A DNA stretch of 64,000 bases from Ylistrum balloti. Its lineage: Eukaryota. Below the pieces are notes generated by a model. That model worked only from the letters and a program-made list of their open reading frames with translations. It made no database searches and was not told where the DNA came from. The stretch is from contig NW_026781887.1 in assembly GCF_031769215.1 (NCBI RefSeq), forward strand, positions 186,001 to 250,000, read 5' to 3'. Positions within the stretch are counted from its first letter, which is position 1; each line of letters starts with the position of its first letter. This document shows positions 1 to 64,000 of this stretch, piece after piece. Both the position numbers and the translations under genes were made by a program.

Positions 1-699
1 AGTTTCGCTGATATACATTTATTGACAGATTTCCGTCATTTGTAGCGCTCGGTGTATACACATCGATATGGTATTTTGTAGAGAAAGGGAGACAATGCGT
101 AACTTCTAGGAAACACATCAACTGTCAAATGGAAACATTTTATGCCAATTTCAATCGTCAAGTAAATGGTATTCCAACTTTAACTTACCTAGTAGTATCA
201 ACTCTGTATTTTAGAAGTTATACCTGAATCCCAAGCAATTATTGTTGCTCCTACTGACTGTCCTCTCGGGTGTAACAAAGTGAATAGTTTTACATGTACA
301 AAATGATGTACCTACGTTCGCTCTAGCAGGCTTTGCGAAAATTCACGTATAATAGATCCTTCACCATTACAGCTTTTATGAACTTTACGTCTTTTATTCA
401 TCTTTGCTTCTTTACACCTTTTCTAGAGAAAACCAATAAATTGCTTTAATCCGTTTACATAGTTGAAGTTTTCTTAAATATTGTTATGATGCATTTTCAT
501 ACCTACTTTAATTCATATTTTGAATATAAAGATTTTTTATTTACCACTATTATAGTAATAAGCAACAAATGGTGTATTTTTGAAAGTGGAAAACCGTGGA
601 GAATTGCCTTATATATCATACCAAGACAAACACTAATACTTTGCTTCAAAGATTTGCTACCTTTAAACGTTTAATCAATATTTATTTGGCATTTTACAG

Positions 700-897
700 G
701 CAGCTGCCAGACGGTTTTCGTTGGCATGGAGCAGTGCTGTACGCCAAGCGTCAAACGCACGCAGATTCTCGGACCCAGTGGTGTCAATGTCCCATGATCA
801 ACAGGAAAAAAAGTCCCCAATACATTTATTACAACAGTTAATGAAAAACAACATTGCCGGAAGCACAGATACGATTCCGGAAGAGGAAATAGCATAG
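700..897 (+). CDS. Probable terminal coding exon of a gene starting upstream of the window (AAARRFSLAWSSAVRQASNARRFSDPVV...IPEEEIA*)
   Basis: Pyrimidine-rich acceptor 'ttggcattttacag|' ending at 699; 66 open codons to TAG 895-897; more GC-rich than its flanks; two RRFS basophilic kinase-type motifs. No family recognised. Confidence 0.45.
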   Translation, partial: AAARRFSLAWSSAVRQASNARRFSDPVVSMSHDQQEKKSPIHLLQQLMKNNIAGSTDTIPEEEIA

Positions 898-3359
898 CAA
901 AAGCTGACAGCTATCATTGTTCTCATTTTTAATACTTATTCTGTAATATCAGGAAATAATTTAATAAGAGATGTCGTTAACTGTGAATTGTTACACAGCC
1001 TGGGGTTTTATATTTTGTTGGTTCAACATACTTGCCAGTATCATATATCCACCAAATGTTGCTAACGATGATCATGAAACGTTTAATATAATTCGGAGTG
1101 GTCATAAATTGTGCATTTACATTGTCCTGAAGTATATCCATTGCATATGATTTTGTACACGAATGATTTTTTACTCTGAGATACGCTGCCATCTGCATAA
1201 CGCTGAAAACCACTCTGAGAACCATAGCATAGTCAATCACGTCAGCAGTGAAAATAGTGTCGAGGTCCTTGGTCTCGACTGCATTATACTCAAATTGGGC
1301 CATGCAGGTGGCTTTTGCACTTGTCTTCATTCCTTATTTATAATCATTTACGTTTCGCGTCTAAGAATTAATGCTGGAACAAGAAGTACCCTTTAGACAA
1401 AGAATCAGAGCTGGAAATAGAAGTAATCCCTTAGTCAAATATCAACGCCGAAATTAAATATTCTACAAGACCACGAATTCATTTTGGAGATATCACAAAA
1501 TGCTTGGTTAAAGAACAGAATGCATTATGCCACGAACAGTTTCAGATCATTCTTAATGCGTTTTCAGTCGGCAAAACAATTATTACAACTGAAATTCCTT
1601 TTACTCCTGCATTATGACAGGGACAAGTCAGTGAACAGTGAACTTGGACCTACCATCGGTAGTACTGCGTTGTAGACGATTTCAAGTTAGAGGTCTCTGT
1701 TCCTTGATTTGTATGTCCTTCTGGTTTCTAGTAGCATGTCACTCCCTCTTCTTGGATTCTTCCGCCTTTATGACGCATTTCTGAAAATAGTGCTCCAACT
1801 TTATCTGGTGCGATTATTTGGTTTGAATATAGAGAGGCCATCTACGCCCCTGCTTTCGTCACAGACATAGGTCCCTTGATCCCTTCGCCCAAGATATTTA
1901 CCATAATCATTACATTTATTGGCACATGTCTGAAATTCATTGCAAACTTTATAATTCCTATACAGTATTATACCATTTTATCTTTTTATATATACATGTG
2001 TATATACAATTATATATATATACCTAATGTTCCTTCATTCATTATTTTAAGCTAGACATTGTTGCCTTTATGGAAATGTCTATGAAGTAGTTATGTTCTG
2101 TTTCAATACCCCGGTATCTTCAGTGTCAATAGGAATTTACAAAGATATTTGTGTTCTCCACACATTCTCCTAGATTACCAACAAGCACCAGATTTAAGTT
2201 TTCTTTCGTTTTAGGGTCAAAACGATTACCCGGTTGAAAGGTAATGGAACCGTAGATACAATTAAATAACTAAAACATTTTTATCGAATATTTTCAGTGA
2301 AAAGCTCCTTAATGTTTTCCCGTTTGTAATATTGTATAGTGAAAAACGTTTTTTATCATATATAACATGCGGAAGTGTTCATTTCTACATTACCGATATA
2401 AACAAATTTAATTATTTGAATTTTTTTTTCATGCCAGTAGTTTCTTTGAATATCTCCAGAAATATTGTAACTAGGATTTTTCATTACACATATAAACGCA
2501 TCTGTATCATGTAATGAGATTAATACAGACGACTTCTTAGCAAGGACTCTTTGATGGCCAAAATTTGGCTATTACCTTCGTCAGACACTTTGACTCGTTA
2601 ATCCACATCAACAGCTTTAACACACACAGTATATTTCATTAGTTATCTCTCTGAACTTCTCATTTTAATTATTATTTTACAATACAGCGTTTCTTACAAC
2701 ATTAAGATTTAAATATAAAAAGAGAAGATAAGCAAGTCAAATGTATTGCTCTAATGAATAGCTGTTTATCACGCAACACAGTTTTAATGGATCAGATACA
2801 AACCATACGTCAGCGTTTGCTGTGGTAGGACTATAGAATCATGGCGGACAGTAAAACATTAAGATAATAAAGTAATACATTCATGACATTCTTGTGATAG
2901 CAACAACGTTAATTGCAAAGGATGGGAATGAGTGCTTGATTATCCCTTGGGGAATCAGAGCCAGACCTTCTGTCCAGTTTTTTTTTTTTTTTTTATAATT
3001 GGAGGTTTGGGCATTTAATTACCAAACACATGCGGAAAACAAATGCATTTGTTACTGTGTAGTAAACCAATAATAACAAGTAAAGAAAGGGATGTAGCGT
3101 TATACCTATACCTCTGTTCCAAAATAATAACAATTACAGAAGAACAATACCTGCTTTGTTATCAGTTTCTAGCTGTTATTTATAAACGCCTTTCATGTAA
3201 CTTAATGTCACTTAGGTAATGTTGACAGAACCGTCATAAGGGAGATAACTCTAAGCCCATTACAGATATATAATAGCGATAGATAGCGAAAATTCCACAA
3301 CAAAGACTAATCACATAGGAACTTTACTCTTCATTTTGACATAAAACCGAACAACTACA

Positions 3360-3545
3360 ATGCGCTAATCGAGTCTGATGGCTTTCACCTGGGCGTCCAC
3401 GGTTCGATTCCCAGGACGGACGCAAAAGGTATAGGGTAACCTGTCTCACCACATGCCTTTTCCTCTGGTACTCAGGTTTCTTCACACAGACCACTTGCAC
3501 GTTTCCATTCGGGGCAACAAGGGCAATCAATATAAGTTGGAAAAA
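3360..3545 (+). mobile_element. tRNA-derived SINE copy (family A)
   Basis: Pol III B-box GGTTCGATTCCC at 3401-3412, followed by 'ggacggacgcaaaaggtatagggtaacctgtctcaccacatg...ctctggtactcaggtttc'. Alignable by eye to copies near 16700 and 45540. Confidence 0.7.
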
Positions 3546-4107
3546 TAATTGTTGTGAGAAAAATATAGTTTGACTTTGAATATGATGTACTTTGGATGTT
3601 CAAGTGGTGTTGTTATTATCTCAGAGCTTTTGCTGCGATAAAATTATGATAATGGCAAACCTTCTGCCATAAAGGGTTTTAATTTATAAGAATTCTATTG
3701 TTAATTCATGTTATAAAAATTAAAATGCGTTTGTTGTTGTGGTTACAAAATAAATAATGTTGAACAAAAAATAAAGACATGTTCAAATCGTTCATTTGTC
3801 ATGTTTTATTTACCAAATAAGAAGCACCTCAAGAATAAAAACTTCAATTGATTGCAGTGGTTGTTTAACATCGAAGAACCTGACTGAAGGTAAGCTAGTA
3901 TAACGTCCATTTCAAATTCCATTGATCTACACTGCTAGTTAAAACATCGTTATGTTAACAAAAACAACAAGAAAATACCAACATGCCAATATCATAATCC
4001 AAACTCAAATTCAATACAACTAGGACAAACTATGAATTAAAGAAAGATTTAGACGGCGACCCCTGAAAAAAAGCAAAGACCAGGGGTTCTAGAAATCTAA
4101 GCGTCTT

Positions 4108-4375
4108 CTGCTTCATCGACAACACTCGCTTGGTCAATCCAAATAAGTAATGTCACATTCTAAGGTGAGAACAAGGCTTACAATGACGGAACCAGCAGGC
4201 AAACTAACAAGCATCAGAAACCTCCAGCTTAGATATTTCCGAATGATATCACGATGACGACTAGAAAATGTCCTAATCATTTTCATCAACTTGCATCTCT
4301 TGAAACCCTGCGTTACTAGTTTGGTCGTCAGTTGACGATTTCTTCCACGAAAATCTTTTACATCAAGTCGCTGAA
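4108..4375. repeat. Diverged dispersed repeat, family B, copy 1 (probably a decayed retroelement fragment)
   Basis: Shares ordered blocks 'ctgcttcatcg', 'tggtcaatc', 'ggtgagaa' and 'tcaac(t/c)tgcat..tct.gaaaccctg' with 5591-5800, and 'atgacgac..agaa', 'ttttcatcaac', 'gtcagttgacga' with 15029-15125. Confidence 0.55.
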
Positions 4376-5590
4376 ACGTTTGCCTGTATTTTTTTTATTA
4401 AATTATACAATTGAATTAATATCATTATAATTATTACAAATTAACCGGTAATGGGTGTTTATATATAACTCTATATTTCTGGGGTACTGTGACACATGAA
4501 ACAGTAGTCGGGGTGAAACACCTTGTAAAAATAAACCTATATAAAACTCTGTGGTAGGAAATGATTTACGGTACATGATTTACGTATTCATCAGTTTTAT
4601 ACGACAGTTGACCTACTGACATTAAATATTACTCATTTGCCGATAAGGGATCACCAAGCAATAAATTGGAAGTGTGGATCCAAACAGCTAGTGCTAAATT
4701 TATTAATGTTCTCGCTCAAACTAGCATGTAACTGTTATTGGTATTTACATTTCTTATCCAGTGCAATATATGAGTGGTAAAGTGTAGTGCGATTTTAGTC
4801 TAAGCTTTTACTCATTTCACAACACCTAAGGCCGTTGTTTATTTAGAATGGATGTTGGAAGCGTGAACGCGGTCACTTGGCACCTCAATCGTTATGTAAA
4901 TCAATTCGTACCGGAGGCAAGCCAGGCCAAACGAACTGTTTGATCTCAATGTCTCTGTAGTTTACTATATAATTATCCTCGAAGTTGAATAGGATTTCTA
5001 TTATGCATCGTGTATAATAATTCACCGCCGTGTAGATATAACTTCCGGCGGTATCCATTAACTTACACAGGCCACCATCGTAGAATATTTATGAAATCGG
5101 ATGGGAAATTTATGTTCCAAAACACTACGTTACTAACGGGTCCATCGATTTCAGTGATGTGGGGGATCCAGATTCTATCAACTGCACGAAGCGTACTTCC
5201 CGTTTGAGTAGTATGGTACGATAACCGTATTGTGTGTTAGGTCTCCGGATTTTATACACTTTTCTCTCATCAATGGCTGCACTTGTTTAGAATCGTCCAA
5301 TGCACCTTAATATAATTTTATATAAAGCTGTAATGATACGTAGTTGACATGTCCGAATTGAAAACAACGCATTGAAACAAATACAGCGATCAAATTGATT
5401 AACATTGGAACAATTATAGAAGTTATGACAGTTCAGCTGTGAAACTTACTGTTATATTGTCCAGATTAAAAACAGAAATCTGAAAGAAATTCCAATATGG
5501 CTACATTTTTTTTAATAAACTCAGGGGCGAGGAAACGAGATCAAAATATGAACCAAACTGATCCCTGACAATTTCAGAAGAATAAGCATC

Positions 5591-5800
5591 CTGCTTCATC
5601 GCCACGTAAATCCTGGTCAATCTAGGTAAGAAAGGTCCGAGGTGAGAAAGGAATTAACACGCAAAACTTCTTACTGTCCCGAATGAGGTCATTGCCTTGC
5701 CATGAACATAACACTTTCTGATAATGTTCGTCAACCTGCATTTCTCGAAACCCTGTTATCTGTCGGTTGTCGAAATCTTTGCACGGAAATCGTGTTATTG
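5591..5800. repeat. Diverged dispersed repeat, family B, copy 2
   Basis: Same ordered motifs as 4108-4375. Confidence 0.5.
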
Positions 5801-8800
5801 TGACCAAGATACTACTGAATATCCAATCAACTGCGATATTTAAACAACATCGATTGTCGAAGACAGAATTTTACAATCAAGAAATTGAAGAATTACAAAA
5901 AGCAATCGAAACTATCACTCTTGCTATAAGGCTTGATTTAGAAAAAGTTCTAGATATTAGGATATATGTAGAAGAGGACGCCGTATGCTTGATTTCTATC
6001 CGGGGGATATCTACAGTATGATGAACAATCAAGAAATATCTTGCTATCTTTAAAAAGGGACGTCGTATATGTATATATTTCTAAAATGAAACTGAAGGAC
6101 CTGTTCCTTTACGTTCGTTGATATATTCAGCCACGTACGAAAACAGCAATAATTTTACCGAAGGCGTTTAGGTGTAGTTCCATAGGTATGTCAAAAGTCT
6201 GTTGGAAGACCGCCATTGGTTTTAGATGTACTCTTCAAGAAATGAGATCCACGATAATCCACATCCATTTATTTGTACCAATGTTTCATTGAAAATAAAG
6301 ACATCTTGTCGGTTTATAATATGGTTTAGTGATGTACAGAGTAGTAAAATGAAATATTCTGATGGTAACATTGTTTTCAAGATTGGACAAAAGGTCTTTC
6401 TGAGTTCTTTAAAATCATTATCTCAATTATATCACTCAAGTAAAGATGATCAAATTAAAATCTGATTTCATTGTTTTAAAACGGTAGCAAGGATAATTTG
6501 AATGAAAAGAAATGCAGGTAATAACTTTATGTCAAATTGGATTTCTTGCTAAGTAACAGTATCCAATTTGACCAAGGGAGGTTCATACTTTAACCATGAA
6601 TAAGTGATCTGTAATTATAAGACAATAACGTAGCACGATTAGGTCGTATTTCGGATTTGGTAAGATACTGAAATGAGTAGGGAGTGTCCTTCTTTATACA
6701 GATCGTACACCCCGAACTCTTGTGGATTGTGGACGTAGATAATTGCTTAAGTTTTCATATCAGAATCGGATCATTAAGTGACGTCAGGATCAAGAGATAC
6801 GGCCAGGTCTTCAAGTTTATGATAATTTAAAGAATGATAGACCGAATGAATTAAATCCACTCTAAAAGTGGATCCAACACGAGATGCTCTTGATTTAGCT
6901 ACTAACAGCAAACAAAAATTAAATGACCTGCTGAAGAAAAAAACAACGAGAAACAACACAAAGATACCAAGATCAAATGTAGAAGAAAATCCAGATCCAT
7001 AGAAACTTAAGGGAAACCAGCTTAATAAGAACCGCAATCGGATGCTTTGTTGATACATTAAATATACAAAGTTGTGGATATACCAACAAGAAAACAAGAA
7101 AGATTTAGGTTTTCAGCATTAAAAACTGTCGTTTTGTAACCTGTCAAACTCTTGCCAATGCGTTCTACGATCAGTCGTTATTGCTGGTGATAAAGTTTAC
7201 CTGTTAGAAATCCGCCTATTATCAGCAATACAGATAAATGAGCTGAGAGCAGCCTCAGGTATAGAAAAAGCTAGCACATAGTTGCAAACATCAATGTACA
7301 GGAAATTCTCTGGCGATATATAATCATATAAATGTTAACCGTTTATTGAAGTATAACTCATTAGGCAAGCAGTCCTACCTACATTCTGATGATTGTGGGT
7401 TCAGTTTTTAAACAGCGTCCATATCTGTCAGTATCGAACAAGAGTTTTAGCCTGAAGAACAGCTTTTGATGGTGCTACTGATTAAGCGCTGGAATACTAT
7501 GATTGATACGTGTTTTTTGGTAAAGTATAAATACAGGAGGATATTCTATATCGACGTTTTACATTGTACCAGACTCAGGAAATATCGTTCCGCAGGTTGT
7601 CATTCGAATTAATAACACAATATTTATCCAATAATTAATCTATATTGGGTTATTGCAAACGACAAAAGGCCATTTGCAAACCGTACAAAAGAAATATAAA
7701 TATTTTTTTACCAATTTCTGGTAATATTTCAGAAACGAAAGTAACTGACGATATCGTCTAGAAATATAAAGACAGCTATATTTAACGTATGTTGTGAAAA
7801 AAATATTAGCATAAGTGTAATTGTTTAACTTTGATTACGCTATAAGGTATATACATACCTATTCTGTTGCAGAATTGACTACCACAAATATATATCTGTA
7901 AAGGTTCCAATTGTTAAATCTAAAATATTTAGAAACTGAAACCAGGATGTCACTCAGTTCTTTCCAACAGTTAAACTTTCTTCCTAAACTAGTCGATATT
8001 TTAAAGTCCTGTTCAGAAATCTATATCGTGTAGGTGTAATTAGTCACTCCTTTGTGTGGATTTTAAATTTGCAGACGCCTTTACACTTTTGAATGGCATG
8101 CACAATGGCGTGAACAGATACATAGGACAAAAGCCTTTAAAATGTGATGATACTAATAATTTTGGTGTTTTTACCTGCAGCCCGAGAATTTACGATGTTT
8201 TGTAACAACTATAACAACGATACACAATGATGTTTCTCCTACTTTTAAATATACATTATGCTCTTTTCTTCAACGTAATATTGAAAAATACGATCGATAA
8301 GCAAAACTTCTGGTCACTTGTGCATATTTTAATTCTTTCAATAAATACCTCAGGTAAACTATTAAGCAACACTTTTTATTCAGGGAAAAGGTAACAAAGT
8401 TTTTGATAAAGTGGTGTTTTAGGTATTGGTTGATAACCATATTTTATTATTGACTCTACAAATTGGTTTAACGTTCACGTGGTTTGAAATTATGTAAAAA
8501 TCATTGTGATGTAAACAATGAGAAATCCTGTTGTAATGGAATGTATAGATCGTCAGTAGCAGGGCGATATGAATCGCTGGTAATTTTGTCCTGTATACAA
8601 ATTGATTGCAACCACTGGGGAAACATTTATGGTAGTAATAATTACTATGCATTTTATGTGTACGGTGTACAGCTGACGTCGCGAACGTTACTTCATGTTG
8701 AACCTGTCACCATCGATTCACAGGACAGTTCAGACAGGCTCACTAATGGCTTTACGTTTAATGCTAATATCTTATTTACTCTGATCTACCGACAACAAAA

Positions 8801-11800
8801 GTATTATCAAGCGTTGTTGATCCACTCTGAGTTTGATTTATACATCTCTTCTGTTTCGAGAAGCGGGTACTCCGGGGATAAGTGTTGATCCACTGGTTAT
8901 AAAAGATGTAAGACATTTCTACCAGCCTAGTGTTTACTGTTCTACTTACGTCAGTGGTGAGAGAAACGGATCTAGTCAATATTGTAAACAACTGATCTAC
9001 TACTAAAGACCTAACACTAAGTGTGACTGGACATTAATACTGGAATAAGGTTAGTATTGTTTTATAAACCCACTAAAATCAATATATTCTATAAAGAAAC
9101 GTGGAAACAATTCTACTTAATATAATTTCAATCTTAAGTATTCTCATTGAATGAAAAGTATGATTGTATGATATTCAATTTATACATTTATTCGTCGGTT
9201 ATGTTACAAGTTACTACCATATGTATTTCCAAGTCTGATAATGATTGTAATGTTATTGTTTTATTACTTCTATTCGGATAATTATTTATCTGCTTTACCT
9301 ATTGTTGAACAAAAATATCATACCTATGTAGCTGTTATTTGTATTAGTCTTTCATGTGATTAAAATTTTATCATATATAAATATATAAACAAAGTGAATC
9401 ATCAGTAACTTCAAACAATCTTAATCATTCGTGATGTTTTCTAACATACATAAAACTTTCACGGAACATGTGAAACTTTCATGTTATGTATCAAATGATA
9501 TAACTTTGTACTGGGAAAATGTATAATCATTTTAATGGTTAAAACATCACATCGATTTCTTTATGTACAGATATACCATACTGTAGTAATATTCTGTACA
9601 CGTCAGTATCAGCAAACAGAAACGGAGAATAAGAAAACAAATAAACCATTTGATATAAAACACGACTATGAGTACGTATGCATCTTACAGATGGAAGTTG
9701 AGGATATCAAAATCATTTTTTACTGTTAAATGATGCAACGGTAGAATTTTTTTCATGTACATGCATCTAAATCACATATCAATTTGTCTCATACAGTTAA
9801 GTACTAAGATTTGACATACATAGTGCATTCAAACTGATGTTGAAAATTTGGTCAAACCAGGAAGCGAGGTTTTTTTTTCCAGAAGCCATTTGAAAAATGC
9901 GACGCTCTTCCATTCAATGTATTGTATCTTATTTTACGCGGCAGAACTTGCTCTTCCCATCATGAAAAAATCATATTTACACGACTTTACAAAGTTGTGT
10001 TCTCAAATGCATCTACGGTGTGCTACAGCTTATATCAGTGGTTCTATCAGTGGTTTGTTCTTTGCCATTGATGATCGATAAATCAATCACAAATCACTTG
10101 TAACATTTGATAGGGAGTAGTAAAAGTTACGATCCTATAGTCTAACTAAATTTTACCCACTTATTCGGTGAATTCTCCCATGGGATATCATTGCAATTAT
10201 TACCCTGGAACGTGTTATTTGGTTGAGCCAATCATTTATTGATTCTGTCATTTCATGTGAAATTTAGTGAAGATTTGTTACATAAAACCTCATATGAATT
10301 TAAAACTTGTTTTGGATCCAATTTAAATGTCTCTTGTCCATTGTTTCTTTTCGCTGTTGCCAGTCCGATCATGTCCGGTAAGTCCGCTTTCAGAAACGTT
10401 TGTCATGGATGGATACCATTATGAATTGTAGAATTGTTTGAACGTAAAGTTCTGGGCATAGTTAAGAAAGACACAAATAACTAGTATTATCTTTGAATAC
10501 AGTTATAGCATTAGATTCAGCAGAGTCAAAGGATGAAGTAAACTGCACAATACAGAATACATGGTTAGTTTCTTAAGATATAAGCAAGGCAAGAGTAAAG
10601 AAAGACAATAGTGGCAAGCCAAAAAGACAGCTTTTGATTTAAGACATTAGCCATTTATTCTATTTATCATGCAACATTCATCAAAATAAGCATATTATTG
10701 GCAAAGATATTGACAATATTCAAGACAAAATGACTTTAACTTTGGTTTCGGTCGACGTCGAACGTTTCAGTATAGGCGATCAGCTGTAGAACTGAAACCA
10801 AATGTAGGTCAGATGACGTACATGTTGAAGTATTCCAGGGTAATGAATTGAAGGTTTTTGTTTCCAATTATTTGCACTTTGTCAAGTTGGCGGTATGTTT
10901 TCATTCCTTAGTATTTGCATCAAATGTTGTGTTCTCTGTTTTGCTTCCTAGTTAATAGTTCCGTTTGCATTTGTTTCTGTTTTATAAACCACTTTTTCAG
11001 AACATCCGTTCGTGGATGGCATTTTCTCGAGGGCTGTATAAAACGTGCCGTCAATTCCGGAGAATCCTCTTGGACAGTTTTTTCTGCATAAAATTATTAT
11101 ATGGGTACAGACTCCCGTTGGAAAACTTTATTTAATTCTAAAAATCATTTTCCGTCAGATGCCTGCTTTAGCGTGATATCTCCCGATCATAAATCATAAT
11201 GTTCTCTGACTCCTAGGCCAAATGTGTACGGAATTGCTCACTCATACAGTGTTTGATAAATCCATTTTGGTGAGGCTTCCCCTACAATTCCCCCTCCCCA
11301 CTCCTCCTGACTGTTGTGTCATGATCTGTTGTTTTTGTTTGTTGATTACAAGTTGTGACTATAGATAGGAAGACGACGGCAAATATGTCAGAGAGCAAAT
11401 CGACGGAAATTCAGACACATGATGTTTTGGACATTACTAATGCTATTTATTTATATTAGTGAATTATTTAGTGTACATGGTATCAGCAATTAAAGCGTTC
11501 AGTTACGTGAGTGATTTACCGTTTGTTACCTTATAAATGAAGCCCAAAGACCAGCGTTCGCGCCGCTCATAATTTACATCCGTGTTAAAATACTGATTTC
11601 GTCGCTGTCGAATACGCCATAAACATGACTAATATTTATTTTACAATTAAGCTTGAATAGTTACGTGAAGTGATATGACTTTTCTGACATAAAGATATTT
11701 TTTTAGTAAAGTAATATTTTTCATATCTTGTATATATGTAGATATCTAATAATGTATAGATCCACTTCAGGCACTAAGCAGTTCCCTTGACAATATAACG

Positions 11801-12303
11801 CCGTAAACGTTTTATATAACCGTCTTCTGTTATAAACTGAAGATAATATTGCCACCCAGGACAAGATATTGTTAGAATATATGTAATAGATAGACCATGA
11901 TTGATTATTACGGTCACATCATCGCATGAGCTTCCTAATCTGCGCTCAATGTTAAATCATGATCACCATTAGAACAGTACATCAACATTCGACATCGGTA
12001 ATTCATTAATCGACTGTGTTTCACTGACAGTGTGGTCCTTGTCCGCACGATGTATGAACGATGTACACACGGTAGGTTTGGTATATTATGTAATGAAGTG
12101 TTTCTGATGTATGCTGCAGACCATATCAGTACAAAATTTCCTTTCCTATTAAAGGGAGATGAATGAAATTCTTATAAACAGTTTCATGAGCTTAATACTT
12201 TGCCACAGACATATCAGTAACCAATCTCCTTCAGGTACATTCAGCGGTTTACAAGTGATTTCTACCCTCTTCGAATAAGTAGCATGGAAATGGATTGTGA
12301 AAA

Positions 12304-15300
12304 ATGAACTCAAAGAAGGAAAAAAGTAGAGTAGAATCTCGAGCAAAGGAGGAAAAACCCACGAGCTATGGAGGAAAATATGGAAGTGATGCATGGAAAA
12401 AAGACTCGAAGTGGAAACCCGCCTTTATCACAGCTGGGGAGAGGAAGCCCACTGTGTTATCAAACAAAGAAGACGAAGACAGCAATATTGAACAGTCGGA
12501 AGAAAAAGGAAACTTGCCCCCTACAGAACCAGCTCCTGATATATTTGATGGTATGTGAAAAAAGGAAATCATATTTGGTTCATTTTGAAGGAAATCTTAA
12601 ACATTTGCTTTGAATATATATTGCCCCATATCCTCTATTATATTATATCCTTCACAAATGATGTTAATCCTGTCAACATTGCTTTTCTTTTGAACAGATT
12701 TAGACTCCAGCATCTTGTCGTCAGAGTCCGACATTAATTCCCCACCACCCTCCGTAAGCCTTTCACAGACTGTCTATACAAAAGCATGTAATAAGTTGGG
12801 TCTAGTGCCCTCAACGTATTTCTTCAAACACTTGACAGAGGTGGCTCTGGTTATGCCTCATCATGGTATCGGACCAAGAGGAGCAAAAGCTGTAGCTATA
12901 GCACTTGTTGTACGTATTTGGGTTAAGAAGGAAAGACAATGTGATTTATTGAATTCGTTATGCATTTATTTATTTTCTATATCTCCAACGTTAACAATTT
13001 TACGTCGAACGTAAAATGGCGTAATCAGTTGTTTGTGTTTAGTAAACATTACAGGGTCAGTAAAAAGACAGTTTTTATACTGATTTAGGTCAATGAGGTG
13101 ACTTATACGTTCGCAACACCACCTTGACAATAAAGTGATGTTAACCATAAAATCAAATAATTTATTTTCTAACCTTGTCAATTATGAAACATGGTATCCG
13201 TGCGTTACTGAATAAGTCAGTAGAACTACGTGCTACATGGTGAGTACAAACAACACAAATATAGACAGTCAGGCAAACACCTTGGATAACAATGGTGCTA
13301 TATTAAAATCAATAGACCATTGTTAAATAAACCTATATATAAAACAATTTCGATTATTGATAATGTTATACAATTATCCTTATTTATATTGTGTTTGCTG
13401 TCGTTCAAACAAAGCAAGTATTTTTTCCTAATGTAGTCTAAAATAATAATTGTTTTAAGGATAGGCATCCAGGAGAAGGTTAGGCAGCGCCGTGAGTGTG
13501 CTAACTGTGGTACTCCTACGTTATATAGTTTTACAACCAGATTAATCTAACCATGCTGGGTGACTACATTGAAATCCACGACACAAATGAAAAAATATGG
13601 AAACTTCATGGAATCAAATAAGTCAGGAGTAGTGATCTCGTATGAATGCATAATGAAAAACGAAAATAAATTTATAATCAACAATTTGCTGCTGAGCGAG
13701 CAAATGTTGATTTGTATAATTATCTATATGTGAAACGAAACGACAGAAAATTACAAAAGACAACAAATGTGAATGAATAAAAGGCTAAACGTTAATTTGT
13801 TTAAAATTAACATATATCAACTGTTAATTGGATATGTTTAGTCTGGAATACAGATGATGATAACGTTACATATTTGATATAATCTAGCTTTATACTGGTC
13901 ATCTTAATCTTCTGTATAAACAAACGTATATGAAATACACTGGTAATCGAAAGATTCGTTTTGAGCAAATATGTTTTTGAAATGTATATCAGGTGCAGAG
14001 ATTTCATAAATTAGACACAGGAGGTTATCGAAAAAAATACCAGTTTGATATTTTCATCTTGTTATCCAAAAGACAATAATTCAATATTTTTAATACATGT
14101 TCAAATCATTTTCTACATTTACTCACGATGTTCAACATTTCTGTTTAAGAAATATCGTTTGGTTTGATATAGATTATTTCCCCATAATAAACTATAGTTG
14201 GGACCTATCAGATGTTGAATCTCAATTTTGGTGCAAGATTTATTCAAAATTACACACCATGCACGCTCCATATATATATGTTTTAAAGATTAATTGAAAT
14301 TTTGAATCCGTCATTCTATCTTTAACAACATTGCGATAACAAATATCAGTGTCAATCATGTGATATTTACAAGTACGCCACATCGTAAATAGTCTATAGT
14401 GAAATGTGTAGCAACCTTGTGAAATTTTGTACTCTTAGCTGTTTACTTTTTATCATTTTTCGCGTTACACCATATATTGATTTTTTATACTATTTCTATT
14501 TTGAAAATAACTGAACTCAAATTAGTTTTTTGTGTAATTGAATAATGAATAACAACTTGCTTTTCTTACCTATTAAAGCCGAACCAGACCATTAAAACGC
14601 TTGACCTCTCAAGTAATGCTATTGGAAGCGAGGGACTATCACATATACTTGACATGTTGTCTGGCAACACGTCCATCAAAGAGTTGGTGAGTATTTTCAA
14701 TGTTATAAGATAATGTTATTAAACAGTCCCAACTTGTGAGCAATATTGTAATTGACAGGATGACGTTTAGGTCGTGTAGAGTTTCCACTGATATACTAGT
14801 TCCTCCCAAAGGGGCGTTTCAGAGTTATCGATATCAGCTATATGTTAGTTACCCAAGTTTTAAAAGTCTTTTGGTTGGGATAATATGATTCTCTGTTTCC
14901 CTGCTATGCTCGATATATCTATTGTGATTTATCTCAGAGATATAGGAAAATAAATGTCCTTACCCTAGGAGCACCACGTGTTGAAATGATTGAAACAGAA
15001 AAAATAGAATATTATGGATGATTCTACTATGACGACCATAGAACTTCCCCATAATTTTCATCAACCTGTATCATTAGAAACACTGTTGTGAGTTTGTCTG
15101 TCAGTTGACGACATCTTGCACCAAAATTATAATATTGGGACTAGGACCTTGAATATTGCGGCAGGTAAACACTAAAGGTTGGCGATGCAGTTGTGTTGGT
15201 ATCCAGAAGTGAAAAAGTCGCTGCAGGAAAACTGAAATCATCACCCTGATCATACAGTTTGATGAAAATAGTCCATGTTGTAGATTAAATTCGCGATACG

Positions 15301-18300
15301 TCTGATGTACAAGAGTCTGCTGTGTCCTTGATTTCCACATCTGGTGAGAATTTACAGTGGACATGTTCAATAAATCTTTTGTTTATCTGAAAGCGATATT
15401 AAAGAACTTAGCAAGGTCTTTTAATCTGTTTTGATAAGTTCTTCAATAAATTCAGTCAAGTACGAGAAAAAAAGAAATCAGCCGACAGTTAATTATTTAG
15501 GTACAGATAATTTCCATTTCTATCACCAAACTCGACGAAGAATCAACCAAAAATTCGATCATTTTTATGATTTGTCCTGCATATTTTTCTCTTTTTTTTT
15601 ATTTTGACATATCTTTCACAAAATCAGTGTAGTTAACAACCGTATGTCTGTACCGCCGTTCACCTTTCACGTGTAACAAATCTCTCATAACAAGAAATCG
15701 GAGGAGTTCTTTTAGTATAGAGTTGGGTATGGTAGTGTGTAAAGGGGAAAACTACATTATTCTGATGAAAAAAAATGTATAGAAGAGGATAGTGAAGATA
15801 AGTCAGAAGCTCTTTAGAGGTCTTTAAATTACACGTATCGCCAATTCCCTTTCCTGAGTAAACAATATTATATTTAGACAATAACTATTAATTGCTAGTA
15901 CTTAGAATGGTACGAGTGAGATGTTTAGACCAAGGTTTGGCTAACAACTGGACGTTCCAACAATAAATCACTCTTTATGTGGATTCTTGTGAAGTTTAGG
16001 AATATCAATATAAACTGGGGAGGTCCGTATTCTTGTCTATAATTAGAACTCTCGACATTGTAATAATGAGGCATGATTAGCCGGTATTTCCGTTTTGGAA
16101 AGATTGGATAATGTGCAGTTGGGATTTTCGTCGCTATAATGAAAACCTGCGTCTGGTTGTTTGTTTTTTCCGTCAGGTGACCAATACAATCCAGTCAGTT
16201 ACCATTTCATAAAAATGAGGTATTATCATAGGATACGAAACAGGTGATGATACATTTTTGTATCGATGCTCCTTTAACTTTGTCAAGTTTCTCTGTGTAA
16301 ATATTTTGTATATGTGAAAAATCAAAAAATCAAAAAGACGGTAAAAATAAGGTTCTCTAAATATTTCTTTTAGAATATATCCGGAAACGGTTTGCTTTCG
16401 GCTGGAGCCAAAATGCTCAAGGAAGAATTATCTTGTCATCGCTCTCTAACAAGTTTAGATATATCAGGTAAGGTATCAACAACTGATATATAAATGTTTA
16501 ACATTAAGATGCAGATATGTATGTATAGGTGTTCAATGTTAAATAATGGAAAGAAAGTTTAAACAATGTTTTCGTAGATCAGCCACCATAATAACACCCT
16601 ACACGACCTTGTAACATGTTAATCGTGGTATTAAGAAACAGATCACATGAAGATATTAAGAACTAGTCTATGAATGTCGGATTAAATTTAGGTGATCGGT
16701 TGTCGTAGTAGTAACGTTCTCAACTTTTACCTATGCGTCCGTGGTTCGATTCCGCGATCGGACAAGAAAAGGTATGAGGTCACCTACCCAAACATGATGG
16801 TTTTCCCCGAGTACTACTCCCATGCTTCTGTCCGGGTTAACAGGAGTGATTCATAGATATGGGGAAAACTTATGTCTCACACGTTGAAAAATTGTTAAAG
16901 TTTGATTTTTAATGCAGTTCCTATATGTAAACGTCGGCGTGTGACAGGGAAAGTAAAAACCAAACAAAATTGTTGTTCCAGAGAGTGGCACTGTTTGTTA
17001 AATGACTATTAACGAGCTTTAAAGACTTTTTAAACAATAGGAAGCCATGAAGCCAGAAAGAGAGATAATTGGGGATGCCTTCTCAGACAATCAGTTAATT
17101 TAGGCTGTTTCAGACACAAGAAATAAAAGTGAGATACGGAAAGAGAGAAAATTGCGGCTGTTTCTGATCCCAGAGATAAAAGTGAGATAATCATGGAGCG
17201 AGCGCTTAGTATGAGTCCTTATCTCCACTGATAACAAAAACCAATTGCTCGTCAAGACATTTGTCATTAATTGTCAAAATAATCGATGTTTAATAGGTCG
17301 AAAGCGATATTGTAATGCCGAGAGAGATACGAGGCATTGATTCTCATCAGTCATAAAAAACATCACAAATATGAATTGTGAAGGACTTCTATCCAGAAAA
17401 CTACACGTGACGTCGCCGTTGTTTATTTGCATTGTTCACAAATTAATGGTGTTAAAGAGTCCTGACTCTAGATTTAAAGTGCTTTGTGAAATTGTCACTT
17501 CAATATCGATGGAGAGTTGACATTTAACACATGTTCGCAGAGGAACACTGCATCACACGATCGATTTCGTTCGTTAGGATAAAGATATTGTTATCGATAT
17601 TTTCTTCATATTTACATGGATTTTGTTTTAACATATTAAAGTTGTTCTGATTTATAAGCAGCTATAGAGTTCGCCAGTTATCATCAATAAATGTGATTTA
17701 GCATTCATATCTACTTTGAACTGTTTTTCAGCGAATGGTTTCAATGAAAAGGACGCCGATGAAATTGCTGATTTACTTATAGTAAGGTTCCAATTATTAC
17801 ACAGTACACGTTCTAGCCCATGTGTTGTGTCATAGTACATTTAATCTTCACAACAGCTGTTAAATCAACTAATTGTGGCACATGGTAATCGATCACAAGA
17901 CACGTGACGTAAATAGAACTAAGCAGTTTCCCATCATATGTAATCGTTCACCCGCACTAGGTTATATATTGAACTCCATATTATCACAGTATCGATTGAA
18001 GGTAGGGTTTTTTCTTCTGGCACACCTGTATTTTTGCGGGTTTCGGATTTTAGAAAATATGCTTTTAGGGTATATCATCTTTTAATCGATTACAAAAAAG
18101 GTATAATTGTATTTCTTTTTCGTGCATTGTGCAAACTCGTGTTCTATTGATATACATAGTATAACATATTTCAGCATTATTCTTTAATACCACTTTGACT
18201 GGTATATTATGTTTTAAGGTTTTAAACATTTTTTCATTCCTGTGTGTGAAGTATCACGTTTACATTAACAGGATAATTCTACATTGAGACACCTGGCTGT

Positions 18301-21300
18301 CGGACACAATACATTTTCAGAGGGAGGAGGTGCAGCTTTCGGAAAAGCTTTAGGTATCCGATTAATGTTTTATTAGGGAGAATATTTATACTAGGCTAGC
18401 TTAAAGTCTCTTTTTATTTCTGTTAAGGCTGTTGTTACCATACTAACTAATTTGCGATGTTTGTATATTGAATGTTAATCGGATTGTGATAGCTAATTTG
18501 ATCTGACACCAGATTTTTTGGTTTCTGTATTTAAAGAAATATATTGCGGTTACCATACTGAATCAACCAATATATAGTATCCTTCTGTCGTTCCAGAGGA
18601 AAACTCAAGCCTCCAGTCATTAGATCTACGATGGAATCATCTGCGACAAACTGGTGCTGTTTCTATATGCTGGGGCCTCTATGTAAGTTCATGTACCTTA
18701 AACCACTTGCGGAAGAAAATGGCCATGAAATTGTCTATTTCCTAAAGTACCTTTCTTGTTTCTCTAATTTCGTACACGTTTTTATTTACAATGTATAACG
18801 ATTTTTTTTCTCGATATTCTCGATCTTCCCAATATATGAATTTTGATATGTGTTAATGTTGACACTGCGGATTCTCACCATTGCTTTAGAGTAACAACAC
18901 ACTAAAATCCCTGAATCTGTCCTGGAATGGTTTTGGAATGGAAGGCTGTCATGAGATGGGAAAGGTACTCATGCGTAACCGCGGTCTGACAGAGTTGGAT
19001 TTGACCGCGAATCGTGTAGGACTAGACGCTTTCCGCCAACTTCTTAGAGGAATTGTCAGGAACCGAAAACTGCGAACAATAAGGGTACAACAGCTAAGTT
19101 GTGGCATAAAGTCTATATCAGTTCAGTAGAACTCCATTACACCTATGAAAGCATATACAGCGTAGCGCATTCGATATGGTAGTATTTTTTCTTATTAATT
19201 TCATGTAAATTTGCAATTGACTGGCTGTTTGTATTGTCATGTTGCCCTTTCTCTGCTTAACTAGTTTGATAATGGTGACAAAACACGATTGTACTATAGG
19301 TGCAATATCATTCAAAAGTTACAATATAGGTAAGAAAGTGATCGTGCCTGCAATTGATTTTCATATTTTATATATCATTGCCTTTAACTAAACCATTCAA
19401 AAGTTTATTGGAAAAATGATAGCAGCAGGTAACAATTAATATTGAAATAATCATCGATAAAAATGTATTAATACCTCACTGACACAACCTTGTCTTGAAC
19501 ATAATTAATTATAATCTGCTAAAATGAAAACAACAAAAGCAACTTCCATTAACTTTATAATACCTCGACGATAAATACATTGTGTAACAATACGTTTTGT
19601 GCTGATACATAACTATATTGCGTTCTATCGCCCTGGTATATCAAATCGATATTAAAACACCTTGAGCGAGACAAAATGTGGTAATGTGTAGTTGTATCAG
19701 CGATGTATCTAATGTTCTATACAACTTAGATCGACTTACTGACTGCTATATAAAATATTATATTATTATTTCGTTTATGATTGTAATTTTGTTCCCTTCG
19801 TTTGTACAATACGATCGATTATATCGTAGAAAAAGTCTAACGTTTTCATCACATAATTTCGTTATGCGTGAAAGGTACGCCCCAGGAAATAATATAGTGT
19901 TTCAGAAGTTTTTGACTTGTGTTGTTAGATTTCTTATATGTCTGATATCTGTTACAAACTCAAATAAATTTCCAGTAAGACGGGAAATATTCTATATCGG
20001 AAAAGTTTTCAAATCTGTTTTTCTTTTTCATTTATTTTCATGCAGGCGCTTTATAATTATTTCTCTAATACAAAATATTTCGAACGAATAAATCAAATGA
20101 TTTTAGCGTATAATTTTCACTAAATATGTCGGATTACCATTGATGCGTCAATTCAAGAAACAAAAATAACTGAAGTGATATCATTACAACTATATTTGTT
20201 TGCACTTGATGACGATAATTACCGCTTTTCGTTTAAGTTGGTGTTGCCAAGGTAAACCATAGATTATATATGATGATCATCATAGATAAAGATATACAAG
20301 ACATATTTATTGTCGTATCTTTTAACTGGAGTTATATATCGTGATAAAAATCATTACATGCCATAAAACATTACAAAATCTATGGTATAATGATTTTCTG
20401 TAATAAAAAAGAACTTCCTATTCTCAAAACATGGTAAATAATGAGGTACATTATGGATTAAATAAATATCACTCCCTTATCTAGAAATGGGAAAGTTTAA
20501 TTATACTTTGCTTTAAAACCTCAACAAACAATTGACTGAGACTTAAAAATTCAGTCAAATACGTTAATGATTCCAACCACGCTCTTTATACAATTATGTA
20601 CTTATAAATAGGGAATGGGACCGCAGAATGGCCCACACAATTAATCACTCATTGTTTGATTTGGATTGCTGGACAAACTCAAATAATGTTGTTATTGTTA
20701 AGATCATCGATTTCTTTGCATGTTAAACACATGGTACTTGATCATTAATGGAATGTTATTTTTTACAGATTGGCATCAACCCAATAACAACGGACGGTGC
20801 GACAGCCATACTTCGAGCTGTCTGTGCGTCCGATTCTAACCTGACGGAGATTGACATGACGGTAAGTGCAAATATGTGCGTTGACCAGAGGATTACTTTG
20901 ATTCCGATATAATTGCAATTATTCATATTTCCTTTGATAGTTCTACAGTAATATTTATATCATATGAAATAACCAGAATAAAGTGAAATATATAGCGCTA
21001 TAAATGACAGAGGGTGTCCATTATTGTTGGTACGAAAGCGGCGAGCATCTTCAAAATGGCCTTGCCATTGAAGAGTTCTACCACAGATAATATACAGTAT
21101 AGACAATTCATATCTGAGAACATGTTAGATATAAATATTGTACGGCTATAACATTTACATCGTTGATTGATGACATGTCAATGTCCGATGTCCTCTACGG
21201 TCTGATTCATTTCTTGTAAAAGCCCGTGATAAGGTATCTAGAAATACGAACATCTACATCCTTGTGATCATTCAATATTGGTAAGAACGACATTCATTGA

Positions 21301-24300
21301 ATTAGGATTCCTCTGTTGCATCCGAAGTTTCCACAATTCAGCCCCTTATCCTGTATGGACGAAACAGGTATATGATGCAGTTAAATTGTTTGGCTCTACT
21401 GTATCTAATTTGTATTGAGAGGTTCTATTTTTGTTCATTTAGTAACCATAATGCCTATTTCCTTGTATTTTAGGTTTACAATGGCTTCATGAATAGGGTT
21501 AACATATCATTCTAGCTAGGAGAACAAATCTTCAATAATGCATGTCGTCTCTCTTAAGTTTAACCTAAGACCTTTGACCTTACACAGGACGTTTCGGTCG
21601 ACAATGACTTTGTATCACTTCTACATGAGGTTCAGAAACAACGACAAATGAAAGTGACGTATGGTAATCTGTTACGTCACGACGAGATACGTCGCGGGAA
21701 CGCTAGCTGGGTACTGGATAGTGATGATCCAGTGGCAATCTTGTTTGAATACATGAAGCAGAAGAATTTGCGTCTGATCGACCTCCTCCACAATCTGGAC
21801 AAGGACAACAGCGAGACACTGTCGAGGGACGAGCTCCAGATAGGTCTGTCGGTGAGTAAACTGACACAGCTCCAGTTAGGTCTGTCGGTGAGTAAACTGT
21901 CACAGCTCCAGTTAGGTCTGTCGGTGAGTAAACTGACACAGCTCCAGATAGGTCTGTCGCTGAGTAAACTGTCACAGCTCCAGTTAGGTCTGTCGGTGAG
22001 TGAACTGTCACAGCTCCAGATAGGTCTGTCATTGAGTAAATAGACAAAGGTCCAATAAGGTCTGTCGGTGAGTAACCAGACACAGGTCCAGTTAGGTCTG
22101 TCATTGAGTAAACAGACAAAGGTCCAATAAGGTCTGTCGGTGAGTGAACTGACACAGCTCCAGTTAGGTCTGTCGGTGAGTGAACTGACACAGCTCCAGT
22201 TAAGTCTGTCGGTGAGTAAACTGACACAGCTCCAGTTAGGTCTGTCGGTGAGTGAACTGACACAGCTCCAGTTTAGTCTGTCGGTGAGTAAACTGACACA
22301 GCTCCAATTAGGTCTGTCGCTGAGTAAACTGGCACAACTCCAGTTAGGTCTGTCGGCGAGTAAACTGGCACAGCTCCAGTTAGGTCTGTCGGTGAGTGAA
22401 CTGACACAGCTCCAGTTTAGTCTGTCGGCGAGTAAACTGGCACAGCTCCAGTTAGGTCTGTCGGTGAGTGAAATGACACAGCTCCAGTTAGGTCTGTCGG
22501 TGAGTAAACTGACACAGCTCCAGTTAGGTCTGTCGGTGAGTAAACTGTCACAGCTCCAGTTAGGTCTGTCGCTGAGTAAACTGGCACAACTCCAGTTAGG
22601 TCTGTCGCTGAGTGAACTGACACAACTCCAGTTAGGTCTGTCGGTGGGTGAACTGACACAGCTCCAGTTAGGTCTGTCGGTGGGTGAACTGACACAGCTC
22701 CAGTTAGGTCTGTCGGTGAGCGAACTGGCACAGCTCCAGTTAGGTCTGACGGTAAGTAAACTGGCACAGCACCAGTTAGGTCTGTCGGTGAGTAAACTGG
22801 CACAGCACCAGTTAGGTCTGTCGGTGGGTGAACTGACACAGCTCCAGATAGGTCTGTCGGTCAGTAAACTGACACAGCTCCAGTTAGGTCTGTCGATGAG
22901 TAAACTGGCACAGCTCCAGTTAGGTCTGTCGGTGAGTAAACTGGCACAGCACCAGTTAGGTCTGTCGGTGAGTAAACTGACACAGCACCAGATAGGTCTG
23001 TCGGTGAGTAAACTGACACAGCTCCAGTTAGGTCTGTCGGTGGGTGAACTGACACAGCTCCAGTTAGGTCTGTCGGTGAGTAAACTGTCACAGCTCCAGA
23101 TAGGTCTGTCGGTGAGTGAACTGACACAGCACCAGTTAGGTCTGTCGGTGAGTGAACTGACACAGCTCCAGTTAGGTCTGTCGGTGAGTAAACTGGCACA
23201 GCACCAGTTAGGTCTGTCGGTGAGTGAACTGACACAGCTCCAGTTAGGTCTGTCGGTGAGTGAACTGGCACAGCACCAGTTATGTCTGTCGGTGAGTGAA
23301 CTGACACAGCTCCAGTTAGGTCTGTCGGTGAGTAAACAGACACAGCTCCAGTTAGGTCTGTCGGTGAGTGAACTGACACAGCTCCAGTTAGGTCTGTCGG
23401 TGAGTTAACAGACACAGCTCCAGTTAGGTCTGTCGGTGAGTAAACTAATACAGCACCAGTTAGGTCTGTCGGTGAGTAAACTGTCACAGCACCAGTTAGG
23501 TCTGTCGGTGAGTAAACTAACACAGCACCAGTTAGGTCTGTCGGTGAGTAAACTGGCACAGCACCAGTTAGGTCTGTCGGTGAGTAAACTGTCACAGCTC
23601 CAGATAGGTCTGTCGGTGAGTGAACTGACACAACTCCAGTTAGGTCTGTCGCTGAGTGAACTGTCACAGCTCCAGTTATGTCTGTCGGTGAGTAAACAAA
23701 CTATCATATACGAGTCAGGTGAAACGGTTCCGGTTTGGATATTCAGGTATGTGTATATCTTTTTACGTTTGTCAGTGAATATTGATATTAGTGAGATTGT
23801 TATAACATAGTCAGCGAATAGCAAGAGTTACAATAGCGGAAAAGAGCATTATACTTCATATGTACTTTGTCCATTACAAGTTGTTTGGCTTTAATGAACA
23901 ATACTTCTAGCAGTTTGTATAATCTTTAAAAATGCTTCGTTAGCTAAGTTTGTAAAAATCACTCTAGTAACATTGTAGGATTCTATTTTGAAAAAATATA
24001 CGAAAACAACCTTATACTTTGAATCAAACATCGAAAAGTGTGACGAAACATTGCTGAAATATTTAAATTAGTCATTTAAACAGTGGAAATTTCAATAAAA
24101 TATTGCTTGATTTTAGATTTGATAGCAGTCTATTCTAAATAATAGATGCCTTATCACTTTCAGAACAACGACATTCCTCTGAGCAGTAGATCTCTGGATA
24201 TTTTGATGAAGCGCCTGGACACAAACAACGATGGACATATCACATTTGAGTAAGTTTATCGTCTAATGTTTAAACCGTTCCTACATAGAAATAGAACATA

Positions 24301-24999
24301 TTGTCTCCATATAATAATAGTTTGGTTAGTAGTAGCCAGTCAGGTGGACATATCATAAGTTTTATATCTAGTCAATACTACATGAAAAAGACAAAGAAGT
24401 GCCAAAGTAAAGAGACAAAGACAAAAATGACATATGAGAAACTACTCCCGATCTACAGGATATCCCTGAGCTAGCAAGCTTCAAATGTATACCATATAGA
24501 GAGGCATCAGAGTTAGGAGTCAAAAATGGGGGGCGGGGGGGGACTTAAAAGATTAATAGTACAAACACACTAAGAAGATGGGTTATAAAACAATGGAAAT
24601 ATGTGTCATTAACATTATCAACAAACAGACACGGGGCGATCTGTATACCTAATATAACAGTTGTCCACAATGCACGTATCTAGAAAAGCAAAGACATCAC
24701 TCATGACCTCCAGACCTATGGCATGCTGAAAACTGGTGGGTTTAAAATAGCATTATTACAAATGTGTTTATTCAGTTGACATGATGATAGTATACGAGTA
24801 TTATAACTGATATTTTCTCACCAGGGAACTTGCTGCAAAACACAAGGATTACGTAAGGCGAGCGACAAGACTACGTGTGCAAGCTGATGAAAGTCTTAGT
24901 CACTACAAAAGTTTTGATAAATTGGAGCAGATACGAGAGGCCGTCAAACTCAAGATAGCTCTTAGTGTCACCATAAGGCCAAACGCTACCAACAAGTGA
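12304..24999 (+). CDS. LRRC74A: LRRC74-like protein (RI-type leucine-rich repeats plus C-terminal EF-hand pair), 12 exons, 563 aa
   Basis: Exons 12304-12550, 12698-12909, 14579-14686, 16374-16467, 17732-17781, 18272-18353, 18597-18682, 18890-19084, 20769-20861, 21588-21851, 24164-24249, 24825-24999. All introns GT-AG, phases consistent, 1692 nt in total. Motifs: YTKACNKLGLVPSTYF..HHGIGPRGAKAVAIAL (LRRC74 N-terminal block as I recall it), repeated LxxLDLSxNxI (TIKTLDLSSNAIG, LQSLDLRWNHLR, LKSLNLSWNGFG) and EF-hand loops DKDNSETLSRDE and DTNNDGHITFEE. The A versus B paralogue call is not resolved. Confidence 0.85.
15029..15125. repeat. Diverged dispersed repeat, family B, copy 3 (intronic)
   Basis: 'atgacgaccatagaac...ttttcatcaacctgtatcattagaaacactg...gtcagttgacgacatcttgcac' matches 4255-4355. 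Confidence 0.5.
16698..16870 (+). mobile_element. tRNA-derived SINE copy (family A), intronic
   Basis: A-box-like 'gtcgtagtagtaac', B-box GGTTCGATTCC at 16743-16753, then 'aaaaggtatgaggtcacctacccaaacatgatggttttccccgagtact', homologous to 3360-3545. Confidence 0.7.
21832..23697 (+). repeat. 36-bp minisatellite, ~52 units, spanning the exon 10 donor of the LRRC74-like gene
   Basis: Unit ctccagttaggtctgtcg|gtgagtaaactgacacag. The first unit overlaps the last ~20 nt of exon 10. Confidence 0.97.
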
Positions 25000-27900
25000 C
25001 CGTACTGTGATGGAACAGTAACCTTCACAAACATCATATCTGTAACACCCGATTGAAATAGTGTTGTTAACACGACATTTTAAGAATAATGGACCTTTTT
25101 TTTATTTTCGTGTTATGTACATAGATTTCTAAGCATATTTTGAGAACAGAAACTGTCAAATAAACAATTTTCGCTATGTTCGCCAGAATATTTGAAATTG
25201 AAAGTTGTATTTAAATGCACTTCTTTATTTAACAAAAACGTTAACTGCGCAGTATATGTAACATGAATATTTAAATAAAGCGTGACATTATTTGTATATA
25301 TCACCATGCTTTGTTATCACATATTTTCTGCCTACGTGTCTGATCAGTTATACTTCGCCCTTTGTACAGTACAGGTATGTAGAATTCTTCAGAATAATCA
25401 ATCTTAAACAATTTTCAACAAGAATGTCTTATGAAAGTTAATTCTTCATCTAAAAGAATTTTATACCAACATCTGGTTGAAAGTATTTAACTCCAGTTAT
25501 ACCTACATAAGCCAGTTAATTTTAAGTTTCAGAAACTTCTCTCTAATGTCCGTTTATCTGTACCTGATTTAGCAATACAAGGACGTACCAAAGGAAGAAA
25601 GAAAATGAACGTTATATAATGAGAACGATATAAAAGACGAATGTAATTTTATCATATAATATAAGTGTTACGCAGATATTCGTACCAAATTTAATTAAGC
25701 CATATCATTTTAATGAGTCTAGTATGCTGAGATTCATTCAGTTACTGAAAGTCGAAATTATAAAAGAACTTAATAATTTAGGAAAGTTTTTAACATCAGC
25801 AAATAAACATGAAAGATTTATTGTACCAATTTAATTAGTATTTTCGTGGTTTCCTCCAGAAGTATAATACCAATATTATGAATAAGGACAGAGGATATGA
25901 TGGTAAGAGTGTGAGTGTCTTTGTTCTTTTGACTGTTATTTATCCAATAAGTTGTATAACTTACGGAAATTAATTTAATAGAATTATCTCCTCTTCGTTA
26001 TGAGTGATTTGTTACTTAAAAGAAAGTTATTCTATGGTATTGGATAATATATTATCCACTTTGGAGACTGTATATTAAATTTGTTGTTACACATTCATTA
26101 CAATTTGGGTTTTTTTGTTTTGTTTTTATATTTCATGCCTAACGCCTCATCATCAGACGTTACATAACTTCAAATGTCACACCATCCTTTAGCTCTCAAA
26201 TAAAATATCTTACGAGTTATTGATTCTGATTCAGATACATGTACTCTAGAGAAAAAACACCCGTTTTAACAGGATATCATCTGGCTGAGGAAAAGATCAT
26301 ATTAAGTATTGTGGACGATTCGTCACGTACATGTTAACATGTTCATATCATCCTTGTATTCAAACCTTATCAAATTGTGTTTATTTGTTTTGTTTTTCTG
26401 TTCCAATTATATTCGATGTATCTTTGGAAGGTTACACTGTAATGTGAATTAATGACCGTGTTTTGAATTTAAGAAGACTAAAAGTCCAGCAGCAGTGTCT
26501 ATGCTATCACAAGGAGTGTAGAAAAGACACGAGTGAATAACACCTTTAAGACAAATTACGAATCAGATAGAGGAAATTAATAACGACTTGAATTGCAACA
26601 TTTCATCTATTTCATACTTCTAGAAATGTTCAGTAATGCTACGGGCCTAAATTTTGAAATCTGGAGGTGACTGAGGGAAACCAAAATTGATCGGGAAAAT
26701 ATCAAAATGTAGATTTGGAGGTGCCCAAGCCCAATATTTTATATTCGTTGAAAGATTTTCCTATGTCTGCAAAAGGAGGTCAAGCACGTGTATATTGTAA
26801 ACGTGTTCTGTGAATTAAATCATGGTATGTTGATACAAATAGATGTATCCACTTTTAAAAATCAAAGAAATAGTCAGAAATACTTTCTATAACATTTATT
26901 CATTCACTCTTACAATACCAAATCACTCTCACTTCACTGCACCTGTACTGTTAAATATTTAACAGCATTCTGCTCAACTCATCATTTAAACCCGATAATC
27001 GTTTTGATACAGTTATTATCAATAAGATTTACACACAGCTAACATACCAAAACATTATTACTCACTACTGATCTATGAAATTAAAAATTCTTCATGATAT
27101 ATAATTACAAAATATCACCCCAGAATTACACTGTGGCAAAAGTCTAGTAGATACGACATGTTACATTAAAAAAAGGGAAAGCACTGTTATGGTATCTGTC
27201 TGTCAAACTCAGATGTATCTTCATTTGCATGGCAACCCTTAAGCATAACATAATAAAATGGATATGAAATTAGAATGGTCAAAATTATCTGAATTTCATT
27301 TTATGTGAAAACCAGCAGTTCATCAAAACCTGTGTCAAATCTTTATTACAACATGAAGCATTCACATGTCCATATTTATAAACCATCTTGAAAATTATAT
27401 TTGATTATGAAATTTAAACACTGTTTATAATTAAGGTATGTTTTACACAATGAACAAAGATCTAATGTAGCATCTTTAGTTGCAGTAATCACATAGGAAT
27501 TGCAATTAAATCTGCAATTAATTAATTTTCTAAACCCAAATCTCCCCTATCCCTACCCTGACTCTGAAATAAAAATCAAAGATACATGCTACACAGACAA
27601 TCCTGCTGTCAAAATAATTCCACCAACCATATCAAAATTTGAATACCTCACTATACCAGATACAACCACAACATACAACTACCAAAAAACTCACACACTC
27701 CCATTCCCACTAATCACACACCATTACCAAAACAATAACATACTATCAGTGCAAATCTCATCCAAACATTCAGCACCATTCATTGCTTATTAAAGTTCAA
27801 CAAACATCTGATATTTCCTAGATACAGGTATAAAATATGCATCTGATACTGTAGATACCTTTCAAAAGTTGCAATCGTATTTAATGTTCATTGCCATAAA

Positions 27901-29773
27901 ACACTCAACAATCACACATTATGAACAAAGAAGCGCTTGTGGGGGGGAAGGCAATTATTTCATAAGATGAATAGATTATACTTTGATGTGAAAAAAAGCA
28001 ATGAACTTCACATTAATTACATAATAATATTACAAATTATTTACTTAACAAGAAACAATGTGTACATGTACACAAAATTTACATAACAGCAGCAACAATA
28101 AGTAAACCACCTCTTGGTACATTTCTGTCTTTTTTCATTTTTGTTTGGTCAAATAAGTGTTGTAGATGTGAAAACAAGGAAGAGAAGCTAGCTTGACATA
28201 ATAAGAGGATATAGGTACATATGTCCCTGTCTACATTAATTTGTAAGTACTAAATAAGTATTAATTTGCTATTAAAATGGAAAACTATTATACAATGTAC
28301 ACCAAATGCATTATTCTTCAGGAGAACTAGGCGAGACAGGAGCTGTTTTTGAGGATTACAACATCAAACAGCAATCAGTAACCTAAATTCAAATAAAATG
28401 ATGATCTAAATCACCAATGAAAAATTATGCAGATTTTCAAATATCAAAATAGATCTTAAAAATGGATGAATCGTACATTTGTCGCTACAGAGCATTACTT
28501 CAAACATTCATCTATTACACCTAAAATGTCTATATCATGATCTGATTGATCTGTAAATCAATGCACTAAGATGACAATTTACTCGGATGCCAGATGATAA
28601 CTCTGGAAAGATTGATTTAGCTCAGACACGAGAGGAGATACAACCTTCTATAACAAATTGAATGTATGCGGAGAGGTGAAATACAGTTACTAATAGATCA
28701 ATGACCCACTCACACATATCTCTCTCATGTAAAGTCACTAGAACTAAACATGGATGGAGTCTATAACAATTAATATACAGTATGGCAACTCCTTAACAGA
28801 ATTGGAGCAAAACTTTGTATTCCTCTGTGTTATACCCCAAATCTTAACAATAAGTTAAAACAAATTTGCTGAGTACAGATTGCATGTTACACACTTACAC
28901 TGACAATGTTATAGTACATACTCCCAGTAATTCTGATCTGTTACTGAAACAGGTGGTCAAATTATTGTAAGCACAATCATGTTAACTGTATAGAATAAGG
29001 AAGAAAATCAACACCTCAATATGAAACATGATACAATGAGTCAAATATCTATTCTACTGAATCAATATTCCCTTGAAATACATTTTTTTCAAAATAAAGA
29101 AAAGGGACTGATGTAAAATAAATTCATCGTAACACTAGTGATGTCAGTATATCACTTCCAGTACTCTTGTACAACATTTAGCAGTTGTCAACTGTGAGAA
29201 CTTGTTTACATTTATGCATAATTTGGACAATATTTCTAAACATTATCAACACGATGGTCTACATATCCTTCAATATGTTTATATGCTTGTCCTCAGATTC
29301 TCTTCTACTGCTGAAAATGATACTAAGCTCTTAGTCTTTTTGTTTTGATGAGGAAAAACAGTTCTGTTAAATAAAAGAAATAGGAATGCCAAAAAACTGT
29401 GTTTTTTCTGATGTCTTACATCTATAAAATTGCCCTGAAAATCCCCGCTGGAAGCAAATCCTACAAGTGTATTGATACTTTTACCTGGTATATTGCTGCC
29501 ATTTCCATCAGAACCCAATCAAGGCCTTGATTACTTATTAAATGATAGACTGTTATGAATTACGTAAATTTTTTTCATACAAGATCAAAGCAATCATTAT
29601 CGAGATATCAACATTATATGATGATGTCTGTTCATCACATTATTACTGTTATATGCCACACCTGAAAACCCTTACCATAGAATATATCATACTTTTTTAA
29701 ATGTTCGGTTTCAACCATCCCCAACTATAAAGCACATTTATTGTTATAGAAGTTATAACAGAAGTCCTGTGTA

Positions 29774-32375
29774 CTAAAGCCTGTTTGTGCTGTACTCATT
29801 GGGAAATTTAAACTTGTGAGATCCTTCTCCTCTGATTTTTGGCAAGGTTCCAGCATTAGGAATGACATTCCATGACAAAGTCAGAGTCACGTTGTTGTTT
29901 CCTCTACAAATACAGAAAATGGAAAGTCCAGAGGATATGACACACAAATATGGCAAGAAAATTCTCACAATTATCAATACGACAAACACTATAGCAGAAA
30001 TAGCAATTAAATGACCGCTGTCTAGCATATTGAATAATAGTGCATCTTCATGTACATTTAGATTACAGTGTATCTCACTGTACTCTTAGGTTCCTTACCC
30101 AACATGAACAAAACAAAAAGCATTATGTCATTATAACCTTATACTCCTATCCGGTTTTCGTTGTTGTTCATTTATGAAATAAGGATGAACTTACAGATCT
30201 GATTTTGATTTCTATCAAGCTTCAACTAAGCCTTACAAGGCCTGTATTAATATTTGAAGATCTGTTCTGATTTATGCAGGAAATTTTACATATAGAATAG
30301 TGATGAATCAATTTGTTTGCATACATGAAGAGCAAAAAAAAAAGAAATATGGTAGCGTTCTCTCAAATGTGTCATATTTAGGTACTTCATTAAACTTATC
30401 AACCAATGTAATGTTCAGAAATAAAGGCAAATGTGTAATTATAAAACTTCACTTTAGAAGAAAGTTATTTTTTTCTACCCAAATGGAAATATAACTATGT
30501 TTAACACAAAAAGATTCTTACTTCAGGCCATTGCCATAATCCCAGAAATAATATTTGGTATTGCTGCTGCGGTAGTCAAGAACAGAGTTCTCTCCCCTCT
30601 TAATGATTTTGTCCCAGATCACCACCTGGTTTAAAACCTATAAAGAACAGAATAAAGTACAATGTAATTTCAAGATATACCATAAACATGTAATGTCATG
30701 CTTTCTGCCTATTCTTTACTGCAAAATATGTTTTACATGTAAAAAATACATTGGTGTCTGCAATCAAGCACAATTCCATTTCTATTCAAACAAATTGACT
30801 GCCCTGCCCTTAGTAAAGCATGCCACAAACCAAATATTGGGTATCGTGGATATTGTTAATAATCTAGAATGTAGAAATGATTAAATGTAAGATCAAATAA
30901 TTTCCATAGCATGGCCTTGTCCTTCACGCAAAGTTAGTGATGAGTTTATAAAATTACACCATAAATATCACTGTCAGATGATCAAACAATCAGGAAATGC
31001 TAACACTAGCTATAGGGACCTGAATGCATCCAGCCCTTCTAGTCCCAGATTTTATTATCATACTTACATGATCTTTTGTCTCATATTCTGCTGTCAGATA
31101 CAGGAACAATTGCTTCACATTCCAGTTAAATATCCTTGATAAATGTGTGTGTGTTAAAGAAAACTCTTCTCAGAAAAGAAATCACACTGACATTAAGAAC
31201 TGTAAGTATCCATTTTAAAATGCAACCTTGCTATCAGGATTCAACAAAAGCAGAAAACGCTATCTCTTGTACCATGTTTACTATAAAATTAAGCATTTTT
31301 GGAGGATGTATCTTCTTAATCTACAAATTCATATGCCCACATATTGTTAAAATAATCATATATAGATTTATTGAGTTATAAATACTTATGAAATCAAGTG
31401 TCTACGAAATAGTATTTTTTTTTAAATATCGAAAATTGAGCCCAATATACCTAAGATTAAAAATGCTTTTAAAGGATATCTGCTTGCATATCAAAGACAA
31501 CAAATCCAAGGTCATTCTTTTCTCTTGTGGCGCTGTAGTCGGGAACATTTTTTCTGCAAAAGACAAAAGAACTCAACAATTGTGTTCTTCTGCATGTTCA
31601 AAATATGAATGGATCCTAGGGAGACATTGAATTAAATAACCTCTGTTACATTGGTACTCATGTATGCACTCAGGAATAATACTTCCATATGCACCACAAA
31701 GTAACCCCTGAAAACTCGTTATTTCTTATTTATTTCTTGGAAAGGAGTATCTAACCCTTGTGAATATTTGCAGCAATATACCACTTGCCTAGAGAGACCA
31801 CTTCAGTTTGGTCATTTGGGTATAAGACCAGGAAGTCCCAGGTTTGAGTCCTAGCAGAAACATTGAAATAAATGGTAATCTCTGTTACATTTAGTCATCA
31901 AAATTTAAAACATGTACAGTTATATGTATTCATGCACATGACTTAAGGATACAGTAGTAAATGCTAACATCTGTCGGTCATCGGCACCACTAAATCATTT
32001 TAGGAACAGAGTTAGTCTAGACGAAAACAGACCGCAAATATCAAACATGATCACAGGCTCGAATATACTATCAGAAATTAAACATACGGTACATGCCTGA
32101 CCACATACTAGGAAGACACAAATATAACATATCTAAGTTGCATGTGAAGAAAAGAAAAGGCCACTGGTATGAAGAAACGTCCAGATGGTGGCCTAACAGC
32201 TCATGAAAGCCGGTTATGTATCAATTGCTTACACTATGGTTTTCCCAGTTCCAATGTATACCAGGGCTTTGTGTTCATTGAAAGCCGTCGTAAGGAAACA
32301 ACAGAAAGTCAATCCCGCCATCACACTAAGTGTGAAGGCGAAAATTGTATTCAATCTGGACAGAAATGTGTTCAT
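29774..32375 (-). CDS. SPCS3: Signal peptidase complex subunit 3 (SPC22/23), 5 exons, 179 aa
   Basis: Exons 32375-32233, 31553-31480, 31144-31068, 30637-30522, 29903-29774 (143+74+77+116+130 = 540 nt). Translation MNTFLSRLNTIFAFTLSVMAGLTFCCFLTTAF...[45 protein letters not shown]...VLNQVVIWDKII...GNGLKGNNNVTLTLSWNVIPNAG is clearly the SPC22/23 family. Confidence 0.97.
31145..31479 (-). other. U12-type (minor spliceosome) AT-AC intron, SPCS3 intron 2
   Basis: 5' end ATATCCTTT (31479-31471), branch site TTTCTTTAAC (31162-31153), 3' end AC (31146-31145). These boundaries restore the conserved ...[15 protein letters not shown] frame. Confidence 0.93.
31795..31895 (+). mobile_element. Degenerate tRNA-related SINE-like fragment in SPCS3 intron 1
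   Basis: B-box-like 'gtcccaggtttgagtcctagc', followed by 'ctctgttacatt', which recurs near 31640. Confidence 0.35.
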
Positions 32376-32655
32376 CTTTCCTGTGGCTTGTTGGCCGGAA
32401 GTGTTCGTCAGCTAAAATGGTCAAGTATAATTGAAAGAGTTGGACGAAATTCCGTAAAAATAATATTTGTTGTTTGATCATTTAAAATGTTTTCGAACAT
32501 ATGTAGATATTATAGTGTCTCTGCTATTCACGTATTATTTATATAAATATAGTTATTTATATTTTGTTTGATTATATAACAGTTGTTGTATTTTTTATGT
32601 CAGTCCGGAATTGCCATTTTAATTTTAGTTTGATTGATAGTCACATGATTGAATC
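32376..32655. promoter_or_regulatory. Putative bidirectional promoter, SPCS3/PRCP
   Basis: Divergent start codons only 280 bp apart, which must also hold both 5' UTRs. Contains ETS-like CCGGAAGT (~32394-32401) and CCGGAA (~32605). Confidence 0.6.
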
Positions 32656-35600
32656 ATGGCGGCTAAGTTAAACCAGTTCATTTTATTTCAGTCATTGATT
32701 TGTGTGTTATCTATATTATGTGTTGAATCACTGCGAAAAGGTTTTCCTCATCGGAAGTCTCACCAACTTAGGGAAAGTGGTTATGCTTACAAAACAGCGT
32801 ACTTCGAACAAAAGGTAACTAACACTTTCAGTTTAAAATTGTACCACGGGCACGCTCTTCGACAGTTCTTTTCCGTTTTTATATTATGTTCGTTATTAAT
32901 TGGTTGATATTTCCATAATTGGCCAAACAACATATCTGTGTTTTTGTTATTGACAAACTTATAGAACGTTATAGAGGTAGACAATTGTGTGGGTGTTGTT
33001 TTTGCATGAGTTATCTCCCATCGACTGTGTTTATGGAACACTACGACCTGTTTTACGTGCATACAATACATGTTATTATCATTACTACTATAGTTAGAAG
33101 CTAATTATAATTGGTAATAAGTGTATGTATACACATGTACCATTTTGGCCAATGAATTATTTGCAAAATATCAATACTTTTTTTAAATAAGCAAGATTGA
33201 AAAGTGTTCACAATCTTCATGATATCTCTCTTACCACCGTTTTCAAGGCCTATATGGATCATATATATTCAACTACCAAGAAACAGCGATAATTGAACTT
33301 GAGTACATTTATTTGATACAAATGAAACATTTATTTAACATTTACTAAGGGAAGGTAACTCAAGAGAGCTTGAAGCTTGGATTTGAATTTAAACAACACA
33401 CATTTCAGTAAGTAAACCTTGGAAAATGTACCTGTGTGATCAGATCATCTGTAAAGAGCCTGTTAATGATCAGGACAAGACCCAGATTCAATTCCTGATT
33501 TGGCCGCTTGACTGGAATGTGTATTTTCCTTGTTCTTTTACACATGTACGGTACATCTAATTTTAGTCCAGATGTACTCAGATAAGTTTCTGCATGCCGC
33601 TACAGTCATTAACATAAAAAAAATAGTATCATTATATAAGTACTTCAATCTTTTATATTTCTAGGTCGACCACTTTGGATTTGCCAATGATGACACATAT
33701 AAACAGAGATATCTAGTGGCTGACCAATTTTGGGACAAAAATGGTGGACCTATATTTTTTTACACTGGTAATGAAGGAGACATTACATGGTTCTGTAACA
33801 ATACTGTGAGTATCTGTGTGGACCTATCCTGCATCCTTTGGCAAAAAATATCTTAGTGGATATATATTATGAAATCAGTTTATAAATATATATCCATGAA
33901 AAATTTCTATAAATAATTCCAATATCCATAATTTGAAATAGGGACATTCCACAATTATATCCTCAATTCATTTGTCAGTTTATTGATATTAACAGATGAT
34001 TTGCGGATAATCAAAAATGATTAATGGATAACCATCAATGGCAACATTTTATCACATTTTTCTTAGTTTTGGCTGGATATATTCAATATTTGCTTGTGTG
34101 AAAGCTTGTTGGTTCTTGGCATCAATACATTATATCAGTCAACTTCATTCTGAGTGAAATAAAAGTTAAATACCTATCATATTTCATAATTCAGAAACTC
34201 AACATCTAGTGATTTCTTTTTATAGCATGTTCTGGAAAGCTATATGAAAATGAAAATATTTGCCTATTTTTTCAAAGAAATAGTTGACATGTACATGTAC
34301 TTGAAATATGATGTTATATGGCCCCAATATGCAAGTATATGCATGAACTGGTTGCTGTACAATGTGGATATACGTAGCTAAACTATTCTAGATCCAGAAA
34401 AATTTCATTTGAAACATATTGTCACATTTCATTTGAAATTTGTATTTTTGATGATTTTTTATAAAAAAAAGTCTAAATTTGTGGGTTTAATTGTATGGGG
34501 GCAAAAATGCAGATCCCCACATTTGGGCCTGTAGGGCTGGCTGAAATGGGGGAGTTTGATTGCATTTCAGATACTTCTTCTCCAGACTGAAGAACTGTAG
34601 AATTAAGAAAATTTCGATAGATTGAAAAGTTCCAAGGTGCTTTGTCAGAATTATAAATTTTATATCCGAAAGTCCTCCATTTCACTCTAGGGAGAGAGTA
34701 ATTTTGCTAAATCATTTATACTGATGACTTGAGAAAATGACCATTTTGTTTTGGATATTTTAATTCTCTTTAGTGAGAAATAATTCAATTGTGACTGGAG
34801 TTGCAACCACCAGATCTCAGTTTGATAGTATATGATTCAGAACCCACCCCTAGGGTTTGAAGGATGGAACACAAAAGTGGAGATTTGCTTATATTTCAAA
34901 ATCTTCCAGACCCAGATACTGTAGATTGATAAACTTTCTATGGATGGAAATGTCCCAGATTTATTGTTAAAAATCATTTTGTCAACAATTTTGCTATATA
35001 TTAGACTTAATAAGTAAAATGCCTTTATAGATATATCACATTTAATGGGCATATTAACAAAAATGGCAAATATGATAATGTTTGAAATGATATTCAAAAC
35101 ATAGTAAGCTTACATAACACTTTTCTTTTATGTTCTTATTCAGGGATTTATGTGGGAACTGGCCCCTAAGTTGAAAGCCCTGCTGATTTTTGCTGAGCAT
35201 CGATACTATGGTGCTTCTTTGCCTTATGGTGCTGATGCTGCTAAGGTAATTGAGTAACATGCTTCAACCAAATGGAATTATATAATACTGCTAATTTTAA
35301 CACATATTATAAAACCATTAATGTGTTTTTTGATAGAATGAATGTAAGGAAATGATGCATGTTCTACAAAACAAAAATTTTAAATATGTAAAAATTCCAA
35401 AGTGAGATTAGTTTGATGTGGGCAGATACAAGTTCCAACTTGTCAGTAGAAACATGAAAAAAAAACAATACAATGTAAAATTTGAAAGTTATCTCTCACT
35501 ATTTCTTCATCACAGGATCCTAACAAACTACAGTATCTGACATCTGAGCAGGCACTGGCTGACTTTGCTATACTGATCCAAGAGTTGAAGGCCAATGAAC

Positions 35601-38600
35601 CAGGAGCTCAGAACAGCAGAGTGATTGCCTTTGGGGGATCATATGGGGGAATGCTGGCTGCTTGGCTGAGGATCAAATACCCTAATGTTGTGGATGGGTA
35701 GGGTACAATGTCAGATTCTAGATCAAATACCCTAATGTTGTGGATGGGTAGGGTATAAAGTCAGATTCTAGATCACATACCCTAATGTTGTGGATGGGTA
35801 GGGTACAATGTCAGATTCTGGATCAAATACCCTAATGTTTTAGATGGGTAGGGTACAATGTCAGACTCTAGATCAAATACTCTAATGTTGTGGATGGGTA
35901 AGGTTAGACATCAAATTCTAGATCAGATACCCTTATGTTGTGGATGGGTAAGGTTAGACATCAAATTCTAGATCAGATACCCAAATGTTGTGGATGGGTA
36001 AGACCCAGATACCCAAATGTTGTGGATGGGTAGGGTACAATGTCAGATTTTAGTTATTTAACCTAGATCAGATACCCTACCTGTGTAGACAAATTTTTTA
36101 TGGATGGTTGACACTAATGTCATAGAATATAAATAGTTTCAAACCTTAATTGAACATTTTATATGCATTTTTAGTTTTAGATAGCCCACCATATTCAGAT
36201 GATGTACAAATAATCAGATAATGTTGTGGATGGGTAAGGTTAAACATCAAATTCTAGATCAGATACCCAAATGTTGAAATTCTAGATCAGATACCCTTAT
36301 GTTGTGAATGGGTAAGGTTAGAAATCATGAAATTCTAGATCAGATACCCAAATGTTGTGGATGGGTAAGGTAAAACATGAAATTCTAGATCAGATACCCT
36401 AATGTTGTGGATGGGTAAGGTAAAACATGAAATTCTAGATCAGATACCCAAATGTTGTGGATGGGTAAGGTAAAACATCAAATTCTAGATCAGATACCCT
36501 TATGTTGTGGATGGGTAAGGTAGAAAACATGAAATTCTAGACAGATCAAATGGGTTAAAACATCAAATTCTAGATCAGATACCCTTATGTTGTGGATGGG
36601 TAAGGTTAGACATCAAATTCTAGATCAGATACCCTTATGTTGTGGATGGGTAAGGTAAAACATGAAATTCTAGATCAGATACCCTTATGTTGTGGATGGG
36701 TAAGGTAAAACATGAAATTCTAGATCAGATACCCTTATGTTGTGGATGGGTAAGGTAAAACATCAAATTCTAGATCAGATACCATTATGTTGTGGATGGG
36801 TAAGGTAAAACATGAAATTCTAGATCAGATACCCTTATGTTGTGGATGGGTAAGGTAAAACATGAAATTCTAATGTTGTGGATGGGTAAGGTAAAACATG
36901 AAATTCTAGATCAGATACCCTAATGTTGTGGATCATGGGTAAGGTAAAACATCAAATTCTAGATCAGATACCCTTATGTTGTGGATGGGTAAGGTAAAAC
37001 ATGAAATTCTAGATCAGATACCCTAATGTTGTGGATGGGTAAGGTAAAACATCAAATAGTTAGATAACCTTATGTTGTACCTGTGTAGACTAGATCAGAT
37101 ACCCTAATGTGGATGGGTAATGTTTCAAACCTTAAGGTAAACATGAAATTTATATTTGCATTTTTAGTTAGTTTTTTTAGCCCACCATATTCAGATGATG
37201 GACTTATCAATCAGATACCCAAATGTTGTGGATGGGTAAGGTAAAACATGAAATTCTAGATCAGATACCCTAATGTTGTGGATGGGTAAGGTAAAACATG
37301 AAATTCTAGATCAGATACCCTAATGTTGTGGATGGGTAAGGTAAAACATGAAATTCTAGATCAGATACCCTTATGTTGTGGATGGGTAAGGTAAAACATG
37401 AAATTCTAGATCAGATACCCTTATGTTGTGGATGGGTAAGGTTAGACATCAAATTCTAGATCAGATACCCTTATGTTGTGGATGGGTAAGGTAAAACATG
37501 AAATTCTAGATCAGATACCCAAATGTTGTGGATGGGTAAGGTAAAACATCAAATTCTAGATCAGATACCCTTATGTTGTGGATGGGTAAGGTTAGACATC
37601 AAATTCTAGATCAGATACCCTTATGTTGTGGATGGGTAAGGTTAGACATCAAATTCTAGATCAGATACCCTTATGTTGTGGATGGGTAAGGTAAAACATG
37701 AAATTCTAGATCAGATACCCTAATGTTGTGGATGGGTAAGGTAAAACATGAAATTCTAGATCAGATACCCTAATGTTGTGGATGGGTAAGGTAAAACATG
37801 AAATTCTAGATCAGATACCCTAATGTTGTGGATGGGTAAGGTAAAACATGAAATTCTAGATCAGATACCCTTATGTTGTGGATGGGTAAGGTAAAACATG
37901 AAATTCTAGATCAGATACCCTAATGTTGTGGATGGTTTGGGTACAATGTCAGATTTTAGTTATTTAACCTTCTACCTGTGTAGACATTTTTTATCAATGT
38001 TGACACTAATGTCATAGAATATAGAATAGTTTCAAACCTTAATTGAACATTTTATATTTGCATTTTTAGTTAGTTTTTTTAGCCCACCATATTCAGATGA
38101 TGGACTTATCAATCGCCCTTCATCCATCGTCTGTTGTACCTCCATCCTTAAACAATTCTTGTTATCACTACCAGGTATTTCTTGATCATTCTCAAGTTTC
38201 ATATGTAGCTTTACTTTTTTCCCTAGTTCTGCATAGCCCATTTTGGGGATGATCAGAGAAACAAGTCATAGTTTATCATGGCTGTTTCTGGAGAAACATT
38301 GGATAGATCATTCTCAAACTTGATATGTAGCCCAGGTTCACCGTAGTTTCGAGCTGTGCACAGTGAATTTGATGAAATGATCAGAAAAACAAGTTGGCAT
38401 CTTGGTTTTTCGACAATTATAGTTTGTAATCACTATTGCTGGAGAAGTGTTGGATGGATCATTCTCAAATTTCATATGTAGGTTTGTTTTGGTTCCATTA
38501 TCCAAATAGACAAACATTTTGGTTTCTCATACTCATAGTTTGTTATGACTAATTCTGGATAAGTACTGGATGGATTATTCTTAAACTGTTGCTTCATATG

Positions 38601-41600
38601 CAATTTTAGTTTAGTTCTTAGTTTTGCATAAATTATTTTAGGACTGAGCAGAAAACAGGATGGCAAATAGGTGGTGATCTTGTGCTTTGAAAGCTATTGT
38701 TTGTTACTGCTGTTTCTGCAGAATAGTTCGGTAGATTATTCTCTCATTTCATATGTAGGTTTGCTATAATCTGTAGTTATACCCTTTTTTATTTTTTGAC
38801 TGATCAGAGAAGCAAAATGGGAGACAGGTAACATTCTTTGAATTTGACAATGAAAGTTTGATATTTCTATTTCTTGAGGAGTACTGAATGGAGCTTTTTT
38901 AACTTTGATATGTTGGTTTCACTTGGTACGATATTGTGCCCTTTTGATTTTGGAATTGATCTGAGAAACAAAAAGCCAACAGATAAACATCTTGGATTTT
39001 GCAGTTAAAGGTTATTACCACTGTTTCTTCATATAATGATGAGCAGAAACGGAGGAAAGAAGAGGAAAGAAAGTTAAAGAACAAAATAAAGATAAAATAT
39101 TGGTGGGCATAAATTCAAGATCCCTCTAGGATCTCTTGTTCTCAAGGAAGGTGTATTCTATGTCTATATTTTTATGTCTGAAACAATTTGCATCTTTGTT
39201 GATCTGCTGGAAAGTTGTATTTGATTCTTTTTTATTAAGTATGTGAGTCTTGTCTAACTAGAAAAGGAATAATCTTAAAAAGACCATTTATATATGAAAA
39301 ATTTTCAAAAAATAAAATTAAAATTAGTAACTTTTCCTGTCATTTGGTAGCTGGAGATTTGTGATTTTTTCCAGGTCCCTCGCTGCCTCTGCCCCTATTT
39401 GGAGCTTCATAGGTCAGATCCCTTGTGAGGCTCAGTTGCAAGTTGTCACCAACTCTTTCAAGAGGGAGTCTTCAACCTGTGTCAAAAACATCAGGAAGTC
39501 ATGGGGTGTCATCAACACATTAGGTGCTACAGGTACATAATGTCACAGATTGTAAGGACAAGCTAATTCACCATACAACACAATGGAGGCTACATGTACA
39601 CAGCATCACAGATTGTAAAGACAGGCTAATTCACCATACAACACCATGGAGGCTACTTGTACACAGCATCACAGATTATAAAGACGAGCTAATTCACCAT
39701 ACAACGCCATTGGGGCTACTTGTACACAGCATCACAGATTGTAAAGACAGGCTAATTCACCATACAACACCATGGAGGCTACTTGTACACAGCATCACAG
39801 ATTATAAAGACAAGCTAATTCACCATACAACACCATTGGGGCTACTTGTACACAGCATCACAGATTGTAAGGACAAGCTAATTCACCATACAACACAATG
39901 GCAGCTACAGACAAGCTAATTCACCATACAACACATTGGGGGTTACAGACAAGCTAATTCACCATACAACACATTGGCAGCTACAGACAAGCTAATTCAT
40001 CATACATCACATCGGGGGCTACAGACAAGCAAATTCATCATACATCACATCGGGGGCTACAGACAAGCAAATTCATCATACATCACATCAGGGGCTACAG
40101 ACAAGCTAATTCACCATATATCACATTGGCAGCTACAAACAAACAAATTCATCATACATCACATTGGCAGCTACAGACAAGTTAATTCATCATACATCAC
40201 ATTGGCAGCTACAGACAAGTTAATTCATCATACATCCTGACTATATTTAGTATGTTTATGTATTATAGAATGGTCAATATTGGCTATTACATTACACCAG
40301 CAGTAGTTTGGAACTTTATTTCCTGTGTTGATTTATGCTTTGCCAGATCTAATTTGGTTACATATTTCATGAGCTTGAAGTTTATAAAAGAGAAGCATAG
40401 TTTCAAAATGGAACACTTCAGTTTGGTAGGTTTACTAGAATGCATAGACAATGTTTTATAAGAGTCCATATCAAAGGAAGCTCTGTTTTGTCATACTTTT
40501 CTGTACCAAATAAGCTGTGTATTGGCTGAAGCCAAATAAACGAAAGATTCTCTCAAAGTTTTTTCATCTTTTGTATTCTTTTATCTTTACCAAAACCTAG
40601 CTTGTGTGACATTACCATTAATTCTCCATATGTTGCCCCAAAAGTTTAACAACCATTATTTTATTTCAGACTTGGGGAGGGCACGCCTTTCCACCACATT
40701 TGATTTGTGTGCACTGTTGAACACGAGTGCAGATGCAGGTGCCCTGAAGTCATGGCTGTTAGAGGTCATGTTTAACCTGGCTATGGTAGATTATCCCTAT
40801 CCAGCCTCTTTCCTTGAACCTCTGCCTGGCTGGCCTATCAAGGTGAGGTCTTTTTCTGTATAGTACCAAATCCTAAGCAAGGTATATGTAGTTAACACTT
40901 TATCTAATTATTAAGGTCCATTTATTGCTTTAGCTCTCTGGGAGGTCAGATAGTGACTTTGACTACAGACACTTTCTTAAAATGATGAGTAGAGGAACAG
41001 GAAACTTTGTACTGAAAATATGTTGTAAATCCATTGGAAGGTTATTGTGAACATCCATGTTTTCGTGACTTGGATCTATATGTTTGAAAACTGTTTTATC
41101 ATCTGTTCTTTCTTCAAAATAATATTCAATTGACCAAAGATAGAAACAAACCAGTTGGTAGAGAAACTCTTATATAAAATAGATGTCATTTTGTATACCA
41201 AAATAAGGAAACTGTTACCCATTTCTGGACCAGGACAATGAGAATAAATTCAGGTGATCTACAGGTTTGAGAATGGGGTCACCACAAACTGTATGTAGCT
41301 TATGAGATCATGGTTATAGCTAATATGTTTATTTTTTATTTTTTACATACAGGCTGTGTGTGGCCCTTTGTCTAATGAAGTTGTGGATGATGTAGCCTTA
41401 ATTGAGGCTCTATCTAAGGCAGTCAAAGTATACTACAACTACACTGGTCAGGCCAAGTGTTTAGATGTCAATCAGAATGCAGTGGGAAGTCTTGGAGATG
41501 AACTATGGGGATATCAGGTAAGCAGTTTTATAGTGACCCTCTTTATTCTGGAATAGAGAAACTTGTTCAAACAATGGGGATATCAGGTTAGTAGTTTTAT

Positions 41601-43753
41601 AACGACGTCTTAGTCTGGAATAGAGAAACTTGTTCAAAGTATGGGGATATCAGGTTAGTAGTTCTATAGCGACATCTTTAGTCTTGAATAGAGAAACTTG
41701 TTCAAACTCTGGTGCTCTCAGGTTAGTAGTTTTATAGTGACGTCTTAGTCTGGAATAGAGAAACTTGTTCAAAGTATGGGGATATCAGGTAAGCAGTTTT
41801 ATAGTGACCCTCTTTATTCTGGAATAGAGAAACTTGTTCAAAGTATGGGGATATCAGGTAAGCAGTTCTATAGCGACATCTTTAGTCTGGAATAGAGAAA
41901 CTTGTTCAAAGTATGGGGATATCAGGTTAGTAGTTCTATAGCGACATCTTTAGTCTGGAATAGAGAAACTTGTTCAAAGTATGGGGATATCAGGTAAGCA
42001 GTTCTATAGCGACATCTTTAGTCTGGAATAGAGAAACTTGTTCAAACTCTGGTGCTCTCAGGTTAGTAGTTTTATAGTGATGTCTTAGTCTGGAATAGAG
42101 AAACTTGTTCAAACAATGGGGATATCAGGTAAGCAGTTTTATAGTGACCCTCTTTATTCTGGATTGGAGAAACTCACCCAAATTCTGGAGCTATCAGATA
42201 AAAAGCAGTCTTATAGCGACGTCTTAGTCTGGAATGGAGAAACTCATCCAAAACCTTAATTAGTTATTTGGAAATTTTCGACTCATTTTGTACTGATGTA
42301 TCAAATCATCATTTAAAAATCAATCATTGAGGTTAATTTGTCAAAGAAAAGTTAGGTTAAAAGTGTGTTCTCATTTGTTCTCATCTATAGATGTTAAATA
42401 TTACTGACAAGGTATGTAGATAACTACAGGTTATCATTCTCTGTTTTTGTCACATACATACAGAATAGAATTTGTGATTACATGTACATAAGGGCTCTCA
42501 CTGAAAACACCTGTTATCAATATATCAGGATACTTAAGACAGTTGACATTGATGCATTTAACAAATATCAATGTTTTGGAAATTGCATTTGTACATAACA
42601 GCGATAACTCACATGTTGCTTTTAATTACAATAGAAGGATGTAAAAGGCGTTACAGAATATTGTAACAATATATCAATATTTTAGCCAGTTGATGATATA
42701 ATGCTGCTTTTTTCCCTTCAGTGACAGTGCTTAATTTTATCAGAGATCTGAGTATGCTTACACAATGTTTTATGGTACCAAATTTTTAAAGTGAACATTT
42801 GCAGTATCCTCCTGATCTAGCAAATAAAAGCCATAGATAGTTAATAACTGTTTACTTTAATCTCTGACCTAAATTTCCACAGGCTTGTACTGAAATGGTG
42901 ATGCCATCCTGCTCCAATGGTGTGACAGACATGTTTGAACCTACCACCTACAACTTCAGTCAGGTTTCTGATGAGTGCTTTAAACAGTTCAAAATCCGGC
43001 CGCGGAAGTCTTGGGTCATAACAGAGCGGAAAGTCTTGCCAGCAATATCATCTTCAGGTAAACAGTTTAACAGAGTAGGGTTTCAAGTCTTGGGGGAAAA
43101 ACATTAAAACTGCCAGCAATATCATCTTCAGGTAAACAGTTTGTGCAATCTTGACAGAATTTTCTACGATAGGGTTTCCTAGTTCCTTCAATATTGAGGG
43201 TTTTAAATACAAATTACGTAATCAAGAAAAGAACCCTTAATGAGCCCCTGGTTTTCATCTTGATTTCGCAATTACCATCTGTAGGACTCTATTAAACTCC
43301 CTTCCTGCACATATACTTGTACAAATCATATACTTCAAATCACAACATGTCCTGATATGTTCTGTGGTGATATGGATAACATCATGTCTGTAGTGAAGGG
43401 GCTATTCATTTTAAAGAAAGGGTCACTAAAAAAGATGACACCCATTACCTTTGGTATGTTTGAAATGACTTCATGGATATTTTGAAGAAGTATTTGATAT
43501 TTTGAAGAATTATTTGTTCTTGTGGTAGTAAAAAACTTCATTACTTGTTGACAGTAACGGCCTTCTTGACCCGTGGTCTTCTGGTGGCGTGCTGAAGTCT
43601 ATCTCACCCAGTCTTACAGCCATCATCATCCCTAATGGTGCTCACCATGTAGATCTTCGTACCTCAAACCCAAAGGATACACCAGACATCACCAAGGCTA
43701 GGCAGACAGAGGAATATATCATTAAAGGATGGGTCAAGGGAGACAACTCATGA
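32656..43753 (+). CDS. PRCP: Lysosomal Pro-X carboxypeptidase (prolylcarboxypeptidase, S28 family), 9 exons; exon 8 frameshifted as assembled
   Basis: Exons 32656-32814, 33665-33805, 35144-35245, 35516-35697, 39375-39532, 40670-40842, 41353-41517, 42883-~43131 (3' end scrambled), 43555-43753. Signal peptide; [24 protein letters not shown], nucleophile motif [24 protein letters not shown], catalytic Asp in [11 protein letters not shown] and His in GAHHVDLR. Confidence 0.95.
35671..37936 (+). repeat. 50-bp minisatellite, ~45 units, spanning the PRCP exon 4 donor
   Basis: Unit gatcagatacccttatgttgtggatgg|gtaaggtaaaacatgaaattcta. The first unit is the last 27 nt of exon 4 (gatcaaataccctaatgttgtggatgg). 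Confidence 0.97.
38074..39140 (+). mobile_element. Non-autonomous Helentron-associated (HINE/DINE-1/Pearl-like) element
   Basis: T-run then subterminal motif TTTAGCCCACCA (~38078-38089) with inverted partner TGGTGGGCATAAA (39101-39113); 3' hairpin GATCC-ctcta-GGATC then TCTTGTT (39119-39140); about 5 diverged internal repeats 'gat(c/t)attctcaa.tt.atatgtag'. Confidence 0.7.
39510..40240 (+). repeat. Compound minisatellite (63-bp x ~6, then 38-bp x ~9) spanning the PRCP exon 5 donor
   Basis: Exon end catcaacacattaggtgctacag|gtacat aligns to the unit catacaacaccatggaggctacttgtacacagcatcacagattgtaaagacaggctaattcac. The 38-mer is the same unit minus 25 nt. Confidence 0.92.
41505..42245 (+). repeat. 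~67-69-bp minisatellite, ~11 units, spanning the PRCP exon 7 donor
   Basis: Unit atggggatatcag|gtaagcagttttatagtgaccctctttattctggaatagagaaacttgttcaaaca. The first 13 nt are exonic. Confidence 0.95.
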
Positions 43754-43802
43754 GCTCCTCATGTTTCCTGGACAGAATTATTGTTTTAACAGTCACTACT
43801 AT

Positions 43803-43916
43803 ACAGTTTATACTTGGTAACTAAACAGTTTATACTTGGTAACTAGTTAACTAGACAGTTTATATTTGGTAACTAAACAGTTTATACTTGGTAACTAGAC
43901 AGTTTATACTTGGTAA
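43803..43916 (+). repeat. 22-bp tandem repeat x ~5 in the PRCP 3' UTR region
   Basis: acagtttatacttggtaacta(a/g) repeated. Confidence 0.85.
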
Positions 43917-44562
43917 ATTTTAACAGTTTCTACCAAAACAAATTATTTTTAATATAAGGCAAAATGATGAGAAAATATTACATACTGACAAAGTTTTTTT
44001 TTAACGGTTAAATTTTCACAAAAAGTTTTAAGTAAAAGATGTTTATAAACATTTTTTTATTTCAAAGGTTTCTGATTTTTCGCAGCTTTTTTCCATTCTC
44101 AGAAAAAGAAAAAAAATATGTGAGCTTCATTTATTTAATATAAAGGATCTGAACATTCCATAATGTAATTATTGTAAGTAACAAGGGGCAGGTGTGGGGG
44201 CAAAGGAGGCCTTTTTTGTTGTCTCCTTTATTACTGGTTTTTTTATCACTCAATCATGCCTTCGTGTCCCTTTCCAACATATATATGCTATCATATTTCT
44301 CGTATCTCAGATTTGCTTTCTTTTAATTGATGTCGTGTAAAATGTTCCAAAGATATTTTATACTCTATGTGTTAACTGATGGCCTCAGCAGATCTATACT
44401 CTCCGATTCCTTGAAATTGATCTGGTGTAAATATGAATGGTTAAGATATTTTTAATTATCTCAGGTGTAAATATGAATTGCCAAGATGTTTTACAGTATC
44501 ACTTGTGTAAATATGAATGGTCGAGATAATTTCAGTTACATTGATTGTAAATGTAGACATCT

Positions 44563-44803
44563 GGCCCCAGTGACTCAAAAGTTTATTGAAGTTAACCAGT
44601 GAATAGTGAAAAGTTCAAATTGCTGAACTGAACAAACAAGAGTGTTAAGGATAAAATTAAAGTTATAAATATATCGTTATGGCTTGTCTTATCAAATCAA
44701 CATATGTGAAATGATAAAGAATGTTTCCAATTTTTTTATTTCATGTTTGGAAGTTTTCACTTACCACTGGTTATCTCTAACCAGTCATTGAACAACTGGG
44801 GCC
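44563..44803. mobile_element. MITE with ~50-bp imperfect terminal inverted repeats
   Basis: Left end ggccccagtgactcaaaagtttattgaagttaaccagtgaatagtgaaaa; reverse complement of right end ggccccagttgttcaatgactggttagagataaccagtggtaagtgaaaa. No ORF; TSD not clear. Confidence 0.7.
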
Positions 44804-45539
44804 CTATCACTAAGGACAGCACACGAGAGAAAACCAGCACAACTGTGATATAGAATCGGATTTAATAGCTAGTCAAATGTAACAAACACACATGTCTGGA
44901 ATTTTTATTTTTTATTTTATATTTATGCCTTAATTTTGTATGAAAAAAAGATGTTTAAATTGTCACCTAATTTATTTTACATAATGATACATCAGTTTTA
45001 TCTTTTGGAAATAGTTTTGATATCAGTGTCATGCGATAGTGATAATATTGTTTGTAATATGTAACCATATATTATAATGATCTAGTTATTGTATTACATG
45101 TCGGTTTAACATATGGTTTTACATTACCTTTTAGTGTGTATAATAACACTGAATTATCTTACATGATAATCAAATACCATTATACTTGTGTATGTAGACT
45201 GTTTTGTGGGTGTGCAATCTGAATCACTGAATCACAGTTTTCAGTTGATGAAAATCAAATTCAGGCTTATAAGAACACATTCTTATCGTTTCCTTTATTA
45301 TTTCGGATACATTTCCATGACTTTGGAATCTGGTTCACATGGCTTTAAGTCTTTTCTATTATTTTCCTTTTTACAGCTTAACCTTCAAGTTGTATATGTA
45401 CACCTAGTATAGATTAAGATGCACTAAACATTAGTACACACAATACTATGTACAGATTAGTTCACTCAATCTAAAAAATAAATAAAATTTATTTATTTCA
45501 CAATTTCTATTAATGACTTGTTGGTCCATATAGAAGGAT

Positions 45540-45660
45540 GTGAAAGGTCGTACCCATGTGGTTGGGTAAGTCACCCCTAGCTTTTCACATCCATTCCAGG
45601 AATTAACGCCAGGACATCTAATTGGAAGAAGAATGTGTTACCACTACACCACCCACTCTA
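45540..45660 (-). mobile_element. tRNA-derived SINE copy (family A), truncated
   Basis: Minus strand: A-box TGGTGTAGTGG, degenerate B-box, then 'ggatgtgaaaagctaggggtgacttacccaaccacatg', homologous to the other copies. Confidence 0.6.
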
Positions 45661-47244
45661 TCTACATGATACGAAGTAGGGGAAGTAACTCCCTCAGTAT
45701 GTCACAGTGGAGAGTTAAAAAGATTCCAATGGCTAAATTGTATGTATTCTATAACTTATTATGTAGGAGGACATAGTTCAGTGGCATTAATTAGTATGTG
45801 GACTGTGAAAATATTCTTATCTGAAATATTAATTTGTCTAGTAGTGTCACAGTGCTGCTTGGAGAGATTACTACACATGTACATGGATCTGCTTTGTGGA
45901 TGAGATATCTCAACCTGAGTATAAGAGTTAGGCTGATCAAGGTTTCATATAGGATATATTCTATGGCATTAAGAAGAAATAAATCAATTGATAAAGCAAG
46001 ATCTATTTAGAGATTCCTGGATTAACTAGTACAATGTTTAAATTCAGTGATGATATTATCTTGACATGGCCTCAGCTTCTATGCATTTGTATATATCTCT
46101 CATTCAACACAGTCTGACTGGTCGCAATGCTTTTATAACCAGGATTTTCAAGGATCCAAAAATGACTCAACATATTAATAATCATCAATAATTTATGGAT
46201 ATTTCAATGAAAACTTCAGCATCTGCTGACATCACTTAGCGTGTTTCTCTAACACACCAGAGGGATTTGAATATTGCCTTGTTTTGGTACCATGTAATGA
46301 TGTTGTAATGAATAAAGAACAATGTATGTTTACATTTAAACCGTGACAAAATAGTTGTTTATGATGTGTACCAATCATTGCAGTGATTAGTATTGTATTA
46401 CCAGTGTCCTAATGTGCCCGTTAATTCCCGCTACAAACTACCATTACATACAGTGAAAAAACAATATCAACATCATTCAACATCGGAACAGACAAGGGAC
46501 TTGAAACATTGTCTTAAAATTCATTGTAATAACAAGGACAGGATTTTTTATTGTGAGATTTCTGGAACAATTCTTAAAATACCTCAATAATGAAGCTACA
46601 GTATAAAGGCTGCTTAAACAAAGTGGATATGTGATCGTAAAACAAAGATTAATAGGGATCAAAGCAGCAGTTTCTTAAAGTCATAAAACACGGAAATAAT
46701 ACCAGCTGATGAGAATACATACACACACTCAAAGGTCGTAAACATAGAAAACACTTCAAACTGTACCTGCAGTCAAACTCAGCAGTAACATGAAGACAAA
46801 TCGTGCTGAAAAAACAGTTAAATTAGCAACTGAAAGTGCTGGGTATTGTGGTATTATATAAACATACAAAGAATTATCTGTAAGTTAGAAGTGTTACCAA
46901 AGAACTCAATAATAACAGTTTTATATGTGATGTTCTCGGTGGAAATTTTTCCGTAAAGTTGAATTATATTTTGATGTGAATCAGAAATACATATCAGCAA
47001 TATTTCAATGTTATGGGTATAGAAGGATAACAAGGTCACTACTAAAACTACTCTATGGAGTGTATCGTGCTTGATAGAATGAAAAGGACATGTTAACCAA
47101 AGCGAAAACAAATACTCATCACAATTCATTTCAGAGATGTTTTCAAACAATTTCTGCCATTCTGACTACAAATAAGATATTTTCTACTGTGATAAATTTG
47201 TTTAAATGACTGTTGACCGTCGTCAACTCTCAAGATACTGTTTG

Positions 47245-48185
47245 TGATGAACTCTTTATATATTTATTATGACCAACTCCTTACATATTGACTGTGACCA
47301 ACTCCTTACATACAGACTGTGACCAACTCCTTACATACAGACTGTGACCAACTCCTTACATACAGACTGTGACCAACTCCTTACATACAGACTGTGACCA
47401 ACTCCTTACATACAGACTGTGACCAACTCCTTACATACAGACTGTGACCAACTCCTTACATACACACTGTGACCAACTCTTTATATATTGACAGTGACCA
47501 ACTCCTTACATATTGACTGACCAACTCCCTACATACAGACTGTGACCAACTCCGTATATATCGACCGTGACCAACTCCTTACATATTGACTTTGACCAAC
47601 TCCTTATATATTGACACTGACCAACTCCTTACATATAGACTGTGACCAACTCCTTACATATAGACAGTGACCAACTCCTTACATACACACTGTGACCAAC
47701 TCTTTATATATTGACAGTGACCAACTCCTTACATACAGACTGTGACAAGCTCCTTACATATAGACTGTGACAAACTCCTTACATACAGACAGTGACCAAC
47801 TCCTTATATATTGACAGTGACCAACTCCTTACATACAGACTGTGACAAGCTCCTTACATATAGACAGTGACCAACTCCTTACATACACACTGTGACCAAC
47901 TCCTTATATATTGACTGTGACCAACTCCTTATATATTGACTGTGACCATCTCCTTACATATTGACTGGCTAACTCCTTATATATAGACTGTGACATCTCC
48001 TTATATATTGACTGTGACCAACTCCTTACATATAGACTGTGACCAACTCCTTACATACACACTGTGACCAACTCTTTATATATTGACAGTGACCAACTCC
48101 TTACATATTGACTGGCCAACTCCTTATATATTGACTTTGACCAACTCCTTACATACAGACTGTGACCAACTCCGTATATATCGAC
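47245..48185. repeat. 25-bp minisatellite, ~37 units
   Basis: Unit actgtgaccaactccttacatacag with 22-25-nt variants; abuts the Tc1 remnant. Confidence 0.95.
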
Positions 48186-48865
48186 CGAGTGGGTTTATCC
48201 TCCTCATTGGGGTGTTGTCCCTTTCTTCCAAGAGGGCTGCTCCCAGTTGGGCCAGAGTAACAGGGGAGACTGACGTCGTCGTACCTGTCTATCCAGCTGG
48301 TCCCAAAAGTACTCGATAGGGGATAGGGACTGTATGGCGGCCAGTCCAGTGGAGGGATATTGTTGTTAATGACAGAGTTGCCACAGATCCTGGCTACATG
48401 GGGACGAGCATTATCCTGCTGGAATCTGTGGCTGTTATGCTGCAATAATGTAAAGACATGGGTCGGAGGATCTCTTTATCTAGCGTCAGTTAAATTACCC
48501 GCTACCACAACCAGTGGTGATTTAACTCCATGCGAGATCTCTCCCCACACCATAACCGATCCACCCCTATGCAGCAGTCGGCAAAATGTTCTCCACGATG
48601 TCGGTATACACGATGTCAAACTTCTGCTCGAAACAGAGTGAACCATGACTCGTCAGTTAACAAGTCCCGTCTCCACTGCCTCAATGATGGATAGGACGCC
48701 CAGACCAAGATCTATCAGCAACCCGCCCGGTTTCCCTTAGACGTCTTACAAGACATTCTATAGTACATATATGGACACCTAAATGTCTGGCAACCTGCAT
48801 TTGCCTTTGACCTTGCGTAATCATTGCAATGGCCTGACCCCTCTGAACTCTGTCAGTCGTGCCAT
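48183..48865 (-). mobile_element. Tc1/mariner-superfamily (Tc1-like) transposase remnant with stops, frameshifts and deletions
   Basis: Minus-strand pieces in the expected order: ATG at 48865, HTH GQAIAMITQGQRQMQVARHLGV, SGRP, LLTDESWF (first catalytic D), GGSVMVWG, FQQDNARPH (second D), WPPYSP. Confidence 0.92.
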
Positions 48866-51149
48866 TGTTTTATGCTATCAGAAATTAATCAAAATATCAG
48901 AAAACGATGTATCTCTATGAAGACTACCTAATGGTATGATGAGCAGTGTTTCTCAATGTCACAACACTGCTATGCACGAGATTTTCCCATTTCGTGCTTT
49001 CCCCGGAAGACAATGTTACACAATGCAATATTAGATACAGGACCATGTGCACTGTAACCCAGAGAGTTGCTTGACCTATTGAAATCAGATTATGCATATT
49101 AGTACCGAATTATTTCCAATGATTATTTTTGTCATTTAATATTCATTTCAGAAAAATACCATTTGGTCTACGAATAAACATCGTTGCGATTCGTATTTCA
49201 TGTTATCGAGTTTATAGTATAAATATCATGTCATTTCTAGAGGGTCCATTCATCAAAGTGTCAACATACTTGATACCATTGGTTCGTTGCTCGCCTTGAC
49301 GTTCCATCCCTGCCTGGTGTTGGATCGTACTTCTCAGCGCACCCAAGTACACCTGCCAGGTTAAATTGTGCAGTGCCATTCACGCGAACACTAGAGTTCC
49401 AGGTACGGATCGGTACCCCATATTTCCGCTGCAGTTTTTACCTGGATCTATTGAGAGATAATTAAACCTGTAATAGATAATTCACATTAAACATTAGCTA
49501 TTAAACAAACAGACCTGTAGATACGTGAAGTGTAAGACGAGCATGCCGTGATTCAGTAGGCGCAGGTTTTCTGGCACGACTCAGAAGATGTCACGGGCTA
49601 TACAATGGTATTTTTGGTCTTGTTTTTCAATCCATGCCTGACTACAGTGAGAAATATTTGGTAAATGTTGCATTACAGAGTAGTCAACACTCTATAGAAC
49701 AAAATCGAGACAACGGAGTAAAGGAAGGCATACTTCTTTCTCTGTCTGGAACCTCATTAGATTTGTACAGATATAACTAGAGACATCTAAAGTAATCTCT
49801 GATACTATTTATATCACAAAGTAATGAGACAATGCATGTTTAATTAGTTTGATAATGAATATCGGAAATGTTCATCTACAAATGAATGAAAGAATTAATG
49901 GTTGAATAAATGAAGAACCGATCTTCCTTTGTAAACAAGAAATACTTGACATTATCATCAGCTTCCTCTCGCCCGAAAAAAAAAAGCACTTTCGCGATTT
50001 TAAAACATCTTTAGAATATCCACCTGTAAAAGTATACATATCTCTATAGATGTGGCTTATGTATATGAAGGTAGTGAGATATTTTATTACGTCTATTAAA
50101 TACATCCCGTCTTTATGTGAATAGTATTATATCTCAAGTTTTATGTTTTCGTTGTCGGGGAGGTCGACCGATCACATACGTACCCCGTGTACCTGTTTCT
50201 CCATTGTACCTCCGTTTTAAGTATTGCAATATATCAGCAACACACTAGTTTTGTAAATGAAATACGCTCTTTCTCTTTCTTTCATTTTCGTTTTATTTCT
50301 TTCAATAAGAAACCAGTTCCTTTGTCTAAAACCTTTTGATCTTTTGATAGTACAAATTGTATGTGCTTTTTAACAACAGTTTTATATGTACTACAGTACA
50401 ATTAATCAATGGGATTTTATTCTTGTCGTCACGATATGCCATATGGCAACTTTTATGAATAAAAATAGTTTATAAAAATCGTCAGCATCTCCGATCCCGC
50501 TATCTTTAAATCCTTTGTGTAGAACAATAAAACACTAATCGGGAAGTCGTTTTTGGTATTCAAGTATTATTTTAATATAGATCTGAAATTCAGAGTATTT
50601 ATTTACAAAAGAATCGGGCACAAGTTAGTTCAACTTATAGTTGCCCTTTCCTCAATGCATTGCGTCTTGGCTTCCTCGACATTCCTTGATTACGATCATT
50701 TACTTGTATGAGATCCTGACAAGATCGGCATTGATTGTAACCCATGGACTTTCAAGGACAGGCTCAATTTTTGAGATTTTCCCCCTTCTTTTTTGCCACA
50801 GGCCAGACAGATGTATCATCTGCCTCTACATAATTCGAGTTTGAAAAAGGTTAACTAATACATGAAAATTATGGGAAATATCTTAAATACCTGCAACACT
50901 AAAACTATCAAGTGAATGAACACTTATGTAGTTATACGTGGGGTTCACCAGGACAAATTTGAATCGAGCTGGTTTGAAATCTCGATCTCGCATTTGACAA
51001 GTAAGTAAATTAAAGGGGAATTCAATATTTACGATTCCGAAATCGAAGTTGTGTTAATATCCACACCGAAGTAAGGCACCGTAACTGATGACTGTGATGT
51101 ATAGAGGAGAATAACGGCAATATAATTGATGTTCGCGATATATAATATG

Positions 51150-51670
51150 ATGTGTAAAAGAGACATTAGTGTTAACTGATGTTTGTAAGGAAGAGTGGGG
51201 CGCTGCAAGTTAACTGATGTTTGTAAGGAATAGTGGGACCCGACAAGTTAACTGATGGTTGTGACGAATAATGGGACCCGGCAACATAACTGATGTTTGT
51301 GACGTATAGAGGAGCTAGGGAATAGACTAGGCAACATAACTGATGTTTGTGACGTATAAAGGAGCTAGGGACTAGACTAAGCAACATAACTGATGTTTGT
51401 GACGTATAGAGGAGCTAGGGACAAGACTAGGCAACATAACTGATGTTTGTGACGTATAAAGGAGCTAGGGGACTAGACTAGGCAACATAACTGATGTTTG
51501 TGACGTATAGAGGAGCTAAGAGACTAGACTAGACAACATAGCTGATGTTTGTGACGTGTAGAGGAGCTAGGGGACTAGACTAGGTAACACAGCTGATGTT
51601 TGTGACGTATAGAGTAGCTAGGGGACTAGACTAGGTAACATAACTGTTGTCTGTGGTGTATAAAGAGCCT
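51150..51670. repeat. Minisatellite with ~34-35-bp units followed by 50-bp units
   Basis: Core aactgatgtttgt; mature unit ggcaacataactgatgtttgtgacgtatagaggagctagggactagacta x ~8. Confidence 0.92.
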
Positions 51671-52439
51671 AGACTAAGTTATTTTCGTAAAATTGTTTCG
51701 AGTGTTCAAAAGAATTTTCTTTAAACTTTATTAAATGATTTTATGTTAAACTCTCGAACTGTAGGTCTTAATAAATCATGAATCACGTGTATAGACTAGT
51801 TTTAAAAAGCGTGAGCAGGAATCACTTGGCTATTGTAGATATTTTATTGGCTAGATTTATGACAGAGATACCTGAACAACGCCCAGCTTTTATCTGTGTT
51901 TCGTTATCCCCAATAGGTTCACGCTGTACATTTTAAACATGTTTATTTCCACATAAGTGTTTTTGAAATATCAGCTGAAAAGGAGGTAATGGAAAACAGA
52001 CGTGTGTTGTGATTTACTACAAGTTAATAAGCTTGGTCTACATTGTTCGGACTGTTTTCTTCCTTCCGGTAGCAATTTTCTTGATATCACATTAAATATA
52101 TCAAAATAGTTGTGGAAGTAATAAATGATACCCACGTACCCGTTCACATCTTCGTGTGAATATATTTACTCGTGGTGTGTGGGGTACCGAGTTCTAGGTC
52201 CCTTCTCACAAAATTATCAAAATTACTTAAAGAGAAATATTGACATGAAATATATTTCAATTAATCCTTAATCGTGATGTACAAAATAAGACGACATCTC
52301 TCAGAGATCTGGCGCCCTATCGCGCCCTATCAATGGATCTTTATTTGGTCTTCAAAAGATGGACATTTGTCCTTCTCTATTTGGTTTTTTCTCTTCTTTA
52401 TATATAAATTGAAATTTATTCTTAATCTTTATCTATCAA

Positions 52440-52870
52440 ATCAAAGATGAAAACTTGTCGGCCACTTTGTTTTTCTGACCAGTCCCAAAAACAGATGGCC
52501 ACAAGTGGGAGGTAAGGGGATTTGAGAAAGATTCATCATTTTCTTCAAGAAATAACAACAAACTTTAATCGACAAAATCCAAGACAGTCCCCTCTTAACC
52601 CTTTTGTTTTGTTTTTGTTTGTAAGTAGAGACGAACCTACATATGAAATCTGAGAAAGATTTACGAAGTACCTCCCAGGTAATTTCATTGTCAAAATTTA
52701 AAATGGCCGCCTGTCAGCCATTTTGGTTTTCTGTACAATACCAAGATCAAAAGGGCACAACTAGGATAGAATGTTGTCGAAAAAAAATGGCTTCCGCAGA
52801 TATGGATATACAAATACTATTGGAAAGGATGTATTGTTCGACTCCCCTGGACAGTCTGATTTCAACATCA
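52440..52870. mobile_element. Possible fragment of a Pearl/HINE-like non-autonomous element
   Basis: 'aaaatggccgcctgtcagccattttggttt' and 'gtcggccactttgtttt' resemble internal repeats of this element class as I recall them; ends not identified. Confidence 0.3.
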
Positions 52871-55753
52871 TAAAGTTATTATGAATATGTTTTTTTTCGT
52901 TTTGCGGTTTTACCCGATGTTCGGTGAGAAAAAAGGGAATTTATGAAATTTAGTACAATGTTCTGTACGGATTTGATATTCAATTAATATATTTTCGCGT
53001 TTTTTTTACTACATGGAATGTTGCCCACAATATTATGGAGTTTTATCGTGTTTTTTTTTCATATTGGTGAGTCAACTCCATACTGTCATACAATTGTAAG
53101 AAAGTCTTTAGAACGTCAGAACAATTTGGAATACCTCGAATATTCCAAACAAATATAACATTCACAACACAGTAAATGTGCCATATTGTGGAACTGATAT
53201 TAAACGATTATCGCCCGGATTAGTGGGGAGACGCTTAACCATCCAAAAAATATTGTTCATTATCCTTATATATCACTACAAAAGGAAATACCTACTTGTC
53301 AAGCGTTCGGGAAGGTTAACCTTCCTTTGCTTTATCGACGGCGCCCGCCAAGTAAATCTTGATCGATCCAGGCTATCAATGACATATTTGCAAATGAGAA
53401 CATGGTAAACAAGGAACCCCCATCAATGGTCTATATATATATGTTTGTTTATGTTGTCTTCATTGCTAATATGTCAGCATTCTTTGTTTTAACAGCCATT
53501 TACGTTCCCACAAACCGGTTATAGGTACTCCAGCTCTCCGAGTAACAGGGAACAGGTAGGAGCACAATACATATGTATTATACTGATCTTAAAGATCAGG
53601 AATAGTGCCATGTCATGATAATGTCCACACAATTTATCACATACATACATATACAGGGATTATTCCGTTTATTGCAAATATTTTAAATGCACATTTTTAG
53701 ACATATTCCAATTTCACAGATTTTTTTTATCAGCATGTCGGCAACAAATTATTTATAGCATTGCTTAATGAATTACAGTTCAATATCTATAAAGAATTGG
53801 TGTTTACAAATCAGTTATATACCAAAAAGGACTTTTTCTCTTTCTTTGGTTGAAATCAGAATTATCATTGTACATATATTTATAGTGTTTATCAACAAAA
53901 AACATAAACCTATAGGATATCAAAAGACTTAAAATATTCAAATTTGAATTACATACTGCTGACAGAAGGGTACAGAACACCCATTAATATTAACATTTTT
54001 TTATCGACAAGATCATTTAATAGGTAAGTGATTGATTTTACCAGAGGTCCTACCAAATATATCTACAACAAAAAATTCTTGGAATAATGCTTTATACATC
54101 ACAAAGCTAGAAAATACTTTAAAGAAATTTAAAACATATCATTACATGTACAATATCTGATGACTTCCTCATATGCCCTGCTTGTCACTCACTGAGTCAT
54201 TAGAATTACCAGACTTGTTAAATTAAGTAACTACACAGCACAAAAGACAGTGTTATCATCACAGGTCAGAGTTTTCTCTAAGACCCTCAATTTTTCTAAT
54301 TGAAATAGTCCAAGGGCTTGCATCCTATATGAAAATAAGTAACACTTTAATAATTTCGGGGTCCTTTGTCAACTTAAGGAGTTAAAATGAAGGTTTTTGA
54401 GAGTCAGGAAAAACTCTGACAGCCAGATGCTTGATTGGATTAGTCAACCCCACTTAAAACAATTCTGATAACTAGGAAACACAGTTACATGTACATGAAA
54501 AAACCTCAGTTGTACTGTAAGCACAGATGTCCTGCACACAGCAGAAGTTTAAGGGGGAGGGGTCAATCTAGCACAACATCTGTCATATGTGTACCTAAAT
54601 TTTTCCACTGGTAAGAACCAGAAAACCTAATTCTGACAATATCAAATAGTTTGTATTGTTACACTGAATAATGATGGGTCAAACCAGTTATCATCAAAGC
54701 TTGTCTTCTGTGTTGTAAGAATTACTTGGTAATAAATACTGAATAATCAAGCAAAAAAAAACATTTACACAAAGATAAGAATGAAAAATGATATTTATAC
54801 ATCTGATAAGTAAATCTTGGTGGTGAAATGTGATTTTGGACATCCAAACAGGTATCGCATGTATGTAAATAAATACTATTTAATGAAACTATTTCCAAAA
54901 AATCATAGTTATCTCCCCTTTACAATAAAAATCTGTGCCAACCAATGGATTCATACAAACCTATTTTTATCAATGCATCTTCCAATAACATCATACTTAC
55001 TTTTCAAGAGAACTGAATACATTATTGTCAATATAGTCTGTTAAAAGCTTTATCATTACATCATCAAAGTCAAAAGTTCAGCGACTGGCTTATAGATCTC
55101 GGATGCCCTCACCTCTTAAAAATGTACTCACCATAGCTATATTAACTCCCAAGTTACCATATTTTTAACGCACCAGTTACTAATTAATTGTTATTAATCC
55201 TATGTCATATGACTTAATGGAGCTGTGACTGGCTAAGCATTCTCATTGCTTCCATTGTCACGTCATAACTTTATGATGTCATATACATTGCACCATCACC
55301 AAACAATGAGATAAACGATGAGAATCAATCTCATAAAATACCGAATTTATAAATAGAAACTCCTGTAAGTTACTCTATATATTAATTGTTTGTTCTATCA
55401 CTGTTTTGCTTTTTTTTTTTCTTTTTTCTTTTTTTTGTACTTTCTTTGTATATTAAATTGTGCTTTATACTTTGGGAAACCATTGACATGTTGAAGATTC
55501 TTTCCTGGAGCAGGTAGTAAGATCACTGATGTGTCAAAGATTCTTTCCTGATGAAGGTAGTACAATAATTCAGTCTCTCTTTTGATTACTCTGCTAAAAT
55601 CCAAGATGGTTTGAACTTTGAAAGGGTGAAAAGTGTGCATATCACCAAGTTATTGACTTCATCCAATCTCCAACATCATTTATTTCAGTCAATGATTGAC
55701 ACTGGAGATATCTATTGTCCAATTCAAATAAGCCTAAAGTTAAAGAGATATTT

Positions 55754-58591
<2,838 letters not shown>

Positions 58592-58910
58592 TTTGACAAG
58601 ATTCACCCGGCTTCCCTGACACGCAATACCGGAAATGGATTTCCCTAAGATGACGTAAAACATAACATATGAATAGAAATGGTCTGTTGTATTTTTTCTT
58701 ATTTCTTGAAAAATCTGTATTTTTTCTTGGATGACTGAAGGTCGCCGTCCAATTAAATTAAACCTGCATTTTATGAATATTAAATAAACAAACATAACAG
58801 TGGTGCCACCTATCGGGAACACCACTTTATGATTCTATATTTAATGCCTTGATCATGTGACAGCAGGTGCTAGTTGGATTTTCTATACCGCGAAGAGCAG
58901 ACGGTCCGAA
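58592..58910. promoter_or_regulatory. Putative bidirectional promoter, UFM1 / secreted-protein gene
   Basis: Divergent ATGs 319 bp apart; CCGGAA (~58629), a CRE-like ATGACGTA (~58650) and local CpG enrichment. Confidence 0.5.
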
Positions 58911-59070
58911 ATGGCAAAATGCCGAATGCTAGCTGTTGTGTGTTATTTGTTTATATCTGTGATTTCTGCATCGGACGATTTAAATAGTAACTATCAATAT
59001 CCCCAAAATGAAGAAGAGACAAAGAAGGCAGATGAAGAAGAAGGAGTTGATAAATGGGGCCCTATCCCAG
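58911..59070 (+). CDS. First coding exon of an unidentified secreted or membrane protein (signal peptide plus acidic stretch)
   Basis: aaATGG start context; MAKCRMLAVVCYLFISVISA-SDDLNSNYQYPQNEEETKKADEEEGVDKWGPIP; donor CAG|GTACGT at 59070/59071. Confidence 0.7.
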
Positions 59071-60077
59071 GTACGTCTCACTACGGTTTTACACAGGGAG
59101 GTGTGTCACATGTTGTTACTCTTTATTGGATTTATTTGATATTAGTAGAATGTGGAAACTATTTAGATAAGACTATCATTAAACATTGAAGTGACTTTGT
59201 TTTCAAATCAACATATTATAATTTTATTTTAAAACAGTAACTTGGCCGGTTTTTTTTTTTTTTTTTTGTTTTTTTGTTAAAAAATGAAAAAAATGCGATG
59301 TTTAAGTCTTACGAGAAACTCGTATATACTTTTACCATTCCGCAAACACATCATTAATTGGACACCTGTAATGAATTAAACTAGTTGATTGTTATAATGA
59401 TCACTGACACAATGAACGACTATAATTTCGAGTAGACGAAAACTAGTTTTTTAATCATATTCACTTCACTTTTGCTTTTCTCGCCATGCAATAATTTGAT
59501 ATGCCATTTGTAATGTCATTTGAACGATTTCTATCTTGGTGAAAAGGATACAGTTTGCATTTGTAATGATTTGTTAAAATACGTAAGTGAGAAACCACCC
59601 CTGACCCCGTAAATATCTCCCGTCGGTACTATCACCTGCTTGTGCAGATAACCTAAGGAAAGGCCACTAGGTACCCTTGGTTGGGACAATTCGGATAAAA
59701 CTTGACCAGTTTTTGTGACCAGCGGTATACTATATTGTACTTCAAGAAAATCCCTTTATTACAATTTTTGACACGATAAATAAAGTTTAGATGAATATGT
59801 AAATAAATAAATAGATATAAACACTGTTGTTGCTTAAACACAACTGCAGTACAGAATACAAAACATACCTCTTACATTACATGCCAGCTTTCAAACATGT
59901 ACATTTCTTGATAAATTTCTTATTTTTTTTATAAAAAGAATCAATAATAAAATGTAACATGGTTTCAATTAAATATTCGTGTTTAAAAAATAAATAAATA
60001 AAATGGATTATCCAAATGAAATATATTTCTGAATATAAAGCTATAAACACTATATTCACACTTCGTCTTCATCCCAG

Positions 60078-60163
60078 ATTATCATTTTCCTTTCGGACGA
60101 ACGAGACTTGGATCAGACTTCATCAACGAGAAAAACAATTTGGGAGTTACAAATAAAAGATAA
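60078..60163 (+). CDS. Candidate second (terminal) exon of the secreted-protein gene
   Basis: Acceptor 'cacttcgtcttcatcccag|'; phase 1 matches exon 1 and gives DYHFPFGRTRLGSDFINEKNNLGVTNKR*. No homology support. Confidence 0.3.
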
Positions 60164-61720
60164 GGGATACCTTAAAGAGTGAAAGCTTTCTTACGGAACC
60201 ATGTCAAATTTCTCCTAATCTCTAACGATTACATACACAGATGTGATTCTAATTCTCAGTATCATCTAGTATTACCTGAACTTTTATCAAAACAGTGGAT
60301 TATCTAATAATTACAGCTGACATGTACTTTACACAATTTCTTATTTTTCCTTAAAAAGCAATCGGTTTCAAACACGTTCACATTTGTTCTCTTTAGTTAT
60401 TTTTACTGATAAGCTAATGGTTTCAGTATATATGAGATCATTTCCGTAAACCATATTTTATTGTTTTATATCTTATGATATCATACCGTTTTATTTTAAT
60501 GTTGACATATAAAGAATGTATATTACTTGATAGATCACCACCGTCTGAAACAGGTAAACTGAATACGTACGCACAAGCGATGCTAGGGACCAAAATATCT
60601 AAACCAAGAAAGGGCGTTATACAAAAATAGAGGTGCAGAAGTGCATTTACCCATCATTCAATCTAGCCAATTGATAAATTTTGTTAAAAATTTAGATAAT
60701 TCGCGCTGTTTAACGGCACAGTATATAGCCCGAATTATTCTGACTCCTATCAATTTATCGACTCCAGATCGACATTAGAATGTCAGCATGATTAGGACTG
60801 ACAGCAATGAAACGACAAAGCTTTGGGAATAGAATGTCCACCATTCATTCATTCAGCCTGTCGGTGTAGTAAGCAAAAATCACGGAAAAAGAAGTGAAGA
60901 ATGATTCTTAACTTATGGACTCCATAAGAAATTTACAAGAAGTTGACATAATTCCTGTTTTTTAGCAGATATCACGCATCAATTGTTCAAGTTATTCGTA
61001 TTGTCATAAACTTATTCATTATGATTTTCGAAAGTCTTCATCCAAACAGTTGTTCTAAACCAATTTTATGTGACGTTAAATCTTTCAACCCATGGCCAAG
61101 TGTATGTGATAGAAAACGCAACATTTCTCGCTAAAGCTATCACACGGATAGATTTTCAATACATATTCTACGTGTATGTACACTACAGGGTTGTGTCACT
61201 CTATATGTCCTTTAAGTACATCACACCTATTGAAGAGGTGTGCTCGCCACTGATCCACCCGACCACTTAATGACTATGTTACGGTCTCCGTGTGATATAC
61301 GAGGACTCTCCTACCTAGGTGAAACCACAATGTCACAGAAATCTCATACAGTCTATGTAATAGTTGAGGTTAACTTGTGTGGAATCTTATATAGGATTTA
61401 ACCTTAAATGGAAACTTTCTCAAAGGCAGATACATCATTTATAATAATTATCTAGGTGTATATATTTCTAATTTGGTTCGATGTTCATATTCAAATTGAA
61501 TATCTCTGAATTATTAATCTATTTAAGTATAGTGAGTTCGATTTCTCTCAACGTTCAACCAATGAAAGGTCCTCATAAGGTCGTATTTTTCTTATCTTTT
61601 ACTAAAAATACACTATATATTATATAACTTGTCTGGGATCGCGATCACGATCGCTGCGCAAATTCAAGGCATATGGTTCGATCATTTCGTTGAGCATGTT
61701 GTGTTTCTCAAACAATTACA

Positions 61721-62410
61721 ACAACTTCTCAGGGAACTGTGACAATGGCTCCGGCTACTGTGACAGTGTCTCAGGGAACTGTGGCAATTTCTCAGGGAAC
61801 TGTGGCAATGTCTCAGGGAACTGTGACTATGTCTCCGGGAACTGTGACAGTGTCTCAGGGAACTGTGACTATGTCTCCGGGAACTGTGACAGTGTCTCAG
61901 GGAACTATGACAGTGTCTCCGGGAACTGTGACAGTTTCTCAGGGAACTGTGACAGTGTCTCAGGGAACTGTGACAATGCTTTATGGGAACTGTTACATTT
62001 TTTCAGGGAACTGTAACAATGTTTTATGGGAACTGTTACAACTTCTCAGGGAACTGTGACAATGGCTCCGGCTACTGTGACAGTGTCTCAGGGAACTGTG
62101 GCAATTTCTCAGGGAACTGTGGCAATGTCTCAGGGAACTGTGGGAACTGTGACAGTGTCTCAGGGAACTGTGACAATGTCTCCGGGAACTGTGACAGTGT
62201 CTCAGGGAACTGTGACAGTGTCTCCGGGAACTGTGACAGTTTCTCAGGGAACTGTGGCAATGTCTCAGGGAACTGTGACTATGTCTTCGGGAACTGTAAC
62301 AATGTTTTATGGGAACTGTTACAACTTCTCAGGGAACTGTAACAATGTTTAATGGGAACTGTGACAATTTCTCAGGGAACTGTGACAGTGTCTCCGGGAA
62401 CTGTGACAAG
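61721..62410. repeat. 21-bp minisatellite with higher-order (~280-320 bp) duplication
   Basis: Unit tctcagggaactgtgacagtg; the variant block 'acaacttctcagggaactgt' starts at 61721, 62038 and 62321. Confidence 0.95.
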
Positions 62411-64000
62411 GACAATTTTGCACTGTATTGGTTCAGTCCTTAGTCAAAAATGTCTTTATAGCTCATTTGGATAGCTTGTGGTGGTTCTTCCACATGATGT
62501 TCACTTAGGTAACCACCACTAAGACTATTACTGTTCACTGGGTGATAAACAAACCTATTAATGTTATTTTTCTTCCGTCCATAAGATTTCAGAGACATTG
62601 GCAAATTTTACACCATTATTATCACTACGGTAAAATGGAGAGGTTATTGTATAACATTAAGCAATTACCAGACTTTTAAGTATAATATGAACGTTTACTG
62701 GAACACAAAATACCTGTCAGTGTTGCTCTCGTCAACTTCAGATGTTAAAGTGCTGACAATGACCCAGTGAATGCGAGTAAATATTTTTTCATAGTGAAGA
62801 ATAAATTATAATCGCGATGAAAGTGGAGACGTTTTCGGGTATTATACAGATTGGGTTGAAGTGACTGTGTATGATAATCATGATTTAGTAGTTTTTTAAA
62901 AGACAAATCAGCTGGCATTTATTTCTAAAGGCACACGAGAAAAGCAGATTATGCCTAAACACTCCTGTTGTAGGTTTTCGTTATTAATTTGAGGTTTTCA
63001 TAATATCGGAAATGAAGCTGACGAAGAATTAATCCTACACATTTAATTTGCTGAAACAAATAAAGACTACATGTAAATGACGAACATATTATACCTCAAG
63101 ATCAAGGTTACCAACCAGATTCATAGAATATCATCACTTAAATAACAAAATAGCCGATATACAGAGCCTTTTATCAATACGAGAGAGACACCATGGACTA
63201 CAACATGTATGGATATGTTTGATCGGTCTTTCGTTAACATCAGGAGATGGGTGATATTCTGCTTTAGCTACTTGTCGAGTTTTATCTTCTGTCGATATTA
63301 GACGGAAGATAGTGACACCGATTACTGACGATACTGCCTGTCTAAGGTCGGATATTAGGCCAGTGTGTGATGGCGTTGCCCGATATGTAAAGTTTTGTCA
63401 GCTATTATGACATTTCGTTTACGCAACACTTATTCAGGAAACTTTTAGAAGTTGACATAAATGGGGTTTCCATAATGTGGAAACTTTGTTTTAAACATAT
63501 ATTCAATTATAATAATAGAGCGATCTGGATGTGTTAAAATCAGAAATAAGACTGCATTGAATTTTTGATACCGAAATCCCCGTACAAACATCTGAACTAA
63601 GGTGTACATGTATAAGCTGTGCACGTTTAACACTATGCTGCATATCCATTCATTTACTTTCCTTTGGGTGTAACATGAAAATCAACTAAAGCTGAATTGT
63701 ATTAATTCCCAGTCAAACTTCAGCAAAGATAGCACGCCCCGTCTCTCTCTAATGGATGACTAAGCTGAAATCAAGTAGCGTGTAGAAGATTCGATAAGTT
63801 AATTTACTGAATTTAATTAAACCCAAAATAGCGTATTTAATATTTATAGGGTTTTTACGTGCAATTTATACAGTATTGACACCAGAATGAGCCAATAAGT
63901 AACACCGACACACATTAAATAAACATTTCACTGATAAATAGCATATCACATTAATCTGAAACCTTGTATAGACACCATTGCTGGTATCCTTACCATTACA

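Follow-up and report, generated by a model that had tools for sequence, protein, structure and literature searches.

The closest described systems are the 'mirages' of amphioxus, found in Adh3, the globin genes BflGb6 and BflGb9, troponin C, and PGBD5 (Canestro et al. 2002, as related in PMC3087553 and PMC3902484). As far as these two accounts go into them, the repeats hit both exon borders and leave splicing undisturbed, and somatic instability is reported for the Adh3 mirage. Intron 7 of human F7 carries a 37-bp VNTR whose pseudo-sites, though identical to the authentic donor or stronger, lose out to the donor lying furthest upstream (Borensztajn et al. 2006, PMC1557585). The Rogers model, as discussed in PMC3087553, derives intron gain from tandem duplication across an AGGT site. 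In molluscs, no published description of arrays like those reported here turned up in the literature search.

The window, i.e., a 64,000-nt stretch of the scallop Ylistrum balloti (Mollusca, Pectinidae; assembly GCA_031769215.1), was searched with Tandem Repeats Finder (TRF, score of at least 50) between positions 12,000 and 43,753, and the repeat units were located by Hamming anchors. The exon ends of PRCP were placed by tblastn matches of mammalian and molluscan PRCP proteins, and the public Y. balloti PRCP model (P0307) matched every exon. In protein searching, a gastropod PRCP query retrieved the scallop PRCP proteins, and a rodent query (P0076) retrieved vertebrate proteins only. Sequencing run X6, labelled 'DNA?' and of low volume, was taken as a transcriptome because its contigs are spliced; these are called RNA-like contigs below. 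For species comparison, PRCP of Ylistrum was set against that of Pecten maximus and Mizuhopecten yessoensis.

Exactly four long arrays were found in the searched interval. All four lie inside two plus-strand genes, an LRR/EF-hand gene and PRCP, and the first unit of each is the native exon end with its GT donor; in PRCP, three of the eight introns carry arrays. The units have periods of 36, 50, 63/38, and 68 nt, stand head-to-tail in 11 to 52 copies, and consist of an exon tail (14–27 nt) and an intron head (16–54 nt), array 3 at only ~70% identity. The outermost unit is the functional junction, as judged from exon ends placed through homology and the public model, and again array 3 is the weaker case. 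A preliminary description of this DNA had claimed that the arrays begin inside the 3' end of a coding exon and cross the GT into the intron, and TRF and the sequence bore this out for four of four, array 3 less strongly. Within this window, array starts are strongly non-random with respect to donors: the probability that at least four of seven long arrays start within 30 nt of one of ~28 donors is ~1e-6. The junction-seeded pattern is confirmed as real and far from chance. A GT was present at the homologous place in 42 of 52 copies of array 1, ~37 of 41 of array 2, none of 11 of array 3, and 10 of 11 of array 4. These arrays are probably junction-straddling minisatellites of the amphioxus mirage kind, a tolerated by-product of local duplication and not a donor-specific device.

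In the LRR/EF-hand gene, the exon at 21564–21851 ends in ...DKDNSETLSRDELQIGLS. It was recognized by its ORF and an EF-hand loop, and its frame is open from 21564, given here as a provisional 5' border. The gene has a public model with EF-hand_7 and LRR Pfam matches, and the called gene ends at window position 24999. Array 1 (21832–23703) comprises 52 units of exactly 36 nt, i.e., 20 nt of exon tail and 16 nt of intron head. The native donor, TCG|GTGAGT (GT at 21852), is retained in 35 of the 52 units. The next exon (24164–24254, borders approximate), 3' of the array 1 intron, encodes a second EF-hand loop, DTNNDGHITFE, and this partner loop backs the exon end at the array. In Pecten and Mizuhopecten, the 10 kb upstream of PRCP do not contain the LRR/EF-hand gene.

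Array 1 could be imagined as partly coding, with later donors used and 12-residue repeats added between the two EF-hands. The 36-nt unit is in frame, and the exon's frame holds 4 stops in 624 codons, against 52 and 118 in the other frames. However, three of the four in-frame stops fall within the first 99 codons, the near stop-free frame results from a consensus unit that has no stop in that frame, and the public product has 563 aa. A coding role of the array is very improbable.

The other three arrays are in PRCP. Exon 4 (35516–35697) encodes the GGSYGG active-site serine region, and its donor, TGG|GTAGGG (GT at 35698), was placed by tblastn and the public model. Array 2 (35671–37935) has ~41 units of a 50-mer, i.e., 27 nt of exon tail and 23 nt of intron head. 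It is made up of native-like sub-array A (35671–36029), a unique stretch of ~190 nt (36030–36215), and sub-array B (36216–37935); the ~190 nt that follow A recur after B at 88% identity. The edge units are native-like and the interior units are derived. In 31 copies the donor reads TGG|GTAAGG, which a rough PWM scores above the native one. Among these 31 units, the exon tail and donor block are near-invariant, with a mean of 0.44 variants per position vs 2.17 elsewhere, a pattern that either selection on the copies or simply the spread of a single variant could produce. The surroundings of the high-copy element in intron 4 contained no inverted repeats.

Exon 5 (39375–39532) has the donor CAG|GTACAT (GT at 39533), supported by RNA-like contigs and the public model. 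Array 3 (39511–40236) consists of six 63-mers followed by nine to ten 38-mers, ~12 copies in the overall figure, and the 38-mer lacks 25 nt of the 63-mer, the donor among them. TRF placed the start of this array at 39543, 3' of the donor. The exon 5 tail aligns in register to the 63-mer and the 38-mer at ~70% identity, a score reached by 57 of 2000 and 3 of 2000 shuffles, respectively. Array 3 is collinear with the native junction; the donor is lost, and the copies hold no usable one. Exon 6 (40670–40842) has no array in Ylistrum, and its Mizuhopecten orthologue is preceded by an acceptor array. Exon 7 (41353–41517), placed by tblastn and the public model, has the donor CAG|GTAAGC (GT at 41518). 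Array 4 (41504–42252) consists of 11 units of 67–69 nt, i.e., 14 nt of exon tail and 54 nt of intron head, arranged in a higher order of five units (~340 nt). CAG|GTAAGC is found in five copies and CAG|GTTAGT in five others, CAG|GT being present in all ten full copies, and the last copy is decayed.

The state of the copied donors bears on a function of the arrays. The preliminary description had proposed, as one of two alternatives, that the arrays persist as multi-copy U1 platforms or decoy-donor sinks. In this reading, selection would keep them as such sinks or as platforms for telescripting or exon definition. The 31 copies of array 2 with a donor above native strength, where no part of the unit varies less than the donor block, and the full retention of CAG|GT in array 4 would agree with this. 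However, array 3 copies are without a donor and its 38-mer subfamily deletes it, and in array 1 the GT is lost in 10 of 52 units, the G being among the more variable unit positions. Moreover, the PRCP arrays are missing from two other scallops that have the same gene and introns, and acceptor arrays, having no U1 sites, cannot bind U1. Some arrays retain their copied donors, one has lost them, and in another they are decaying; the U1 role found no support and is quite unlikely.

The donor that is used was visible in the RNA-like contigs. In these contigs exon 5 is spliced to exon 6 from its native donor, 39529|40667, equal to 39532|40670 with three ambiguous letters, and 43026 is also joined to 43552. 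The exons are covered and depth is zero over 39552–40521 and 41686–42849, which leaves arrays 3 and 4 uncovered. At array 4, the depth ends at the exon 7 end, consistent with the choice of the most upstream donor over the copies. Model P0307 also uses the native junctions. The earlier claim that the upstream native donor is chosen over the intron copies held where splicing is visible, i.e., in the X6 join at array 3, the zero X6 depth over arrays 3 and 4, and the public protein model. At arrays 1 and 2, the public gene models and homology suggest that the donor in use is likewise the native one.

PRCP exon 8 is unusual in the reference haplotype. The exon (42883–43131) is 249 nt long vs 188 nt in Pecten and Mizuhopecten. 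What had been described as a two-copy donor duplication turned out to be a 67-nt mosaic insertion (43027–43093), which replaces 6 nt of the exon. It consists of five patches identical to 43006–43013, 43113–43142, 43020–43026, 43170–43178, and 43006–43014, all with sources within 150 nt, and the patch from 43113–43142 is the exon end, the donor, and 11 nt of intron. Neither the RNA-like contigs nor DNA contigs from three other animals contain the insertion, which is specific to the reference haplotype. With it the reading frame is probably disrupted, and the public PRCP model needs a 55-nt intron in exon 8 to keep the frame. The donor of this putative intron is not the copied one and is very weak. 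As a mosaic of local patches, the insertion looks like the product of repair with template switching. The other animals also lack a 20-nt tandem duplication present at 43476–43516, and small duplications near the arrays are polymorphic between animals. Both the mosaic and the 20-nt duplication lend support to template switching. The last PRCP exon, with the stop codon (43555–43753), was placed by RNA-like contigs and the public model.

Short-read DNA contigs of the three other animals run from the unique flanks on both sides into arrays 3 and 4, and the internal units of these arrays were recovered without differences. The contigs break inside the arrays, where copies are not countable, and array lengths and copy numbers are those of the assembly alone. 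This, together with the odd exon 8 of the reference haplotype, might suggest that the arrays or their lengths are assembly artefacts. However, arrays 3 and 4 are entered from both flanks with identical internal units in all three animals, and point changes distinguish the units in an ordered, higher-order pattern. An assembly artefact is extremely improbable.

The orthologous introns were compared in related species. Ylistrum, Pecten, and Mizuhopecten share the positions of all eight PRCP introns, and the PRCP arrays therefore sit in old introns. The arrays themselves are absent from P. maximus and M. yessoensis and therefore lineage-specific. This comparison indicates that the PRCP arrays are younger than the split of the Ylistrum lineage from those of Pecten and Mizuhopecten, with fast turnover. 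Introns 4, 5, and 7 of Ylistrum exceed their counterparts by approximately the length of the arrays; the exception is intron 7, which is even longer in Mizuhopecten. The suggestion of intron gain by the Rogers model does not apply to the array-bearing PRCP introns, which are not new but common to the three scallops.

Junction echoes were not found in P. maximus PRCP. A 55-mer with the donor-like ACGTGAGT downstream of Pecten PRCP was considered as a junction array and rejected; it recurs 2.5 kb away and more likely belongs to a dispersed repeat. In Mizuhopecten PRCP, junction echoes were found only at the intron 5 acceptor, seven in number. There, an eight-copy 60-mer array copies the acceptor and the first 55 nt of exon 6, without a donor-like motif. 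PRCP of Pecten and of Mizuhopecten also has one mid-intron array each. The preliminary description had stated that no long array starts at an acceptor or in mid-intron, which stands within this window and fails with the Mizuhopecten acceptor array and the mid-intron arrays of both species.

These arrays also bear on the idea that a mutational process aimed at 5' splice sites, e.g., pausing, R-loops, or slippage at donors, seeds the arrays. In this window, four of four genic arrays are on donors and none is on an acceptor, as such a process would predict. However, the Mizuhopecten array holds an acceptor and exon start in the same gene with no donor-like motif. Arrays away from junctions have no strong donor motif either, the best site reaching 5.9 bits, and therefore the motif itself does not drive arrays; as a general driver, it was rejected. 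The donor-specific process proposed earlier is unlikely.

As a tolerated by-product of local duplication, the arrays probably formed in a few steps. A short stretch that happened to span an exon end and an intron start would be duplicated locally, likely through template switching in replication or break repair. The duplicated pair would then grow and be homogenised by unequal exchange, so that the edges stay ancestral and a derived variant fills the interior, a pattern seen in array 2. Arrays would be tolerated because the copy adjoining the rest of the exon is spliced and all other copies leave with the intron, as seen at arrays 3 and 4 and presumed at arrays 1 and 2. If splicing took a later donor of array 2 or array 4, the frame would shift, and the resulting transcripts would be likely targets of degradation. 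The arrays can be explained without assigning the copies a function. The enrichment at borders is left unexplained by this model; uniform neutral duplication would put most arrays in intron interiors. It is possible, if rather doubtful, that template-switching duplication has true mutational hot spots at the exon borders of pectinid genomes, e.g., through error-prone repair of breaks linked to transcription or splicing. Such hot spots would keep seeding minisatellites at donors and acceptors, now and then with frame-breaking alleles or new splice sites, and the exon 8 mosaic would be one event caught while rare.

If the frequency holds genome-wide, scallops would contain hundreds of natural experiments in splice-site choice, each with a native site and dozens of equal or stronger copies. 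In such a tractable system one could ask why tandem duplications are attracted to exon borders or retained there, a question open since the amphioxus mirages, which were described from few genes. The arrays lengthen introns by kilobases and differ between related species. They can also mislead gene prediction, and the forced 55-nt intron in the public PRCP model is an example.

Compared with known systems, the scallop arrays resemble the amphioxus mirages in being minisatellite-like repeats whose unit lies across an exon-intron boundary and whose copies carry splice signals. As in mirages, the interior is homogenised and the edges are not, the length may vary, and, with the Mizuhopecten PRCP acceptor array, either border (5' or 3') is affected. 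They differ in reaching ~40–50 copies and 2 kb, in belonging to Mollusca, and in occupying three of eight introns of one gene. With the F7 VNTR they share a first element that spans the exon-intron boundary, with the authentic donor followed by identical or stronger pseudo-donors that, in the scallop, would likewise stay silent in favour of the most upstream site. F7 is a single locus with few repeats whose rule was obtained by mutagenesis, whereas the rule in scallops is drawn from transcript contigs and gene models. As in the Rogers model, duplication moves a splice site, and with the exon 8 insertion a donor copy came to lie within an exon; unlike in that model, the four scallop arrays lie in introns and no intron was gained, the intron positions being common to the three scallops.

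PRCP proteins of mammals and molluscs were used in tblastn to recognize the PRCP exons of the window, which is AT-rich animal DNA. Nine exons were found on the plus strand, and the one at 35516-35695, translated to 60 residues, matched S28 serine carboxypeptidases. All exons were matched by the public protein model of Y. balloti, a scallop of the family Pectinidae (P0307, lysosomal Pro-X carboxypeptidase-like [Ylistrum balloti], 490 aa). The locus of this model, on contig JAUZWB010001287.1 of GCA_031769215.1, is letter-for-letter identical to window 22656-53753. The gene calls on this contig are an LRR/EF-hand gene (563 aa, plus strand, ending at 24999), SPC22 (29774-32375, minus strand) and PRCP (32656-43753, plus strand), and its annotation has no called gene within 10 kb downstream of PRCP.

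Seven long arrays were detected in the window by TRF, and four of the seven were inside the two plus-strand genes, which held no other array at a score of 50 or more. Array 1 (21832-23703), in the LRR/EF-hand gene, has 52 copies of 36 nt without indels, i.e., 20 nt of exon tail and 16 nt of intron head around the donor TCG/GTGAGT (GT at 21852). The exon preceding it ends with an EF-hand loop, and the partner loop is in the next exon, near 24164-24254. The other three are in PRCP. Array 2 (35671-37935, intron 4) has approximately 41 copies of 50 nt, comprising 27 nt of exon tail and 23 nt of intron head (donor TGG/GTAGGG, GT at 35698). Array 3 (39511-40236, intron 5) has six 63-mers followed by nine to ten 38-mers, with approximately 22 nt of exon tail and 41 nt of intron head (CAG/GTACAT, GT at 39533). 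Array 4 (41504-42252, intron 7) has 11 copies of 67-69 nt, with 14 nt of exon tail and 54 nt of intron head (CAG/GTAAGC, GT at 41518), and a higher order of five units (~340 nt).

The preliminary description held that these arrays start in the 3' end of an exon and copy its 5' splice site, and this was borne out for all four. Given approximately 28 donors in 64 kb, at least four of seven array starts would fall in the 30 nt upstream of a donor with a probability of approximately 1e-6; the corresponding value for PRCP alone (3/3 arrays) is approximately 1e-5. Array 3 is the weak case, as its TRF start is after the donor. The exon tail aligned in register with its units at ~70% identity, and shuffled sequences reached the observed score in 57 of 2000 trials for the 63-mer and 3 of 2000 for the 38-mer. 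These junction arrays are real and strongly non-random.

Array 2 ends at the exact place where the intron part of the unit continues into unique intron, as plain tandem duplication would leave it. Its first four copies and very last unit carry the native-like junction, and a derived variant fills the interior. Approximately 190 nt on the 3' side of sub-array A is repeated on the 3' side of sub-array B at 88% identity; therefore, a block of the array was duplicated again together with its flank. This pattern fits unequal exchange with poor homogenisation of the edges, as described for amphioxus.

The copied donors were scored with an approximate position weight matrix that reflects what is generally known of 5' splice sites in metazoans. 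In array 1, the native 9-mer was intact in 35 of 52 copies and the GT was gone in 10 of 52, the G of GT being among the more variable positions (8/52 units). In array 2, 31 copies carry TGG/GTAAGG, which scored 8.7 bits vs. 7.1 for the native donor, and variation within the unit is lowest in the exon tail and donor block. No copy of array 3 has a usable donor; its 38-mers correspond to the 63-mer with 25 nt removed, donor included. In array 4, five copies have a native-identical donor and five have GTTAGT, and the last copy is decayed. The copied donors are thus neither consistently retained nor consistently lost, and the suggested role as U1 platforms is not supported. The donor motif itself was also considered as the driver of the arrays and was rejected, because the non-junction arrays contain no strong donor motif.

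Splicing was examined by mapping a run of exon-only contigs (X6) over window 38000-43800. The run was labelled 'DNA?', yet its contigs were spliced and it was read as a transcriptome. The coded organism labels A and B both stood for one and the same haplotype in this interval. One contig joined 39405-39529 to 40667-40835, which is the native junction 39532/40670, since three letters (CAG) fit either side; another joined exon 8 to the last PRCP exon. There was no depth over 39552-40521, where array 3 lies, or over 41686-42849, which takes in most of array 4 and the remaining intron 7. Exons 5 and 7 were thus seen to use their native donors. For arrays 1 and 2, public models and homology indirectly suggest that the native junctions are used. 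Every later donor in array 1 would keep the reading frame, with four in-frame stops, three of them in the first 99 codons. DNA contigs of three other animals (X1, X3 and X5), which differ from the window at ~2% of sites, enter arrays 3 and 4 from unique flanks on both sides, and their internal units showed no differences; these contigs are evidence on the presence of the arrays, not on copy number.

A two-copy donor duplication had been described at PRCP exon 8. A donor was indeed copied, but not by a clean duplication. At 43027-43093, 67 nt of the window take the place of 6 letters in the other animals and in the transcript contigs, and each of the five patches that make up this mosaic insertion has an exact direct-order match close by. 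Their sources are 43006-13, 43113-42 (exon end, donor and 11 nt of intron), 43020-26, 43170-78 and 43006-14, a pattern that template-switching repair may have left. Pecten and Mizuhopecten both have a 188-nt exon 8. In the window, the exon is 175 or 249 nt by the two donor copies, where 3n+2 is needed, so the frame is broken with either, and the longer form has a stop. The frame is kept only via a 55-nt GT-AG intron (43033-43087), as the public model assumes; AAA/GTCTTG makes a very poor donor for this intron, and no native intron of PRCP is shorter than 270 nt. At this site, the reference most likely carries either a rare defective allele or an error of assembly. A 20-nt tandem duplication at 43476-43516, which precedes the last PRCP acceptor by approximately 40 nt, was likewise present in the reference and missing from contigs of the three other animals. 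From these two cases, small local duplications seem common in this region. The mosaic, rare and probably harmful, hints as a single case at high mutation input near exon borders.

The PRCP exons of Pecten maximus and Mizuhopecten yessoensis were mapped and their introns compared with those of Ylistrum. All eight introns were at the same positions in the three scallops; no intron was therefore gained, which speaks against the Rogers-type intron gain raised earlier. Each intron was then searched with its own donor and acceptor junctions for similar copies, or echoes (30-nt probes, at most 8 mismatches). Ylistrum gave 37 donor echoes in intron 4 and seven in intron 7, Pecten gave no donor or acceptor echoes, and Mizuhopecten gave seven acceptor echoes in intron 5. 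As the echoes differ among scallops, the Ylistrum PRCP arrays postdate the split from the Pecten and Mizuhopecten lineages. The Mizuhopecten array (5568-6044 of the PRCP locus L002) has eight in-frame copies of a 60-mer, i.e., TTCAG and the first 55 nt of exon 6, and its last copy continues into the true exon 6. The array-forming process is therefore not donor-specific, and the donor-targeted reading is not supported. Splicing to the first acceptor of this array would extend the protein by 7 x 20 residues with no stop codon among them. Intron-interior arrays were found in intron 4 of Pecten and intron 7 of Mizuhopecten. Further long arrays lie in unannotated DNA downstream of Mizuhopecten PRCP (L005), i.e., a 29-mer x23 (20516-21175) and a 68-mer x25 (22104-23843) containing AAG/GTGACT and AAG/GTTATT.

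Other repeats were identified in the window. A very high-copy dispersed repeat is in PRCP intron 4 (38388-38940), where word depth in three animals is ~36,000 vs. ~15 in single-copy sequence; many contigs join 38484 to 38934, and no terminal inverted repeats were found at it. A 22-mer array of approximately five copies (43798-43916) starts 45 nt past the PRCP stop codon, which it does not include, and is likely in the 3' UTR. A decayed and frameshifted Tc1/mariner-like transposase (about 48152-48869, minus strand) borders at its 3' end on a 25-mer x37 array (47270-48185), and both are intergenic in the public annotation (47270-48869). A 21-mer array of ~32 copies (61727-62409), which shows a 42/63-nt higher order, has no stop in any of the three plus-strand frames, and no gene is known at the site.

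An incomplete literature search found no paper on such junction arrays in molluscs. The 'mirages' of amphioxus are tandem repeats across exon-intron borders, at either border, with splice signals present and splicing undisturbed (PMC3087553, PMC3902484). The human F7 intron 7 VNTR starts inside exon 7, and its pseudo-donors are silent because the most upstream donor is chosen (PMC1557585). The junction arrays of Y. balloti are of the same kind as these described repeats.
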